DNA of 64,000 nt from an uncultured delta proteobacterium (GTDB lineage Bacteria > Desulfobacterota > WTBG01 > CAIYCZ01): the NCBI GenBank assembly GCA_963803975.1, contig CAWDOY010000003.1:160001-224000 (forward strand), given 5' to 3'. The position numbers were made by a program, and so were the translations under genes. The first letter of the stretch is position 1, and every line of letters begins with the position of its first letter. The notes beneath the pieces were generated by a model that saw only the letters and a list, made by a program, of their open reading frames with translations, had not been told where the DNA came from and made no database searches. This document shows, in pieces, positions 1 through 64,000 of this stretch.

Positions 1-874
1 CTATTCTTCGTCAAACCGCTTATCCCTCAGACTGTCTACAAACTGCGGGGTAATGACAGAAATTCCCTTTTCTTTTGCTGCATCAACAACCACTTCTATC
101 ATTCCATTCAAAAAGATAGCGGGCACTTTCAAAAGCCGTGCGCAGGCATCTTCCTGCCATGTGATGTTCGGGTCAAATCGGGAACAGGCATACTTAACGG
201 TTGCCATGGTGTTGCCTTTTCCCCGCGGGATCGGGATAGCATAGGGCGGTGAGTGCCTGGCAAACCAGAACCGTACATTATCCCGGTATCCATAATCAAC
301 GGGCAGGGCAGGGAACCCCTGTCCCTTGAATAAACAATCCCGCCATTTTTTCTGCATGATGATTTTGTCAATGCGCAGCAGAAAGTGGTATTCCATGCGC
401 TCTTTATTATGCTGCAGCGTAAAACTCTCATCCCAGCTGCACAAAAAGACCTGAACCGCCTCTTTCACAATATCAGGATGCGTCGCGCAAACCTGGCGGT
501 TGCGCGGCTTGCCATACGGGGTTGCCGGCAGCAGGGTAAAGATGCTTCTTTTCATTTTCTCCTCAGTGGTCTCACCGGGATAACCAAGCATAACGCAGTT
601 CTTCATATATTTCTTCGTGTCAGGAATATAATTAAGGGAGCAAACTTTCGTGCGTATGATGTTAGCGGCGGTATTGCTGCTGCCGCGTGCGATAAGCATC
701 ATGGCGTGCTGCTGGTCTCCCGCGATAATATGGGGAAAGCAGAGTGAATACGGTCCCAGGTTGATCATCCCGGACTCTGAATAAGGTGCTCACCAGTATC
801 ACCGGCATCGGAATAAAACTCGACGTCTGATAAAAGTTATCTACAATTCGTATTTCGGTAAAATCCTGAGACAT
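1..874 (-). CDS. Flavin reductase-like protein (DIM6/NTAB family) with C-terminal PCP_red domain; one frameshift near 780
   Basis: ORFs 662..874 and 1..768 join if one T near 780 is removed, giving PMPVILVSTLSESGMINLGPYS...SNTAANI...SLNYI, a flavin reductase-like pattern. The C-terminus ITWQEDACARLLKVPAIFLNG...AAKEKGISVITPQFV matches PCP_red. Confidence 0.75.
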
Positions 875-937
875 GCATGAACCTCCATTGGAAAGAGTAA
901 AATGTTATAATTAACCGCGTTAAACAGATAATATAAG

Positions 938-974
938 AGCCCTTTAATTTCAAGAAAAATGAAATTAAAGGGCT
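938..974. promoter_or_regulatory. Perfect 15-bp inverted repeat in the divergent promoter region (candidate operator)
   Basis: AGCCCTTTAATTTCA-7 nt-TGAAATTAAAGGGCT. Confidence 0.55.
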
Positions 975-986
975 GATAAATATATC

Positions 987-1025
987 TTGACTCGAAAGTT
1001 GCTTGTGATAATAGTTTGGAAACTA
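987..1025 (+). promoter_or_regulatory. Putative sigma70 promoter overlapped by a short palindrome
   Basis: TTGACT at 987-992, TG-n-TAATAG at 1006-1014, and palindrome TAGTTT-GG-AAACTA at 1012-1025. Confidence 0.4.
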
Positions 1026-1101
1026 AATATAAGGTATCAAATTAAACAGCATGTGGCAACATAATTATTACAGCTGATAATCGGCTGACCATTTACCGGA
1101 T

Positions 1102-1602
1102 ATGAAGACAGGAAAGAAAATAATGAAAAATAAAAATGAAAACATTAATTTAAAGGAAATTGAGGAGTTCGGAGATCATCTGCGCAATTGGAGAAATTTT
1201 TTCACTGAGTTTTTTAATAACGTAATAAAAGACAGCGGCAAAATATCAGGCTTTGATTTCAGTATGTCACAGTTTAAGACCATGGGGGCCTTTCGGGAAG
1301 ATACGGTCTATACCATGGGCGAGTTAAGTAAAAATGCTTCTGTTACCATGCCGACCATGACTGAAATGATTGATAATCTGGAGCGGGAAGGAATTGCCGA
1401 GCGGATAAGGGATTCTCAGGATCGGAGGGTAGTAAAGGTACGTTTAACTGCAAAAGGAAAAAAGCTGCGCAAGAAATTCATGGATAAACGAAGGAATGAA
1501 CTTAAAAACATACTCAGCAATCTGAGTAAAGAAGACCGGGGTGAGCTTATGAATGCGCTTGCCAAAGCGTACAGCGTACTGAAGAAAAACAGCACGGTAT
1601 AA
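1102..1602 (+). CDS. MarR family transcriptional regulator (alternative start at 1123)
   Basis: Winged-HTH signature TMGELS...VTMPTMTEMIDNLEREGIAERIRDSQDRRVVKVRLTAKG. Confidence 0.92.
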   Translation: MKTGKKIMKNKNENINLKEIEEFGDHLRNWRNFFTEFFNNVIKDSGKISGFDFSMSQFKTMGAFREDTVYTMGELSKNASVTMPTMTEMIDNLEREGIAERIRDSQDRRVVKVRLTAKGKKLRKKFMDKRRNELKNILSNLSKEDRGELMNALAKAYSVLKKNSTV

Positions 1603-1637
1603 TACGGCCTGTAGAATAAACAGATAAGGAGAGGATT

Positions 1638-2883
1638 ATGCTTAAAAGCTATGAGCACTGCTGTTCTTCAATGCAGGCTTTGGCAACACTGGGGAAGGTG
1701 GAGGGAATCATTCCTTTGCTGCATGGACCGCAGCCATGCGCCTATCAGATTCAGATAGGAACCATGACCTGCCGTCCATCACGCCTTCTTACCGCTGGTA
1801 CTTTGATTAAGAAATCAGAGGTGGTCTTCGGCGGCGAAGAAAATTTAAAAAATCAAATAATCAATATGTACCGCCAGTATAAGCCAAAAATAATCGTAAT
1901 CATCAATACGTGTCTTCCCCAGCTCATCGGCGAGGATATAAAAGGGGTAATCAGTGAAATAGAACTGGAACTGCCTGATTTAAAAGTGACCTATATTGAC
2001 AGTGGATTCAATTTCCCTAAATGTATGCCTCTGGGAAACGATGTGGCGTGGGTATCGATCGTGAGACTGCTTGAAATAAAAGAGAAGGTAAAGGGATCAA
2101 TTGGTCTGGTTGGAAGGTCAGGGCAGGATGCCGGAGCTTTTACATCATTTGACACGTTTTTAAAGCGGGCAGGGATTACGGTATTCCCGTTTCCCGCTCC
2201 GCATCTGAATGAAATGGAAAAAATTGCATGTGCAGAAATTATATTCCCAGTCCATGTAGTACCGTTCCTGACCTGCAAAGAGATGAGCGAACGCTTCGGG
2301 TCAAGGGTAGAATATATTGAAATTCCTGCAGGTGTGCAGGGCACTACAAATTTCCTGCGGGGGGTTGCTGATATCCTGAAAAACCAGAAGCTGCATGATC
2401 TGGTGGATACAGCAGGAGCAGGAAATGCGGCCCCGCATAGAAGCTATAAAAGAGCGCTTTGCCAAAAACCCGATTAAAGTGATGTTTGCATTCGGGCCGG
2501 CAAGTGAGTTCGGGCTGAGCAAGATTATGGCTGACTTCGGAGCTGAGGTCATAATGATTCCTTCAATGAAAAATAAGTTCGCACAGCAGGAGAAAGAGCT
2601 GCAGAAGAAGCGATACAACGTGACTATTATTGAGGAAGATTTTGATACCCTGGAGGATCTCTATGATCAGTACCGGCCGGATGCAGTGTTTTGTGAAACG
2701 CAGGGCCGGGTAGAACTTACCTCGCGGCTTATTCCAACATTTTGCAACATGACTTATTTAACTGCTTACGGATATGACTTTGCTCTGGATATGGGGGAAA
2801 AGTTCCATGAGAGTATGAAGCTCGATGTATTATCATCCTGGAGAGATGTGGTTCAGAGATACGGAGGCGATCTCAATGCGTAG
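1638..2883 (+). CDS. Nitrogenase component-1-like oxidoreductase, alpha-type subunit (BchN/BchY/CfbD-like); frameshift near 2405
   Basis: Three cluster-ligand motifs EHCCSS, LHGPQPC and NTCLPQLIGEDI, plus EVVFGGEENL. ORFs 1638..2477 and 2395..2883 join by removing one G near 2405 (about 415 aa). Confidence 0.85.
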
Positions 2884-4639
2884 TACTGAAGGCAAGGCAA
2901 TGAAGCAGCTGGAACTGGCAGGCGCCCGCGAGCTGAAGATGAAGGAGATTCATAAGCCTTCAGCGTTTGAGGGGGCTTTGTGGACGGCTCTCGGTATAAA
3001 AGATGCGCGGGTTATTTACCACGCACCTCCCGGCTGCTACATCAGTCAGCATATGGATGCGCTGATGCATGAGTATCCGTTTGAATTATATACGACGTCA
3101 CTTTCATATGCCAATGTTATGCAGGGTGCAGAGAACCAGCTCGAAGCAGTGTTGAGAAAAACCCTGGCACGAAAACCAAAACCGAAACTGGTAATCATTG
3201 TTACTTCTCCCAGTGTTGAAATAACCGGCGATGATGTGGAGGGGGTTGTAGAAAAAGTCGGAGATAAAAACTGTGTCGTAATAAGGCCCCCGATTGGCGG
3301 AAGCCTGCACGAGGGAAGGGAAAAGGCGTTAATAAGTCTGATAGACATAATGGTTCCAGCTGTTGAAAAGATTGCTAAAACAGTTAATTTTATTGGTCCG
3401 ACTTTTGATACCTTTAACTGGAGAGCTGACGCATTTGAGCTAAAAAGAATGCTTTCACGTATCGGCATCAAGGTTAATGCGGTACTGACCGGTGGATCAC
3501 GAGTGAATGAAATTATTAACGCACCACGTGCTTTATTAAACCTCTGCTTGTATCCCTATGACTGCGGTATTGAGACGGCGCAGATCATGGAGAAGAAATT
3601 CGGCATTCCGTATCTTGCCGGCCATGTACCAATTGGTTTTAAAGAATCTGCTGTCTGGCTTGAAGAAATTGCTGGCTTTTTCAAGGTGGACGCACGGGAA
3701 TATCTTAAAGAAGAGACCGAAATGATATTTGAACTAATCCAGTCCTTTATGGTGCTGCCTATTACGTTTGAATGCTCTGCTGCTCTGTCGCTGGATAATA
3801 ACGATACCTATGCAGTGGGCATAAGTCAATTTCTGAAAAAGGAATTGGGAATGGAGCTCTCCATGGTGGCTGTAGGCAGTGATGCTGCAGGGGAAAAAGT
3901 AAAAGAAGTCTGCAGTAATGTTCTGGTAGAACCTACCATTGATGAAAAGAAGGAGCAGTTTATCGAAAAGGGCCCGATGATGATTATGGGCAACTTTTAT
4001 GATTTAAAGATAGCCAAAGAACTTGGTTTTAATAACTTCCTCTTCGCTGATATTCCAACGCTGGGATACATTGCCACAGAGGCAAGCCCCTACATGGGTT
4101 TCCAGGGGGCAAGGAATTTGATTCAGCAGACGGGCAATCAGATTTATATCAATTTTCTCATTGAGACCAAGGGCGGCATGGAAGAAGCCATCTCTTTGGG
4201 AGAAATTCCCTGGGACCTTGATGCACGGGAAGCGTTTGTAAAAGTCGCAGCCGTAATTCCGCATTTTATTAAAGCTACCGCCATGAGAAAGCTGCAGAAA
4301 AAAGCAGAAGAGCTTGCAGTTAAAAATGGCACGGGAATTACTATGGATATAATTAGAACGGTAACAGAACAGTACACGCCAACCAGGTTTAAATCAAAAT
4401 TTTTATCTGCATTGCAGGGCGGTCAAGACGGAGAGCAACAGGGGGAATTTTCTGCAGAACTAACATTTACCATGGAATGGGATGCACCAGCCAGGGAATT
4501 GATGGAAAAGATTCCGCAGGAAGTTAAAACAATGGCAGTTGCAGGTACTGAGGAATTTGCAAGAGAGAAAGGCTACAAAAAAATAACAGTCGGCGTAGTG
4601 AATGAGTTCAAAGAAGAGGCCGGCATGGGGAAAAATTAA
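2876..4639 (+). CDS. Nitrogenase component-1-like oxidoreductase, beta-type subunit (BchB/BchZ-like) with two C-terminal PCP_red domains
   Basis: Motifs PSAFEGA, YHAPPGC, TSPSVEITGDD, FNWRADAFELKRML and PYMGFQGA. Tails IPWDLDAREAFVKVAAVIPHFIK and MEWDAPARELMEKIPQEVK...EEFAREKGYKKIT. The ATG at 2876 overlaps the end of the upstream gene. Confidence 0.85.
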   Translation: MRSTEGKAMKQLELAGARELKMKEIHKPSAFEGALWTALGIKDARVIYHAPPGCYISQHMDALMHEYPFELYTTSLSYANVMQGAENQLEAVLRKTLARKPKPKLVIIVTSPSVEITGDDVEGVVEKVGDKNCVVIRPPIGGSLHEGREKALISLIDIMVPAVEKIAKTVNFIGPTFDTFNWRADAFELKRMLSRIGIKVNAVLTGGSRVNEIINAPRALLNLCLYPYDCGIETAQIMEKKFGIPYLAGHVPIGFKESAVWLEEIAGFFKVDAREYLKEETEMIFELIQSFMVLPITFECSAALSLDNNDTYAVGISQFLKKELGMELSMVAVGSDAAGEKVKEVCSNVLVEPTIDEKKEQFIEKGPMMIMGNFYDLKIAKELGFNNFLFADIPTLGYIATEASPYMGFQGARNLIQQTGNQIYINFLIETKGGMEEAISLGEIPWDLDAREAFVKVAAVIPHFIKATAMRKLQKKAEELAVKNGTGITMDIIRTVTEQYTPTRFKSKFLSALQGGQDGEQQGEFSAELTFTMEWDAPARELMEKIPQEVKTMAVAGTEEFAREKGYKKITVGVVNEFKEEAGMGKN

Positions 4640-4744
4640 ACGAAATGTTCTTAACAGAAAGGAGGCAAACATTTACGCAATAATAGCAGAAAATGAAAGC
4701 CAGAGAAAATTTAAAACTATGAAAAAATATGGAGGAGAATTGTT

Positions 4745-5785
4745 ATGAAAAAAACATTGTCAGTACTGTTTGCTTTTATATTTATGGTTAGTTCCGCCTC
4801 TATACTATTTGCTTCAGAAGCAAAAAAGGCAGCAACTGCAGGCGGCAAAGAAAAGATAGGTATTCTTATGGTTGCCCATGGAGAGCCGGAAACGTTTGAT
4901 GCTCCGGTATGGGAAAAAGGCTTAAAACTGATGTTCAAAGAGTTTAAGGACTCCGGCATGGAAGTACCTACTGATGAAGCATTTCCGACAATCCTTGAAG
5001 AGATTAAGCATAAATATGAGGTTATGGGAGGTAAATCACGCCATGCCGAAATGTCACGATTGCAGTGCAAGCTTGTCTGCACAGAAGATGCCCGGCTATG
5101 ATTTCCGTCTTGGCTTTATGGAGTTTATGGGGCCTGAATTTTCCGAAGTGGCAGAAGGGATGATTAAGGATGGAATTAAAAAGATAGTCTTTCTGCACAT
5201 GCTGCAGACGGATTCCACACACACCGGAGAAATAAACAACAAGATAAAAGAGATGAAGCTTGAGGAGCGGGGGATAAAATACGCAATCAGCAAGCCACTC
5301 TTCTACAGACCTGAACCTACGCAGCTCGTTATCGATAAAATTTTGAAAGCTACCGGGAATACGCCGTATGAGCAGGTCGGGGTTGTGCTTGCATCACACG
5401 GAGAACCTGAGGCCTGGGTTAAAGCGAATCTGTTAAATACAAAATGCAAAGAGCAGGAGATTGCATTCTGTAACTGCGTAAAAAAGGGCTTAATTGAGAG
5501 AGGCTTTGTTTGGGAAAATATTACCCAGGGATTTAATGAATTCCAAAAACCGGAAATGCCCGAGGCGGTAGAGCTTATGGCTGAACGGAAAGCAAAGAAA
5601 GTGGTTGTCATCCCCAGCTTTGGCACTACTGAAGGAATGCATATCACCTACGATATACCGACCAAAGCACGGACAGCTTGGTAGATCCTTCAATAGAACT
5701 GGTTTATACCGGAGGATGGAACGATAACCCGCTTCTTATAAAAGCATGGGTTGAGCTTGCAAAAGAGGCTTTGAAAAGGTTGTAG
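4745..5785 (+). CDS. Class II chelatase-like protein (two CbiX/SirB-type domains) with N-terminal signal peptide; frameshifts near 5077 and 5680
   Basis: Signal-like MKKTLSVLFAFIFMVSSASILFA, then VAHGE...YEVMGGKSRH...DSTH and ASHGE...GMHITYDIP. The downstream frame continues LVDPSIELVYTGGWNDNPLLIKAW...KRL*, collinear with the paralog at 10450. Confidence 0.75.
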
Positions 5786-5814
5786 TGACTAACTATTTTA
5801 AAAGGATACTAAGC

Positions 5815-5985
5815 ATGGCAAAAATAGATACAACTAAGTGTGTAGGATGCGGCGGGTGCATTGACCTCTGTCCAGTGATTGCGATTGCTATGATACAGGA
5901 TGTGGTGACTGTAGATCAGGATATCTGTACAAAATGCGGCATCTGCATAAAAGTCTGTCCCGTGCGTGCACCTTACGAAGATTAG
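5815..5985 (+). CDS. 2x[4Fe-4S] ferredoxin
   Basis: CVGCGGCIDLCP and CTKCGICIKVCP motifs, 56 aa. Confidence 0.95.
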   Translation: MAKIDTTKCVGCGGCIDLCPVIAIAMIQDVVTVDQDICTKCGICIKVCPVRAPYED

Positions 5986-6022
5986 CACGAATAATTAGAC
6001 ATTTTATAAAAGAGGATGCTAT

Positions 6023-7354
6023 ATGGCAAAAAAATATGATCTCGTGATAGTGGGCGCGGGCCCTGCAGGATTAATGGCTGGAAGAATCGCTGCTGAGAAC
6101 GGCTTGAAGGTTGTCATTTTAGAGAGGAAAACAGATATCTGCAAGGTGAGAAGATTTGACGGCGGCGTGTTTGCTATCAATGAATACACCTTTGGCCAGC
6201 TCGCTTTGTATAACGAACGGGATAAGAGGGTCACTTTTCCTGTTGGCGGATTTTCCACTCGCTATGACGGCCCGTACACCAATGTTTTTGGCTTCCACCT
6301 TTATTCGCCGGGAGGAAAAAGGCTGCGGTTTGGTGACTGGACGAAACTGAAGGACGATCCAATAAAAAACCGGGTAGCCATAGCGCTCAATAAAGAAATA
6401 CTGTTAAAAAGCATGCTTGATGATTGTCTGGCAACGAGTGTTGAGGTGTTACCCAATGTAAATGTCACTGCCGTGAAAACCGGCGATAACCGGGTTACGG
6501 TAACCGGCAACGGCGAGGAGTATGAAGCACCGTTTCTGATAGCGGCAGATGGTTCTAATTCGAGGATTGCACGGCTTGCCGGTTTCAACAAAGAACGGGA
6601 GTTTTTTGCTACCTCGCGTCACATCGGTTATGAGGTTGAGGGAATGGACTATGATGAATTAAACGGGTTTATCATAGCTCTCACCAAACATGGCTTCTAC
6701 AGCATACTCCCTTATTTTGAAAAAGGGGTAAATCACATCGGGCATCTTACCCATGACCCGTCAGTAGACCTGCATGCAACCATGCAATGGTTCATCAAGG
6801 AATCGCCGGTCTTTTCATCCTGGTTTAAAAAGGCCAAGGTGCGCGAAACAGGACTTACCGGATGTGTTGTGAATGTCTATAAGGCACTGGAAGACCCGTT
6901 TAAAGATAATGTGATACTGGTGTCTGATGCTGCCTGGATACAGGAGGTGAGCATTCCCTCGGCAATGTGTTTTGGCTGGAAGGCGGCAAATGCTGTTACG
7001 CTGGCTTTGCATGATGGAAAACCAAACCGTGAAGGAGTGCAAAGCTATCTTGATTGGTATGGCATTAATTTTTACCAGCCGCACGGCAACAGAAAAATGG
7101 TTGCAATTGAAATGCAGAAGTTTCTTGCAACCGAAGACCTTGATTATCTGGCAGAGCTGCCGGGGAAGGTCTTTCGCCAGACCATGGATTTCCACTATCT
7201 GTTCCATATGCTCGGCGAGATATATGGCGGAGACGGGATGATAAAAATATCAGAAGAGCGTCCGGATATCATGGAAAAGCTTATTGATGCGCGGGGAAGT
7301 ATGGCAGAAGCATCTGAGGAAAGACGCAAGATGGGTTTTCCCGGGAAAAAATAA
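6023..7354 (+). CDS. FAD-dependent oxidoreductase, geranylgeranyl reductase/FixC family
   Basis: YDLVIVGAGPAG Rossmann motif, LIAADGSNS and ILVSDAA motifs, adjacent to the ferredoxin. Confidence 0.85.
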   Translation: MAKKYDLVIVGAGPAGLMAGRIAAENGLKVVILERKTDICKVRRFDGGVFAINEYTFGQLALYNERDKRVTFPVGGFSTRYDGPYTNVFGFHLYSPGGKRLRFGDWTKLKDDPIKNRVAIALNKEILLKSMLDDCLATSVEVLPNVNVTAVKTGDNRVTVTGNGEEYEAPFLIAADGSNSRIARLAGFNKEREFFATSRHIGYEVEGMDYDELNGFIIALTKHGFYSILPYFEKGVNHIGHLTHDPSVDLHATMQWFIKESPVFSSWFKKAKVRETGLTGCVVNVYKALEDPFKDNVILVSDAAWIQEVSIPSAMCFGWKAANAVTLALHDGKPNREGVQSYLDWYGINFYQPHGNRKMVAIEMQKFLATEDLDYLAELPGKVFRQTMDFHYLFHMLGEIYGGDGMIKISEERPDIMEKLIDARGSMAEASEERRKMGFPGKK

Positions 7355-7372
7355 TAAACAAAGGAGAAGAAC

Positions 7373-8188
7373 ATGAATAAAATCAGATTACCAATAATAC
7401 CAGTTATAGTTGCAGCACTGATGTGCATGTGGGCATACGGCACCGTAGCCTACGCAGCCGCAGATATAAAAGCTTTGAAAACTAAAATAGACGATACCTG
7501 GGACAGTGGTGATTTTAAAGCATTTGAAAATCTGGAAAAGGAATTAACTTCACAGGTTAGCGATAAGGATGCTGATGGCTGTCTGGTGCTGGCTAAATTT
7601 TACTATTGGTATTCGATGCTCTATGCGGAAAAAGCAAATACTGATAAAAAGCACTGGCTTGATGAGGAAAAGTATGCCGGCGATAAGGCACTGTGGGCTA
7701 AAGGCGGGGAGATGATTGATAAGGCCCTTGACTTAATTAAAAAGGCTGATGAAATGAGTCCGGGAAATCCCCAAATACTTCCTTATTATGCTGTAATCAA
7801 ATATCGCAAGATACGCCATTGCGGCAACATGATATGTGCCATGCTGCATATGAAGAGCCTTTTGGATGTAACCCGGCTTACCATTGAGAAAGGCAAAAAT
7901 GACGCAAGCGCCAATCTGGCTTATGGTATCTACAAGCTCGGCAGATCACAGAAAATGGGAGGCAATCCCCGTGAAGCCATCAGCTATCTGCAGGTGGTTA
8001 TAAAACTTGATCCCAACAGGGCCGAAGGATATTTCTGGTACGGTAAATTTTTCATGAGCCCGAATATAAAATTTCAACCTAAGCTTGCCCGTCCGAATTT
8101 TGAAAAGGCGGTTGCTCTTAATCCAAAAAACTGGCTGTATAAGGAAACGCTTGAACAATTTAACAAAGACTATCCTCCTGAAAAATAA
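7373..8188 (+). CDS. Secreted TPR-repeat protein
   Basis: Signal peptide ending ...AYA-A and TPR-like repeats (EAISYLQVVIKLDPNRAEGYFWYG; ARPNFEKAVALNPKN). Confidence 0.75.
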   Translation: MNKIRLPIIPVIVAALMCMWAYGTVAYAAADIKALKTKIDDTWDSGDFKAFENLEKELTSQVSDKDADGCLVLAKFYYWYSMLYAEKANTDKKHWLDEEKYAGDKALWAKGGEMIDKALDLIKKADEMSPGNPQILPYYAVIKYRKIRHCGNMICAMLHMKSLLDVTRLTIEKGKNDASANLAYGIYKLGRSQKMGGNPREAISYLQVVIKLDPNRAEGYFWYGKFFMSPNIKFQPKLARPNFEKAVALNPKNWLYKETLEQFNKDYPPEK

Positions 8189-8208
8189 AACAACAATAAT
8201 TCTGCTAT

Positions 8209-8245
8209 GGTTCGGGACCATCTTTAGTTTAGGCGGTTCCGAACC
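8209..8245 (+). terminator. Intergenic stem-loop (terminator or mRNA stabiliser)
   Basis: GGTTCGGGACC...GGTTCCGAACC, 11-bp stem with one G-U pair. Confidence 0.45.
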
Positions 8246-8277
8246 TTAATAAATTTAAATACACCAAGAGGTATAGC

Positions 8278-9717
8278 ATGAAAATTCTTAAAATAGTCCT
8301 ACTATGTATAGTTGTTCTTGTTATCGCAGGGTATGGATTATACAAGTATAAAAACCTACCACAAAAACCCGATTATTATGAGTTCTATAAGAATCAGGAT
8401 ACCGTGCCTGAAGGGAAGATAGGGGTTCTGGTGGCCGGCTTGATCATGCCGGAAAAGATCAGCCCGGTGTTTTTCAATAATGTAGCGAAAAAAATCTTTA
8501 AGACGATCGTTCCCTGGCCGGCCCGCAATTTTGTTACAGCAGATAAAGGGGTCGCTCTGCTTGATCCGGTTACGTTCCACTCTCATGAATCTTTTACGCC
8601 GACCAGTCTTATTGACCCTGATGGTAGCGACCGTGACATAGACGGAATGCCCTATATCGAGAAGTATAAGCAGGGACTGGTGAAATGGGTTCCCCCATCA
8701 TCCATGCTCTATCTTGATCACGGCTATTTTCTCTACACCGGACGCAAGGGTGGCCAGCCAACTATTTGCGGGAAAATAATAAATAAATCCCGCATCTGGT
8801 ATCACAATAAAGGCAGCCTCCAGCATGATCTTCCCCACTGGAAGCAGACCTTTAAGGTAATTGATGGTGCACATGAAAAGCTGAAGGAAAAATATGGAAA
8901 TATTGAGTTCCGGGCTGAATGTAATATGTTTTATTATGAGCTGCGCGAAAAGCTCTATGAACTGCTCGATGCAGGATGCACTACGCTCGTGCTCAGCTCG
9001 CCTCTTCCCATGTACTCGCACTTTGAAGAATTTAACTCAGGTTTTCGCCACTGCTTTGAGTTTATTGAGGAGTGGGAAAAAGAACACCCCGGTAAGAAAA
9101 TTAAGGTCATCATGGCGCCGCCCATGGGGCTCTATCAGCCCTATCGAAAGGCGTTTTTAGAAATGCTGAAAGACCGATTGGATACTTTGCCTAAAGATGC
9201 CAGCATTACGGTAGTGGTAAGTGTTCACGGCATGCCCTGGGATCTTTTCACATGGGAAGCATGGATACAGCTTGCTCCACCCTGGCGCGACAAGCTGTTT
9301 GAAGAAATCAAGGAGATGGTGGATTCATATAAATTTAAAAAGACTAATGTGGTAGCAGCACAGGATGAGTTTGCAGACCCGATCTGGGACCCAAAACAAA
9401 AATATCTTTCAACCAACCGCGCCTACTGGAATGCAATCAAGGAAGGATATGATTATGCGATTAATATCCCGATAGAATTTTATGGCGAAAACTCAGATAC
9501 GATGTTTCACCATGCACTGAAAAACTATCACGGGTTTGATCAGTATGATTTGTATAAGCCGATTGATTATCCTGACTGGTCGGTTCCTTTAACCAGAGAA
9601 TTTGTACAAGGAAAAACCCGCATAATATATAATGGAGTGCCGGTAGGCAAATATCAAAAGTACGTAATTGAAGCATTTTACCAATCAATTGACTCCATTT
9701 TATCTAAGAAAAAATAA
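8278..9717 (+). CDS. Ferrochelatase (HemH)-like protein with N-terminal membrane anchor
   Basis: N-terminal hydrophobic helix. HemH-like motifs: PLPMYSH (cf. LYPQYS), VSVHGMP (cf. SAHGLP) and IPIEFYGENSDT (cf. PxGFVxDHLE). Confidence 0.6.
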   Translation: MKILKIVLLCIVVLVIAGYGLYKYKNLPQKPDYYEFYKNQDTVPEGKIGVLVAGLIMPEKISPVFFNNVAKKIFKTIVPWPARNFVTADKGVALLDPVTFHSHESFTPTSLIDPDGSDRDIDGMPYIEKYKQGLVKWVPPSSMLYLDHGYFLYTGRKGGQPTICGKIINKSRIWYHNKGSLQHDLPHWKQTFKVIDGAHEKLKEKYGNIEFRAECNMFYYELREKLYELLDAGCTTLVLSSPLPMYSHFEEFNSGFRHCFEFIEEWEKEHPGKKIKVIMAPPMGLYQPYRKAFLEMLKDRLDTLPKDASITVVVSVHGMPWDLFTWEAWIQLAPPWRDKLFEEIKEMVDSYKFKKTNVVAAQDEFADPIWDPKQKYLSTNRAYWNAIKEGYDYAINIPIEFYGENSDTMFHHALKNYHGFDQYDLYKPIDYPDWSVPLTREFVQGKTRIIYNGVPVGKYQKYVIEAFYQSIDSILSKKK

Positions 9718-9737
9718 TTTGTTATTTGCCTGACTCG

Positions 9738-9785
9738 CAAGCAGGTTCAGACCTTGCCGCATAAGGATGGGTCTGAACCTGCTTG
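9738..9785 (+). terminator. Intergenic stem-loop with a perfect 16-bp stem
   Basis: CAAGCAGGTTCAGACC-16 nt-GGTCTGAACCTGCTTG, with no U-tract. Confidence 0.5.
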
Positions 9786-9852
9786 GAAAATTCAATCTGC
9801 AACACATAATATATCAACCAGCACTAAATGGGTCTTAACGGTGGAGAAATTA

Positions 9853-10440
9853 ATGGACATTTTAGCAATCTGTGGAAGTCCCAGAAAACATAAAACTACT
9901 CACAGCGTGCTGGAGGCGGTACTGTCTGGAGCAGGCAGGCCATATGAAATACTGTGGCCTGCTTTTATGAAGATTGGCCACTGCATAAGCTGTCAAAAGT
10001 GTAAGTACAAAACACCTGGCGAATGCTGGCAGGACGATGACATGAAAGTGGCCATCGAAAAAATGTTTGCAGCCAGAGCGCTTATAATAGCATCTCCCAC
10101 TTATTTTGGTAATGTACCAGGCCCCTTAAAGAACTTTATCGATAGAACCATCCCTACCTGCTATACCGGCAAGGGAGACACTTGGATGGGAGCAGAGAAC
10201 CACGGGAAACGGCCTTTTAAGGGGCAACTCGGCATGATTGTTGTCGTGTCGGGTGGTGCTGACCAGGAGAAAACAGCAGCTAATCTGCGCCTGGTATTTG
10301 ATTATTATGAATATGCTGTGATTGGAGAATTTGCCGAGAGCATGGGTGGGATTATTGTCAGCAAACAAGAATACCCGGATATCTATACCAGGCTTTTTGC
10401 TCTTGGCAAAATACTTGATGAAGCCCTGAAAACAAGGTAA
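9853..10440 (+). CDS. Iron-sulfur flavoprotein / flavodoxin-like FMN reductase family
   Basis: ICGSPRK, compact Cys motif CISCQKCKYKTPGEC, and ASPTYFGNVPGPLKNFIDR. Confidence 0.9.
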   Translation: MDILAICGSPRKHKTTHSVLEAVLSGAGRPYEILWPAFMKIGHCISCQKCKYKTPGECWQDDDMKVAIEKMFAARALIIASPTYFGNVPGPLKNFIDRTIPTCYTGKGDTWMGAENHGKRPFKGQLGMIVVVSGGADQEKTAANLRLVFDYYEYAVIGEFAESMGGIIVSKQEYPDIYTRLFALGKILDEALKTR

Positions 10441-10449
10441 TATACGAAC

Positions 10450-11562
10450 ATGACAATAGAAGGGATAAATTCCAAAACAGGGATAATCATGATTGGCCAT
10501 GGAGAGCCGGAAGTCTTTGAAGAAGAACTGTGGGCTGAAGCGCTGCATGAAATGTTTGAGGAGTTAAAGAGAACCGGTATCGAAGCTCCTTCTGATGAAG
10601 CCATTCCCCTGATGCTGCCCATAATAGAGGGAAAATATGCAGCCATAGGGGGCAGATCAAGACATAATGAGATCATTGGCAAGCAAAGCGAACTAATAGC
10701 CCGGACGTTGCATGAACACGTAGTCAGTTATGGATTCAATGAATTCACCAGCCCGCATTTTACGGCCGTTACCGAGCAGATGATACGTGAAGGAATAACC
10801 AGGATGGTGTTTGTTCCCATGCTGATGACAGATTCCTCGCATACGCAGGAGATAAAAAATAAAATTGAATGCATGAATCTGCAAGAACAGGGTGTTACCT
10901 GGGTTATGAGTAAGCCACTCTTTTATAGACCGGAACCAATACAACTGGTAATAAATAAAATTATGCGAGCTGCGGGAAACATTCCGCCAGATAAAACAGG
11001 CATACTACTCGTTTCCCATGGAGAACCGGATCAGTGGGCTTTATCGTCCACTATACATACCAAATGCAATGAGCAGGAGAAAGCGTTTGCTTTGAGTGTA
11101 AAAAAGGGGCTTATTGAGAGAGGCTTCCCAGGGGAGAATATCGTGCGGGCATTTAATGAATTCACCCATCCTGAAATAGCAGAAGCGGCTGAAGGACTGG
11201 CGCATAAAAAAGTCAAAAAGATTATTGCCGCAGCCACCTTTGGCAATACTGACTGTATCCATGTAAACTATGACATACCGGCAAAACTAATAGAATCTAT
11301 TGATAACGCAGCCGTAGAGATTGTTTGTCTTGATGGGTGGAATGAAGATCCTCTGCTGATTACCGCATATTGCGAACTGATCAAGGAATCGCTGCTACTG
11401 CTATCTGAAAACCAGATTGAAGGTTGCTACCTGTCGAAGGGGGGTAGCAGCGTCTGCAGTCAGAATGCAAACAATCATTACAGAGCAATAATAAAGCGTC
11501 TGGCTGCTGCTCGCATAGGGGCACATGTCTCTTTATCCCTGACCATAGAGCCGTACGACTAA
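10450..11562 (+). CDS. Class II chelatase-like protein (two CbiX/SirB-type domains), cytoplasmic paralog of 4745..5785
   Basis: IGHGEPE...YAAIGGRSRH...DSSH, SKPLFYRPEP and VSHGEP...CIHVNYDIP, with no signal peptide. Confidence 0.78.
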   Translation: MTIEGINSKTGIIMIGHGEPEVFEEELWAEALHEMFEELKRTGIEAPSDEAIPLMLPIIEGKYAAIGGRSRHNEIIGKQSELIARTLHEHVVSYGFNEFTSPHFTAVTEQMIREGITRMVFVPMLMTDSSHTQEIKNKIECMNLQEQGVTWVMSKPLFYRPEPIQLVINKIMRAAGNIPPDKTGILLVSHGEPDQWALSSTIHTKCNEQEKAFALSVKKGLIERGFPGENIVRAFNEFTHPEIAEAAEGLAHKKVKKIIAAATFGNTDCIHVNYDIPAKLIESIDNAAVEIVCLDGWNEDPLLITAYCELIKESLLLLSENQIEGCYLSKGGSSVCSQNANNHYRAIIKRLAAARIGAHVSLSLTIEPYD

Positions 11563-12871
11563 AAAATTACCTGAGATACGCATATTTCATCCGGCAGAGG
11601 AACGCTTCTTCCCATGGTATCCTCCCCGTAATTAACTTCAGCAAGCAGCTTGAGATCGTGGAGTGTTTTTTTATCTCCCCGGAACTCAACTGCCGTGATA
11701 CCCTCCTTTTTTATGATTCCAGCAGCCCACATCATGTCAATGACACTCGCGGCATCGAACTCTTTATTGCTTACTACCATGGTTGTTTTAGTGCCGTAGT
11801 TGTTTACTGCTTTAGCCACAAGGGTTGATGGTCTAAGATGAAAGCCAAGTCCCTGGGGTACATTAAGCGTGATGGAATCAACAACGGTATATTTTGTGAC
11901 AATAGATTCAGCCAGCGTCAGGCCGTCTTTTATAAACAGGGTGTAGTAATAAAGAGCAAAATTAATAATGGTATTGAGCACTTCTTTTCTGCTGACAATT
12001 TTTTCAATGCGCTTCATGGTGCTTTCAGCCCGCACTTTGGTTTCATGCCGTTCAACAAAATGACAGAGGCCCTGGGCGATTTCCAGAAAATGGAGGGTAA
12101 TGGAAATATAGCCGCGTAAACTTTTCAGCGATTCGTCCTTCAATTCAACCGGCGTTTTATGAATATAGGTATCATACATTGACTGCAGACTGTGCATTTT
12201 AGCTTCGATATGACGCAGGATGTCTTCATTGATTTTTGCCGGTATGAGTTTTTCTATATTTTTATCAGTGATTTTTTTCTCGAACAATAAGATGTTCCGA
12301 AGCTTTTATAACGGCAAGAAATTCAGCGGCAACGCGGGTAACATTTTCATTAATTTCATGCACCGTCTCCTCGTCAATCGTGTGGGGCAGGATCTTTAAC
12401 GATCAGATTTTCTTCCACATCTTCTTCATTAAGCACGCAGGATGGGATGCTCAAGTGGTTAAATAGTTCAGCCTCTTTTTTAAGACTGGAAAAGAGGGAT
12501 ATGATGGACTCATTCAGGAACTGCACTATCAACTGGGCATCCTGAATAAAGGAAGTCTCATGTTTATTGTTCAGGCGGTACAGAGTGATGCGGCGCAGTA
12601 TATGGCTGATTATATAGGCAACGTTTGCAAAGTTGCGGATAGAAGCGACAAGTTCACCAAAATAGACCCAGGTTTTGTTGTTGCGCGCCCCATGGTCATC
12701 GAGCAGGTCTTCTAAATCCGTTGCTTCCTTAATCAGTATCCCATACAGCTTTTTGTTGAGCTTGTGGGTATTATCAAGCAAACAGGATGACAGAATAAGC
12801 ATTTTACGGGCTGCTTTTTGTGCAATGCCCAGAAACTCTTCTTCCTTTATTATTTCAAGCAGTGATTCCAT
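11559..12871 (-). CDS. Long protein with C-terminal HPr phosphocarrier domain; frameshifts near 12398, 12290 and 11582
   Basis: HPr motif GFHLRPSTLVAK...FDAASVIDMM. ORFs 12374..12871 and 11559..12287 are bridged by an open intermediate frame (KILPHTIDEETVHEINENVTRVAAEFL). Confidence 0.7.
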
Positions 12872-12911
12872 ATTTCCCCTGTTTGTGTCTCAAGACCAAT
12901 GGTAGATGGTT

Positions 12912-14562
12912 CTAATCGTTAATGGTATCAGGCTCCTGGCTCATGAAAATGTGAAAAGGCCAGGGGATAAGGGCCGCATTCAGCTCTAAGGAATCATCAA
13001 CCGCAGGGTTGATATTTTTTCTTATACAGGGAAGATAGCCGGGCGCTGCAATAGTAATGTCAGTTTTGCAGACCGGAAGATCCAAAGTATAGAATCCCTC
13101 TGTATCTGTTTTAGAAAGCGCACCATAGCCGGTGCTGACGACAACAGCTTCAATTGGCTTCCCGGTAAAGATATTGTGTACTGCTCCGTGAACAGTTCCC
13201 ATGCCAGCAGCTTCAAGTAAAACATCCTGCTCCAGTATGTTATCACCAGACACGACAATATCAGCTTGTGCTCCGGAGAGGTAACAAGGGTGCGACACGT
13301 TGACGGTATGGCTGCCGGGCTCTATATCTTTCAGCATATATCTGCCATCAGAAGAGCTGATGCAGGAAACTGCAGGATCTTCCTTCAGGGTTACTATGGC
13401 CCCCTTAATGCCACAGCCGTTATGGCGGTCCCGGATGAAACCTGAAATAATTCCCAGAGGCTGCATTGAAAAATTGAGAGTGGTCACCGTCCCCTTGCCT
13501 ATTGATACGGATTTCAATATTGGCAGCAAACCCTGCCGTGAGGCAAACAGGGTCAGTCGTACAGATGCTCGAGTATAATTTATAGGTTCCGTCTTGAGTG
13601 CTGAAACTGGCTGCGCCATTATCCGCCTCTACGCGCACACCCGATAGCGGAGCTCCGGTATCACGATTGGTAATTAACCCCCGGATGAGTCCGGTACCAT
13701 TTGTTGTGGGGATGAGAGAGAAATCATAGGTTTTTACAGAAAAAGGGCTGAGAAAAAAGGTTTGACTGCTGAACTGATAACCATCAGCGCTGACGATCAG
13801 GGTAGACAGTCCAAGAGGGGTATCTATGGAATAGAATCCATCACTGCTTGCGGAGATTTCGCCGGCATTTGAAATAATAATAGCGTCATTTATCCGTATG
13901 CCGGTGCAGGCATCCTTGATGATACCTTTAACCGCGATGCGAGCAGCAGGAGCTGTATTGAGTTCAACATTAAGATTGGTTGTAACATAGGGGTATAGGG
14001 GATATTTTTTAACTTGTTTACTGGTAAACCCGTCTGCAGAAAAAGTAATGGTAACCACGCCTGAGGGGGAAGGCAACCTGAAACTGCCGTCCCTGCCGCT
14101 TGAAATGGTTGCGCCGCCAAGGTCCGTTGTGATCAGTGCCCCCTGAATACCCTCTCCGTTAGAAGAGCGAACTATATGACCCTCAACATAGCCAACCGGG
14201 GTGGAAGCGGGTGTAATGCCGAAATCGACCTGTGCAATGTTTCCGGGAGTAGCGGGAATACCTGATAAGAGATTTGCCGAAGAGTCAGGCGCAGTTGCGA
14301 TTAACGTATAGATGCTGGGAGGAACGCGTAACACATACGCCCCGTTTGACGAGGCGGTTGAAACTCCATTTGCCGTTGTAATGGTTGCACCGGTTACCAG
14401 CGTACTGCTAAACGTGTTAAATATGGTGCCTTTGATAAATGCGGGCTGAATAGCATGTGCGGGGATAGCTGAAAAGGGCAGAGAAAACAGAGAGAACAGT
14501 AAAAGCGCAAGTATCATAACTGCCGGAATGCAGTTCGACGGTGGGGTGCTTCTATTTTTCAA
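12912..14562 (-). CDS. Exported protein of tandem carboxypeptidase-regulatory-like (Cna-B-type) beta-sandwich repeats; frameshifted near 13500-13560
   Basis: Signal peptide and repeated GxIxGxIx...G.PI.GA.V...G.Y.L....G..T....A.GY units across ORFs 13420..14631 and 12912..13619. The start is approximate. Confidence 0.7.
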
Positions 14563-15038
14563 CAAAAACCCGGTGTCCACTAAAGGGCAGTAGATCGCCT
14601 GCCTTAAGATTATATTTTCTGATAATTTCATTATCGAGCGATACTTTTTCCCCGCTGATGGTGATATAATATTTACGCATCGGTATTACCATCGCTTTAC
14701 GAGCGGGCTTTTTTGATGGCTTTTTTATTGCTCTGACCTGTTTTTTTACCGGTTTCTGCTTTGTCTTGGTTTTGGCTGCTGCGGCAGTGCTGCTTTTTTG
14801 CCTGGTGCGAACCTTGCGCTGTACCTTGGTGCGACGGGAGATCAGAGACTTACTTTTTTTTGCTTTCATCAACTGGTTTCTGTTTTAACCTTTTCAGTAG
14901 ATTAATCGGCTTGTGAATAATCTCACATTCCTCTAATTTGTTTTGCCCGTCAGGCAAAAGACCGGAAATATCTTTTACATATTTTTCCTGTTCTGCTAAT
15001 TCCATATGCTCAACTAAACGTTTATCCTTTATATCCAT
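14552..15038 (-). CDS. Lys/Arg-rich hypothetical protein (two ORFs, probably one gene split at an A8 run)
   Basis: ORFs 14850..15038 and 14552..14872 fuse if A8 near 14854-14861 is A7. A GGAGAGGA Shine-Dalgarno-like sequence precedes 15038. Confidence 0.5.
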
Positions 15039-15110
15039 GGCAACTCATTCCTCTCCCAAATTACTGTATGGCGGGGTTTCAAGACATTTTATTTTAAAAA
15101 ACCATTATGG

Positions 15111-15491
15111 TTATGAAACACCGCTTATCAGGGAATCCCGTATCTGCAGGATCTCTTCCTTTATCTCTTTTAATACCTCCCGGTATTTATGCGGTACAAA
15201 GCCGAGGGGTAACTGTTTCTCTTTATCTTTCTCTTTCTCGTGAATGTTTGAATCTTTCAGTTTTAGCTTTGCCCCGGCAATGGTAAACTTATCCTCATAG
15301 AGCATTTTTTTTATTTTTAGAATTGATTCAACGTCTTTTTTACGGTACAGGCGCTGATTTGATTTTGTCCGGTATGGTTTCACTAACTTGAATTCTGATT
15401 CCCAATAGCGCAAAATGTACGGCTCAACCCCGGTAATCTTGCACACTTCGCCTATTTTAAAGTAGAGCTTATCGGGAATTACTGCTACCAT
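15111..15491 (-). CDS. MerR family transcriptional regulator (ihfA-linked type)
   Basis: [12 protein letters not shown]...[10 protein letters not shown]...QRLYR, in its usual position after ihfA. Confidence 0.92.
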
Positions 15492-15631
15492 GATATGTCT
15501 GCTCCCGGCGTTTCGTATCTGACTTAGTTATCTTTATATAAATTATTAACTAAGTGCAAGGAAATTATAACAATAATTAGAATTTATATGCAGCTTTATG
15601 GTAACGCTGCTAAATAAAAAATAAAGTTATA

Positions 15632-15907
15632 TTATCTATTTAGGTATTTCTTGAGTACCGGGCTTGCCTTAAAAGTAAGCACACTGCGCGCTGAAATGGC
15701 GATCTCTTCCCCGGTCTGCGGGTTTCTGCCCCGTCTCACCTTCTTTGAACGAACATTAAAATTTCCAAACCCTGATATTTTTACCTTATCGCCGTGCTCA
15801 AGGGAAGATCGGATAATTTCAAAAATAAGCTCAACAATCATTGTTGATTCCTTTTTGGAAAGCCCCACCTTTTCATAAATGTTTGCAATTAAATCTGCCT
15901 TGGTCAT
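15632..15907 (-). CDS. ihfA: Integration host factor subunit alpha
   Basis: MTKADL...VKISGFGNF...RRGRNPQTGEEI, directly after pheT. Confidence 0.95.
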   Translation of the reverse strand: MTKADLIANIYEKVGLSKKESTMIVELIFEIIRSSLEHGDKVKISGFGNFNVRSKKVRRGRNPQTGEEIAISARSVLTFKASPVLKKYLNR

Positions 15908-15932
15908 AAATCAGTGCCCTCCTTGAAATGTG

Positions 15933-18344
15933 TTACCTGAGATCAGCTCCTACCTCTTTGGTTAGGTGTAGGAGAAGCTTTTCCTGGATTTTATTTATTT
16001 CATCATCAGTAAGGTTGCGGCTGTAGGATTGATACTGTATTCGATATGCAAGGCTCTTTTTCCCCGGCGGAATCGTGCCGCCGGAAAAACAATCGAACAG
16101 CAGGATATGCTCAATCAGTTTATTTTTAAATGAAGCAATAGCATTGTGTACCGCCTCTGCGGTTACGCTTTCATCAACTATCAGGGCAACGTCGCGATAA
16201 ATCGCCGGATGGCGGGGCAGTGGGGCAAACTGAGCAGCTTTTCCGGAAACAGAGGAACAGATAAAATCAAAATCAAGATCAAACAGATACGCAGTCCGGT
16301 CAATATTGAATTTTTCCAGCACTTCAGGATGCACCTCGCCAACAAAGCCGGCGTAGAAATCATCGGCTACCAGGGACAGGCAATTGTGCGGATGCATGAA
16401 TGGCTCACGGATATCATGCATAAAACGGATATTTGAAATAGATGCTTTATCAAGAAGCATTTCCACGCAGCCTTTAATGTCAAAAAAGTCCGCCTCGGCC
16501 CGGGGAAAGCTCCAATTTTCCTGAAAACGGAGCCCGCACATCAGACCGCATATCCTTTTCTTTTCAACCGGCAAGGGGCGCGCATGATCAGCAAAAAATA
16601 CGGTGCTGATTTCAAACAGCTTAATGGTATTGTTTTTATGGCGAAGATTATCACCGAGATTGACCAGCAAACTGGGAATCAAAGAAGTGCGGAGAATAGA
16701 CTGACCCTCTGCAAGCGGATTTAAAATAGTAACGTATCTAAGACGCAGGTCGTGCGCCGGAAGATTTAAACGAGGCAGAAGGGCAGGGTCAACAAAGCTG
16801 TAGTTAATAGCTTCATAAAATCCCTGTGATACCATGACATCCCGTGCAAGAGCGGTCAGTGTATGAGAAGCGGCACGGGGTCTCCCTGATATGCGCGCCA
16901 GGGGATATGTTAACGGAATATGCTGATAACCATTGAGGCGGGCTACCTCTTCGATGAGGTCAACAGGCTCCTGGATGTCAACGCGAAATGTAGGCGGGGT
17001 GACCTGCAGTTCGTCTGCACCGGATTTGCTTACCGACATGTGCAGGCGGTTCAGCAATTGTTCAATAACCTCATTGGTACATGATATGCCGATGTGCTTG
17101 CGCGTTTTTGCGGTACTGAGGTTAATTGATGGCGGCGGCGGCAGGGGCAGGGGATAGCAATCAATAATGCCGCGGGAAATATTGCCATTGCATAATTGCG
17201 CAATGAGTGAAGCGGCCCGGTTAAGAGAAGGAATAACGCCCTGTATATCGACCCCTTTTTCAAACCTGAGCGACGCCTCAGTTTTGAGATTTGCTGCCTG
17301 GCTGGTTTTCCTGATGGAAGCGGGCAAAAAGTAGGCACTTTCAAGGAGAATACGGCTGGTTGAAGCATGCACTTCTGAATTTTGTCCTCCCATGATACCT
17401 CCCAGCGCAACCGGACGAGCGCCGTCACAGATCATGAGCGAATCGGAATTCATTATGCGTTCATCACCGTCGAGAGTTATAAAGCGCTCTTTATCAGAGG
17501 CCCTTTTAACAACGATTCTGTGGCCTGACAAAAGATCATAATCGAAGGCATGCAGCGGCTGGCCCCATTCAAGCAAAACATAATTTGTAACATCGACCGC
17601 ATTGTTGATTGAGCGTATCCCTGCTGTTTCAAGCCTCCGGCGCATCCACAGAGGAGAAGGTCCTATGGTTATATCCGAGATGATACGGGCGGTGTAGCGG
17701 GGGCAAAGGTCCGTATCGATAATTTCAACACTGGTGAGCGTTGCAAGGGGTGTCCCGTTCTCCTGCAGGGTAATCTCCGGCATGGTGAAGGGCACGTCAA
17801 GGATCGCAGAAATTTCCCGTGCCATGCCTATAACACTCAGGCAGTCAGGGCGGTTTGGTGCTATGCCCAGCTCAAAGATAGTGTCAACAAGACCGAGCGC
17901 GTGCGCAAACGGTGTACCGGATTTTTGATCAGGGGAAAGTATCATGATCCCTGAGGTATTATTACCCAAAGCAAGTTCCTGTTCTGAACAGAGCATCCCC
18001 TGAGAAAGCTCACCCCGGATTTTTGCTTCCTTTATCTGCATGCCGCTCGGCAGATCTGCTCCCGCCAGAGCCAGGGGCACTTTCTGGCCGATCGTTATAT
18101 TTGATGCGCCGCAGACAACTGAAAAGATCCGTTCACCGGCCTGAACCTGTGTCAATGAGAGCTTGTCTGCCTGAGGATGGGGCTTGATATCAAGAATCTC
18201 GCCCACCACAATATTTTTCCATTCACCGCCGATATGAGTTATCTGTTCCACCTCAATGCCAGCCATGACCAGTTTTTCGGCAAGCGTTTCAGGTGACAGA
18301 TCAAACAATATGAAATCTTTAAGCCAGTTAATGCTGAGGAACAT
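15933..18344 (-). CDS. pheT: Phenylalanine--tRNA ligase beta subunit
   Basis: HPQADKL, VVCGA, PNRPDCLS, GQPLHAFD, DLIEEVARL and KKSLA motifs, 803 aa. Confidence 0.98.
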   Translation of the reverse strand: MFLSINWLKDFILFDLSPETLAEKLVMAGIEVEQITHIGGEWKNIVVGEILDIKPHPQADKLSLTQVQAGERIFSVVCGASNITIGQKVPLALAGADLPSGMQIKEAKIRGELSQGMLCSEQELALGNNTSGIMILSPDQKSGTPFAHALGLVDTIFELGIAPNRPDCLSVIGMAREISAILDVPFTMPEITLQENGTPLATLTSVEIIDTDLCPRYTARIISDITIGPSPLWMRRRLETAGIRSINNAVDVTNYVLLEWGQPLHAFDYDLLSGHRIVVKRASDKERFITLDGDERIMNSDSLMICDGARPVALGGIMGGQNSEVHASTSRILLESAYFLPASIRKTSQAANLKTEASLRFEKGVDIQGVIPSLNRAASLIAQLCNGNISRGIIDCYPLPLPPPPSINLSTAKTRKHIGISCTNEVIEQLLNRLHMSVSKSGADELQVTPPTFRVDIQEPVDLIEEVARLNGYQHIPLTYPLARISGRPRAASHTLTALARDVMVSQGFYEAINYSFVDPALLPRLNLPAHDLRLRYVTILNPLAEGQSILRTSLIPSLLVNLGDNLRHKNNTIKLFEISTVFFADHARPLPVEKKRICGLMCGLRFQENWSFPRAEADFFDIKGCVEMLLDKASISNIRFMHDIREPFMHPHNCLSLVADDFYAGFVGEVHPEVLEKFNIDRTAYLFDLDFDFICSSVSGKAAQFAPLPRHPAIYRDVALIVDESVTAEAVHNAIASFKNKLIEHILLFDCFSGGTIPPGKKSLAYRIQYQSYSRNLTDDEINKIQEKLLLHLTKEVGADLR

Positions 18345-18354
18345 AGGGTGAATG

Positions 18355-19371
18355 CTAGAACTGTGTTAAAAATCTGTAATCGTTTTCAAAAAAGAGCCGG
18401 ATGTCATTTATGCCGAATTTAAGCATGGCGATTCGCTCAATCCCAAGACCAAAAGCAAAACCAGTGACCTTTTCAGGGTCATAGCCGACATTGCGAAACA
18501 CCTGTGGATGCACCATGCCGGAACCAAGAATCTCCAGCCAGCCTGAGTTACCACAGACACGACACCCTTTGCCCCGGCACATCACGCACTGGATGTCAAC
18601 TTCTGCGCTTGGTTCAGTGAAAGGAAAAAAACTCGGGCGGAATCTGAGCCGGGTATCCTCATCAAAAATCTGCTGAACGAAGGTTGTCAAGAGACCTTTT
18701 AAATCGCCAAACGAGATGTTTTCATCAACCATTAAACCTTCGACCTGGTGAAACATGGGCGTATGGGATATATCTGAATCACAGCGGTAGACCTTGCCGG
18801 GGCAGATTATTCTGATCGGCGGCCTGGTTACCTGCATGGTGCGAATCTGTACCGGTGAGGTGTGCGTTCTGAGCAGGGAATCATCTGATATGTAAAAGGT
18901 ATCATGCATGTCCCTTGCCGGGTGGTCTTTAGGAAGGTTGAGCGCTTCAAAATTAAAGAAATCAAGCTCTACCTCGGGCCCCTCTACAATCTCAAAACCA
19001 AGGCGGGTAAATATATCAATTATTTTATCAGCTACAATGGTGACAGGATGTCTGCCTCCCAGGTGCACCTGTCTTCCCGGAAGGGTGACATCTACCGTGT
19101 GTTCGGAGACCTTCAGGTTGCGCACTGCAGCTTGCACCTGGGACAACGCCTGCTCTATCTGTTCCTCCAGCTCGTTCTTGAAGGCGTTAATGAGCGCTCC
19201 AACTGCAGCACGTTCACCCTGTGGTACATTTTTAAGCAGCTTTATCAGCTGGGTCAGGGACCCGTTACGGCCGAGATAGCGGCTTTTAAACTGATATATA
19301 TCAGTTTCATTTAACAGGTTTGTTAATTCCAGCTGGCTTTGTCTTTTTAGCTTTTCGATTTCTTCTTGCAT
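18355..19371 (-). CDS. pheS: Phenylalanine--tRNA ligase alpha subunit
   Basis: HPARDMHDTF, LLRTHTSPVQ, FRPSFFPFTEPS and GFAFGLGIER. Confidence 0.98.
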   Translation of the reverse strand: MQEEIEKLKRQSQLELTNLLNETDIYQFKSRYLGRNGSLTQLIKLLKNVPQGERAAVGALINAFKNELEEQIEQALSQVQAAVRNLKVSEHTVDVTLPGRQVHLGGRHPVTIVADKIIDIFTRLGFEIVEGPEVELDFFNFEALNLPKDHPARDMHDTFYISDDSLLRTHTSPVQIRTMQVTRPPIRIICPGKVYRCDSDISHTPMFHQVEGLMVDENISFGDLKGLLTTFVQQIFDEDTRLRFRPSFFPFTEPSAEVDIQCVMCRGKGCRVCGNSGWLEILGSGMVHPQVFRNVGYDPEKVTGFAFGLGIERIAMLKFGINDIRLFFENDYRFLTQF

Positions 19372-19501
19372 GGGCTGGTTTCATGCCGTTCTTAAAAGAT
19401 TTTGTGAGCGGCAGAGAGCTTTACCTGTCACATTGTTCTAAGCACCGTGTGCCGGATGTCACCATAATGCTCATGATGCGGCAAATAGACGGTATGTCCC
19501 C

Positions 19502-19879
19502 TTATGCAGCCGCAGGAGCTTTTTGCTGAATATGTTCTTTTACCATGCTGACCAGCTGGGTAAAAGATTGCGGGTCAAAGATGGCCATATCAGCAAGAAT
19601 TTTTCTGTCAATCGTGATATTGGCCAGCTGCAGCCCATGTATGAACTGGCTGTAGTTCATGTCGTTATTTCTTACCGCCGCATTAATGCGGGCAATCCAG
19701 AGGCTCCGGAATTCTCTTTTTCGCACCCGTCGGTCACGATAGGAAAATTTAAGGGCCCGTGCGACAGTTTCGTTGGCGATACGAAACAGTTTGCTGCGGG
19801 GGCCGGTAAAGCCCTTTGCAAGAGCCAGCACTCTTTTTCTTCGTCTTCTCAGCTTAAAACCTCTTTTAACTCGTGGCAT
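19502..19879 (-). CDS. rplT: 50S ribosomal protein L20
   Basis: MPRVKRG...[22 protein letters not shown]...[10 protein letters not shown]. Confidence 0.98.
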
Positions 19880-20086
19880 GATTACTACCCTTTCAACTTT
19901 AAAATTGTATCTATTTCTGTTTCATTAGAGAGCATGCGTGCTTAAAAACACTGCATTATGTTGCTTACCGTCATTTTACCTCAGTCTCAAGCCGGGATCC
20001 GGCCATGACCCGGTAAAAGAAGGGGCGCAGATGTTTTGCGCACGAGCATGTGCAACAAAAAAAACCGGGAAGTGCAACGCACTGTT

Positions 20087-20284
20087 CTACGCATAGGGGA
20101 TAAGCCTGCGAACATTTCTTTCATCTACTTTTGCTATGAGTGCTCCTTTGCGCAGGGTTCTTTTCCGATTCTTATTTTTATGGGTGAGCAAGTGGCTTGC
20201 GTTTGCCTTTGACCGTTTTACTTTTCCGCTCTTAGTCAGTGTGAAGCGCTTGGCAGCGCCACTATTGGTTTTTAATTTAGGCAT
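20087..20284 (-). CDS. rpmI: 50S ribosomal protein L35
   Basis: MPKLKTNSGAAKRF...HLLTHK...RRLIPYA. Confidence 0.97.
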   Translation of the reverse strand: MPKLKTNSGAAKRFTLTKSGKVKRSKANASHLLTHKNKNRKRTLRKGALIAKVDERNVRRLIPYA

Positions 20285-20361
20285 TGCGTTATATTCTCCT
20301 GAAAAATAGTGTTAATTGCCCGTTGCTGGGACAGCTCATAATCGAAGACTGCCGGTCAACA

Positions 20362-20880
20362 TTATTTCTGTTTTTTCCCGGTGAGGAGCATCAGAATATT
20401 TCGGCCTTCCAGGCGAGGTTCCTGCTCAGTGATGCCATGCTCCTGAACAGCTTCCTTTATTTCCTGTAATAGGGCGAATGCATTTTCCTGATGAAGTATC
20501 TCCCGCCCGCGAAACACAACAGATATTTTTACTTTGTGGCCCTTCTCCAGAAACTCCAGTATATGCCGGATCTTCACCTCAAGGTCATGCTTGCCGGTAT
20601 AGGGCCGAAGTTTGATTTCTTTTACATGCACGGTGCTCTGGACACTTTTTTTGTGAAGTTTCTTGCTTTGCTGATATTTAAATTTGCCATAGTCCATGAA
20701 CCGGCATACCGGCGGGTCTGCATTCGGTGATACTTCAACAAGATCGAGGCCCTGTTCAGCCGCCGCGGCTAATGCCTGGTCAGTAGGCAGAATACCGAGC
20801 TGTCTTCCCTCGGCATCTATTACCCGGACCTTATCTATTCTAATCATCCTGTTGATGCGCAGTGATTTTTCTATGCTGAT
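20362..20880 (-). CDS. infC: Translation initiation factor IF-3 with a non-AUG (ATC) start
   Basis: LDLVEVSPNADPPVCRFMDYGKFKY motif. AAGGAGGT lies 5 nt upstream of an in-frame ATC at 20880, which extends the ORF (SIEKSLRINRMIR). Confidence 0.95.
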   Translation of the reverse strand: MSIEKSLRINRMIRIDKVRVIDAEGRQLGILPTDQALAAAAEQGLDLVEVSPNADPPVCRFMDYGKFKYQQSKKLHKKSVQSTVHVKEIKLRPYTGKHDLEVKIRHILEFLEKGHKVKISVVFRGREILHQENAFALLQEIKEAVQEHGITEQEPRLEGRNILMLLTGKKQK

Positions 20881-20902
20881 ACTACACCTCCTTGCTGATG
20901 GT

Positions 20903-22831
20903 TCACTGTAACTTCTGCAGATTTATCTGCAGTTCCTGACGGCAAACCGTCCTGATAACATCTATAAGCTGATCGACGTGCATGAACTTCAGGTCTTCCC
21001 CGCTGCGTTGTCTGGGAGAAATACCTCTGTTTTCAACCTCACGATCCCCTATAACGAGCATGTAGGGTGTTTTCTGCAGCTGAGCTTCACGAATTTTCAA
21101 GCGCAGGCTCTCATTGCGCAGGTCAATCTCCGCTCGTATATCATTGTCCATGAGCTGTTTAAAAACTTCTTCACCATAGGGGAAATGACGGTCTGCGATG
21201 GGCAGTACAATTGTCTGCACGGGTGATAGCCAAGTCGGAAATGCCCCTGCATAATGTTCTATAAGAACTCCGAGAAAACGCTCTATTGAACCGAGAATTA
21301 CCCGGTGCAGCATTACCGGACGGTGTTTTGCCCCGTCTTCCCCTATGTAAGAAAGGTCGAACCGATCCGGCAGGGCAAAGTCACACTGGATAGTGGCACA
21401 CTGCCATGAACGTCCCAGACAGTCTTTGAGCTTAACGTCAATCTTGGGCCCGTAAAATGCGCCGTCTCCCTCATTTATGTCGTATGGAATATGATATTTA
21501 TCCAGTACGGTGCGCAGGGCAGCAGTAGCACGCTCCCAGTCTTCATCAGTGCCGATAGATTTTTCCGGGCGGGTGCTCAGTTCCATTTCATACGTAAACT
21601 GAAAAATACCCATAACATCACGCACAAAATCAATGATGCGTGCAATTTCCTGATCGAGCTGAGCGGGAGTGCACAGAATATGGGCATCGTCCTGGGTGAA
21701 CTCCCGCACGCGGGTAAGGCCGTGAAGTACTCCTGATTTTTCGTGCCGGTTTACAGTACCAAGCTCAAAGTAACGGACCGGTAAATCACGATAACTGTGG
21801 AGCTTGGATTTATAAATGAGCATATGGGCAACACAGTTCATGGGCTTCAACCCGTACTTTTGTCCGTCCACTTCAGTAAAATACATAAACTGCCGGTAGT
21901 TATCGAGATGGCCGGATTTTTGCCAAAGATCCTGGCGGAGTATTTGCGGGCCCTTTACCATCTGGTAACCTCTTTTAAGGTGCTCCCTTACCTCAAAATC
22001 CTCCAGTATCCTGCGCAGCAGTGCTCCTTTGGGATGATAAACTATTAGTCCCGCACCAGCTTCATCATATATATTAAACAGGTCGAGTTCTCTGCCGAGC
22101 TTTCTGTGGTCGCGGGCTTTGGCCTCTTCGACAAGCTTAATATGGCGCTGCAGCTCTTCTCCGGAAGGAAACGCCGTGCCGTAAATCCGCTGCAGCATTT
22201 TATTGCGTTCATCACCACGCCAGTAAGCACCGGCAATGCTCAGGAGCTTGAATGCCCTGATTTTCCCGGTTGATGGCAGGTGAGGCCCGCGGCATAAATC
22301 AATAAAATCTCCCTGCTGATACAGGGAAACTGTTGGAGACGGTATTTCCTTGATGATTTCCACCTTGTAGTCTTCTTTTCTCTCGGCAAAAAGCTTGATA
22401 GCATCTTCCCTGCTTGTTTCAACACGGGTAAAAAGATTATTCCGGTCAATGATATCCTGCATCTTTATTTCTATTTTATCCAGATCCTCGGGAGAAAAGG
22501 TATTGTCATAATCAAAGTCATAGTAGAATCCGTTCTCTATTGACGGCCCTATTGTTACCTTGATATTGGGATACAATGCTTTTACTGCCTGAGCCATGAC
22601 ATGGGAAGTGCTGTGGCGAAGAATTTCCCTGCCTTCATCAGATGAGATGTCAATGAAAGAGAGTTCAGCGTCCTGTACCAGCGGAGTGCTCAAGTCAACG
22701 GGGTGACCGTCAAGATTTGCAGCGATAGCATCGGGATTAATCTGCAGATCACTGAGCAGTGCTGCAATCAGCTTCCCTTTTTCAACGGTGTGGCTCACGC
22801 CCCCGGGCAGTTTTATTTTAATTGTTTCCAT
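20903..22831 (-). CDS. thrS: Threonine--tRNA ligase
   Basis: [31 protein letters not shown] and GAFYGPKID. Confidence 0.98.
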
Positions 22832-22930
22832 GCGGTTGATTATGTAAAGAAAATGGCACCACAACTGTCTTTTATGATGCCATTGCGATATTAACGTTTA
22901 CCTGGATGTTGTCAGGATTTTGAAATGAAA

Positions 22931-23005
22931 TGGTAGGCGCGGGCGGTTTCGAACCGCCGACTTCTACCGTGTCAAGGTAGCGATCTCCCGCTGATCTACG
23001 CGCCT
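22931..23005 (-). tRNA. tRNA-Val(GAC)
   Basis: The reverse complement AGGCGCGTAGATCAGCGGGAGATCGCTACCTTGACACGGTAGAAGTCGGCGGTTCGAAACCGCCCGCGCCTACCA folds as a cloverleaf with a GAC anticodon and encoded CCA. Confidence 0.97.
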
Positions 23006-23030
23006 GAAATTCTTAACTTATTTTCATGTT

Positions 23031-23060
23031 ATTGTTAACAGCCTCAAAAAAATTTGTCAA
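23031..23060 (-). promoter_or_regulatory. Sigma70 promoter for tRNA-Val/thrS
   Basis: TTGACA-17 nt-TAACAA with an extended TG and an AT-rich upstream region. Confidence 0.6.
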
Positions 23061-23329
23061 GAAAATTATTTAGTTAGAGTTATTATTGCAAATATAGTAT
23101 AAGAAAAAAAGATTAAGCAGAATAAATTTCAAGCTTGTTAATTAAATTGATAAAATAAAATTAGCATATTACTTTAATGTAATCAATGGACTAATAATGT
23201 TATATGTAACAAATAAAGGAATAATAAAAGTAGTAGTAATGAATTTTATTCTGCTATTAACAGTTTAAACTTTAAGAGATGGTGATTGCTTCTTGTTAGA
23301 ACTCTTATTCAGTCTCAAGCAGGTGGTAA

Positions 23330-24022
23330 TTAAATACACCCTTCTTCCCTGAAGCTGAAATAACCTTGTTTTCCTATAATGAGATGGTCATGTACCTTGA
23401 TGCCGATATTTTCAGAGATCTGCTTAAGCAGATCGGTTAAATTCTTATCATGAACGGATGGCTCAGGACTGCCACTGGGGTGGTTGTGAACAAAAATTAA
23501 TGCGCTTGCCCTGTGCTTAAGAGCATGCTCAATTATTTTGCGGGGATAGACAGCCGACTGATCAACAGTTCCCTCCTGAAGAGGTTCATCGGCTATAATT
23601 TCATTTTTTGTGTTCAAATAGATTACCCTGAATTGTTCATCTCCAAGTCCAGCCATAGCGGATTTGCAATAATTAAGCAGCGCTTCTGGTGATGAAATTA
23701 TATCTTTATGGTATATTTTCCCTCTGAGATAGAAATCACTGCACTCTTTAACCAGTTTCATGAGAAGGGCAGAATGCTCCCCGATGCCCGCGACTGTTTT
23801 TAATTCATTGAGTGGTGCATCAAGGACACCCTGAAAAGTCTGAAAGCGGGAAATGAGCTGCTTAGCCAAAACCTTTACATCTTTTTGTGCAATGGCAAAC
23901 GTGAGCAATAGTTCAAGCACTTCATAATCATGGAATGACGCAAGACCGGTCTTTAAAAAGCGCTCTTTGATTCTTTTTCGATGACCAAGATAGTGTTGAT
24001 GTTCACTTTTTTGTGATTGCAT
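23330..24022 (-). CDS. radC: RadC family JAB-domain protein (long form)
   Basis: GHRKRIKERF, YEVLELLL, HhH motif VAGIG and JAB motif HNHPSGSPEPS..D...DHLIIG. Confidence 0.92.
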   Translation of the reverse strand: MQSQKSEHQHYLGHRKRIKERFLKTGLASFHDYEVLELLLTFAIAQKDVKVLAKQLISRFQTFQGVLDAPLNELKTVAGIGEHSALLMKLVKECSDFYLRGKIYHKDIISSPEALLNYCKSAMAGLGDEQFRVIYLNTKNEIIADEPLQEGTVDQSAVYPRKIIEHALKHRASALIFVHNHPSGSPEPSVHDKNLTDLLKQISENIGIKVHDHLIIGKQGYFSFREEGCI

Positions 24023-24279
24023 GCTATAAAACCCCCTGCGGTAATGCATTGTTGGATCGCTACACTGGCATAGCAAATATATTTCAGCATATGAGAAATT
24101 ATTCAAGAAAATTATTTAGCACTGTGGCTGTGCACGGTTTAAACGGGTGAACAGTAGGGAGGCATTAACACGCACCTGCCGCGCGGCAGGGACTGGGCTC
24201 GTTTGATCTGCAGAAGATAAAGTTTATAAATGATGGCTACGAGAGTAGTGCAGGGACAATATAGAAAGGGCACGGGGAT

Positions 24280-24687
24280 ATGAAACAGATACTGCTTTTT
24301 CATCCTGCCGGGCAAATTATTGCATGTATCTGCGGTCTTTTTAACATATTTACGGGTATAACGAAAAGATGTTTTGTTTTGAGCCTTCACATAAACTGCG
24401 GTCTGTTATATTATTTCATGTCAGCACTTGGCTTTATTATGGGCATTTCTGTGTACTCATGGGCAGTGGAGAAGGGTATCAAGTTATCTATGCAATCCCA
24501 TCTGTTGAGTGGTGTCTGTATCATTATGTTATCCATTGCCGGGGCAGCCAGTGGCTTTATGTTGCGAAATCAAATGCCGGTTAAACAGCAGCTGCGCTCT
24601 CTTCATAAATGGGTAAACATAGTGAGCATGGTGCTCTTTGTTGTTCAGAGTATGACCGGAATCCTGGCGTTGATACCTGTTATGTGA
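24280..24687 (+). CDS. Small four-helix membrane protein with His in the helices, function unknown
   Basis: Four hydrophobic segments (FHP, LHINCG, SHLLSG, LHKWV). Confidence 0.6.
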   Translation: MKQILLFHPAGQIIACICGLFNIFTGITKRCFVLSLHINCGLLYYFMSALGFIMGISVYSWAVEKGIKLSMQSHLLSGVCIIMLSIAGAASGFMLRNQMPVKQQLRSLHKWVNIVSMVLFVVQSMTGILALIPVM

Positions 24688-24780
24688 TTTGTTAACAGGA
24701 TAATGCTGAACAAGTACTATTATTAGAATATGTTTCAATAAATAATATAATTCATAGGTAAACAAGGAGGAAAAGACAGG

Positions 24781-25344
24781 ATGATTGATACATCAGATAT
24801 CAGAAAAAATTTAAAAGTTGAAATCGATGGATACCCGTGGATAGTTGTTGACTTTCAATTTGTCAAGCCCGGGAAAGGGCAGGCATTTACCCGCACCAAA
24901 TTTAAAAATCTGATTACCGGTAATGTGATTGAACGGACCTACAAATCAGGGGAAAAGCTGGAAGAGGCGGCAATTGAGGAACATGAAATGGCATTTCTAT
25001 ATTCGCAGAGCAATAACTATCATTTCATGAATAATCAGACCTATGATCAAGTGGAAATGTCAGAAGACCAGGTAGGGGAAGCAAAATCGTTTTTGACTGA
25101 AAATATGGTTGTGGAGGTCATGTACTTCAAAGGCAGGCCCATAGGCATTGAACTTCCAAATTTTGTTGAACTGCAGATCGTGCATACCGAACCAGCCGTC
25201 AAGGGAGATACCGTAAGTGGTGCGACAAAGATCGCAGAAGTATCAACCGGCTATAAGATGCAGGTTCCGGTATTCCTGAGCAATGAAGAGTGGATTGTTA
25301 TAGATACCCGGACCGGGGCATATGTTGAGCGGGTTAAACGATGA
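24781..25344 (+). CDS. efp: Elongation factor P
   Basis: FVKPGKGQAF (Lys at the modified position), EPAVKGDT and IDTRTGAYVER. Confidence 0.98.
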   Translation: MIDTSDIRKNLKVEIDGYPWIVVDFQFVKPGKGQAFTRTKFKNLITGNVIERTYKSGEKLEEAAIEEHEMAFLYSQSNNYHFMNNQTYDQVEMSEDQVGEAKSFLTENMVVEVMYFKGRPIGIELPNFVELQIVHTEPAVKGDTVSGATKIAEVSTGYKMQVPVFLSNEEWIVIDTRTGAYVERVKR

Positions 25345-26267
25345 CCGGAGGAACGGCAGAGCATTCCTTTCCAGAGAACTTTTTGAAAACCTTAACAGCC
25401 CGGCATCAGATAATAAGGGCGATAAGAAATTTTTTTGATTCCGCACACTACCTTGAAGTCGAAACACCCATAAGGGTACATTCTCCGGGAATTGACCCCT
25501 ACATTGATGCCATCCATGCCGGAACTGGCTATTTCTTATCACCTTCTCCAGAGTTGCAGATGAAACGGCTTCTGACCTTAAGAATACCGTGCATCTACCA
25601 GATAACACATGCCTTTCGCAACAATGAGCGGGGATCTCAGCACAACCCGGAATTTACCATTCTTGAGTGGTATCGGTGCAATACGGATTATGTCAATATC
25701 ATGGAAGAGACAGAACAGCTTATTTACTCTCTTGTTCATGACGCTGCAATCCGGCACACATCGCAGCCATCGTATACATTTCCTTTTCTGCGTATTAGTG
25801 TGGATGCATTATTTAAGAGCAGAGCAGGGTGGGAGCCATCCTGCCAGTGGGACGAAGACAGGTTTTTCCTTGACTGGGTAGATAAAATTGAGCCGTATCT
25901 CAACTCGTTAGCTGGAGTTTTTGTTGTTGACTTTCCCGCCCCGCTTGCGTCACTTGCAAAGTTGAAAAATGACAACCCCTTACTCTGCGAACGCTTTGAA
26001 TTGTTTATGGGGGGATTGGAGATTGCTAACGCCTTTTCCGAACTTACTGACTCAATAGAACAGACACGGCGTTTTGAAAATGCCCGGAAAAAAAGAAAAG
26101 TCATGGGCAAGGAAAGCTATAAAATTGACGAAAGATTCATCTCTGCCTTACAGCTCGGCATACCGGAATGTGCTGGAATTGCACTGGGTATAGATCGGCT
26201 TGTTATGGCAATTCTTGGCTCTCGCGATATCAGTATGGTGCAAACTTTCCCTGATGACCGTCTGTAG
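25341..26267 (+). CDS. epmA: EF-P lysine aminoacylase
   Basis: LEVETP, LSPSPELQMKRLL, FRNNERG..HNPEFTILEWY and GIALGIDRLVM. Its start overlaps the efp stop. Confidence 0.92.
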   Translation: MTGGTAEHSFPENFLKTLTARHQIIRAIRNFFDSAHYLEVETPIRVHSPGIDPYIDAIHAGTGYFLSPSPELQMKRLLTLRIPCIYQITHAFRNNERGSQHNPEFTILEWYRCNTDYVNIMEETEQLIYSLVHDAAIRHTSQPSYTFPFLRISVDALFKSRAGWEPSCQWDEDRFFLDWVDKIEPYLNSLAGVFVVDFPAPLASLAKLKNDNPLLCERFELFMGGLEIANAFSELTDSIEQTRRFENARKKRKVMGKESYKIDERFISALQLGIPECAGIALGIDRLVMAILGSRDISMVQTFPDDRL

Positions 26268-26284
26268 GTCTGATAATAAACAGC

Positions 26285-27163
26285 ATGAAACAAACCATTG
26301 AGTATATTAAAACTATTGCGGAAAAAACTGACACCTTTGTGCAGTTTCAGAAAAGTATCCTGACGTCGGAACAGGTAGACATCTTAAAGAAAATACCACG
26401 TCTTGCCATGGGAGAAATACGCGGGGTTGAAAGCATGGTTGCAGTGTATGATGCTCTAGACAGAAAAACAGTAGATGCATTTTTACCTACTGTTGTCTAC
26501 ACCGGAACAGAATATGGAGAATGGAAGACATTACTTAAACACCTCAACACATTAAAAAAGAAGATAGAAAAAACACATCAGATATACTGTCTCGAACCTG
26601 TACTGATTGGTGCGCCTGAGTTTTGGGGGGCTTTAAATGGCCGTTTTATGCATGAACTGCTTAATCGTTTTAAATTTTACAGCCCTTGCCTTGGATGCCG
26701 TATCTACTGTTATGCAGTGCGAATTCCTTTATGCAAACAGCTCAATTGCAGTGTGATAATATCCGGTAGAACTCCAGGGAATGCAACACCTGTTGCCATT
26801 AACGCATCACAGGAAGTTATGTATTATTGCAACACACTGCTTTCAAATTTTGGTATTAACCTGATGTATAGAATCGTGGAAGAAAATAAACAGGATATTA
26901 TTGAACAAGACGCACAGGTGAAACCAATCGGTAGAAGAGATACCTGTGCTTGCTGCTTATTTAAAGAAAATTATAAGATGATGCGCAATGATCCCAAGGA
27001 ACCGCATGACAACAAAAAATATTTTGAGCAATTTGCAATACCTGCTGCTGCTAAAATTGTCAGCCGTGTTCTGGCTGGTAAAATGCCAGATTACCTGCAT
27101 GAGGTAATGAACACGCTGCTACCCGGGGAAAATATAAAATCTAAAAAGCTACATAACAGGTGA
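26285..27163 (+). CDS. Hypothetical Cys-motif protein
   Basis: 292-aa ORF with SPCLGCRIYC and CACCLF motifs; no confident family assignment. Confidence 0.65.
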   Translation: MKQTIEYIKTIAEKTDTFVQFQKSILTSEQVDILKKIPRLAMGEIRGVESMVAVYDALDRKTVDAFLPTVVYTGTEYGEWKTLLKHLNTLKKKIEKTHQIYCLEPVLIGAPEFWGALNGRFMHELLNRFKFYSPCLGCRIYCYAVRIPLCKQLNCSVIISGRTPGNATPVAINASQEVMYYCNTLLSNFGINLMYRIVEENKQDIIEQDAQVKPIGRRDTCACCLFKENYKMMRNDPKEPHDNKKYFEQFAIPAAAKIVSRVLAGKMPDYLHEVMNTLLPGENIKSKKLHNR

Positions 27164-27259
27164 ACAGAAAAATCGTTTCAACTCCTTATTCTTTTTTGAC
27201 GATTTATAAGCATAATTTTAATGATGGGTATCGATGATAGCGATAGAGGATTGTAAATC

Positions 27260-27535
27260 ATGGATGAGTTAAATAAAAAACCAAAAAAACGAGAGGATTT
27301 GGCAATTCATGAGCTTGGCGATGAAGTAATGTTATATGATGCAGCAAATGAAAAGATTCATGTATTAAATCACACAGCATCTTTAATATGGAATTTTTGC
27401 GATGGGCAACATTCCATAAAAGACATAAAAGAAGAAATGAATAAATATTTTCCAATAATTGAAGATAAACATTTATTGCAAGATATCATGAAAACAATAG
27501 AAGAATTAAATAAAAATATTTTATTGATAATATAG
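27260..27535 (+). CDS. PqqD family protein (RiPP recognition element)
   Basis: HELGDEVMLYD....IHVLNHTASLIWNFCDGQHSIKDI...DI...IEEL. Confidence 0.9.
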   Translation: MDELNKKPKKREDLAIHELGDEVMLYDAANEKIHVLNHTASLIWNFCDGQHSIKDIKEEMNKYFPIIEDKHLLQDIMKTIEELNKNILLII

Positions 27536-27646
27536 TAATAATGTCTTTAATATTAGAAAAATACAGACAGGAAGAAATTTAAAATAACTACGGAAAGGTC
27601 TTAACGGCAGAGTAAATCGATAAACCAATTGCAAAAAGCCTGATTT

Positions 27647-27686
27647 GGGGTTATACACTAATAGCGTGTGTAACCCTAATTTTTTT
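27647..27686 (+). terminator. Intrinsic terminator-like hairpin between the PqqD and radical SAM genes
   Basis: GGGTTATACAC-7 nt-GTGTGTAACCC followed by TAATTTTTTT. Confidence 0.65.
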
Positions 27687-27699
27687 ATGTTTTGATCTC

Positions 27700-29106
27700 A
27701 TGTCGCATAATACTCTACTAACCGATACCCCGCAGCTGCCAGAAGGCTCTTTTCATAAAGAGATAGAATCATTCCATATAATAACTCATCCTTCAAGACC
27801 ATCGTGGGCTGTCATAAATAAATTTGGCTGGGAAATCCTGCAACAGTGTAATGGAAGAAATTCGATAAACGATATTATTAATACCATAAAATACCAGTAT
27901 GATATTTCCGATAGTATTCTTAGAGATGATATCGCGACCTTTATACAATCTGTCACCAAATCCGGCATCATGTCGAATGACGAATTGCCGGTTCAAGCAA
28001 ACGCAGCGGCAATTAAAAGCGCCTTTCTTCATTTGACTGATACCTGTAATCTTCATTGTAAGCACTGCTATGCACATAACATGTCCGAAGGGAATCCGGA
28101 ACTTACCGACAAGGAACTCACCTCTTTGGTAGAAAACTTTTACGAAGCCGGGGGCAAAGCTTTAGTTATAAGCGGTGGCGAACCGTTACTACGGAAGAAT
28201 TTTAAAAACATTTTTGAAATTAACCCTGAAGCGCACTTCATTCTTTTAACAAATGCTACCCTCATTGATGAAAACTATGCGTCATTCCTCGCCCGGTTCA
28301 ATGTTTCAATACAGGTAAGTATCGATGGCGCAACCGCCGGTGTGCATGATAGCATTCGTGGAGATGGAGCATTTCAGGCCGCAATGAAGGGGATTGAGCA
28401 TCTGCAACGATGCGGATTACAGAAAAAAATAAATTTATGCACTACGGTCATGAAACAGAACATCAACGATCTGCCGAATATTTTTGCTCTTGCCAGCAGT
28501 CTCGGAATACCGTTTGTCAGGTTCCTTCCTCTCCGACGGAAGGGCAACGCACGTACTAACTGGCAGGATATCCAGGGTGAGGTTTCTGCAAAGGATTATG
28601 AGCAATTTTATACCTATGTATTTAAAACTGCTATGCGTCAGTATCCAGAACTTGATATACGATGCGGCTTAAGCGGATTCATAGTGGACCCTAAGAAGCT
28701 TATGGATGATGGTCATTGGTGCCCGATTGGAAAAAACATAATAATCGACACCAGAGGGAATGTATATCCCTGTTCTCTGCTTATCAACGATAGATTTAAA
28801 ATCGGCAATATAAAAGAAAATACTTTCAACGATATACTAAAACACCCCACTCTTCTGGAGTTAATGGCTGCACGAAACAAAAGAAAAGATACAATTGAGA
28901 AATGCAAAATATGCATGTGGAAAAATTTCTGTCAAAGCAGTTGCCTGGGCTCCATCTTCGAGCAACAGGGTACCATCTGGGATACCGACGAGTTTTGCGA
29001 TTTCAGAATCAGGTTATATGAGCAGAGTGTTATTAAACTTGCCCACAATAGATCATCAGCCACGCCCCCTATGCCTATCGGAGATACCACCGAAGAATGC
29101 TTCTAA
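27700..29106 (+). CDS. Radical SAM/SPASM peptide maturase with N-terminal RRE domain
   Basis: N-terminal INKFGWEILQQCNGRNSINDI (RRE), CNLHCKHC, SGGEP, and SPASM CPIG...VYPC...IGNI...CKICMWKNFCQSSC...FC. Confidence 0.92.
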   Translation: MSHNTLLTDTPQLPEGSFHKEIESFHIITHPSRPSWAVINKFGWEILQQCNGRNSINDIINTIKYQYDISDSILRDDIATFIQSVTKSGIMSNDELPVQANAAAIKSAFLHLTDTCNLHCKHCYAHNMSEGNPELTDKELTSLVENFYEAGGKALVISGGEPLLRKNFKNIFEINPEAHFILLTNATLIDENYASFLARFNVSIQVSIDGATAGVHDSIRGDGAFQAAMKGIEHLQRCGLQKKINLCTTVMKQNINDLPNIFALASSLGIPFVRFLPLRRKGNARTNWQDIQGEVSAKDYEQFYTYVFKTAMRQYPELDIRCGLSGFIVDPKKLMDDGHWCPIGKNIIIDTRGNVYPCSLLINDRFKIGNIKENTFNDILKHPTLLELMAARNKRKDTIEKCKICMWKNFCQSSCLGSIFEQQGTIWDTDEFCDFRIRLYEQSVIKLAHNRSSATPPMPIGDTTEECF

Positions 29107-30267
29107 CCTTGAATGATAAACAACTATCAGCCATTAAACGGTCTGCAGTTCACAGCGCACACTTCCGGTTTCTGAATGTAAGCCTCACCTTCTCCTCAGA
29201 TTCGAACGAGGCCGTTGATATTTTTTCAGCCATGTATCAAAATTTTATGGCGTCTGCGCAACCAGTTCCTGACATTTTGTGTTATATAATAAAGGAGACA
29301 GACACGGGAAGCAAAGCCGGCTGCAGTTGTTAATGGCAAGGCCTATGAACTATTTGAAGACGAGCTTTTCATAAGCCATGCACATATGATTGTTTTTCAG
29401 CATGTTCTGGACACTATTGACGACCACCTGCTTATACATGCAGGAGTTGTCGCAAAAGAAGGCAGGGGGATTATCATTTCGGGTCCGTCAACATATGGAA
29501 AAACAACAATGATGCTTGAACTGGTATCACGGGGATTTGAATTTTATTCAGACGAATTCTGCGCGGTGAATCTCAGTGACTTTACCATTACGGCTTTCCC
29601 TCGCAGCATCGGTCTCAGGGAAAGCAACCCTTTTCTCAGCCGCATAGACAAAAGTAAATGCTTATTGCTGAAGAATATAGGAAGGGGTAAAAAATATCTG
29701 GTTAATTGTGATAACATATTCCCGAATTCCAGAGGATCAATCTGTAAAGCACACTATCTTATATTGTTAAAAAACAGGCAGACCACTGAAAAAATGAACA
29801 ATAAAACTACGATTGATCTTGCCCTCTATAATGATAACCAGACTCTTGCTGATGAAATTTGCAGCCATGATGGCATCGACCATATAGGTACGTATATGGA
29901 GAGCGACTATGTGGTATACCGCTTCTCAATACCTTTACAGACCGGTCTGACTAAAGCATTCAGAGACATCTGCAACCGTTATACAGATCAAATATTTTAT
30001 CAGGAGCGGGTGACACAGGAAGATCCTGATTTTATCTCCGAGCCATTTCTTAAACCTATAGCAAAATCCGCCGCTTCCCTTGAGATACTTAAAAATCTCA
30101 GAAACCGCTCGATACACAGCAAACTGCTTAATAAATTTAACCATAAAAGCTCTCAACTCCTGCTTACCATAGGTGATTTTCTCAACGGAGTGGAGTGTTA
30201 CGAAATGACTACCGGGCCATTAAATAAAATGGCTGCCATGATCGAATCACTGTATCAGAAAGGATAG
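29097..30267 (+). CDS. HPr kinase-related P-loop protein; frameshift near 29310
   Basis: LIHAGVVAKEGRGIIISGPSTYGKTT...FYSDE motif. The N-terminal ORF 29097..29333 joins through the frame KPAAVVNGKAYELFEDE. Confidence 0.75.
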
Positions 30268-30275
30268 GATATAAA

Positions 30276-33200
30276 ATGAAAGTTATTATTAGGATTGCAT
30301 CATTGTTCTGGGCGGTGGTGTTCTGCTTCATTACAGTACATACGGCGCATGCTGCTGATATATCGGTGCGTCTTCTGAATGAAACACCGGATGGTTTGGA
30401 CATGGATGTTACCATATCCAACTATTCCCTCATAGCATCTCCGTATCAGTCATATCAGAAAATTGTGATACAGGGATGCGGTAGTAACGCCCGGGAAGGG
30501 GCACCGGGCGTGTCACTGAGGGGTCAGCTCATTGAATTGCCGGAAGGAAGTGAACTGGCAGTCTCGTATCAGTCTTTAGATAAAATAACCCTGCGCAACG
30601 TATTGCTGGCTCCTGCTCCTGGTGCGATCGTTGAGGAGGATAAAGCCGGCTCAAAACAGCTGAGCGAACAGTACCGTATCGATGAAGCAGCCTATACAGC
30701 AGATGCCTTTTACCCGGGTAAACTTGCAGCTGCAGACTTTACCGGTTACTTGCGTGACAAACATATCGCAAACATTATTTTGTATCCGGTTCAGTATAAT
30801 CCGGTTGCAAGAACGCTTGAAATTCATACTAGATATAAAGTTCACCTGCGATTTATCAGTATAGAAAAAGACGCAGGGAAAAATCAGCTAACAGATTATA
30901 GAGCAGCGAGCAGATTGGAAAACACGCAGCAGAACACTTTTAGCACTCTTTATAAAAAAGTGCTGCTCAATTATAAAGCAGAAGGCGGCAACCTTTCACA
31001 ACAATCAGATTTACAACTATCGAGTACTGTTCGCGCACCGTCATTACAGACAGAAAACAGCCCCTTTGCGGTGAGGGTAACGCTGAAGGATGAGGGGATT
31101 TACAAGGTCAGTTACGACGATTTAAATGCATTGGGCATTGATTTAACAGCTGCCACCAACGAGAATATCAAAATGGAAAATCAGGGCAGGGAAGTGCCTG
31201 TGTATCGCAGCAGTTCCGGTCCTTTCAAGGCTGGTGATTACCTTCTGTTTTATGGGGAGCCGTTCAAGTCGCTCTACAGCAAGAGCAATGTATATTGGAT
31301 CTACCGGGGCTCTGGTGCCGGGAAAAAAATAGAACAAATGCCGGCCGGATCGTTTAACAGTTCAAATGTTCAGCAGACCTTTAACAGCAGCTATCACGGA
31401 GAGGTGGATAAAAAATACTGGGAATCAATTCCCAATGGCGCGAATGTTGATCACTGGTTCTGGGAGAGTCTTCAGCCTACTGAAATCAACACTGCCAAGG
31501 TAGTATTATCTCCCCCGGCACACCTGGGAAACATAAGCACCGCCGGCGGTACTTATACCATGAAGGTTAATTTAAGAGGGGAAACGACACTTGCTCACCA
31601 TACCAGGGTATATGTCAATGGTACCGTTGTTGATGACTTCACCTGGAACGGACAGATTGAATACACTAAAACTATTCCAGCCATCACTCCCACGGTATTT
31701 AAGAATGGTGACAATGCCATCCAAATAGAGGAAGTGCTCGATCCGGGAACAACCGTGGACCGGATTTATATAAACTGGTTCGATATCACCTATACAGCTG
31801 CCTATGTTGCTGAAAGCGATATGTTGAAATGTAGTGGCAGCAGTTCCGGCAACGCATCATTAGAAATTAAAAAATTCACTACTAATAACATCTGGGTATT
31901 AGACATCACCAATCCCCTAACCGTCACAAACGTTACCAATACACAGATAACAGAAAGCGGCGGTCAGTATACTATTGCGTTTGGCGAGCCGGGATCGGGA
32001 AGCAAAACCTACATGGCTGTTGCAGCAAGTAAATTCAAAACACCAGCTGAGATGGTTGCGGATGAAATTTCAAATCCTCTTCTTCAGTCACCTCGAACGG
32101 ACATCGACTATATTATAATAACACACGAATTGTTTTTTGATGCCGTACAGGATTTGAAACAGTACCGGGAAGATAAAGGACACCGAGTTGAAGTCGTCAA
32201 AATCCAGGATATCTATGATGAATTCTCCTATGGGATAAAAGACGCTCGCGCCATAAAGGACTTCTTAACGTACGCCTACAATAACTGGAACAGTACCGGT
32301 CATCCCACCTATGTACTGCTGGTGGGTGATGCCAGTATTGACTACCGTGATGATACTGGTAATTTTGCCAAGGGTAATGTTGATTTTGTACCTACGTATC
32401 TTATTCAGACTTTTACGCTCGGGGATACACCCACTGATAACTGGTTTGTTTGCGTAAATGGAACGGACCTTCTTCCTGATATGTTTATTGGGAGGATGTG
32501 TGTCAAGACGGTAACTGATGTTACCAGTATTGTAAATAAGATAAAAGCATATGAGCAGGGCACTGCCGGCACGTGGACTAAAAAAGTTATTTTAGCATCA
32601 GATAATGACACCGCTTTTGTTCAAGCTTCTGATGATCTAATAAAATTGCTGCCAGCCAATTATTCTGCAGAAAAGGTATATTTGAATGACTATGCTAATG
32701 TAGAAGCTGCAACCAAGGATTTAGTGAACAAGATAAATGACGGCAGCCTGCTGACTAATTATACCGGTCATGGCTCTGTTGACAATTGGGCTGGAGAGTT
32801 CCTTTTTCACACAACCGATGACAAGGATCAACTACCCCGCAATGATGTTGAACTGCTAACCAATGGGGACAAACTTACCTTCGTTATGACCCTGAACTGT
32901 TTGAACGGGTTTTTCCCTAATTTTCTTGACAAATATTCACTTGCGGAGGAATTTGTACGGGCAGAAAATAAAGGCGCTGTTGCCTGTTTTGCTCCTACGG
33001 GCCTGGGTTTTACTTCTGAACATGAGGTGTTGGCTAACAAGATGTTTAACCTCCTGTTCACAGAGGGGATAAATGTCGCCGGTAATCTTGTTACGTCGGC
33101 GAAAATTGCCGCGTATACAGAGATACAAGCCTCTGATCTCGTTGAGACCTTCGTTCTTTTTGGTGACCCGGCCACGGAACTACAGACAACGTCTGTTTCA

Positions 33201-33532
33201 TCTGCAATTAAACTGCTCAGCCCCGAAGATGAAGCTGTGCTGCAAAGGTTTACCCGGTATACATTTACCTGGGACGATACCAAGAACATGGACAAGTATA
33301 AGCTGGAGTTTTCATCAGACCCGGCATTTCCGGTCAATAAGATTATGAGTGCTCCGTTATTAAAGGCCCAGTTTATCACCGCGAAGGAATATACGCCAAA
33401 CTTTTTATCAGGTTTATCCTCAACATTATGGGCATGCAGAATGAAAAATTATACTGGCGTGTCGTGAGTTACGGTAACGGAAACGAAATTCTGGAGTATT
33501 CTCAATACCGCTCATTCTCCATTAAAAAATAG
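30276..33532 (+). CDS. Secreted C25 family (gingipain-like) cysteine peptidase with propeptide; frameshift near 33405
   Basis: Signal peptide, propeptide FYPG...LYPVQYNP, DYIIITH, IYDEFSYG and YVLLVGDA, and catalytic NYTGHG and LNCLNG. The shifted tail LYWRVV...YRSFSIKK* ends at 33532. Confidence 0.88.
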
Positions 33533-33538
33533 ATTGCT

Positions 33539-34081
33539 ATGCAGGACGTTAAAGAGCAGTTCATAGAATTGTGGAAGAAAAGCGGCCAGGAGAAGATTTT
33601 TAAAATACGCGGAACCAGCATGCTGCCGCTTATCCGGGAAACAGATGCCATTGGCGTTATACCCATTCGGCAGACTGAAGAACTGTGCATCGGTGACATT
33701 GCCCTCTTTCAGAGGCCTACCGGGATGGTCGCACACAGAATTGTTGGTAAATTCAGGAAAGACAATATTACGTATCTCTACGAGAAAGGAGATCGAGGCG
33801 TCGTACCAACAACTATTTCCGGCGAGATGTTGATAGGAAAGGTGGTGCGGATTTACCGGCCGGGGAATACGATAGACTTGACCAGCAGTCTATGGCTGAT
33901 TACCAATCGCAGCGCCGGATATTACTGGTACTATCTTAATGCTGTTTTTAAGCTCTTCTCTATTAGTAAGAAAAAACTGTTCGGATCTAAAAAATTTCCG
34001 CACATGAGCTCTGCCTTCAGTAAAATCTACCTCTTGCTCAGCGCCCTCCCAAACTGGATGTTTCGCCGCAATAATAGGTAA
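33539..34081 (+). CDS. S24/S26 signal peptidase I-like protein
   Basis: IRGTSMLPLI...GDIALF...VAHRIV...EKGD (Ser-His type). Confidence 0.8.
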   Translation: MQDVKEQFIELWKKSGQEKIFKIRGTSMLPLIRETDAIGVIPIRQTEELCIGDIALFQRPTGMVAHRIVGKFRKDNITYLYEKGDRGVVPTTISGEMLIGKVVRIYRPGNTIDLTSSLWLITNRSAGYYWYYLNAVFKLFSISKKKLFGSKKFPHMSSAFSKIYLLLSALPNWMFRRNNR

Positions 34082-34098
34082 CGGGTAACTTTAAATAA

Positions 34099-34923
34099 TT
34101 AATAGTGGGTAAGACTGCCATCACGCTTTGCCAGACGAATGGCATACTGGAAAGAATAGATGCTGACGGGCATGAGTATTGCGGTAAAAAGGAGCAAAGA
34201 AAATATGCTGGGTAGAAGATTGTAAAACGACGCGCCTTTGATCAGGGCAAGGCGCATCCCTTCCAATGAATACGTGATGGGAAGAAAATACGAAAAGGGT
34301 TTAAGCCAGGATGGAAGGATACTGACCGGATAATAGACGCCGCCCAGCAGCCAGCTGATACCATTAAAAATACTCGCCACCGGATCCCCCTTCTTCAACA
34401 CCATGACAAAACTCGCGGACAAAATTCCAAAGCTGCTGAAGGCTATTATTGATATTAATAAAATTACCACAGCGCCTGCATAATTAGCGCGGGAGAGATC
34501 AAGGCCATAGACAAAGACGCCTATAATAATGAAAATAATAACGCGCAGCGTGGTGAACAAAAAGCTGTAGACTGATGAAGAGATGATGATCGTTGGAATT
34601 TCAGTCTGTGTGACCAGCAGGGCTTCCAGCGTTCCCATAATCTGTCCCTCGCGAATGCTTTGTGACAGGCTGTTCAGAGACACGCTGAGATAATAATTGA
34701 AAGCTATCCCAATCAGCACAAAGGCAAAATAATCGCCCCCGTACTCGGCAAGCTGCGGCATCTGTGCAGTGCCGAGCAGTTTTGAAAGGAAAAAGAAAAC
34801 GCTGACATTGATGAAAATGCCGAAAACCTGCAGCAGAAAGGAAATCCGGTAGCTTATCTCGGTCTGAAAATCACGTTTTACAAAGGCAAAAAGCTTTTTT
34901 AAAAAAAGTATCATCTCCTGCAT
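34099..34923 (-). CDS. ABC-2 type exporter permease
   Basis: Six hydrophobic helices, GTLEALL and GGVYYPVSILPSWL...LPITY. Confidence 0.9.
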   Translation of the reverse strand: MQEMILFLKKLFAFVKRDFQTEISYRISFLLQVFGIFINVSVFFFLSKLLGTAQMPQLAEYGGDYFAFVLIGIAFNYYLSVSLNSLSQSIREGQIMGTLEALLVTQTEIPTIIISSSVYSFLFTTLRVIIFIIIGVFVYGLDLSRANYAGAVVILLISIIAFSSFGILSASFVMVLKKGDPVASIFNGISWLLGGVYYPVSILPSWLKPFSYFLPITYSLEGMRLALIKGASFYNLLPSIFSLLLFTAILMPVSIYSFQYAIRLAKRDGSLTHY

Positions 34924-34926
34924 TGC

Positions 34927-35913
34927 TCACCTATCCTGAGTATCTTCGATTACCCGTGTAAATACGTCATCAAGAGAAATTGTTTGCAGCGTGCATTCTT
35001 CAACAGCTCCCTCGTGGCTGATAATGTCATGTATGACGTGCGCGATGTTTGTGGATTCTATGTAAAATGCAAGCGGTTCATCAGGAACCGGCAGTATGCG
35101 GTCGGCACTGGTAAGTGAGCCAAGATCAGTAAACCTTGAATTTCTGCTGAGCCGCAGGATATAGCTCCGGTCCGACTTTATCTGGGCCTTAATTGAATCG
35201 ATAGGTCCGCAGGTTTTAATTATCCCGTTATTGATAATGGCTACGTGGGTACAGAAATCTTCCGCCTCATAGAGATTATGTGTCGCCAGCAGGGCGGTCC
35301 GGTTGTGCTTGCAGACAATCTCTTCTTTTATGAATTTTCTCAAATGCCGTGCAGAAAGCGGGTCCAGGCTGCGGGTGGGCTCGTCCAGAAATATAATGGT
35401 AGGGTCAGACAGGAGCCCGCGGGCGATTGCCAGGCGCTGTTTCATCCCGGTAGAAAAGTCGCTGAACCGCATGTTTGGGTCATTATCAAGCTCGGTAATA
35501 TGCAGTACTTCATCAATACGTCGTTCCTTCTCAGGGGAGGAAAGATTATTAAGAGTGGCAAAGAATGCAAGATTCTGCCGGGCGGTAAGTCGCCAGTAAA
35601 AGCTGCGCTCGTCATTGACAACAAGGCCGATTGACTGCCGCACCTGCCGGTGCTGATGGACTACATCAAACCCATTGACGCAGGCTTTACCCGCTGTCGG
35701 CAGGACCAGCGTGGATAATATTTTAATGAGGGTTGTTTTGCCTGCCCCATTCGGCCCGAGCAGTCCAAAAAAGCTGCCCTGTTCAATTTTAAGATTAACA
35801 TCCTCCAGCGCTACGGTATACTGCTTTCTGAACGGGTGCAGCGCTAAATCCTTATAACCCTTAATCTTCGGATAGTGTTTCGTCAGATTGAAAGTTTCAA
35901 TTACAGCCGTCAT
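34927..35913 (-). CDS. ABC exporter ATP-binding protein
   Basis: GPNGAGKTT, FSTGMKQRL and IFLDEPT. Confidence 0.93.
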   Translation of the reverse strand: MTAVIETFNLTKHYPKIKGYKDLALHPFRKQYTVALEDVNLKIEQGSFFGLLGPNGAGKTTLIKILSTLVLPTAGKACVNGFDVVHQHRQVRQSIGLVVNDERSFYWRLTARQNLAFFATLNNLSSPEKERRIDEVLHITELDNDPNMRFSDFSTGMKQRLAIARGLLSDPTIIFLDEPTRSLDPLSARHLRKFIKEEIVCKHNRTALLATHNLYEAEDFCTHVAIINNGIIKTCGPIDSIKAQIKSDRSYILRLSRNSRFTDLGSLTSADRILPVPDEPLAFYIESTNIAHVIHDIISHEGAVEECTLQTISLDDVFTRVIEDTQDR

Positions 35914-36150
35914 AAAGCGAAATGCTGTACAGGTTAATAAAAAGGGGATAAATTAAATTCGTATATCAGGAACTAACGGAGGAAATGGTTATGCTCATCT
36001 GTTTGTCTTTGCACTATTGTATGTAAAACTATCATGTTTTCAAGCAAAATTATAGAAATATCTTGCAGTTAGTAGGTTATTTCGTTATATATTTTTAGCT
36101 GTTGAACAGATCTGCCGGATAAAAACTTATTTTCTGCAACTAAACCACTT

Positions 36151-38454
36151 ATGAACAGTGAAGTGACACCAGGACCAATACTTCCCCAGGGCAGCAACGG
36201 GCAGCTCAGGGAACAGACGCGGCGCAAACGCGAGCGCCTGATTATTTTAATAGTGGTGGTTCTTGTGGTGCTGCTCACTTTTTTACTCACCTATGTTTCG
36301 GGCCTTGAAGGAGAGATTCTGAAGCTGCAGAACTTTCTGGTGTTTGGCCTCATTAACATCAATGCAATTCTGCTGCTGCTGCTGGTGTTCCTGGTTGTCA
36401 GAAATATCGTAAAACTTTTTTTTGAACGCAGGCGGGGAATTCTCGGCTCTAAGCTGAGGACCAAGCTGGTCGCATCATTTGTGGGGCTGTCGCTGGTACC
36501 GACGCTGCTGCTGTTCTGGGTTGCCATCGGTTTTATTACCAACACCATTGAAAACTGGTTCAGCTTTGAAGTGGAGAGTTCCCTTGAAGAGTCGCTCGAT
36601 GTCACCCAGGTCTATTATAAACGCGCTGCCGACAATGCCCTCCATCTGGCCAGGCAGATAAGTAAGACCATAAATGAAGAGGGGCTGCTGAACGATAAAA
36701 AGCTCGGCGATCTTAAACGCAAAGTAGCTGAGAAGCAGTATGAATACAACCTGGCGATGGTAGAGGTTTATTCAGCACAGGGCAGGGAACTGGCACGCTC
36801 AGCTGATCCGAATATACCGGAACTTAAATACCTTGATCCGGATGCTGCGTTTGCCCAGGAGTCTGCCCAGGGAAAGGAATTGACGCGCATTCAGCCGGTG
36901 GGCGCAGGGGATATCATCCGGGGAATTGTCCCCGTCTATGCAGCAAGCACCCCCGGGTATGTCAACGGTATACTAGCCGTCAGCTATTACGTACCGGAGA
37001 GCCTGGTGTCACGGGTCGAGAAGATATCCTCAGCATTCCAGGAGTACAAGCAGCTCAAGCTTTATAAAAAACCCATAAAGCTTATTTACATCATTATGCT
37101 TTCGGTCATTACCCTGCTGATTATTTTTTCCGCAACCTGGTTTGGATTTCACCTTTCAAAAGTGCTTACCGGCCCCATAGGTGCGCTTGCCGAAGCAACC
37201 GAACAAATTGCTCATGGAAATCTCGATGTGCAGATTGTCCCGACGACAGATGATGAAATGGGAAGTTTAGTAAAGTCTTTTAACAAGATGACCATAGACC
37301 TTAAGGTGAGTAAAGAGCAGATTGAAACTGCAAACATAGACTTGAAGGATAAAAACCAGGAGCTTGACCAGCGTCGCAGCTATATGGAAATTGTCCTCAA
37401 TAATGTAGCTGCCGGTGTATTGTCAGTGAACCGGGAGAATATTATTACCACCTTTAATAAATCGGCAGGGAAAATATTAAATCTGCATATGCAGAACGCT
37501 ATCGGGAGCCCCTATCAGCAGGTTCTGGCCCCGGAGCCGCTCAAGGAACTCCGCAGTCTTATACAGGAAATAAACCGCTCTGGTCTGAGCACGACCGTGC
37601 AACAGATACGTCTTTCTTTTCCCGATAAGGCCACTCATCTGCTGGTTCGGGCCACTATTCTGCGGGATGAAACAGGGGATTACCTGGGAGTGGTTCTGGT
37701 GGCTGAAGATGTCACCGATCTGCAGCTTGCTCAGCGTGCCTACGCCTGGAAAGAGGTTGCCCGCAGAATAGCCCACGAAGTAAAAAATCCGCTCACGCCG
37801 ATAAAGCTGTCTGCCCAGCGGCTGCGCAAAAAGTTTCTCGCGCACATACCGGCTGATGATACGGTGTTTGATGAATGCACCAGGACCATTATAAATCAGG
37901 TGGATGAATTAAAAACGCTGGTAAATGAATTTTCAAACTTTGCCCGTATGCCGGCGACCAACCCGGTGCCGAATGACCTGCATCTGATCATTGATGAAAC
38001 CATGATGCTGTATAAGGAGGCACATAAGAAGATAACCTTTGAGATTACCCGGGATCCTGCAGTTCCGCTTCTCATCATCGATCGAGAGCAGATGAAGCGG
38101 GCACTAATCAATATCCTTGACAATGCCATACACGCAATGGAAAATGAAGGGCGGATTACTATTATCACCGCCTACAACAAAATTCTTGAGATGGTGACCC
38201 TGGAAATTGCCGATACCGGCTGCGGTATACCGCCCGAAATCAAGCACAAGCTGTTTGAGCCCTATTTTTCAACCAAAAAGAGCGGCACCGGCCTGGGCTT
38301 GGCAATTGTTAATACCATCATCTCAGACCATAACGGGTATATAAGGATTCGCGATAACGAGCCGCGGGGTACCCGCTTTATTATTGAACTGCCGGCCCAT
38401 ATCGATGAAACTGCCGTTTATCCTGATTCCGAGAGACTTCATCCGGAGATATGA
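36151..38454 (+). CDS. NtrY-like membrane sensor histidine kinase (HAMP, PAS)
   Basis: GSKLRTKLV, HAMP DEMGSLVKSFNKM, H-box AWKEVARRIAHEVKNPLTPI, and N/G boxes NILDNA, DTGCG and GTGLGL. Confidence 0.92.
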   Translation: MNSEVTPGPILPQGSNGQLREQTRRKRERLIILIVVVLVVLLTFLLTYVSGLEGEILKLQNFLVFGLININAILLLLLVFLVVRNIVKLFFERRRGILGSKLRTKLVASFVGLSLVPTLLLFWVAIGFITNTIENWFSFEVESSLEESLDVTQVYYKRAADNALHLARQISKTINEEGLLNDKKLGDLKRKVAEKQYEYNLAMVEVYSAQGRELARSADPNIPELKYLDPDAAFAQESAQGKELTRIQPVGAGDIIRGIVPVYAASTPGYVNGILAVSYYVPESLVSRVEKISSAFQEYKQLKLYKKPIKLIYIIMLSVITLLIIFSATWFGFHLSKVLTGPIGALAEATEQIAHGNLDVQIVPTTDDEMGSLVKSFNKMTIDLKVSKEQIETANIDLKDKNQELDQRRSYMEIVLNNVAAGVLSVNRENIITTFNKSAGKILNLHMQNAIGSPYQQVLAPEPLKELRSLIQEINRSGLSTTVQQIRLSFPDKATHLLVRATILRDETGDYLGVVLVAEDVTDLQLAQRAYAWKEVARRIAHEVKNPLTPIKLSAQRLRKKFLAHIPADDTVFDECTRTIINQVDELKTLVNEFSNFARMPATNPVPNDLHLIIDETMMLYKEAHKKITFEITRDPAVPLLIIDREQMKRALINILDNAIHAMENEGRITIITAYNKILEMVTLEIADTGCGIPPEIKHKLFEPYFSTKKSGTGLGLAIVNTIISDHNGYIRIRDNEPRGTRFIIELPAHIDETAVYPDSERLHPEI

Positions 38455-38511
38455 TGTCAGGGATCGGAGACGGAAGACCGGCGGCACTAATGCAGTGAAG
38501 GATAATAAACG

Positions 38512-40701
38512 GTGAAAAAACCAACCATACTTCTGGTAGATGACGAAGAAGCAATCATAAAATCGCTGTCCGGCAGCCTTGAGGATGAAGGATATGCGCT
38601 GTTGACCGCACAGGACGGAAACGCTGCCATGGAGATAATTAAGACGCAGCCGGTGGACATAGTATTTCTTGATATATGGCTGCCCAGCATGGACGGCCTG
38701 GAAACGCTCAAGGCAATTAAAGAGTATGATCCGTCCCTGGAAATTATCATGATGACCGGTCACGGCACGGTCAATACAGCGGTGCAGGCGGTTAAGCTGG
38801 GAGCGTTTGACTTTCTGGAAAAGCCTTTTTCCCTGGACACTGCCCTGGACATAATAAAAAAAATACAGGGCAAGCGGCAGATTTCCATGAAGACCATGCG
38901 CTATTATGAATCCATTAAACCTGACCGCAGGAAAGTTTTAATCGGTGACAGTCCCGACGCGATTGCCATACGGGACCTCGTTACCTCGTGCGCTGCAACC
39001 GGTGAGCATATTTTAATCCAGGGGGAAACCGGGGCCGGAAAAGAACTTGTTGCGCGGCTTATTCACTTCTCTTCCAGCCGGAAAGAAAGCCCCCTGCTCA
39101 AGTTTAACTGCGCAGCATTCAATGCTGAAGAGATCGAGCGTGAATTGTTCGGTTTTAATGATCCAGAAAATACCGGGATACGGAAAGAAGGTGCTTTGCT
39201 CAGGGCCGGACAGGGGACTCTTTTTATAAAGGCAATCGATCTCATGCCAATGCCGGCACAGCTCAGATTGGCACAGGGTAGTAAGGACCGCTCTTCGCAG
39301 AGTTCAATGCCCCGGATTATTGCTTCTTCCATCAAAGACCCCGACGTTGAATGCAGTGAAGGCCGGCTGCACCGGGAGCTCCTTGCCTGCTTCAATGCGG
39401 AAATGCTCAGGATGCCCCCGCTGCGGAATCGCAGCGGGGATATAGCAGTGCTGCTTAAATATTTTCTGAAATATTTTTGCGAAGAGTACGGGCAGAAAGA
39501 AAAGGCGTTCGAGGATGAAGCTTTTGAGACGCTGATTAACTATGACTGGCCGGGAAATGTCAAGGAACTGAAAAACATGGTAGAAAAAATTGTTGTTTCG
39601 GTTCCTACCAAAAGCATTACCGTGAATGACCTGCCGCAATCGCTGCGCACGGAGATGGAAAACAGTGCTGATCAGCAGTACCTGCGGTACGATACGCTGC
39701 AGGAAGCAGAAAATGCCTGGCGCAAGAACTATCTGCTGTATCATCTGCGCAGAAATAACCGTAACATAGCTGCAACGGCACAGCATCTCCACCTCGGGGA
39801 AGACACCCTGCGCTCATATATTAAACAGTACGGCATTACCCTCATCAGCGGCAGACGGCGCGAGCATAACTATCAGCGCACCCTGAAGCGCAGCATGGTG
39901 CTCAGCGGCCGGGGTCTCCACTCAGGCATCAAGACCGGTCTCATACTGTCGCCGCTGCCTCCAAACAGCGGCATAGTATTCGGCAACATATCCGATGGTT
40001 CAACGATTCCGGCGCATCTTGATTTTGTTGAATCTACTGAGTATGCAACGTCCCTGCGCAAGGGAAACACGCGGGCCAGCACCATAGAGCATGTCCTTGC
40101 TACCCTGCACGCCTACCGCATCAGCAACCTGCTCATAAAAATTAACAATGAAGTGCCCATCATGGACGGCTCAGCGACTGATTTCTGCCAGCTGCTTGAG
40201 GATGCCGGCATTGAAGAACAGGATGCAGAGATTGATGAAATCATTATCTCAGACCGTTACACGATTGGCGAAGTTGCAGCGGACAGAAAGTTCATGGTTG
40301 TTGAACCCTGTGACACCCTGACCATACACTACACGCTTGACTATCCCAGCCCGGTTGGCCGCCAGGAATATACCTTTGTGCTGGAAAATGAGCAGGCATT
40401 CAAAGAACAGATTGCTCCTGCCCGGACCTTCGGCTTTTTAAAAGACATCGAGGCGCTGGAAAAGAAGGGGCTTGCCAGCGGCGGGCGTCTCAATAATTTT
40501 ATACTCATTGATGATGAAAAGATAATTAACACGGAGCTCCGGTTCCCCGATGAATTTGTGCGTCACAAAATACTGGACCTCATGGGAGACCTCTATCTGC
40601 TCGGTCATCCAATAAGAGGTAAAATTACCGCTAACATGACCGGACACACGCAGAACTGCGCGCTGCTTCACCTCCTCCGTGAAAATATCCAGCTCAATTA
40701 G
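38512..40701 (+). CDS. lpxC: Fusion of an NtrX-like response regulator (REC, degenerate sigma54 AAA+, Fis-type HTH) with UDP-3-O-acyl-GlcNAc deacetylase LpxC (from about 39874)
   Basis: REC motifs VDDE/LDIWLP/MTGHG/EKP and AAA motifs GETGAGKE/WPGNVKEL. LpxC motifs QRTL...GRGLHSG, STIEHVLA, EVPIMDGSA, IAPARTFGF, RHKILDLMGDL and TGH. Confidence 0.9.
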   Translation: MKKPTILLVDDEEAIIKSLSGSLEDEGYALLTAQDGNAAMEIIKTQPVDIVFLDIWLPSMDGLETLKAIKEYDPSLEIIMMTGHGTVNTAVQAVKLGAFDFLEKPFSLDTALDIIKKIQGKRQISMKTMRYYESIKPDRRKVLIGDSPDAIAIRDLVTSCAATGEHILIQGETGAGKELVARLIHFSSSRKESPLLKFNCAAFNAEEIERELFGFNDPENTGIRKEGALLRAGQGTLFIKAIDLMPMPAQLRLAQGSKDRSSQSSMPRIIASSIKDPDVECSEGRLHRELLACFNAEMLRMPPLRNRSGDIAVLLKYFLKYFCEEYGQKEKAFEDEAFETLINYDWPGNVKELKNMVEKIVVSVPTKSITVNDLPQSLRTEMENSADQQYLRYDTLQEAENAWRKNYLLYHLRRNNRNIAATAQHLHLGEDTLRSYIKQYGITLISGRRREHNYQRTLKRSMVLSGRGLHSGIKTGLILSPLPPNSGIVFGNISDGSTIPAHLDFVESTEYATSLRKGNTRASTIEHVLATLHAYRISNLLIKINNEVPIMDGSATDFCQLLEDAGIEEQDAEIDEIIISDRYTIGEVAADRKFMVVEPCDTLTIHYTLDYPSPVGRQEYTFVLENEQAFKEQIAPARTFGFLKDIEALEKKGLASGGRLNNFILIDDEKIINTELRFPDEFVRHKILDLMGDLYLLGHPIRGKITANMTGHTQNCALLHLLRENIQLN

Positions 40702-40787
40702 AAAGCTCTTTAGAATCAGCTTTCAGTTTTCAGCACCTACTGTCGCATGATAAAAGAGCGCAAGCGCGTGAGGGTATTACGAATACT

Positions 40788-41315
40788 ATGAGCGAAAGAG
40801 GATACGTTCACGTATACACGGGAAACGGCAAGGGCAAAACGACCGCTGCCCTGGGGCTCGCATTCCGTGCCAGGGGACGGGGCATGCGCTCATATATAGC
40901 GCAGTTTATGAAAGGAGTTGCATACGGGGAGGTCGAGGCGGCAGCGCAGGTTGCCCCGTGGATCATCATTGAGCAGTTTGGCCGTGACATCCGGGACTGC
41001 GTCAATGCGCAGTATGCTGATACAGATGTCACGATGGCCCGCACTGGCTTGAAAAAGGCGGAGCAGGAAATGCTCTCAGGCACGTACCGGATTGTGATAC
41101 TTGATGAAATAAACGTTGCCCTGTACTATAACCTGGTTACCATTCAAGAGGTGCTGCATTTTATACGTAAAAAGCCCTGTGAGGTAGAACTCATACTGAC
41201 CGGGAGATATGCACCTGAAGAGGTACTGAAAGCTGCCGACCTGGTTTCAGAAGTTGTTGAGATCAAGCACTATTTTCAGCAGGGCATTCTGGCGCGGGAT
41301 GGAATAGAGCGTTAA
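40788..41315 (+). CDS. cobO: Cob(I)yrinic acid a,c-diamide adenosyltransferase (CobO/BtuR family)
   Basis: VYTGNGKGKTTAALG, ILDEIN, ELILTGR and ADLVSE...KH. Confidence 0.92.
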   Translation: MSERGYVHVYTGNGKGKTTAALGLAFRARGRGMRSYIAQFMKGVAYGEVEAAAQVAPWIIIEQFGRDIRDCVNAQYADTDVTMARTGLKKAEQEMLSGTYRIVILDEINVALYYNLVTIQEVLHFIRKKPCEVELILTGRYAPEEVLKAADLVSEVVEIKHYFQQGILARDGIER

Positions 41316-41316
41316 A

Positions 41317-41380
41317 TCCCTCCTGGCCTCCCCTTTAAAAAGGGAGGGAAATTATATTTCTTTGGAAAGGGGGGTTGAGG
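41317..41380. repeat. REP-like palindromic intergenic element
   Basis: ATCCCTCC...CTCCCCTTTAAAAAGGGAGGG...TTTGGAAAGGGGGG. Confidence 0.4.
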
Positions 41381-41425
41381 AAAATTATCCATGTAACGAA
41401 TAATATTTTAAGAGAAGGGATTTTC

Positions 41426-42082
41426 ATGAAAGTTAACACGATTTTGAATACTGCCTCTCACCGTGAGCTGGAACAGCTTGAAAATAAAACACGCCTTCTC
41501 CTGGTACGCCATGGCGAGCTGGTAACCTCCCGTGAATGGCGGTACGTGGGACATCTTGATGTAGAGCTCAATGAGATTGGAATCGAGCAGATGCAGCGGG
41601 CAGGAGAGCGACTGAAGAGCGAGCAGGTTGACGTTCTTCTGTCAAGTGATCTTAAAAGGACCAGGAAAGGTGCTGAGATTATCGGGACCATGCTGGGACT
41701 TACTCCGCAGTCCCACAGAGAATTCAGGGAAATCAGTTTAGGACAGTGGGAGGGGTTGACCCGTGATGAGATTGCAGCACAGTTCCCTGAAGACTTTGAA
41801 GAGCGGTCAAAGGATCTCCCGCATTACCGAATTAAGAATGGAGAAAGTTTTACTGATTTAAAGAAGCGGGTCATAAAGAAACTGGAACAGACCCTGGATG
41901 AACACCAGGGGAAACGTATCGCTTTAATTGCGCACGGGGGAGTAAATAGAATTATTCTCACGCATGTTCTGGGCATGGACTTATCTCATCTCACGCGCCT
42001 TGACCAGGCATACGGCTGCCTCAATATCATCGACTACTTTGACGGCATGCCAGTGGTGCGGCTTGTCAACAGCACCCCCTAA
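41426..42082 (+). CDS. cobC: Histidine phosphatase, probably alpha-ribazole phosphatase
   Basis: LVRHGE, SSDLKR, REISLGQWEG and AHGGVNR, adjacent to cobO. Confidence 0.75.
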   Translation: MKVNTILNTASHRELEQLENKTRLLLVRHGELVTSREWRYVGHLDVELNEIGIEQMQRAGERLKSEQVDVLLSSDLKRTRKGAEIIGTMLGLTPQSHREFREISLGQWEGLTRDEIAAQFPEDFEERSKDLPHYRIKNGESFTDLKKRVIKKLEQTLDEHQGKRIALIAHGGVNRIILTHVLGMDLSHLTRLDQAYGCLNIIDYFDGMPVVRLVNSTP

Positions 42083-42461
42083 GCATCTTCATCACCACCG
42101 CCGTTATCGTCATCCTGCTTCACAATAGACAGCACCGGCCGTGTCCCCCTTTTTTTAGCGGCTGCTTCTGCAGACCCATATCAATGGCAATCATGAAATG
42201 CTCTTCTCCGTTGATAGTGAACAGCTCACCATTCATTTGTGGAGTGCGCAGAATCCAGGTAATGTCAACCGGCGGCATTACCAGGAGCTTAAAGCTTACA
42301 TCCCACCATTCCTTTTTAACATTTGGCTTAATGTCCAGCACCACCCCGTAGAACAGGCCGGGCTTCATCCCCACCAGAACGACATCACCAGCCGCAGTGC
42401 TTTCCTTGAACGTAATCTTCTTCCTCAGCTCAGCCAGCATTTCTTCAAGAGTCATATACAT
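42079..42461 (-). CDS. Hypothetical protein; frameshift in the homopolymer near 42150
   Basis: 113-aa ORF preceded by a Shine-Dalgarno-like AAGGA. The shifted tail TRPVLSIVKQDDDNGGGDEDA* ends at 42079. Confidence 0.6.
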
Positions 42462-42547
42462 CCTTTAATAAATCAATTTATGCGGCACCAGCATATACTA
42501 TATGGTATACATAATCTATTTAAATAATATCAGAAGGAGCTACCCTA

Positions 42548-43936
42548 ATGCCAGAAAATATTTTCACCTTAGCTGACCTCATTAAATCAGGCTATCGCTC
42601 AAAGACCTCCCGGGACTGCCTGTTTCTCATGGTAAAGACAAAGCTTCAGGCAGGTGAAGAGCTGTTCCCTGATATATTCGGCGTTGAAGCGGAAAAGAGA
42701 CGCTTCATCGAAATTTTAATGAGCGGCAAAGGGGCGCTTCTCACCGGTGAATATGGTGTCGCAAAGACAGACCTGGCAAAGCATATCCAGCTTCTTCTGC
42801 ATGAATATCATACACGGGAAGAGATATATTATGTAGAACAGTGCCCGGTGCAGGAGGACCCGTTGATACTGGCCCGGTTCATGTCGTTGCTCCCGCAGGG
42901 GACCATGCCCTATAAGGCAGACCCCTGTCCGATATGCCGTGCGCAGATACGAGATGTAAACGGCGATCAGGAAAAGATTGCCGTGCGGCGGCTGGACGCA
43001 ATCGTTGAAGGCCGGGGATTTGCGCGTGTTCAGGGCGGGGGCGATGTGCTCCCCGAGGAGATCGTCGGCACCTATAATCTATTAAAGCTTGCGCAGATCG
43101 GCGATCCGTTCGACCCGCGGGTATTTGAGCCGGGGAAAATCGGCCAGGCAAGCAGGGGGCTTCTGTTTGTGGATGAAATCGGCAAGCTCTCTGAATCAGC
43201 CCAGCATGCCCTCATTCAGGCGGCTCAGGAGCACTGCATGACGCCGACCAAGAGCAGGGAGACATTCCCGGTTGACTTCATGCTGGTGGCGACCACCAAC
43301 TACGCTGATGAAGAATACATTTGCGGAGCTGTTCGCGACCGCATGGTGAGCCTGAAGATCCCTCTGGTCGGCATTGAGGATGAGATCCGCATTGTGCATA
43401 AGGAAGTAAGCATCTCTGAGCCGCAGATTTATATACCGCGACTGTTTATCCGGCTTGCCGTTGAAGTAATACGTGCTCTCCGGGGTGATGAACGGCTGGA
43501 GCTTGGCCCGCGCACAAGCATTAACGCGGGCCTCATTGCCCGAAGCTCGGCCCTCCTTGACGGCCGCACCATGGCTGACTATTGTGATGTCAAGGAAGGC
43601 ATATATACGGCAATCCTTGGCAAGGCTCTCTATGAAGACAAGCATGATGTGGAGCGAAAAATTGATGAACTATTCCCTGCTATCTCATCATACCTCGAGC
43701 AGCATATCCCGCAGGTGAAGTTCCAGGAAATTACCGGAGAGTACCGGGAGGAATGGGGAAATGATGCAGCCTGGAGCAAAGACCGGGTGGCAATGATTCT
43801 GCAAAAAAAGAGCGTTTCACAATCCTGGAAGCGGCTGCAACAGAACATTTCAGCCCTTGAGAACCGGGCGCAGGATGAAATTGCGGAAATCATATCCCTG
43901 TATCTGTCAGCCTTTGAGAGAGGGTGCGAAAAATGA
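42548..43936 (+). CDS. AAA+ ATPase (Mg-chelatase I/MoxR-like)
   Basis: Walker A variant GEYGVAKT, Walker B LFVDE, FEPGKIGQASRG and ATTN...AVRDR. Confidence 0.8.
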   Translation: MPENIFTLADLIKSGYRSKTSRDCLFLMVKTKLQAGEELFPDIFGVEAEKRRFIEILMSGKGALLTGEYGVAKTDLAKHIQLLLHEYHTREEIYYVEQCPVQEDPLILARFMSLLPQGTMPYKADPCPICRAQIRDVNGDQEKIAVRRLDAIVEGRGFARVQGGGDVLPEEIVGTYNLLKLAQIGDPFDPRVFEPGKIGQASRGLLFVDEIGKLSESAQHALIQAAQEHCMTPTKSRETFPVDFMLVATTNYADEEYICGAVRDRMVSLKIPLVGIEDEIRIVHKEVSISEPQIYIPRLFIRLAVEVIRALRGDERLELGPRTSINAGLIARSSALLDGRTMADYCDVKEGIYTAILGKALYEDKHDVERKIDELFPAISSYLEQHIPQVKFQEITGEYREEWGNDAAWSKDRVAMILQKKSVSQSWKRLQQNISALENRAQDEIAEIISLYLSAFERGCEK

Positions 43937-45710
43937 AGTGGGCTGCAGAGCTTGAAAAATGGTGCTGGAAGGAAAAAGCCCGCAAGGCCTCAAACAGCGA
44001 GCTGTTTTCCATGTCCCGGTCTTTAAGCAGCAGGCAGGAGATAAGTAAAGATGACATGGAAAAGGCTGTCAGGGACGCCGTATCCTCCCGGCCCGGAAAA
44101 CAGCAGGCGCAAAAGAATGCCGTGAAGGATAATCTGCGGAGATTTGATGAGCAGGCGCAGGAGGAACTGCTCAATGCTTTAAATGAACTTAAGCAGGGAA
44201 GCACCGGAAAAAAAGCAAAAGGCAAAAGCAGCGCTCACCATAGACCGGATGAGAAGGACACTGAACAGGCAGCTTCGGATAAGTCAGATACTGCCTCGCT
44301 GCGTCAGGTTGCTGCATCTATCCTGGATGAGTTACAGAAGCACTATCCGGAGAATGAGAACCTGAAAAAGCTCAAGAAGAAAATACGTTATATAAGAAAT
44401 ATAAAGCAATTATTCGAAAAGATAGAAGATGTTGCTGAGGAACTGGATGAGCATAATAGAGAGAGCACTGAGCAGCCGGAACTGGCACGGGGGCAGGGCA
44501 GAATTGGCGGGCTTTCGCTGCAGCAGGGAGGAAAAGATTCATTGCCCGCTGACGGCTTTGACCGGTTACCTCGCGCTGATGATGAGAAAGAATCCTTTGC
44601 CGGGATACTGACCGATGATGCGGCGGAAGACCTGAAGCATGAAGCACATAGCCCCTGGCTTAAAGATTATCCGTCATCATCGCTTCTTGATCAGGTCATG
44701 AACCTTGGCAGAAAACGGCGGGCTCTCGAGGGGAGAATCAGGCAGCAGTTCTCAAACGAAGTAAACAAGGCGGATATACAGAGCATGATTGACCAGCTCA
44801 TTGAGTCCAGCATCGTGAGCCCGACTTTTCAAGATACTTTTCTGGTCAACCGGGAGCGTGTCGCCATCCAGCTGGCAAAAGAAGCGTTTCTGCAATTATC
44901 AAAGATGTTTGTGCGAAAGCCTTTGGCTCAAACCGGTACCCATGATTACGGCCGCAGGGGAATAACCACCCTGCAGCTTGACCGGGTGGAGCGCTCGCGC
45001 TCCCTCACCTCAAGGATTTCTCCCATGCATACGCTGCGGCAGGGGCTCTCGCGCAGGGCGCTGTACCAGTCTTCGCCGCTGCTTGATGAAGAAGATTTGA
45101 TGAATTACGAAAGCAGGGCAAAAGTCGGCTATTCAATCGTTATTGCCATTGATATATCAGGAGCTGTGCAGTTCGGGGGAAGGATACAGGGGGTGAGGAA
45201 GGCGTGCATGGCATTCGGCTATTACCTGAAGAAGTACCATCCCAGAGACCGGGTCACCTATGTTGCCTATCATGAAAAGCCGCGGGAGGTAAGCCTGGCT
45301 GATGTATCACGGCTGAAGGCAATAAACGGCACGGGCAAAGACATCGGCGGCTGTCTGAGGCAGTGCCTGTCAATTCTGAAAAGAGACCCTGAGCGTGTGC
45401 CGGCGATTGTCCTTATCGGCGACGGGCTGCCGGTGAGCGGGGAGCCAGGCCGGCTTCTACAACTTCATGAATAACAACCGGGAAGTAATTGATAAAGCAT
45501 ATTATAACGCGCGGCTGCTGAGAAAGGAACAGGGTGCTCTTCACCTTTCTGCAGTTCCGTGAAGACCGCCACCTCTGGGAGGATTATGCGGACGAGGCAG
45601 CCGCCCGCATAGCAAGAGAAGCTAAAGGCCTGCTCTATCAGATAGATGACCCCACTACCATTGCTCCGTCACTCATCCGGTCGTTCAGACATCTACGAAC
45701 TATTCAATAG
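43933..45710 (+). CDS. VWA domain protein, partner of the AAA+ ATPase; frameshifts near 45445 and 45533
   Basis: MIDAS-like IAIDISGAV and VLIGDGLP motifs, with an ATGA overlap with the ATPase gene. The shifted frames continue to TAG at 45710. Confidence 0.75.
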
Positions 45711-45733
45711 CCACGATTCACAAGCATTAATCG

Positions 45734-46895
45734 TTACGCCATGCGCGGCAGCTTCCACACACCGGGGATGGGCTGGCCGCAGGAGCAGGTGCCGGCAGGG
45801 ATAGTGTTCTGGATAATGGCGTAGCTCATGCGCTGGATGAGCATTTTGCTGCAGCGCGGGCAGTAGGTGTTCTCCGCCTGGTGGCCGGGCATGTTGCCGA
45901 TATAGACAAAATGGAGACCGGCATCTCTGGCGGTCAGATAGCAGGTCTCAAGAGTGCTAACCGGCGTCGGCGGCAGATTCTTTATCTTATACATGGGATG
46001 AAACCGTGTAAAATGTACCGGGACATCCGGCCCCAGATTCTTATAAATCCAGTGTGCCATGTCCTTTATTTCTGCGGGGTTGTCATTAAGCGTCGGGATG
46101 ACAAGCACCACGATCTCAAACCACAGGCCGGTCTCTTTTAGTACCTGCAGGGTCTTTAATACCGGTGCCAGCTCGCCGCTGCAATAGTCTTTGTAGAATT
46201 TATCGCTGAATGATTTCAGGTCAATCTTGACAGCGGTCAACTTCCTGCAGAGCTTGCGCAGCGGCTCCTCATTGATGAAGCCGTTGGAAATCATCACGCT
46301 GCCGATACCAGCCTTCTGACCTTCCACTGCGCAGTCATACATATATTCATAAAAGACCGTGGGCTCGGAATAGGTATAGGCAATGGTCTGACAGTTCTGT
46401 TCCCGTGCCAGCCGAGCTGCTGCAGCGGGCGGCATAAAAGTGCTTTCAACCTGTTCGGGCCGGTACTGGGCAATGTTCCAGTTCTGGCAGAAACGGCACT
46501 CAAAGTTGCATCCTGCAGTGGCGATGGAGAAGGCAAGGGTTGAGGGCAGGCAGTGGAAGAGCGGCTTTTTCTCTATCGGATCGGTATGCACAGCGCAGGG
46601 TTTAGAATGAATGAGCGTGTAATAGGTGCCGCCGCGGTTTTCTTTGTTCCCGCAGTAGCCGCGCTCAAGGTCTGCAATCCTGCACTTCTTGGGGCAGATG
46701 CCGCACTCAACCTTTAAGTCAGGAAGCTTTTTATAGAACATGACTTCCTTTAAGCTGCTCGGCTCCGGCTGCCGGGGCCTGGCCGGAAGAGCAGGGAGGG
46801 GCTGATGATTGGCGCAGGGCATCAAGCCGAAGGCACACAGGCCGCATGAAAGGCATTTGAGGAAACTTGCGCCGGGAAACAGGTTGCTGCTGCAT
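45734..46895 (-). CDS. amrS: AmmeMemoRadiSam system radical SAM enzyme with Tat-like leader; frameshift near 46862
   Basis: CGICPKKC...G.CG, DPIEKKPLFH, GCNFECRFCQN, AYTYSEP and HFTRFHP. The corrected N-terminus reads MQQQPVSRRKFLKCL. Confidence 0.88.
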
Positions 46896-46901
46896 ACCCT
46901 C

Positions 46902-47894
46902 TTAAACCATGATCCTGGTTATTGTATGTATATCCGCAACTCCCAGGCCGCGCTGTGCTGCTGACAGGATATGTTTTGGAGACCTGCCGGCTTCTGCCAG
47001 GGTCTGCAGCCCTTTAACTTTTCTCTGCTCTTCTATGATTTGGCATCCTGTTCGGTCAATTGCCACCGGGTCGCGGCTGAACAGCAGGCCGCTGTAGGGC
47101 CATGCCCACTGAGGCTTGTAGCCGGGGCCGCCGCTGCACTGCGCAGTGAGGCCATCACAGATGATGAGCCGCAGTTTATTCTTAATGTAGGGGTGCGCGT
47201 TGAGATCAGCGATATACGGGTCGCAGCCGTTGTCGTGGTATTTATTGGGATTGTGGATAGCGCCGTAGAAGTTTTTGAGGTTGAGGGAGACTCCGGAAAG
47301 ATCGTGGTCCTTCAATACAGGGATACTGATGAGGGCATCGCATTGGCGGGACAGTATCGTGCTGAAGCAGCTGCCGATTGAGCCTGCAGCCTCCGGCTCT
47401 GGTTCATAGTCATTGTCTGTGCCAAAACAGAGCACGTCGTTATTTCCCCGGTTGATTTTATACCCGCCGCGTTCGAGCTCTTCAGTAAGCCGGTCCCAGA
47501 TAATGATCTGCTGTGGTTTAAAGCCCGCATTCACCAGGCTTCCGGCCACTGCATAGGCCACTTCCGTATGGGTGCAGATGTTTCTGCCGCCCATGGCATT
47601 TACTTTGATGCCGATGGTCTCTCCGGGATTAAATATGCTCTGCCATGCCCTGGTGCCATCAGCTACTCCGGTCAGTTTTATAATCCCCTGGTCAAGCATC
47701 TTGCGGATAATTTCAGAAGAAACCTGTCCCGGCCGCATATGGACTTCCGGCCTGCGCGCTATTATAACCGTTGAGCCGTGCTGGTTTGCTTACAGGGTTT
47801 TGTGCAAAAGCAAAGGACGAACGCATTATGCCCGAGGCAGAAAACTTAAACGGGCAGCCTGCTTTAAAAAATCTCTTCTGTTAAGAATTATCAT
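46902..47894 (-). CDS. DUF362 domain protein with Tat-like leader; frameshift near 47830
   Basis: IGIKVN, PVLKDH..SGVSLNLKNFYG and DPVAID motifs. The upstream frame reads MIILNRRDFLKQAA. Confidence 0.8.
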
Positions 47895-47901
47895 TCTACT
47901 A

Positions 47902-48831
47902 TCACGTCAAATTCATCCTGAGGACAGGCGAAGGTAAGAAGCCTGCCGGCACGGTAGCCGCACAGGTCCGGCTCAGTGACACCTTCAAAACAGAATAAAG
48001 CCCGGGCCTGTCTGCGGGCATCGCATCAGAAATTACCTGCAGCAGGGAACTCCTGTCACAGGAGTAACAGGCGGGGCACTGCTGCGGCAGCACTGCCCCG
48101 GTTTTCTGCACCACGCGGGCGCGGCTCTCAGTCCAGAACTCCGGTGATTTACTCTGCCGTTATTTCTACCCCCTTGATACTGCGAATTATTATCATGCCA
48201 TTGCTGACCGTGAAATAGCCCCTGCAGTCAATGCTGTCATCCCTGGCATAATGCAGCCTGTTCTGTGCGCCGATGCTTATCGGGAGCATATACCAAATCT
48301 TGATAATGGGTAGAATTTAATGAAGCAATCATTGATAGTTAGGATAAAACCATCAAGCAGCACCTGATCACGCTTTATTACCTTTTTTCAAAATAAACTC
48401 AGGTTTAACGGAGGTGATTCTGCCGGACAGTTCAACCTGTTTGCCCTGCACGACTGTCCAGCCAGTTTTCAAAGTACTCGAAGCTCATCCTTAAACCGCT
48501 GCAACTCATTTTCACCGGGCAGGAACTCGGGACGATTGACCTCTTTAACATCATAAAAATGGCGGCAGGAAAAACAGAGCCGTCCCACATGCTGAAATTT
48601 CCTGTGACAGGGTTTGCCTTTATTCAGATTCCGGCATTTCCAGCGGAAGAAGGTGCACCCGTCAGGGAAACATTTTTTTACCTTAAGCACATGGTAAACA
48701 GAAACCGCATTATTAAAGCGGTCATGGGAGTCATGCATGCAGCGGAATACATCCTGGCGCTTATACTGGTTTATAAGCGCAGGTTTAGGGGGAAAGTGGC
48801 TGTCAAGAAGGCGCAGGAGGTTTTTGTTCAT
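47902..48831 (-). CDS. Cys-rich hypothetical protein with several frameshifts
   Basis: Fragments 48469..48831 (CFPDGC, C..C, CFSCRHF) and 47902..48114 (CPACYSC), with coding-like sequence between them. Confidence 0.5.
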
Positions 48832-48921
48832 AACAGGCCGGGCTATAACAAAGTAATAGAGTGCAGCTATATCTCAGTATAGCTCTATTTTAAAGAACAA
48901 TTGAAGACAGGCTGGTTCTGG

Positions 48922-51900
48922 TTAGGGACCTTTCTCCTGTTTTTTGCCGGGATTGAGGATTTCCTGCGGCAGATTATAAAACCTGTTGATAAGCGCTCGT
49001 AACACCCTGGCTGAGAGATTCCACCGGAACCGGTTTAACCGACGCATCTGCATAGGGGCCGCTGACCTGGAAATAACTGACGGTGATTGATTTATTCTCA
49101 CCGGTCAGAATTTTTCCGGCAATGGGGATGCTGCCCAGCAGTTTTCCCACGGTTTCCAAACGGCTGAACACCCACGATAAGATTAATCTCCTTGCGCGCA
49201 AAGTTAAGATCACCGACAGCAGAGAGATTCATGGCCGGGCTTTTCATGAACAGGTCGTCAGTATGCGCAGATCCCTTGTGCCATGACAAACCGTCCGTCT
49301 ACTGCCTCCAGCGGCATGCCCCGGGAAAGAAGGTCGGGCATGTGGAGCTTTACCATTTCAGTGAAGCTGAGCAGAGAAAGTATTTTTGAAACCACAGTAA
49401 ATTTACCCAGCTTCGCGTCTTTCATGCTGATCTTGAAATTGCCCTCCATGTTCGGAACAACTTCGTGGCCTTTTTTGAAGAGAGAGGTGAACATGCCGTC
49501 GAGGTTAATTTTTCCGGCAATTATCTTCTTTGCCTGCAGCTCGGGCAGAAACTCCTCAAACTGAATACCTGTTAGCATCGGGCAGGAAGGTCAGCCGGTA
49601 TGTGCCCGGCTGTGAAAAATCGTGTATAACAGTGCCAGTCAGTAATGCCCTGATACGCATGGAGATTTATATTTCCATAGGTCATGACCCCGTCCTTTAT
49701 GGTAATACGGGTAGTGCCATCCGTAAAATGCCAGCTCATGAATTTACCATTCTTAACGGTTGACGGAGCGTCCAGAACAAAGCGGCGGAAAAACGGTTTT
49801 TCTCCCGGAGCAGATATTGGCGGAGGCGCGGAAGAACCTTCCGGCGCGCTGAATGATTTTTTAATCTTGATTACGGTCTCGATGAAATCATCCAGATCAA
49901 GCCATGAGACATCAGCCTTGAACTGGCCCAGAGGATCACCACCATACATAAAATCTCCGCTGCAGCTTGCAGTGGTCAAGCCAAAGCTGCCAATCGCCTG
50001 GGTAACGTGCAGTTTGTCTCCATTAAAAAATCCTTTTGCATTCACGAAAAGAAGCGGCAGGGCTTCTCCTGGTTTTACGCATTTCAAGGCGGCTGGCATC
50101 AATGGCTCCCTGTATATCAGGCACTGCGGACTTGCTGAAGGGAACCGTAAGCGTACCTTTACCGTTAAGGATGCCCTGCAGTTTTATATCAGAGGGCATG
50201 AACAGAAGCCCCAGCGTGGTGATGTCCATGTCCTGCAGCTGATAGTCACCGGTGAACACTGGTGCCTTCCAGTCTTGCAGGGTGCCTGAGAGCGAAAAGC
50301 TGTTATTGTCAAGCGCATAGCTCACATCAACAGCAGCAGGCAGTGTGCCGGGAGAAAACACGGTTTTAATGGTTGCCATATTGTGCAGGCCGGACGACTT
50401 TTTCAGAAAATTTCCCAGTAGAATAGTTTAGCTGGGTGAGGTCAATGGCAGACGAAACTTCTGCCTGCCGTGCAGCCGCAATTGGATAGCGGATTTGTGT
50501 TGCAGTTTCCATGATGCCGCTGTCCGGAGAGAACAGTTTTTCAGCAGAACCGGGAGCAAAAGAGGCAAGGGCGCTTACCAGAGCATCAGAAGGAGCTGTT
50601 GTTTGTACCCTGACATCCAGAGAATAGCTCGCAAACGGCTGTGTAATAGTAGCGTTTATGACGTGAGCATCATGGGAGAACCACTGGGCGGCTATATTGG
50701 TCAGTGTCAATGTATCTTTCGTAAACGCAAATGAACCGCTTGCAGCTTTGAGCTGCGGCAGCGTATTATTAATCGACACAGTAACATTTGAGATTTCCCC
50801 ATTGCCATTGCACAGTTCCAGGGTGGGAGGCTGGGAAGCACTCAGGCAGCTTCTCACGTGAAGCGTTTTTATGCCGATTGTTGCATCCTGCAAATTGTTG
50901 ATATAATCCGGAAGATAGCGCTTGCGCACGGCTTCGGGGATAAGGTGTTTGACTGCTTTCCAGGTAACGGCATTAGTGCCGACGTGCGCATCAATGACCG
51001 GGGCCTGGGGCAGCCCGGTCGCGGAAAGCTCTCCCGTGATTACTATGCCGGGAAGAGTTATCTCGCAGTTTTTTATATGCACCGCATCACGGCCGCCGAC
51101 TGCATCCACTTTGACAAGAGCCTGTTTCAAGGTAACAGGAGTTTCGATGCCCACGGGGAGCGTGAGGGCTTCAGATTGCAGCCAGCCCCTGGCATTGAAA
51201 GAGGAATCGGATGCCAGACTGCACTCAAGGTGTGCGTCTATTAAACCTGCCGGAGCGGTGGCAGGCTGCCATTGTTTCACATAGGGCATCAGGGAGGAAA
51301 GAGCGACTTTTTGTAAATCAATAACACCCTGGGCCTGAAAGCCGGAGGATTGGCCGGAGAGAGGCTCATGTTTGATAGTCCCGGTGTAAGAAATCTGGCC
51401 TGACTCTATCCCCCTCTTCATCTCTGCCGAGCATGACAGCCGGTACGGTTCAAGAAGAAGCGGCTGGGCAATATCGAGATTGAGCTTTTGAAAATGTGTG
51501 AAGGCATTGCGCTGGTAGTCACGGAACTCCAGATATCCATCATTTATGATGCACCGTCGCATGGTTATTGAAAACGGGAACCAGGAAAGGCCGGCGCCCG
51601 CGTTTTCAGAAAGACCCGCAGGGAGAGAGAGGGCAAACGGCCATGTTCCATCCTGATTGCGGAATATATATAAGCGGGGGGTGTCAATGATGATTTTAGA
51701 CACAACGATCTGTTTGCGCAGGAGAGGAAACAGCCGCAGCAGAATGTAATTTTTATTACTTTCAAGAACAGTCGTGCTGGACGCGATATGCGTGATTTTA
51801 AGGTTTTTTATGGTTACCCCTATTCCCAGAGAAAAACGCCAGGCAATATCATCAAAACCGATACGAAAACCGGTACTCTCTTCAAGGGGTTTCAGGGCAC

Positions 51901-52009
51901 GCTCAGCGTAGTACGTCAGGTCTCTCATCACATAGTAGAGGCTGCCGGCAGTGAAGCAGAGCACGAAAAAGATGATCACGATAAATATGGTGAATGCCTT
52001 CCGGAACAT
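48922..52009 (-). CDS. AsmA-like/YhdP family envelope protein with several frameshifts
   Basis: N-terminal TM helix, LRLFPLLRKQIVVSKIIIDTP, beta-rich body, and C-terminal VQP..TVGKLLGSIPIAGKIL...YFQVSGP over six ORF fragments. Confidence 0.78.
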
Positions 52010-52370
52010 GATAATAACAACCGCATTGATTTATTATTGCAGGAAGTTTATAACATAATAGCCGCGCTGATTAAAGTCCATAGTGTAACTTGTAAAAAGC
52101 GATGGTTTGACCGAGCTCACCACGGGAGGTGGCTTTTACAATAGTATTAACCTACCCCGGACAAGCCGGTACCAATGGTAACCGCAAAGACTAAAAAAGA
52201 AACAAAGAAGATTGAATTTGGAACTCGATTCGACTGGGCTCATCGCAGGCAGGAACTCACAAAGGTAAAAATAAAATAATTCTGATTTCTTGAGTTCCAG
52301 ATTATTAATTATTCTTTCCATTTTTGCAAAATAGTAGTCTTAAAAGAATAACCATTACTTTTAAACGCAA

Positions 52371-53486
52371 ATGGAGATAAGCATGGAACACACGCTGTTA
52401 ACACCGCGCACTGCCGTCCTGAAGGGAGCAGGCATTCCCTACCGGTTGATACACCATCTCATGGAAGGAACCCATACCCAGGGACACTGCTACTGCGACG
52501 GTAATCTGCGCTCAGGAAGTTATTCGGGCCCGGATGAAGACATCGCGGAAATCAATGAGCTGGAACGAAGTCTGGGCAGGCTTTCGCCGGAGCAGCTCGA
52601 CATGAGGGTCATGGCGGATTTCTGCTGCATCTGGCGTTATGATTACCCCCGGAGAGTGCATGAACTCTGCGCTGCCATCGGCGGCAACCCGCACACGGCG
52701 TTCGGCCTGCACTACCAGATCGACACTGCGCGCAGGCAGGAGCTGATTGATTACGCGGAAGCATTGAAACAATGGCTGGGCGATCAAGAAACCTCAAAGC
52801 GGAACAACAGATCATCAGGGCAGGAAAGCATTGCACATAAAGTTTTTACCTTCCTCGGCAACCGGGACCCGCTTAAGGAATTGCTGGTGGAGCGTACCTA
52901 CCTGGGGCTTTCAAGCCGCGCGCTCAACTGCTCGTACTGGGGCAACAACGCCCGGGGAAAAGTATCGCTGGCTCCCTATACCGCGCAGGAGCTTGCCCCG
53001 GACTGGCATAAACGCATGGCTGCTTTAGAGCGGGCAATCCAAAAGGAGATGGGGTACCAGGCTCACGATTTTTTGTGCGACGTGGGTGGTACCGCGGAGC
53101 CTGCGTGTCATTTTAAATTTGTGCGGCGCGTCGATATTCTGGTGGCGAGCATCGGATGCCTTCGCTGGCGGGGTAACCTGCCGGCAAAAGATAGAACCAT
53201 CAGCGGCAGGAGAAACATAACTTCCCTGTACCTTACTGTACTGGAAGAATACTGGAGGGGAAGCGCAGAAGCAGAACTTGGCGGCAGCGGGGAAGAGGCA
53301 CAGAAAATACGCAGCGAGTTGTTTACTCTGTTAGGCGAGGGGACCGCATTCAAGCGCTGGCTGGTTGCATCGTTGTGGAAGAATATCAGGAACCAGACCA
53401 GGTTCCAGGCGTTCCCCATGAAGCGCTGGGTTGAGTTTGTGAGAACCGGGGAGGACTATTTAAATAACCGGACGCATCATGCATGA
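52371..53486 (+). CDS. Hypothetical protein
   Basis: Intact 371-aa ORF with several Cys/His clusters; no family recognised. Confidence 0.65.
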   Translation: MEISMEHTLLTPRTAVLKGAGIPYRLIHHLMEGTHTQGHCYCDGNLRSGSYSGPDEDIAEINELERSLGRLSPEQLDMRVMADFCCIWRYDYPRRVHELCAAIGGNPHTAFGLHYQIDTARRQELIDYAEALKQWLGDQETSKRNNRSSGQESIAHKVFTFLGNRDPLKELLVERTYLGLSSRALNCSYWGNNARGKVSLAPYTAQELAPDWHKRMAALERAIQKEMGYQAHDFLCDVGGTAEPACHFKFVRRVDILVASIGCLRWRGNLPAKDRTISGRRNITSLYLTVLEEYWRGSAEAELGGSGEEAQKIRSELFTLLGEGTAFKRWLVASLWKNIRNQTRFQAFPMKRWVEFVRTGEDYLNNRTHHA

Positions 53487-53526
53487 CGGGTGCCGACAGC
53501 CGCTCTGAATAATGGATGCTTCTCTG

Positions 53527-54612
53527 CTACTGTTCCGGCTCCGGTTTTTTATCAGCCTTGAACAGCTTATCAAACAGAGACGGCTTTTTAGCGAACGTCG
53601 CGAAGTCCTGGCTGACTTCGAGGTCATTTGCCAGGTGGTAGACCACCTTGTGCTCAACACACTGCGCGGCCATTTTAACGGCATTTTTCATTGCTTCAGC
53701 AGTTGATCTGCCATGGCTGATGATAACCGGTCCTCTAACGCCGAGGAGCAAAGCCCCGCCGTACTGAGCGTAGTCAAATCTATTTTTGAAGTTGGTAAAC
53801 GCGGTGCGCGAAAACAGGTAGCCGATTTTTGACCACAGGCTGCTGCTCATCTCCTCCTTAAGCGCTTTACCCAGGCACTCTGCCACTCCCTCGGCCACTT
53901 TTAAAAGCACATTGCCGGTGAAGCCGTCGCACACAACAATATCCGCAGCGCCCTTGAAAACATCTTTGCCCTCTATATAGCCGATGTAATTAAGTTTGCT
54001 TTTGCGCAGGAGCGCATGGGCTTCGCGGGTAATATCAGTTCCCTTGGATTCTTCTTCTCCGTTGCTCAGGACTGCTATGCGAGGGCTTGCGCATGAAAGG
54101 TAATATTTACTGTAGACAGAGCCCATGACGGCAAACTGGGCGAGGTGATAGGGCTTGCAGCTGTTGTTGGCGCCTGCATCAAGAAGTATCACGCGACTTT
54201 TAAGAGCCGGCAGAATAGTGGCGATGGCAGGGCGGTCAATACCTTTGATGCGGTTCAGCACAAACAGGGCACCGGATGCGACAGCCCCGGAATTCCCGGC
54301 ACTGACAAAAGCGTCTGCCTTGTTCTCGAGCACAAGCTCGATTCCCACCCGGATTGATGAATCCTTCTTTTTGCGCACGACATCGAGGGGATTATCCTCC
54401 ATGCCGACGATTTCCGAGGCTTTGTGGATAGACAGGGGGAGTCCGGCTGTTTTATGCCGTTTCAATTCCATCCGTATGGCCTGCTCTTTTCCTACCAGAA
54501 TAATCTCTGCACCCAGTTCCCGGCATGCTTGTACGGAACCTTCAACAACAGCTCGCGGAGCAAAGTCTCCACCCATTGCATCAACAGCAATTTTAATTTT
54601 TCTGTTACTCAT
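53527..54612 (-). CDS. plsX: Phosphate acyltransferase
   Basis: IAVDAMGGDFAP, SAGNSGA, IDRPAIA, VVCDGFTGN and YGGALLLG. Confidence 0.97.
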   Translation of the reverse strand: MSNRKIKIAVDAMGGDFAPRAVVEGSVQACRELGAEIILVGKEQAIRMELKRHKTAGLPLSIHKASEIVGMEDNPLDVVRKKKDSSIRVGIELVLENKADAFVSAGNSGAVASGALFVLNRIKGIDRPAIATILPALKSRVILLDAGANNSCKPYHLAQFAVMGSVYSKYYLSCASPRIAVLSNGEEESKGTDITREAHALLRKSKLNYIGYIEGKDVFKGAADIVVCDGFTGNVLLKVAEGVAECLGKALKEEMSSSLWSKIGYLFSRTAFTNFKNRFDYAQYGGALLLGVRGPVIISHGRSTAEAMKNAVKMAAQCVEHKVVYHLANDLEVSQDFATFAKKPSLFDKLFKADKKPEPEQ

Positions 54613-54833
54613 CTCCAATACCTGTCATAGGGGTACAAAAAATCTAACCACAGAGAATATGTTCATATAAATTCCCTGTGGTTATAATAAATATATATAG
54701 CTAATAAGAGCAGATGTCAACAGGGTTTCAGCAATCCCTTTAGCAGAGACTATACCGGATGCTGCTGCAGGAAGTCAGGGCACCTTGTTGTCAGGAGACA
54801 ATGCTGACAGCAGAGACAAGGGACAATAAAAAT

Positions 54834-54869
54834 AAAAAAGGCTGCGACCCATTGCGGCAGCAGCCTTTC
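54834..54869 (-). terminator. Intrinsic terminator of the HU gene
   Basis: Minus strand AAAGGCTGC...GCAGCCTTTTTT. Confidence 0.75.
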
Positions 54870-54889
54870 ATAACATGCCCGGATGATGA

Positions 54890-55165
54890 TTACAGGCCGG
54901 ACTTAAGGGTTGGAGCAGGTTTAAAGCCGACCGTCTTGCTTGCTTTGATTTTAATTTTTTCCTTGGTGCGCGGATTAACACCGATGCGGGCTTTTCTTGA
55001 TTTTACCGTGAATACACCAAAGCCGGGAAAAGCAAACCGTTTTTCCTTCTTGATCGATTTGCCAATGATTTCAAATGCGCAATCAACAATCACTTCAACA
55101 GCTTTTTTGCTGACATCCTCTTTGCAGCCTTTTGCGACTGCGTCAATGAGTTCTGCCTTGGTCAT
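54890..55165 (-). CDS. hup: HU family DNA-binding protein
   Basis: MTKAELIDAVA...FPGFGVF...RKARIGVNPRT...FKP. Confidence 0.92.
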   Translation of the reverse strand: MTKAELIDAVAKGCKEDVSKKAVEVIVDCAFEIIGKSIKKEKRFAFPGFGVFTVKSRKARIGVNPRTKEKIKIKASKTVGFKPAPTLKSGL

Positions 55166-55346
55166 ATAAATCTCCTCTCTTTTTTAAAATTGGGTTATAT
55201 TATTGAAGGTCACCAAATACTCTATTTTAAAGGCTCTAATAGTATAACAGTTAAACGATGTCAATAAAAATATATTAAATAATCTCTTTAATTTTGAAAT
55301 AATATGGCATGAAAAATGATTTAAAAAATTAATAAAACAATAGATC

Positions 55347-56198
55347 CTACCTCAGGCGGGGATCAAGGGAATCGCGAATACCTTCGCCGAGGAGATTGTA
55401 GCCAAGAACGGTAACCAAAATAGCAAGCCCCGGAAAGAGCGACAGCCACCAGGCAATTTCTATATTGTCTTTACCTGCGGTGAGAATATTGCCCCAGCTT
55501 GGCGTTGGCGGCTGGACGCCGATCCCAAGAAAGCTTAAGGCAGATTCAATCAGTATGGCGGATGCTATCCCCAGCGTGGCATAGACCAGAACCGGAGCGA
55601 GCGCGTTGGGGAGTATATGCATAAAGATTATCCGCAGATCGCCGGCACCGGCAGCACGCGCAGCCAGCACAAACTCGCGCTGCTTCAGGCTTAAAAATTC
55701 CGCCCTGATGAGGCGCGCCACTCCCATCCAGCTGGTTGCGCCGATGACGATCATGATGATCCAGATGCTCGGTTCAAACAGGGCAATTAATGTGATAATG
55801 AGAAAGAAAGACGGAATGCAGAGCATGGTGTCAACAAAACGCATAATTACCATGTCGATAATTTTTCCGTAATAGCCGGCAATAGAGCCCAGCAGCACAC
55901 CGATCAGCACCGAAATCCCCACGGCAAAAAAACCAACTTTGAGGGAGATACCGGCTCCCATCAATACCCGGCTCAATACATCCCTGCCCAGATCATCTGT
56001 TCCAAACAAATGTTCTGTGCTGGGCGCTGTCAGAACATGCCGGGCATCTATCGCCGTTGGGTCGCAGGGGGAAATATACGGCGCCAGAAACGACAGCATG
56101 AAAAGACTGATGACAATCAGCCCACCGGACACGGCAAGTTTATCCTGTGCAAACCGGTACCAGAAATCAGATTGTTGTGCGTGGAGGGGATTACTCAT
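55347..56198 (-). CDS. Peptide/nickel ABC transporter permease (DppC/OppC-like)
   Basis: HLFGTDDLGRD, EFVLAARAAG, HILPN and PPTPSWG. Confidence 0.93.
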   Translation of the reverse strand: MSNPLHAQQSDFWYRFAQDKLAVSGGLIVISLFMLSFLAPYISPCDPTAIDARHVLTAPSTEHLFGTDDLGRDVLSRVLMGAGISLKVGFFAVGISVLIGVLLGSIAGYYGKIIDMVIMRFVDTMLCIPSFFLIITLIALFEPSIWIIMIVIGATSWMGVARLIRAEFLSLKQREFVLAARAAGAGDLRIIFMHILPNALAPVLVYATLGIASAILIESALSFLGIGVQPPTPSWGNILTAGKDNIEIAWWLSLFPGLAILVTVLGYNLLGEGIRDSLDPRLR

Positions 56199-56202
56199 GG
56201 AA

Positions 56203-57177
56203 TTATTTTACTCTGATGCGCGGATCTGCCAGTGCGTATGACAGGTCTGCAATGAGATTACCCATAAGGGTCAGACCGGAACCTATGACCAGCATGCCCA
56301 TGATTAACGGGTAATCACGGGACATGGCGCTTGCCCAGAACAGCTGGCCCATACCGGGGATGGAAAATATGGTCTCAAAAATAACACTGCCGCCGATGAG
56401 GCCCGGAACTGAAAGGCCAAGCAGCGTAATGATCGGCAGCAGGGCATTGCGCAGGGCATGACGATATATGATGCTGCGCTCTTCAAGACCTTTGGCCCGG
56501 GCTGTTATGATGTAATCCTGCCGGATCACTTCAAGCATGCTGGAGCGCACATAGCGGGACATGCCTGCCAGCCCGCCGAACGCACTGACCAGCACCGGCA
56601 GCAGAAGATGCCGGCCGTAATCAGCTGCCATCCCCAGCACCGACAGCGTATCATGGTTGAGAGATGTCAGTCCTGAGATAGGAAGCCATCCCAGTTTTAC
56701 GCCAAACAGCATCATGAGCAGAAGCGCCAGCCAGAAAGACGGCCAGGCAAAGCCGAGAAAGACAAACACGGTAGCGCATTTATCCAGAAAGGAGTGCTGA
56801 TACATCGATGAAAGGATTCCCAGGGGCAGCGCAACCGCCATAATGAGCAGAAGCGAAAGAACATTAAGCGTGACCGTCACCGGCATGCGCTCAAATATTT
56901 TATCAGCAACTTTTCGGCCGTCAGGAGAGAATGAAAAGCCGAAATCAAGGACCGCTATTCGTTTGAGCCAGTAATAATATTGAACCGGAAGAGGTTTATC
57001 CAAACCGTAATAAGCGCGGAGCCGGGCTTTAGCATCTGGCGATGCCTTGGGATTCATCTGGATGAGGAGGTCCGCCGGAGACCCCGGGGCAATATGAATA
57101 ATGGCAAACGAAATCATGGTTATCCCGATGAGCATGGGAATCATCGCCATGATACGCTTTAGAAGATATTTGATCAT
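56203..57177 (-). CDS. Peptide/nickel ABC transporter permease (DppB/OppB-like)
   Basis: [29 protein letters not shown] and RDYPLI. Confidence 0.93.
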
Positions 57178-57190
57178 ATCAGATATGCAG

Positions 57191-57283
57191 GAGGTTAAAA
57201 GGCGAAGAGGCTAAAAGGCAAACAACTGATAGAGACCGTACAAAAAACCTCTTAACCTTTTCACCTCTTAGCCTTTAGCCCTG
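57191..57283. repeat. Inverted arrays of degenerate 8-mers (REP-like hairpin)
   Basis: GAGGTTAA-AAGGCGAA-GAGGCTAA-AAGGCAAA ... AAAACCTC-TTAACCTT-TTCACCTC-TTAGCCTT. Confidence 0.6.
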
Positions 57284-57287
57284 AAAG

Positions 57288-58935
57288 TTACGGTACATAT
57301 TTCTGCTCTTGTTTTGGTACATACCATTTTATAAAGTTATAGTCTATTCCTATCGGAGCAGGCTCTATGCCGTGAAACCGGCTGCTGATAACGGGCAGCG
57401 CATCAGGAACGTAGAGAAAGGTGCAGGGCTGCTCTTCCGCCAGTATTTCCTGAATCCTGAAATAGTACTTCCTGCGCTCGTTCTGATCAAAGGTGTTGCG
57501 CGCTTTTATGAGCAGTCCGTCAACCTCGGCGTTGCTGTAGGAAATAAAGTTAAGCTCTTCCGGCTTGGTTTTACCTGAATACCAGATGTCATACAGATCC
57601 GGGTCCTGGGGAATAGTCCACCCCAGAATGACCGCTTCAAAGCGGCGCTGGTTTATAAACTGATTGATAAATGAGGCCCATTCTATGATGCGAATTTTTA
57701 CCCTGATGCCGACCTGGGCCAGGCGGTACTGGATAATTTCTGCGCATTTGGCACGCTCGTTATTGCCGATGTTGGTCAGTATGGTGAACTGAAAAGGCGT
57801 GCCGTCCCGGTCGATCACCCCGTCTCCGTCATGGTCCGCCCAGCCTGCCTTACTGAGAAGCTCCCGGGCCTGGTGCTGATTGAAGGGATACCTTTTGACC
57901 TGCGGGTTATATACCCACGTGCCGGGTTTATAGGGGCCGGTTGCAATCTGCCCCAGGCCCATATGCACTACATCTATCAGTTCCTGCTTATCAATTGCAC
58001 AGCTTATTGCCTGGCGCACCCGGCTGTCTTTAAAGAGCGGGTTTTTTAAATTATATCCCAGATAGGTATAGGAGAAGGAGAGGTAGCAATACTTTTTAAA
58101 ATATTGTCTGAAATAGGGTGTATCGGTCTGGCGGGTATATTGCATCGGGGTGAGGCCCATGCGATCTATGGTTCCGGATTTGAGTTCAAGAAACATCGTG
58201 GCACTGTCAGGAATTACCCGGTACACATACCGGTCAATGAAAGGTCTGCCTTCAAAGTAGCGGGGGTTTGCCTGCAGGGTAATTTTTGCGCCTGACTCCC
58301 AGCTTTGAAATATATAGGGCCCGGTGCCGACCGGATGCCGGGAGAGTTCACTTTTGACAATGTCTTTATCCCTTCAGCAGATGCTCGGGGAGCACGGACA
58401 GGCCCCAGCTTTCAAGCGCGGGAGCAAAGGGCTTTGCGTAGTGCACCTGGAAGGTAAAATCATCCAGTGCCCGGGCATCTTTTACCTGGAGAAACGGGTC
58501 AGCATAGGCGGTCGGCGTCTTCGGGTCGCACATGGTGCGGTAGGTAAAAAGAACATCCCGTGAGGTAAACGGCTGCCCGTCGTGCCATAACACGTTTTTC
58601 CTGAGGTGAAAGCGTATGGTCAGGCCCTTATCCAGTATTTCCCATGACTCAGCAAGGTCGCCAATGAGGTTCAGGTTTTTATCATATTTTACCAGGCCGT
58701 TATAAATGAGCCCGGCGACGCTGTGAGAGGCGCTGTCAGAGGCCAGGATGGGAATGAGGGTGCTGGCATCGCCAATGGAGCTGTCGATAAACGTGTCACC
58801 ATGCGCAGGGTCAGCGCTGTCCTCAGCCACCTGCCCGGCAGCGCCGGCGAAAGCAGTAATACCCGGCAGGAGCAGCAGCAGACATGCTAACACGGTTTGG
58901 GATATAGCTTGAGCTCTGGCGAATGCGTGTTTCAT
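57288..58935 (-). CDS. Peptide ABC transporter substrate-binding protein (family 5); frameshifts near 58370 and 58290
   Basis: IYNGLVKYD...GDLAESW...LRKNVLWHDG, PVGTGPY in the intermediate frame, and FKDSRVRQAI. Confidence 0.85.
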
Positions 58936-59005
58936 GGTGCTGTGATTAAGATTACCGGGAGATGGTAAAAGTTGGCCGTGCCTTTTCCACGTCTGAGGCA
59001 CGCTG

Positions 59006-59572
59006 TCAGAAAATGTCTGCAGAAAAAATATAGATCTCTGTGTCCTGATCCATCCAGGCACTTTTGGGCAGCCCGGCCTTTTCGCAGGTATGCTCCAGAA
59101 AGGTTTTTTTATTCCAGGCGTAACTGCTTGCAACCTGCGGCAGAAGCAGGCCGTGATACGGACCATTAACTATATAAAGGCCATGCTTGCCTATTTCGAT
59201 TTCCTGTATGTGTTCAATTTTTATCATCGGCGTAAGAACAGAGATTTCAATTTCCAATTCTTCAAGCTCTTGCTGTGTTACCGGATCAAAGCGGGGATCC
59301 TGAAGCGCTGCTGCGATGGCCATATCCCGGACTGTTTTATACAGCGGTTTGGTGGGATGTATATACCCTATGCAGCCCCGCAGGTTTCCATGCAGATGGA
59401 GGGAAACAAAAGCCCCTCTCTTTTCCCGCAGTATGTCTGACGTTACTTCACCGGAAGGCGGGCTATTGCCGGCCAGAGAATTTTCAATAGCAGTGCGGGC
59501 TATGGCGTAGAGGGTTGCTTTATCATCTTTTGAGAGGCCCAGATCAATGCCGGTTTTTTTCTTTTTGTCCAT
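59006..59572 (-). CDS. amrA: AmmeMemoRadiSam system protein A (AMMECR1 domain)
   Basis: GAFVSL...LRGCIG, DPRF, EISVLTP, GLLLPQV and CEKAG. Confidence 0.92.
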   Translation of the reverse strand: MDKKKKTGIDLGLSKDDKATLYAIARTAIENSLAGNSPPSGEVTSDILREKRGAFVSLHLHGNLRGCIGYIHPTKPLYKTVRDMAIAAALQDPRFDPVTQQELEELEIEISVLTPMIKIEHIQEIEIGKHGLYIVNGPYHGLLLPQVASSYAWNKKTFLEHTCEKAGLPKSAWMDQDTEIYIFSADIF

Positions 59573-59866
59573 GGCTTACATCCATAAGGGTAGTTTATGC
59601 ATTTAGCTGCACTGATGGGTGGATGAACGGTTAATGACCGTGCCCGGGTGCCGGAAAAAGGGTGATGCGGGTGCAGTGCTGCCAGGGGGATGGCTGTTTG
59701 ATACCGCTGCAGCGGCAATACCGGAATGGGTGACGGAAGCATTGTTCATTGGTGTACACCCTAGCCCGGACACGCAGGAATCAAGAATGTTCACGTGTTT
59801 TTATAAATTCGAAATCCGAAACAAATTCCAAGGACCAAAATGCTAAACAATGCAGATAGTATACCC

Positions 59867-60805
59867 CTAATCTTCAAAAAGTGCATCAACAAAATCCCGG
59901 GCATTAAATTCCCGCACATCATCCATCTTTTCGCCCACCCCTATAAAGCGAACGGGCAGTCTCAGTTCTTCACAGATGGCAACGATGACCCCGCCTTTGG
60001 CCGTACCGTCGAGTTTAGTGAGCGCAATACCGGAAATGTTAAGTGCCTCTTTGAAGATTTTTGCCTGGGCAATGGCGTTCTGTCCGGTCGTGGCATCAAG
60101 CACGAGCAATGTCTCGTGCGGTGCACCGGCAATCTCTTTGCTGATTACCCGGTGCACTTTTTTAATTTCCTCCATGAGCGTAATTTTGGTATGCAGCCTG
60201 CCGGCGGTATCGATGATAAGCACGTCAGTGCCCCGCGCCTGAGCTGCCTTGAGCGCGTCAAAAACCACGGCAGAAGGGTCTGCTCCGCTCGCGTGTTTTA
60301 TTACCTCACAGCCGGCACGGTGCCCCCATATTTCGAGCTGTTCAATGGCAGCGGCCCTGAAGGTGTCTGCGGCAGCAAGAAGCACGGTATGCCCCTGGCT
60401 TTTAAACAAATGCGCCATCTTGGCGATGGTAGTGGTCTTTCCCGTTCCGTTTACGCCGACGGTGAGAATCACAAACGGGCGCCGGGCAGGATCAACCAGC
60501 AGAGCTTTCTCGCCGTGGGCAAGCATGGACAGGATCTCTGTTTTAAGAGCATCTTTCAGCTTATCTGCTTCTTCAAGCTCCTTGCGCTGCACCTTCCAGC
60601 GAATCGAATCCATGAGGGTCTTAATGGTTGCTATCCCGATATCAGCCCCGATGAGGGCCTCTTCAAGCTGGTCCAGAAGGTCTTCGCTGATCTCACGCTT
60701 GCCGGCCGTTATTTCTTCTATGCGGCGAACGATGGCGGTATGGGTTTTGCTCAGCCCTGCCTTAAGCCGCTGAAAAAATCCTCGTCGTTCTTTTTTTTGT
60801 TCCAT
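59867..60805 (-). CDS. ftsY: SRP receptor
   Basis: GVNGTGKTTT, DTFRAAA, DTAGR and TKLDGTAKGG. Confidence 0.98.
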   Translation of the reverse strand: MEQKKERRGFFQRLKAGLSKTHTAIVRRIEEITAGKREISEDLLDQLEEALIGADIGIATIKTLMDSIRWKVQRKELEEADKLKDALKTEILSMLAHGEKALLVDPARRPFVILTVGVNGTGKTTTIAKMAHLFKSQGHTVLLAAADTFRAAAIEQLEIWGHRAGCEVIKHASGADPSAVVFDALKAAQARGTDVLIIDTAGRLHTKITLMEEIKKVHRVISKEIAGAPHETLLVLDATTGQNAIAQAKIFKEALNISGIALTKLDGTAKGGVIVAICEELRLPVRFIGVGEKMDDVREFNARDFVDALFED

Positions 60806-60812
60806 GAATATG

Positions 60813-63800
60813 TCAGTGGAGGTCTACTGAAACTATTTTAGAGACACCCTGCTCCTGCATGGTGATGCCATAGAGGGTATTGGCTGCCTGCATTGATTGT
60901 TTGCTGTGCGTCACCATGATGAACTGGGAATAATCGCTCATCTTCTGCAGATGAACGTTGAACCGGTCTATATTGGTGTCATCAAGGGCAGCGTCGATTT
61001 CGTCAAGCAGGCAGAACGGACTGGGCTTGGTAAGGAATATGGCAAAGAGCAGTGCCACTACCGTCAATGAACGTTCACCGCCGGAAAGCAGATCAAGGCT
61101 CTGCAGCTTTTTACCCGGAGGCTGGGCAAAAATCTCAATCCCGGTTTCCAGCATGTCGGTCTCATCGGTCAGGAAGAGATAGGCTTTGCCCCCCTGGAAG
61201 AGCAGGGGAAATACCTCCTGGAAATGAGTATTGACCTGATTAAAAGCATCTTGAAATTTTTCCCTGGTGGTACGGTTAATCTTGGCAATTACCCTCTGCA
61301 GGGAATCAAGCGACTGGGTGAGATCCTGCTCCTGCGCCTGCAGGAAGTCAAAACGGTTTTTATGCTCGTCGTATTCAGTTTCAGCACCGAGGTTAACTTC
61401 GCCCATATTTTCCAGACGCTGCTTCATTTTATCCAGTTTTTCCTGCTGCTCCTCCTGTATAAATTCTTCAGCAGCCGGCGGAGGCGGCAGCTCCTGGAGC
61501 GTGCAATGGTATTTTTCAGCAATCTCATCTTTTATGTGTTCACACCGGAGCGATACCTCCCTGAGATCAAGCTCAAGGGAATGGATTTGCGGTTCAATTT
61601 CGTCTCTCAGCGCCCGCAGCTTTTTCAGGGATTCTTCGCCCGCGCTGACGGCCTGGGCAATCTCCTGCTCCAGCTCTTTTTCTGCAGTGAGCCCGGCATC
61701 GATGGCACTATGGCGGACCAGCAGCTGCGCGAGGCTTTCCTGCCCCTGGGAAATCTCTGCGGCGAGTGATTCCTGGCGCTTTTTCAGCTCATCAAGCTCT
61801 CTGACCAGCGAATCTGTCTTGGCCTGGACAGCGGCCCGGGCACTCAGAAGGGCGCTGAGCCCCGCGGCGGCGCTTTCCTGCCGCTGCTGAATCACTTCAA
61901 GCTTCACCCGGGACTCAACTGCTATTGATTCAGCCTGCTTTACTTCTTCCTGCAGCGTGCTTTCATTTTGCTGGAAATTTTTCAAAGCCTGCTGCAGCTC
62001 ATCATCGCTGTATTTGAAAGAGCCTTCCTTAACAACGAGGTTTTTCAGTTCCTGCTGGTGCTTGAAAAGATCCTGTTCATACTCTTCCTGCTCCATAGCT
62101 ATAAGCTCTATTTTTTCCTGGCACTGACGCGCCTCTTCCGAGAGCTTCCGGTTTTCCGTTTCCTGCTGCATGAGCTGAAGATCAAGCTCGTGCTTGGCAT
62201 GTTTCAGCTGCTCCAGGACTTCAATAACAGTGCTCAGCTCAGCGGCAATCTGCTCGCGCTCAATTACCCGTGACGTGAGCTCTGCCTCAAGATGCCCGCG
62301 CTCTTCATCAAGCTGCCTGATCTCCCGGTTCCGCTGCAGGATGCCTGACGTAGCTGTGTTTTTGCTGCCGCCGGTCAGGACCCCTTCCGCTTCCAAAATA
62401 TCGCCATCAAGCGTTACCAGCGTGCAGGGGTCTGACGTGCGTTCCCAGACGGAAAAGGCCTGTGTCATGTTTTCAACAATAAACACATTATGAAATAATA
62501 TAGTAACCAGCTGCTGATAGGGGGGCGCGGTTTTGATGACTGAGGCCAGTGATTCTAACGGAGCAGGATCTGACGCAGAGGCGGTTTCCGGCAGCCGTGT
62601 GTCCCGCAGCTCGCGGGGCATAAAGGAAACCCGGCCGCCATCGCGCTGTTTCAGGTAATCGATGGAGGAAAAACAGTCCTGATGGGTAGTAACAATCACC
62701 GACTGCAGCCTCCTGCCAAGAAATGATTCAACGGCTGTCTCGTAGCGGGGTGACGTCTCGATAATGTCAGCCAGGAGGCTGATAATGCCGTGATCGCCCG
62801 CTGACTCATGATCGCGGCTGCTCATTATGGTCCGGACACCTTCATCAAATCCCTCTAAATTCCGCTGCAGCTCCTGGAGTGACACGAGTCGGGAGCGGAC
62901 CATTCCGGCGCGCTCCTTAAGCTCATGCAGCGCAGCATCTTTTAAGGTCAACGCTGCGGTGAGCTCATTAACCCGGTTTTTATGCTCGTCAATTGCTGTT
63001 TCTTTTTCCTGCCGGCTGACGGTCATGTCCTGAATCTGTACGCTCAGGAGCTGCGTGGTACTTGCAGCTTCCTGCAGCTTACTGTCACAGGCATCCTTTT
63101 CCGCTGTTATTCTATTTAATCTTTGAATGGTCTCCCGCTGCAGATTCAGGTTTAACTGCATGGCATTCTTTATCTGGGAGCGTGCCGTTACAATGGCAAT
63201 CAGCTCTGCCTTCTCTTTTTCTATGGTTCCCCGAAGTTCAGAAAGAGTTTCATTTAATTGTGCAACAGAAAGGGTGCTCTGGGAATACTCCTGCTGCAAA
63301 CCCTGAATTTCAGCATTGAAGGTTTCGACCTCATGCTGCCGCGCAGCTATGTCCCCGTCAAGCGTTGCGCGTTCACTGTAAAACTCCTCAAGCCGTAAGG
63401 CATATTTGTCAATAAGCTCAACGTTATTTACTACTTCCTTTTTGTTATACTCAAGCTTGCTTTCTTCTCCGCTGATGGTATGTTTTATCTGGTAAAGGTC
63501 ATTTTGCAGCTCACTGATCTTGCGGGTAGCATCTATGAGTGATAAGCGCTGTTCTTCAAGAGCAGCTTCACCGGCCTCCTTTTGTGCTGCAATGCGTATT
63601 TCTTCATCCTTTAATGCGGATAATTCCCGCAGCTTAAGCTTCTCAGATGCAGTCAGTGTTTGCAGTTTGGAGGCGGTGAGGAGCAGGTCAATCTGCTTTA
63701 TTTCACCCTTGATTTTTCTGTAGCGATGAAGCCGCTTAACCTGCTTTTCAAGTACCGTAAGCTGGTTCTGGATTTCGCTCAGGATATCACGGATGCGCAG

Positions 63801-64000
63801 CAGGTTTTGTTTGGTTGACTCCATTTTTGAAACAGCTTCTTTCTTGCGCGCCCGGTACTTGGCAATGCCTGCAACTTCTTCTATGAGAACCCTTCGCTCG
63901 GGGGGCTTAAGGCTTAAAATATGGTCAACTCTTCCCTGCTCCATTATAGAGTATGATTTTAAACCGACACCGGCGTCTAAAAATAGTTCAACGATATCTT
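60813..64000 (-). CDS. smc: Chromosome segregation protein SMC (5' end outside the window)
   Basis: EQGRV...IEEVAGI, coiled coils, hinge TLDGD...GVLTGG, LSGGE and LLDEIDAALD. Confidence 0.97.
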   Translation of the reverse strand, partial: DIVELFLDAGVGLKSYSIMEQGRVDHILSLKPPERRVLIEEVAGIAKYRARKKEAVSKMESTKQNLLRIRDILSEIQNQLTVLEKQVKRLHRYRKIKGEIKQIDLLLTASKLQTLTASEKLKLRELSALKDEEIRIAAQKEAGEAALEEQRLSLIDATRKISELQNDLYQIKHTISGEESKLEYNKKEVVNNVELIDKYALRLEEFYSERATLDGDIAARQHEVETFNAEIQGLQQEYSQSTLSVAQLNETLSELRGTIEKEKAELIAIVTARSQIKNAMQLNLNLQRETIQRLNRITAEKDACDSKLQEAASTTQLLSVQIQDMTVSRQEKETAIDEHKNRVNELTAALTLKDAALHELKERAGMVRSRLVSLQELQRNLEGFDEGVRTIMSSRDHESAGDHGIISLLADIIETSPRYETAVESFLGRRLQSVIVTTHQDCFSSIDYLKQRDGGRVSFMPRELRDTRLPETASASDPAPLESLASVIKTAPPYQQLVTILFHNVFIVENMTQAFSVWERTSDPCTLVTLDGDILEAEGVLTGGSKNTATSGILQRNREIRQLDEERGHLEAELTSRVIEREQIAAELSTVIEVLEQLKHAKHELDLQLMQQETENRKLSEEARQCQEKIELIAMEQEEYEQDLFKHQQELKNLVVKEGSFKYSDDELQQALKNFQQNESTLQEEVKQAESIAVESRVKLEVIQQRQESAAAGLSALLSARAAVQAKTDSLVRELDELKKRQESLAAEISQGQESLAQLLVRHSAIDAGLTAEKELEQEIAQAVSAGEESLKKLRALRDEIEPQIHSLELDLREVSLRCEHIKDEIAEKYHCTLQELPPPPAAEEFIQEEQQEKLDKMKQRLENMGEVNLGAETEYDEHKNRFDFLQAQEQDLTQSLDSLQRVIAKINRTTREKFQDAFNQVNTHFQEVFPLLFQGGKAYLFLTDETDMLETGIEIFAQPPGKKLQSLDLLSGGERSLTVVALLFAIFLTKPSPFCLLDEIDAALDDTNIDRFNVHLQKMSDYSQFIMVTHSKQSMQAANTLYGITMQEQGVSKIVSVDLH

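Follow-up and report, generated by a model that had tools for sequence, protein, structure and literature searches.

Background

The described nitrogenase-like (NFL) reductases closest to the system reported here are the two that take part in making chlorophyll, DPOR (BchL-BchNB) and COR (BchX-BchYZ), both of Group V. The cluster ligands of DPOR are, as we take it, three Cys of N and one Asp of B. Another NFL reductase, CfbCD, belongs to the F430 pathway. The class II chelatase fold occurs together with a signal peptide in the periplasmic CbiK(P) of Desulfovibrio vulgaris, which is credited with extracytoplasmic haem handling. According to the accessible part of a 2026 review, characterised NFL enzymes outside Group V cleave C-S bonds too, and assigning functions to uncharacterised NFL clades is one of the field's greatest challenges (Chem Rev 2026, PMC13474568). 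The Group VI NFL proteins of Elusimicrobia, Gracilibacteria and aquatic Myxococcales are predicted to reduce tetrapyrroles in the accessible portions of that review and of a preprint (bioRxiv 10.1101/765248; PMC13474568).

Here we describe a gene cluster at positions 1-11562 of a 64,000-nucleotide stretch of DNA (the window, meaning that whole stretch), which encodes an undescribed relative of the chlorophyll-making NFL reductases, together with metal-chelatase-like and flavin enzymes, in a non-photosynthetic sediment bacterium. To judge from the sequence, the putative substrate of its NFL enzyme is probably a tetrapyrrole pigment. A literature search returned no description of its clade, which is a well-delimited target beside DPOR and COR in bacteria without sign of phototrophy, has a conserved and unusual tandem pair of Fe-protein genes, and offers a gene context that leads to concrete, testable predictions.

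Gene content of the locus

Genes in the window were called by Pfam profile search, and NCBIfam equivalog models supplied the curated cut-offs. All the genes that a preliminary description of this DNA had listed at 1-11562 were recovered, and its statement that no bch, puf or nif genes lie nearby agrees with the 47 window ORFs scanned, which also include no CfbB- or CfbE-like gene. A full-length BchF homologue (154.6 bits) is present in the genome, and the other bch and puf genes tested are absent genome-wide (tblastn for PufLM, PuhA, BchH/D/G/C/Y/N and AcsF). The indels, the minus-strand gene at 1-873, the upstream alpha/beta pair and the missing NifH-like gene had gone unnoticed in that description. 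The locus extends upstream of the window, with a further alpha/beta pair at G000:C3:156922-159966; a transposase gene, a split RhuM gene and split type I R-M genes also lie just upstream.

The divergent conserved gene on the minus strand (1-873) would encode ~290 aa, resembling flavin reductases in its N-terminal part and PCP_red in its C-terminal part. These assignments come from sub-cut-off Pfam matches at consistent positions (Flavin_Reduct, E 0.08 to 0.0007; PCP_red, E 0.007 to 0.0005). Its orthologues are 93% (L018) and 80% (L036) identical, and a paralogue lies on contig C42. The nearest Atlas clusters are named 'flavin reductase like', and one has PCP_red in 47% of its members. Upstream of marR, an intergenic 22-nt inverted repeat (931-981; 86% complementary, 7 nt between arms) may be a candidate operator or hairpin; in a motif search its exact motif was absent from the relatives' loci.

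The remaining genes lie on the plus strand, beginning with a MarR-family regulator (1102-1602; PF01047, 34.3 bits), NFL alpha (1638-2883; ~414 aa when intact) and NFL beta with a C-terminal PCP_red domain (2876-4639). A small 2x[4Fe-4S] ferredoxin (5785-5985) with two CxxCxxCxxxCP motifs scores 45.6 bits on NCBIfam FdxA_fam (cut-off 65) and is kept 3' of beta in L018, L020 and L036. The FAD protein at 6023-7354 is a distant relative of the geranylgeranyl reductases (GGR), its best NCBIfam match being the GGR superfamily model TIGR02032 (75 bits, cut-off 158.8); L036 and L020 have orthologues 84-91% identical at the equivalent place, and paralogues are found on C13 and C39. For the TPR protein with a hydrophobic N-terminus (7373-8188), the L020 and L036 orthologues show 57-58% identity. 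The FMN_red-family flavoprotein (9754-10440; PF03358, 85 bits), which resembles iron-sulfur flavoproteins (Isf), carries a CxxCxxCx7C motif, has a 76% identical paralogue on C32 and likely starts at the ATG at 9850.

Two class II chelatase-like (CbiX/HemH-like) genes are present as well. The first (4745-5785; three frames), with a signal-peptide-like N-terminus, shares 62-69% identity with its CbiX-like counterparts in L020 and L036. The second (10450-11562; 370 aa, no signal peptide) scores 61.1 bits on CbiX and 57.6 bits on Ferrochelatase, above the Pfam cut-off, and has no match among sequences of solved structures at E <= 0.01. Between them lies a membrane-anchored ferrochelatase-like protein of 479 aa (HemH-like479; 8278-9717), with a hydrophobic N-terminal helix, paralogues on C4, C31 and C32, and nearest Atlas clusters named 'putative ferrochelatase'. 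By these profile scores the 370-aa protein is a predicted class II chelatase (CbiX/CbiK/HemH), and the 479-aa protein falls just under the Pfam cut-off (Ferrochelatase 26.3 bits, cut-off 27); every chelatase-like copy is under the NCBIfam equivalog cut-offs. The L020 orthologue matches only Bacillus ferrochelatase among solved chelatases, and weakly (E 2e-9); its 'SHGEP' aligns with 'AHSLP' of that enzyme, the His of which we take to be the catalytic His of class II chelatases. Signal peptides or membrane anchors are predicted for the first chelatase-like protein, the TPR protein, HemH-like479 and hydrolases encoded on C50. No signal peptide was found on the CbiX and TPR orthologues of L020 and L036, which counts against the explanation favored below.

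The alpha and beta subunits

Alpha is read in two frames, the first (1638-2477) matching Oxidored_nitro with 141.6 bits over profile positions 1-246 and the second (2395-2883) with 31.1 bits over positions 254-391 (Pfam). The beta ORF (2825-4639) scores 226.6 bits on Oxidored_nitro and 45 bits on PCP_red, the latter at residues 552-596; this tail aligns to residues 457-510 of a solved ChlB chain. Because homologues are 561-596 aa long, we infer that beta starts at 2876 (587 aa) within the ORF opening at 2825.

The Cys motifs claimed in the preliminary description proved to be invariant. Three in alpha (Cys8/9, Cys34 and Cys92; 12/12 family alphas) align with the ligand Cys of BchN, BchY and NifD, and Cys54 of beta, in HAPPGC (13/13 family betas), occupies the alignment column that holds Cys in BchZ and Asp in BchB; a COR-type four-Cys [4Fe-4S] cluster is therefore implied. 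The second Cys of NifK and NifN (TTCL) has no counterpart in beta, so the pattern is not that of a P-cluster. From their sequences, alpha and beta are predicted to form a heteromeric catalytic component of the DPOR/COR type, whose 3+1 Cys ligand positions suit an inter-subunit [4Fe-4S] cluster.

Membership in DPOR, COR, NifDK, NifEN and CfbCD was rejected. On the DPOR models (cut-offs 420 bits for BchN, TIGR01279, and 490 for BchB, TIGR01278) alpha reached 71.5 bits (range 66-71), beta 155.9 and the beta on contig C50 180.9. The DPOR ligand pattern was rejected too, since the three alpha Cys are present and beta has Cys against Asp in three BchB sequences. On the COR models (BchY, TIGR02015, 425 bits; BchZ, TIGR02014, 529 bits) betas reached 114-146 bits on BchZ, and BchY was matched by C50 proteins only, at 19-21 bits; that the COR-type four-Cys site (three from Y, one from Z) is matched is a likeness of cluster site, not membership. 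Nitrogenase proper (NifDK) and NifEN gave 19-82.5 bits against cut-offs of 327-654, and the second NifK/NifN Cys is missing in beta. For CfbCD, alpha scored 43-45 and beta 26-32 bits on CfbD (TIGR03282, cut-off 268), and the Fe proteins H1 and H2 described below scored 254-302 bits on CfbC (NF033200, cut-off 402).

Models and trees, a check that the preliminary description had itself named, agree in placing the subunits in a tight, isolated NFL clade of their own, far under the curated cut-offs for BchN/B, BchY/Z, NifD/K/E/N and CfbD. The beta family (support 100/100) branches with moderate support (88/81) as sister to the clade that unites BchB, BchZ and three unnamed representatives, which would put it beside the BchB/BchZ lineage rather than within; among the curated models it scores best on BchB (156 bits) and BchZ (114 bits). 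Alpha, on a very long branch in a part of the tree where long branches meet, groups with neither BchN nor BchY. It is equidistant from NifE (78 bits) and BchN (71 bits; NCBIfam), which counts against the explanation favored below.

Fe proteins and paralogous pairs

The window operon has no NifH-like (ATPase) gene. The genome's only two strong Fer4_NifH matches, H1 and H2, stand in tandem on contig C50, in a cluster ordered MarR-H1-H2-alpha-beta whose alpha/beta is paralogous to the window pair. The operon cannot work alone because its obligatory ATPase reductase is missing and is located with that paralogous pair. The genome has three paralogous alpha/beta pairs (in the window, just upstream and on C50), and G035, of the same family, has the same three-pair layout; together with the two Fer4_NifH matches, this suggests that H1 and H2 act in trans.

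H1 and H2 from five loci retain the GKGGIGKS P-loop and both cluster-Cys columns, and are predicted NFL Fe proteins of the NifH/BchL/BchX/CfbC type. At the CDPK motif H1 has Ser, and NifH, BchL, BchX and H2 have Asp. Identity to NifH is 41-44%, and the NifH and CfbC models outscore BchL and BchX (NCBIfam), which again counts against the explanation favored below.

Distribution and neighbourhood

The NFL clade occurs in 22 of the 42 genomes of one class. The conserved neighbourhood that had been foreseen was found in part: the order alpha-beta-ferredoxin-GGR-CbiX-TPR recurs in relatives (L020 and L036), but in the stretches fetched CbiX/HemH-like genes stand at only 4 of the 22 other family loci (L019, with two CbiX-like genes, L020, L036 and L078). 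The chelatase link is a feature of the window-type subclade and does not extend to the whole family.

MarR precedes the NFL genes at 16/22 other loci, and TetR is found at paralogous loci. L020 has CobN (CobN/Mg-chelatase H), three of the 22 other loci (L019, L040 and L079) have Fe_bilin_red genes, and single B12-radical-SAM genes lie near L038, L077 and L079. In L039 the core module directly adjoins HemL-HemB-CobA/HemD. DUF1302/DUF1329 genes adjoin the core module at 4/22 loci, in two cases with BNR and MMPL. The genome has 22 Fe_bilin_red matches, 17 of them above cut-off, and no haem oxygenase was found in it. With 6-22 such genes per genome, we estimate that the adjacency of chelatase and bilin-reductase genes is about what chance would give.

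Discussion

What, then, would such a locus do? The explanation we favor, to which we assign a joint probability of about 0.4, is that the window is one module of a multi-locus system built around an undescribed NFL clade. H1 and H2 would serve in trans as ATP-driven electron donors to the window alpha/beta, which would reduce a C=C bond in a macrocycle of the tetrapyrrole type, the Isf-like flavoprotein and the ferredoxin passing electrons to it. The chelatase-like proteins, of which one has a signal peptide and another a membrane anchor, may be pigment binders or may take out or swap the metal, a side chain may be reduced by the GGR-like flavoprotein, and MarR would switch the module on when substrate is present. 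The weakest step is the direction, salvage or breakdown of exogenous chlorophyll- or haem-derived tetrapyrroles in anoxic sediment over cofactor synthesis. We read the substrate as a tetrapyrrole because CbiX/HemH-like, CobN, Fe_bilin_red, Hem and B12-radical-SAM genes lie near family loci, and as exogenous because of MarR, the signal peptides and anchors, and the DUF1302/DUF1329 neighbours, and because the photosynthesis genes tested and haem oxygenase are absent yet the genome has its 22 Fe_bilin_red matches and the BchF homologue. The haem/sirohaem genes of L039 and the CobN of L020 are equally compatible with biosynthesis. Should the substrate prove to be an external pigment, the clade would open up the unexplored question of how chlorophyll and haem are transformed in anoxic sediments.

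A somewhat unlikely alternative is that the locus turns endogenous precursors into a novel tetrapyrrole cofactor of a more reduced kind, the chelatase inserting a metal and the NFL enzyme reducing the ring, much as F430 and bacteriochlorophyll are made; the product would be a cofactor new to science. Pairing a class II chelatase with an NFL enzyme follows the logic of F430 synthesis (CfbA with CfbCD), in line with the 254-302 bits of the H proteins on CfbC; the L039 core module adjoins HemL, HemB and CobA/HemD, CobN/Mg-chelatase H is present in L020, and the accessible part of one preprint proposes the same idea for Group VI (bioRxiv 10.1101/765248). However, MarR accompanies the modules and TetR the paralogous loci, and some members are predicted to be exported or membrane-anchored. 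Three paralogous pairs with dozens of accessory paralogues would be unusual for a cofactor pathway, and CfbB/CfbE-like genes were not found among the scanned window ORFs. MarR and TetR regulators are typical of substrate-induced operons.

Could the substrate lie outside the tetrapyrroles altogether? A hydrophobic isoprenoid, quinone or aromatic substrate, or a C-S/C-X bond as for MarDK/IsrDK, with some other role for the chelatase-like proteins, is in our view unlikely. It would suit the mixed context elsewhere (GGR-like, SDR, thiolase, AFOR, alpha/beta-hydrolase and DUF1302/DUF1329/MMPL genes), the lack of tetrapyrrole genes in the examined stretch at most core loci and an alpha with no special affinity to BchN or BchY. 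Against it, beta groups with BchB/BchZ and retains the PCP_red tail, the 3+1 Cys are as in COR with no P-cluster pattern, and loci of the family repeatedly have chelatase-like, CobN, bilin-reductase-like and Hem genes nearby.

The interrupted frames bear on whether the locus functions at all. Alpha is broken by one extra base at ~2409-2411, the first chelatase-like gene is spread over frames 4745-5101, 4974-5684 and 5678-5785 by single-base indels at ~5077-5079 and 5676, and a frameshift near 780-790 confines the called minus-strand ORF to 1-768; H1 and the upstream pair (its alpha, and the tail of its beta) are frameshifted as well. L018, 98% identical on each side of the alpha break, lacks the extra base and encodes 414 aa, and all three indels within 1000-6100 are absent from L018 and from every covering contig in 3/3 metagenome runs (X1-X3) from three studies, so alpha and the first chelatase-like gene are intact in nature. 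Unrelated genes are split too (SBP_bac_5 at 57288-59166, RhuM and N6_Mtase), which indicates assembly indel errors. It is thus very improbable that the operon is a decaying, non-functional copy, as its frameshifts, missing H gene and the transposase and restriction debris directly upstream might suggest, given these findings and the intact orthologues of G035, L019 and L020 with well conserved amino-acid sequences.

The salvage reading could be carried further, improbable as we consider the extension, to an oxygen-independent pathway for chlorophyll- or haem-derived pigments in one class of sediment Thermodesulfobacteriota: uptake, stripping or swapping of the metal and stepwise dearomatisation by three paralogous NFL pairs with a heterodimeric H1/H2, the products passing to numerous bilin-reductase-like, PNPOx-like and beta-oxidation-type enzymes. 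If true, it would give the anaerobic fate of tetrapyrrole pigments its first enzymology and provide the first NFL reductase component that is a heterodimer.

Comparison with known systems

With CbiK(P) the locus shares a signal peptide on a protein of class II chelatase fold in a sulfate-reducer lineage, whereas its 370-aa copy matches no solved chelatase and the L020 orthologue only, and weakly, that of Bacillus. As with F430, one tetrapyrrole pathway would employ a class II chelatase together with an NFL reductase; the chelatase-like proteins reach 53-61 bits on the CfbA model (cut-off 120), and H1/H2 stay under the CfbC cut-off (254-302 against 402 bits). Unlike here, CfbD is a single subunit (44 bits, cut-off 268). 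The genes reported here, moreover, belong to a bacterium instead of a methanogen.

Group VI, as far as the accessible parts of its descriptions go, is similar in being uncharacterised and in having several D/K copies per genome, at most 4/6 P-cluster Cys positions, a proposed tetrapyrrole link and H proteins ~40% identical to NifH (41-44% here). Radical SAM genes are said to abound at its loci, whereas only single B12-radical-SAM genes lie near three loci here; those parts say nothing of a tandem H1-H2, a MarR or a PCP_red tail.

DPOR provides the top curated model for beta (156-181 bits, cut-off 490) and, in the tail of ChlB, the same PCP_red domain, but beta is only 23% identical to BchB and has Cys for the BchB Asp ligand, and alpha reaches 66-71 bits on BchN against 420. 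Beta is likewise only 23% identical to BchZ of COR (114-146 bits, cut-off 529); in contrast to COR there are two H paralogues, nearer NifH/CfbC than BchX, the window beta carries a PCP_red tail, and the other tested bch/puf genes are absent from the genome. What the locus has in common with COR is an Fe protein with a heteromeric alpha/beta, a beta that adjoins the BchZ-containing clade in the tree, and a beta Cys at the BchZ ligand position that completes the 3+1 Cys.

Genes of the operon

Every gene in the preliminary description of the operon was confirmed by ORF listing and Pfam scans, all of them co-oriented on the + strand with spacings of approximately 10-130 bases. A MarR regulator (1102-1602; PF01047, 34 bits) is followed by the nitrogenase-like (NFL) alpha subunit (1638-2883; Oxidored_nitro, in two frames) and beta subunit (2825/2876-4639; Oxidored_nitro 226.6 bits, PCP_red 45 bits), a first CbiX/HemH-like protein (4745-5785; three frames, signal-peptide-like N-terminus), a 2x[4Fe-4S] ferredoxin (5785-5985; motif CxxCxxCxxxCP twice), a geranylgeranyl-reductase (GGR)-superfamily-like FAD protein (6023-7354; TIGR02032 75 bits, cut-off 158.8), a TPR protein (7373-8188; weak TPR matches), a 479-aa ferrochelatase-like protein (8278-9717; 26.3 bits, cut-off 27) with a hydrophobic N-terminal helix, an FMN_red flavoprotein (9754-10440; 85 bits, motif CxxCxxCx7C) and a second CbiX/HemH-like protein (10450-11562; 61 and 57.6 bits). 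The 370-aa chelatase-like protein had no match at E <= 0.01 among the sequences of solved structures. No bch, puf or nif gene is among the 47 ORFs scanned in the window, as had been stated from the sequence, and the remainder encodes ordinary bacterial housekeeping functions (PheST, ThrRS, IF3, EF-P, LpxC, sigma-54 regulators).

The divergent minus-strand gene at 1 to ~873 is kept beside such operons at two relatives' loci (L018 and L036), and contig C42 carries a paralogue. Its Flavin_Reduct and PCP_red matches are sub-threshold but consistent in position, and an Atlas lead pointed to "flavin reductase like" clusters; the structure predicted from a 4-sequence alignment gave no usable model (mean pLDDT 29.9). 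A role of the 931-981 inverted repeat as a conserved MarR operator was rejected: in a set of 87 loci, its exact motif turned up nowhere outside the copies of this genome.

G+C content is 0.37-0.49 over the window's first 34 kb (1-34000) and 0.46-0.53 in the remainder (36000-64000), and the NFL region adjoins a mobile/defence island on its upstream side. Elsewhere in the window, a PqqD, radical SAM and SPASM maturase (27700-29106) neighbours two ORFs that match no Pfam family, together with a C25 peptidase of 1063 aa and an ABC-2 transporter pair, and the region 27700-33467 may be a peptide-modification cluster.

Placement of the catalytic subunits

All subunits fall far under every curated NCBIfam cut-off: beta scores 156 for BchB (cut-off 490) and 114 for BchZ (529), alpha 78 for NifE (505) and 71 for BchN (420). 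Among solved structures beta matches ChlB best (E 7e-19), its tail aligning with the ChlB C-terminal domain, and the best matches of alpha are NifEN and nitrogenase alpha chains. A phmmer search of 1.84 billion representatives gave 1247 matches at E <= 0.001, only 24 of them at E <= 1e-30; the three closest full-length representatives are 39-51% identical and the next full-length ones at most 32%. At E <= 1e-70, 86 of 89 full-length matches hit no NCBIfam model, the others hitting BchB (2/89) or BchZ (1/89).

The preliminary description had proposed that a separate clade would support novelty. In an 87-row tree the 14 family betas fall into one clade and the 12 family alphas into another (SH-aLRT 100 each), both with long stems (0.84 and 1.66, respectively). 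In a more careful beta tree (43 rows, rooted on NifK/NifN, several long branches flagged), the family betas and two unnamed representatives form one clade (100/100), sister to BchB, BchZ and three further unnamed representatives (union 88/81). This placement of beta next to the BchB/BchZ clade has moderate support. In the alignments alpha has all three canonical ligand Cys; beta carries a Cys where BchZ has Cys and BchB has Asp, and lacks one at the second NifK/NifN position. Three Cys from alpha and one from beta is the COR (BchYZ) pattern for a predicted [4Fe-4S] cluster.

Fe-protein genes elsewhere in the genome

The window operon has no NifH-like gene. Where, then, is the ATPase encoded? 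Seven Fer4_NifH matches occur in the genome assembly (57 contigs, 98% complete), but no more than two are genuine, at 309 and 261 bits; these stand in tandem on contig C50 in a cluster ordered MarR-H1-H2-alpha-beta. That alpha/beta pair is one of three in the genome, the others being the window pair and one directly upstream of it (C3:156922-159966). H1 and H2 score 260-310 for NifH (cut-off 394), 254-302 for CfbC (402), 187-208 for BchL and 172-178 for BchX; they are 57-61% identical to each other and 41-44% to NifH. The P-loop and the two cluster Cys are retained in both. In the CDPK motif, the Asp present in NifH, BchL, BchX and H2 is replaced by Ser in H1. H1 and H2 are always in tandem, on C50 (L017:9882-11577) and at 15 loci of relatives, even where there is a single alpha/beta pair. 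Two conserved tandem NifH-like genes suggest a heterodimeric Fe protein.

Neighbourhoods and distribution of the family

We compared 22 family loci outside the window region, annotating the C50 locus and ten relatives' loci (L018-L020, L036-L042) by Pfam and tblastn and screening eleven more (L077-L087) with a set of 36 proteins as tblastn queries; the counts for the latter cover this query set alone. The order MarR-H1-H2-alpha-beta is found at 16 of the 22 (C50, L019, L020, L037, L039-L042, L078, L080-L085, L087). The window-type order, alpha-beta-ferredoxin-GGR-CbiX-TPR, recurs at L036 (genome G035, same family), like the window without H genes, and at L020, there after H1-H2 and followed by MarR and CobN; L018 reads alpha-beta-ferredoxin up to its contig end, and L019 MarR-H1-H2-alpha-beta-MarR-alpha-CbiX-CbiX-FeoB-Fe_bilin_red. 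The neighbourhood of NFL subunits and chelatases described from the window is thus upheld for loci of its own type, but a class II chelatase-like gene lies within the fetched stretch at only 4/22 loci (L019, L020, L036, L078): the chelatase link belongs to the window-type subclade and not to the whole family. DUF1302/DUF1329 genes are within the fetched stretch at four loci (L037, L039, L082, L084), with BNR and MMPL genes at two of these. Further neighbours are HemL-HemB-CobA/HemD at L039, B12-radical-SAM genes at L038, L077 and L079, and SDR, NmrA-like, PNPOx-like, FMN_red/flavodoxin and AFOR genes. Fe_bilin_red-like genes lie within the fetched stretch at 3/22 loci (L019, L040, L079), against roughly 2 expected on a rough estimate from 6-22 copies per genome, and we therefore left this adjacency out of the support.

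Of the 147 clusters that a word-indexed search gave at E <= 1e-10, the 120 listed have lengths of 561-596 aa and identities of 49-94%, all with Oxidored_nitro and PCP_red, and are unnamed, "hypothetical" or auto-assigned BchB (BchZ once). Across the phylum, matches at E <= 1e-30 occur in 8 of 401 sampled species genomes, this one included and one being merely a 30%-identical NFL protein. Within the class, 22 of 42 genomes match at E <= 1e-60, kin rather than independent cases; by family, this genome excluded, the counts are f1 3/3, f2 13/17, f112 1/1, f4 4/11, f3 0/8 and f113 0/1. The sequence is present in metagenome runs with sediment or freshwater labels.

Tetrapyrrole-type genes in the genome and class

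With a Sulfitobacter photosynthesis gene set as tblastn queries, we found no PufL/M, PuhA, BchH, BchD, BchG, BchC, BchY, BchN or AcsF in the genome, nor did the haem oxygenase model match. Fe_bilin_red matches number 22, of which 17 exceed the Pfam cut-off; of the 14 control genomes, Synechococcus alone had any. This expansion in a non-phototroph (e.g., C39:93300-93965, C1:147097-147750, C4:8352-9786, C31:64184-65620) is class-wide, with 6-22 matches each in 32/42 genomes: 21 of 22 with the NFL clade and 11 of 20 without it. PCP_red has 11 matches, four over the cut-off. A full-length BchF homologue on C12 (L054:7862-8329, +; PF07284, 154.6 bits) is 40% identical to Sulfitobacter BchF (2-vinyl bacteriochlorophyllide hydratase); it adjoins an aldehyde:ferredoxin oxidoreductase gene, the other bch genes tested being absent from the genome.

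The genome also holds paralogues of the 479-aa ferrochelatase-like, GGR-like, FMN_red (Isf-like) and minus-strand genes. Near-duplicate loci on C4 (L049:4624-15758) and C31 (L050:1877-15658) carry thiolase, ferrochelatase-like (469 aa), TetR, bilin-reductase-like, SDR, FAD_binding_4, CCG-domain and PNPOx-like genes and an aldo-keto reductase with Fer4, and look like a catabolic gene set.

Predicted function and alternatives

What might such a system do? Our tentative reading, to which we give a probability of about 0.4, is an ATP-driven reductase, like DPOR (BchNB) or COR, acting on a tetrapyrrole-type macrocycle for salvage or catabolism. H1/H2 would serve in trans as ATP-driven electron donor and alpha/beta as catalytic component, the macrocycle would be the substrate, and the window operon would be an accessory module under MarR control. 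The substrate class is suggested by the affinity of beta for BchB/BchZ, its PCP_red tail, the pattern of cluster ligands and the tetrapyrrole genes that recur. The case for the direction is weaker; it consists of the regulators that every module has, proteins that are exported or membrane-anchored, genes for the transport of hydrophobic compounds, extensive paralogy, the absence of phototrophy genes and the sediment habitat. Biosynthesis of a new cofactor would fit the biosynthesis genes beside L039 and L020, which count against our reading, but fits less readily with these indications of salvage, and we consider it somewhat doubtful. A substrate other than a tetrapyrrole would sit well with the uninformative alpha and the patchy chelatase link, also points against our reading, but would leave the BchB/BchZ-like features of beta aside, and is in our view unlikely.

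Is the operon instead undergoing gene decay? Single-base indels interrupt alpha and H1, the minus-strand gene, the upstream pair (in alpha and in the tail of beta) and, at two places, the first chelatase. The extra base of alpha is absent from L018, a contig of a public MAG with 94% identity in beta and 98% in alpha, where alpha is an intact 414 aa. In Logan contigs of metagenome runs X1-X3, from three studies, compared over 1000-6100, base 2409/2411 is missing from all covering contigs (depth 6.89/6.89, 3.7/3.7 and 8.62/8.62, respectively), as is base 5077/5079 in three runs (6.31/6.31, 6.04/6.04, 2.5/2.5), and a C is inserted behind 5676 in both runs that reach it (6.31/6.31, 3.5/3.5); raw-read run X21 yielded one read. 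Unrelated genes are also split, namely SBP_bac_5 (57288-59166) and, upstream of the window, RhuM, N6_Mtase and HsdR. On these observations we attribute the indels to assembly errors or private mutations, and conclude that the population carries intact genes; the reading as an operon of pseudogenes was rejected on the indel-free contigs and is now very unlikely.

The split RhuM, N6_Mtase and HsdR genes lie with a transposase at L016:8510-14772. Together with the split gene in the window and a single 729-aa ORF (38512-40701) that fuses a response-regulator/sigma-54 activator with LpxC, they are further signs of indel errors or gene decay. At L020:2466-4865 (G363:C42), a 799-aa ORF fuses alpha with the last two thirds of beta, approximately 220 beta residues being absent and one in-frame TGA being counted in the genome search; a deletion, a chimeric assembly or a recoded codon might each explain it.

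Comparison with known nitrogenase-like reductases

We found no description of the clade in the passages returned by full-text literature search, including those from PMC10151467, PMC13446030, PMC10553843 and bioRxiv 10.1101/2025.02.17.634645, nor in the available portions of the 2026 NFL review (PMC13474568) or the Group VI paper (bioRxiv 10.1101/765248). We regard the clade, compared with Group VI by description alone, as a probable NFL reductase lineage beside Group V, marked by its conserved pair of tandem Fe-protein genes and by a gene context that is new. Fe proteins are described as homodimers in the portions of the 2026 review available (PMC13474568), and beta is only 23% identical to each of BchB and BchZ.

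Follow-up and report, generated by a model that had tools for sequence, protein, structure and literature searches.

In the genome of an uncultured delta proteobacterium, the sole LpxC, the enzyme committing the cell to outer-membrane lipid A synthesis, is the C-terminal domain of an NtrX-type response regulator, and this arrangement is a genuine and old gene fusion. The joining of the only LpxC to a two-component protein encoded beside its kinase suggests that phosphorylation might control lipid A synthesis directly. The analysed stretch of DNA (hereafter the window) is 64,000 nucleotides long, and its relevant features are as follows.

36063..36091, + strand: candidate sigma70-type operon promoter (TTGCAG, 17 nt, TATATA), recognised by eye, 60 nt 5' of the kinase start
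36151..38454, + strand: NtrY-like sensor histidine kinase, 767 aa (Pfam NtrY_N, HAMP, PAS, HisKA, HATPase_c)
38512..40701, + strand: whole fusion ORF, 729 aa plus stop; GTG start, AAGGA about 10 nt upstream of it
38527..38856, + strand: REC domain, residues 6-115 (PF00072, E 7e-32, 110 bits)
38938..39384, + strand: degenerate sigma54-type AAA+ core, residues 143-291 (PF00158, Sigma54_activat, 86.9 bits)
39424..39675, + strand: AAA+ lid, residues 305-388 (PF25601, AAA_lid_14, E 4e-23)
39706..39843, + strand: Fis/NtrX-type HTH region, about residues 399-444 (NCBIfam NtrX model and alignment to Brucella NtrX 5m7n)
39844..39873, + strand: basic linker, residues 445-454 (LISGRRREHN-Y), between HTH and LpxC
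39874..40698, + strand: LpxC domain, residues 455-729 (PF03331 and TIGR00325), lacking a C-terminal extension
40788-41315, + strand: CobA/CobO-like gene (Pfam), 3' of the fusion
41375-42082, + strand: His_Phos_1 gene (Pfam), 3' of the fusion

A single ORF thus carries a receiver (REC), a sigma54-type AAA+ module with its lid, a Fis-like HTH, a 10-residue linker and a complete LpxC with zinc ligands and catalytic His; this architecture, claimed in an earlier note on this DNA, was confirmed by Pfam, NCBIfam and an alignment of 109 fusion proteins. The NtrY-like kinase described there is also present, its stop codon being separated from the fusion start by 57 nt. The phospho-acceptor of the receiver is D54 (codon 38671-38673), accompanied by D10, D11, T82 and K104. 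The Pfam LpxC match covers residues 455-722 and profile positions 1-266 of 268 (E 8e-85), with scores above the family cut-offs (285 versus 27 bits for PF03331, and 279.7 versus 187.25 bits for TIGR00325 lpxC), and LpxC sequences from the PDB align to the same domain (best E 5.6e-52). No Pfam HTH family was detected in the fusion protein at E<=0.01; the HTH was assigned from the NtrX model (residues 5-442) and from the 5m7n alignment, which extends to residue 442.

The same note had stated that no ATG, GTG or Shine-Dalgarno stands just before the LpxC domain, and inspection by eye of 39780-39894 indeed revealed no ATG, GTG or TTG in any frame; an in-frame ATG-GTG occurs at 39895-39900 (M462-V463), seven codons into the LpxC domain. 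The length of the linker differs by at most one residue among 14 aligned sequences, and its conservation is low (0.34). Three of the checks proposed with the original claim gave the following results. First, contigs from four public sequencing runs span the junction with zero indels. Second, only one LpxC match, and hence no second stand-alone lpxC, was found in the genome of the window (a 98%-complete assembly of 57 contigs), in which lpxA, lpxB and rpoN are present. Third, REC-LpxC proteins occur in independent genomes: 25 of 31 related genomes have no LpxC other than the fusion (five have an unfused LpxC and one has none), and the fusion was identified in 18 of the 81 genomes of a phylum sample, where all 15 newly checked fusions consisted of REC and LpxC by Pfam. 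A single LpxC was likewise found in each of five further genomes with short or Desulfomonile forms, and one genome (G066) holds a stand-alone LpxC plus a REC-LpxC protein. Because the fusion is maintained in so many related and phylum-sample genomes and the junction contigs are free of indels, it is not a frameshift artefact, as the note had argued.

It should be noted that, although an uninterrupted fusion was reported in 25 of the 31 related genomes, three of these 25 show a single lesion in the REC part (G010 has a TAG at Q92, G013 and G014 a frameshift each). If these lesions are real and not assembly errors, LpxC can work without an intact receiver. Together with the fragmented source assembly, they are what might be cited for regarding the fusion as an artefact of assembly or of a frameshift, or its LpxC part as an inactive relic serving only as a ligand sensor. 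Such a view is hardly credible and is contradicted by several results: the frame is uninterrupted in 24 further genomes and hundreds of independent database proteins carry the fusion, the junction contigs are intact, the single-copy LpxC accompanies lpxA and lpxB, and all zinc-binding and catalytic residues are invariant. Specifically, E526, H527, T639, H685, K686, D689, D693 and H712 of LpxC are identical in all 109 fusion proteins, and the catalytic residues are also kept in the short forms. The corresponding residues of E. coli LpxC are E78, H79, T191, H238, K239, D242, D246 and H265.

Conservation of the domains is uneven. It is highest in LpxC (0.77) and REC (0.75), whereas the AAA+ core is the least conserved domain (0.48); the HTH has a majority-residue frequency of 0.66 in the long forms. 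Invariant in the 109 sequences are D10, D11, D54 and K104 of REC, the Walker A K177, and R307 and D310 of the lid. The AAA+ module had been taken as intact in the earlier note, which does not hold. GAFTGA is absent from 14 of 14 and 7 of 7 fused regulators in two alignments, the Walker B region of the window protein reads LFIKAI instead of LFLDEI, and among the 109 sequences position 241 is occupied by S, A, T, G, F or R but in no case by Glu, while Asp is found at position 240 in only 46. In addition, the FREDLY (arginine-finger) block is replaced by variable sequence in the fused forms. Thus, of the NtrC-family hallmarks, the protein has the receiver with its phospho-acceptor Asp and the PF00158 domain, and lacks GAFTGA, the Walker B Asp-Glu and the arginine-finger block. 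Judged by these motifs, the AAA+ module is a decayed sigma54 activator that has kept Walker A.

Comparison with unfused relatives provided information on how this state may have arisen. Five such relatives have the gene order lpxC-DUF4390-ntrY-ntrX. The four unfused regulators analysed contain GAFTGA in three cases (GAFAGA in L016), LFLDEI in three (LLLDKI in L016) and the FREDLY block in all four, and a sigma54 promoter, TGGCAT-N5-TTGCT, lies 50-62 nt 5' of lpxC in three of four unfused relatives. On the other hand, no sigma54-like site in a consistent position was seen in any of 20 fused operons, including that of the window. One genome (G024) shows an intermediate layout, DUF4390-ntrY-ntrX::lpxC. 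The 22 fused LpxC domains all group in a single clade (SH-aLRT 100). Its stem is very long, and 19 fixed substitutions are specific to the clade, some of them in the IDFDHP and KSGH blocks; a single origin of the fused clade is shown here on the strength of this tree. The ancestor would have been a two-component circuit dedicated to lpxC, in which the regulator, a sigma54 enhancer-binding protein, acted on a sigma54 promoter 5' of lpxC to activate it. Once lpxC had been fused to the regulator, the machinery for sigma54 activation would have decayed, with loss of the GAFTGA motif, of the Walker B Glu and arginine-finger block, and of the sigma54 promoter, whereas strong constraint persisted on the kinase, on the phospho-site of the receiver and on the active site of the deacetylase. 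The window protein is a long, ancestral-looking form.

Within the fused clade, the HTH has been lost in some lineages, and both AAA+ and HTH have been lost in many, leaving a REC-linker-LpxC protein. Such minimal forms are abundant, the best 120 matches all containing PF00072 and PF03331 only, and LpxC is therefore the only possible output in them. The kinase is kept as well: a kinase ORF of 742-798 aa directly precedes the fusion in each of 16 further loci, and a kinase also occurs upstream at L018, L020, L021 and L025, so that this neighbour is present in every one of the 20 fused loci inspected upstream. L025 is the one upstream region examined for the minimal forms, and an NtrY-like kinase precedes REC-LpxC there. 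No parts other than kinase, REC and LpxC are common to every fused form. Because these three are always kept, and because abundant minimal forms have no DNA-binding domain, the comparison speaks in favour of LpxC being controlled by way of the receiver domain. By analogy with CheB, the kinase probably controls LpxC at the protein level via REC phosphorylation. The kinase would phosphorylate D54, and the receiver would then shift the protein to another conformation or oligomeric state and in this way tune how active or how available the attached LpxC is, much as the CheB receiver gates its methylesterase. Phosphotransfer, as well as any effect of phosphorylation on LpxC, is what we infer from sequence comparison, and we found no paper on control of a fused LpxC by REC phosphorylation.

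The conserved HTH may give the long form a DNA-binding function in addition, such as autoregulation at a sigma70-type promoter. Because the HTH is conserved in these forms, transcriptional output may have survived and could even be the principal one here. It is conceivable, though rather unlikely, that the protein is simply a transcription factor and an enzyme in one chain, in which phosphorylation affects DNA binding only and the LpxC domain is constitutively active; the HTH would bind its own sigma70-type promoter or other envelope genes, as NtrX does, and the fusion would tie LpxC dosage one-to-one to an autoregulated regulator. Besides the HTH conservation, and an alignment to Brucella NtrX through the HTH end, this agrees with reports that NtrYX lowers lpxC transcripts, repressing lpxC transcription, in alphaproteobacteria (PMC7240162, PMC12444477), and with a sigma70-like site conserved 5' of ntrY in families f1 and f4 (TTGCAA-N17-TATAGT or TATATT in the f4 loci L018 and L020). 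The site of the window scores under the threshold of a consensus scan, and there is weak evidence that it is the operon promoter. However, in Desulfomonile-type forms a non-homologous S/T/Q-rich linker stands in place of the HTH, the minimal forms without AAA+ or HTH retain the REC phospho-site (with the NtrY-like kinase upstream at L025), and no operator for the fused regulator was identified in the upstream regions inspected. At the other end of the operon, a His_Phos_1 ORF follows the fusion in f1 and f2 loci L003-L013; no convincing terminator candidate was seen between the fusion and 40788, and the CobA/CobO-like and His_Phos_1 genes may be co-transcribed with it.

Structure predictions differed between the two forms. 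The AF2 model of the long form from the window had a pTM of 0.47 with no fixed domain packing, and disordered linkers at 125-139, 383-388 and 447-452 (pLDDT below 50 at 447-452); therefore, no defined REC-LpxC contact follows from that model, and its independent domains would suit a regulator acting on DNA beside a constitutive enzyme. Three helices were predicted at 396-439 in the HTH region, and in LpxC (455-729) the 10-residue pLDDT means lay mostly between 78 and 96 but fell to 65 near 650-660. In contrast, one minimal form of 435 residues gave a pTM of 0.83, a value that could hardly exceed about 0.63 if just the 275 LpxC residues of 435 were placed, which points to a defined REC-LpxC contact in the model. 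The short-form model also has the LpxC fold when compared with solved LpxC structures (TM 0.83-0.96, normalised to target length; rmsd 1.3-2.5 A).

Such a contact would suit allosteric control at least as well as a further possibility, which we regard as improbable, namely that the receiver (plus the AAA+ remnant) sets the amount or location of LpxC and not its catalysis. Phosphorylation would here operate a degron, a protease adaptor or a membrane-targeting switch, replacing the enterobacterial C-terminal degron and FtsH/LapB route. The long stem of the fused clade with its 19 substitutions is compatible with this, as is the ending of the fused LpxC right after the catalytic domain, whereas the LpxC frames of the unfused relatives (291-336 aa) have extensions; moreover, proteolysis is the rule for LpxC level control in E. 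coli (PMC12444477). However, none of the loci examined has a protease or adaptor gene linked to the fusion operon.

The inferred circuit of the unfused relatives matches the published two-component circuit specific for lpxC in Desulfovibrio. In that dedicated system (kinase DVU2931 or Dde_3000, regulator DVU2934 or Dde_3003), the regulator comprises REC, a sigma54 AAA+ domain and an HTH; lpxC is the single target of DVU2934 (PMC3333781), and Dde_3000 passes its signal to Dde_3003, for which lpxC, with its sigma54 promoter, is the one apparent target (PMC4045070). In Syntrophobacter fumaroxidans, lpxC lies directly 5' of the orthologous regulator operon (PMC3333781), which is the layout of our unfused relatives with GAFTGA and, in three of four, the sigma54 promoter. 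The link to Desulfovibrio is based on this synteny remark and on the layout of the unfused relatives. The Desulfovibrio genes are separate and control is transcriptional, whereas the window has a regulator-lpxC fusion with a decayed sigma54 apparatus.

With NtrY/NtrX, known from Brucella, Rhodobacter sphaeroides and Caulobacter, the window shares a kinase with NtrY_N, located next to the regulator, and a regulator that aligns to Brucella NtrX 5m7n over residues 5-442 (E 4e-62). Both regulators lack GAFTGA, and DUF4390 accompanies ntrY in the unfused relatives. Walker B, however, is lost in the window regulator and is LYLDEV in 5m7n, and an enzyme is attached only in the former; the NCBIfam NtrX model (NF051870) covered 3-452 of 452 positions with 295.6 bits, below its cut-off of 600.

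Among LpxC proteins, the fused domain shares fold and catalytic residues with stand-alone enzymes, from which it differs by the missing C-terminal tail, the clade-specific substitutions and the covalently attached receiver. LpxC is controlled by FtsH/LapB proteolysis in enterobacteria, and other routes have been reviewed (PMC12444477); the words 'fused' and 'fusion' are absent from that review. Another natural fusion is the bifunctional LpxC/FabZ (NCBIfam NF009667), for which the window LpxC scored 215 bits against a cut-off of 465; its partner is a C-terminal fatty-acid dehydratase, whereas that of the window is an N-terminal signalling module.

Finally, response regulators with enzymatic output, such as CheB, the REC-GGDEF proteins PleD and WspR and the REC-HD-GYP protein RpfG, have an N-terminal receiver, a flexible linker and a C-terminal enzyme, and a histidine kinase is their neighbour or serves them. 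The minimal REC-linker-LpxC form matches this layout exactly, and the combination of receiver, enzyme and kinase is found; the window form differs in having an AAA+ remnant and an HTH between receiver and enzyme. The outputs of CheB-like regulators are signalling enzymes, whereas that of the fusion is a biosynthetic enzyme of an essential pathway.

The fused protein is encoded in one open reading frame behind a gene for an NtrY-like kinase, and the two genes and the domains of the fusion are arranged as follows:

36151..38454, + strand: NtrY-like kinase ORF with NtrY_N, HAMP, PAS, HisKA and HATPase_c domains (Pfam)
38512..40701, + strand: fusion ORF of 729 aa, GTG start, single frame
residues 6-115 of the fusion, + strand: receiver domain, REC (Pfam)
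residues 143-291, + strand: sigma54 interaction AAA+ domain (Pfam)
residues 305-388, + strand: AAA+ lid (Pfam)
residues 455-722, + strand: LpxC, profile positions 1-266 of 268 (Pfam, E 8e-85)

The kinase stop and the GTG start of the fusion are separated by 57 nt, with AAGGA about 10 nt before the GTG. Among the NCBIfam models, TIGR00325 (lpxC) was matched above its cut-off (279.7 vs 187), and the NtrX model was covered end to end at 295.6 bits, under its cut-off of 600. A helix-turn-helix (HTH) gave no Pfam match in the fusion at E<=0.01; we infer one of Fis type from the NtrX model, an alignment to the Brucella NtrX structure 5m7n that reaches residue 442 and three predicted helices at residues 396-439.

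The REC-AAA+-HTH-LpxC fusion is real. The earlier note had found the linker to lack a start codon, which was borne out for positions 39780-39894; an in-frame ATG-GTG is present at 39895-39900, seven codons into the LpxC domain. The single LpxC match in the window's genome (98% complete), which also encodes lpxA, lpxB and rpoN, is the fusion itself; a second, stand-alone lpxC was sought and not found there. Examination of this genome together with 30 relatives identified the fusion in 25 of the 31, at 53 to 98% identity to the window protein across relatives and always as the only LpxC; five genomes were unfused and one (87% complete) had no LpxC match. Used as a query with a limit of E<=1e-10, the junction region matched 1794 database proteins, 400-1276 aa long, some of which may be other LpxC fusions; the best 120 of these all contained LpxC and nearly all contained REC and AAA+ domains, and the source names of the matching proteins were only 'NtrX' or 'LpxC'. 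Fourteen DNA runs from eight studies contained half or more of the words sampled from positions 39400-40300. Contigs from four runs were aligned to this region, two of them DNA runs and two made from RNA libraries in a single study (no proof of transcription), runs X17-X24 with small shares of the stretch being left out of the comparison. The contigs of all four runs were free of insertions and deletions, and several bridged the junction (for example, 39474-40298, 39534-40224 and 39712-40004). Thus, an artefact is ruled out by the reading frames of the relatives, the database proteins and the bridging contigs, and the architecture recurs in independent genomes, as the earlier note had asked. 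As a separate observation, one contig of DNA run X2 skipped 123 nt in frame at 39750-39874 (41 codons, about residues 414-454), which removes the end of the HTH and the linker; support for this is weak (a single contig at depth 2.9, side 42), and the contig may come from a relative without these parts.

To place the fusion among its homologs, a tree of 63 LpxC domains was built from 22 fused sequences, six unfused ones of the same phylum and 35 of 70 other stand-alone ones (every second). The fused domains formed one clade with an SH-aLRT support of 100, on a stem 1.15 substitutions per site long (quick search, no bootstraps), and unfused relatives from the same class fell on the opposite side of this stem. 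Nineteen positions were fixed in the clade and rare elsewhere, among them changes within the IDFDHP and KSGH blocks. Three architectures were observed within the clade: the window type; the Desulfomonile type of about 700 aa, in which a non-homologous S/T/Q-rich stretch replaces the HTH; and a minimal REC-linker-LpxC form of 413-479 aa. These patterns indicate a single origin of fused LpxC that was followed by reduction. Minimal forms are highly abundant, and each of the best 120 among 2373 matches carried PF00072 and PF03331 only; some of these records are named Candidatus Binatia by their sources, and at the one locus checked an NtrY-like kinase preceded the minimal form. Of 81 sampled genomes of the phylum, 79 had LpxC and 18 had it fused (with AAA+ in six and without it in 12), and all 15 fused genomes new in this sample were confirmed by Pfam. 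Other LpxC was absent from 17 of the 18 fused genomes; the only genome seen with both, G066, had one LpxC that stands alone (369 bits) beside a REC-LpxC (248 bits) (locus L131, G066:C11; also G066:C33). The fused copy of G066 reads NMTSHG where others read MTGH. A minimal REC-LpxC was also the sole LpxC on the 1.1-Mb chromosome of Deltaproteobacteria bacterium bin116 (locus L023, genome G031).

Conservation was measured in 109 long fusions. Invariant positions included D10, D11, D54 and K104 of REC; G171, G174, G176 and K177 of Walker A, together with R307 and D310; and E526, H527, T639, H685, K686, D689, D693 and H712 of LpxC. The frequency of the majority residue was 0.77 in LpxC, 0.75 in REC, 0.67 in the lid, 0.66 in the HTH, 0.48 in the AAA+ core and 0.25-0.34 in the linkers. 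The second residue of Walker B was never Glu (S in 64, A in 33, T in 6, G in 4, F and R in 1 each, n=109), and both GAFTGA and the arginine-finger block were lost in the aligned fused forms. Judged by its residues, the AAA+ module perhaps retains nucleotide binding and cannot act as a sigma54 activator. It should be noted that the coding part for REC carried one lesion each in three of the 25 fused genomes: an in-frame TAG at Q92 (L021, genome G010), a frameshift near residues 46-50 (L119, G013) and a frameshift near residue 103 (L120, G014). The flanking REC sequence was otherwise well conserved, and faulty assembly may account for these lesions; genuine ones would make the receiver dispensable and count against control through REC.

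The unfused relatives indicated what may have preceded the fusion. In all five (families f3 and f5) and at locus L049, lpxC, DUF4390, ntrY and ntrX follow one another on one strand. All four aligned regulators (L014-L017) kept the FREDLY block, the EEQKFER(V/A)GG loop and GAFTGA (GAFAGA in L016), and Walker B read LFLDEI in three and LLLDKI in L016. A TGGCAT/AGGCAT-N5-TTGCT site was located 50-62 nt before the lpxC start in three of four unfused relatives; because the same scoring gave only three matches at that score in other upstream regions totalling about 15 kb, such clustering of sigma54-like sites is, by our own estimate, not due to chance. No such site was found at a consistent place before ntrY in any of 20 fused operons. 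DUF4390 was present in all five unfused genomes vs one of the 25 fused ones, and was not found in G028, which is also without an LpxC match. The one fused genome that has it, G024, shows the order DUF4390-ntrY-ntrX::lpxC, which on gene content looks like an intermediate. Among the loci examined (L014-L017, L049, L084 and L117), DUF4390 was tightly linked to lpxC and ntrY in unfused relatives; at L084 it also follows a stand-alone lpxC, and a REC-PAS-LuxR regulator is located upstream in place of ntrYX.

We also inspected the sequences around the operon. A TTGCA(G/A)-N17-TATA(T/G)(A/T) layout before ntrY was common to families f1 and f4 (window copy at 36063-36091), and a scan of 35700-42300 for consensus promoters and terminators revealed no excess over shuffles (11 vs 8.2 +/- 3.2 and 10 vs 7.1 +/- 2.7). 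In f2 (L103-L115), a AAAAACATAATT...ATTGTCAAG block is conserved upstream of ntrY, between the operon and the divergent rpmH (ribosomal protein L34); it could not be assigned as an operator and may serve the rpmH promoter instead. A weaker TTCAAG block upstream of ntrY was common to f2 and f1, and the search upstream of ntrY yielded no assignable operator. On the 3' side of the fusion, a His_Phos_1 (histidine phosphatase superfamily) gene lies on the same strand at 41375-42082, as also in f1 and f2 loci (L003-L013), with a CobA/CobO-like gene in between in f1 (window 40788-41315). Other neighbours in 30276-35913 and 42548-43936 include a 1063-aa ORF whose N-terminus is hydrophobic and a weak S24-peptidase-like ORF; further ones are a divergent ORF pair, by eye an ABC transporter, and a PrkA-type AAA protein downstream. 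Elsewhere in the window's genome, the match to lpxB (G000:C9:93183-94248) was split between two frames that overlap, covering profile positions 1-85 and 78-358; a frameshift or faulty assembly could explain this.

CheB provides a precedent for receiver phosphorylation that acts directly on an attached enzyme. Because the kinase, the phospho-site and the deacetylase site are kept in every form, and minimal forms have no other output, the link from receiver to enzyme is what is conserved, which favours direct control of LpxC by REC; we consider it probable that phosphorylation of REC would control LpxC in the manner of CheB. Structure prediction supports this indirectly. The predicted model of the minimal form had a mean pLDDT of 85.6 and a pTM of 0.83 despite a 30-residue disordered linker; since LpxC alone (275 residues) would hardly allow a pTM above about 0.63 by our own arithmetic, the receiver seems to be placed confidently. 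Every match listed by Foldseek for this model was an LpxC structure, with nothing on receiver contact. The long-form model of the window protein (pLDDT 83.7, pTM 0.47; disordered linkers at 125-139, 383-388 and 447-452) predicted neither a REC-LpxC contact nor domain packing, and the conserved HTH of the long form may have an added or even dominant transcriptional role. Both features of the long form weigh against direct control, as does the stand-alone LpxC that G066 retains. As for the evolutionary course, a sigma54 regulator dedicated to lpxC would have fused to LpxC and so captured its own target, and the transcriptional machinery would then have been lost stepwise, from the window form through the HTH-less form to bare REC-LpxC, with a phospho-switch on LpxC, whose reaction commits the cell to lipid A synthesis, as the end state. 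We lean, a little less firmly, towards this whole course, in which the activator that captured its target lost its transcription parts and became a direct phospho-switch; such a switch would operate in about a fifth of the species sampled from this phylum, and in uncultured lineages beyond it.

Response regulators with enzyme outputs are already known. Among the matches listed and the passages covered in openly accessible papers, no description of this fusion was found, and the words 'fused' and 'fusion' are absent from a review of LpxC (PMC12444477). The setting of LpxC activity is a central question of outer-membrane biology to which the known answers vary between groups (PMC12444477). Direct control by a receiver, if true, would be an undescribed mode beside proteolysis and the other reviewed routes: a membrane sensor could set lipid A flux within seconds, without transcription or proteolysis, a new paradigm. 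The family also offers an unusually complete series: separate genes under a sigma54 circuit stand at its start, a fusion whose activator part is decaying comes next, and a minimal receiver-enzyme ends it. Such a series would show how a transcriptional circuit is rewired into post-translational control.

The starting point of this series resembles a known system. According to one study, lpxC is the single target of regulator DVU2934 in Desulfovibrio vulgaris, and the orthologous regulator operon of S. fumaroxidans has lpxC immediately upstream of it (PMC3333781). Another describes, in D. alaskensis, signalling from the kinase Dde_3000 to Dde_3003, a sigma54 activator for which lpxC is the only target apparent; lpxC there has a sigma54 promoter (PMC4045070). 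The layout and sigma54-like sites of our unfused relatives match this circuit as it is described there. Two-component control of lpxC transcription is already known, and LpxC as an output domain is what is new; the long form in the window documents the transition from one to the other and links the published Desulfovibrio circuit with the minimal fusions.
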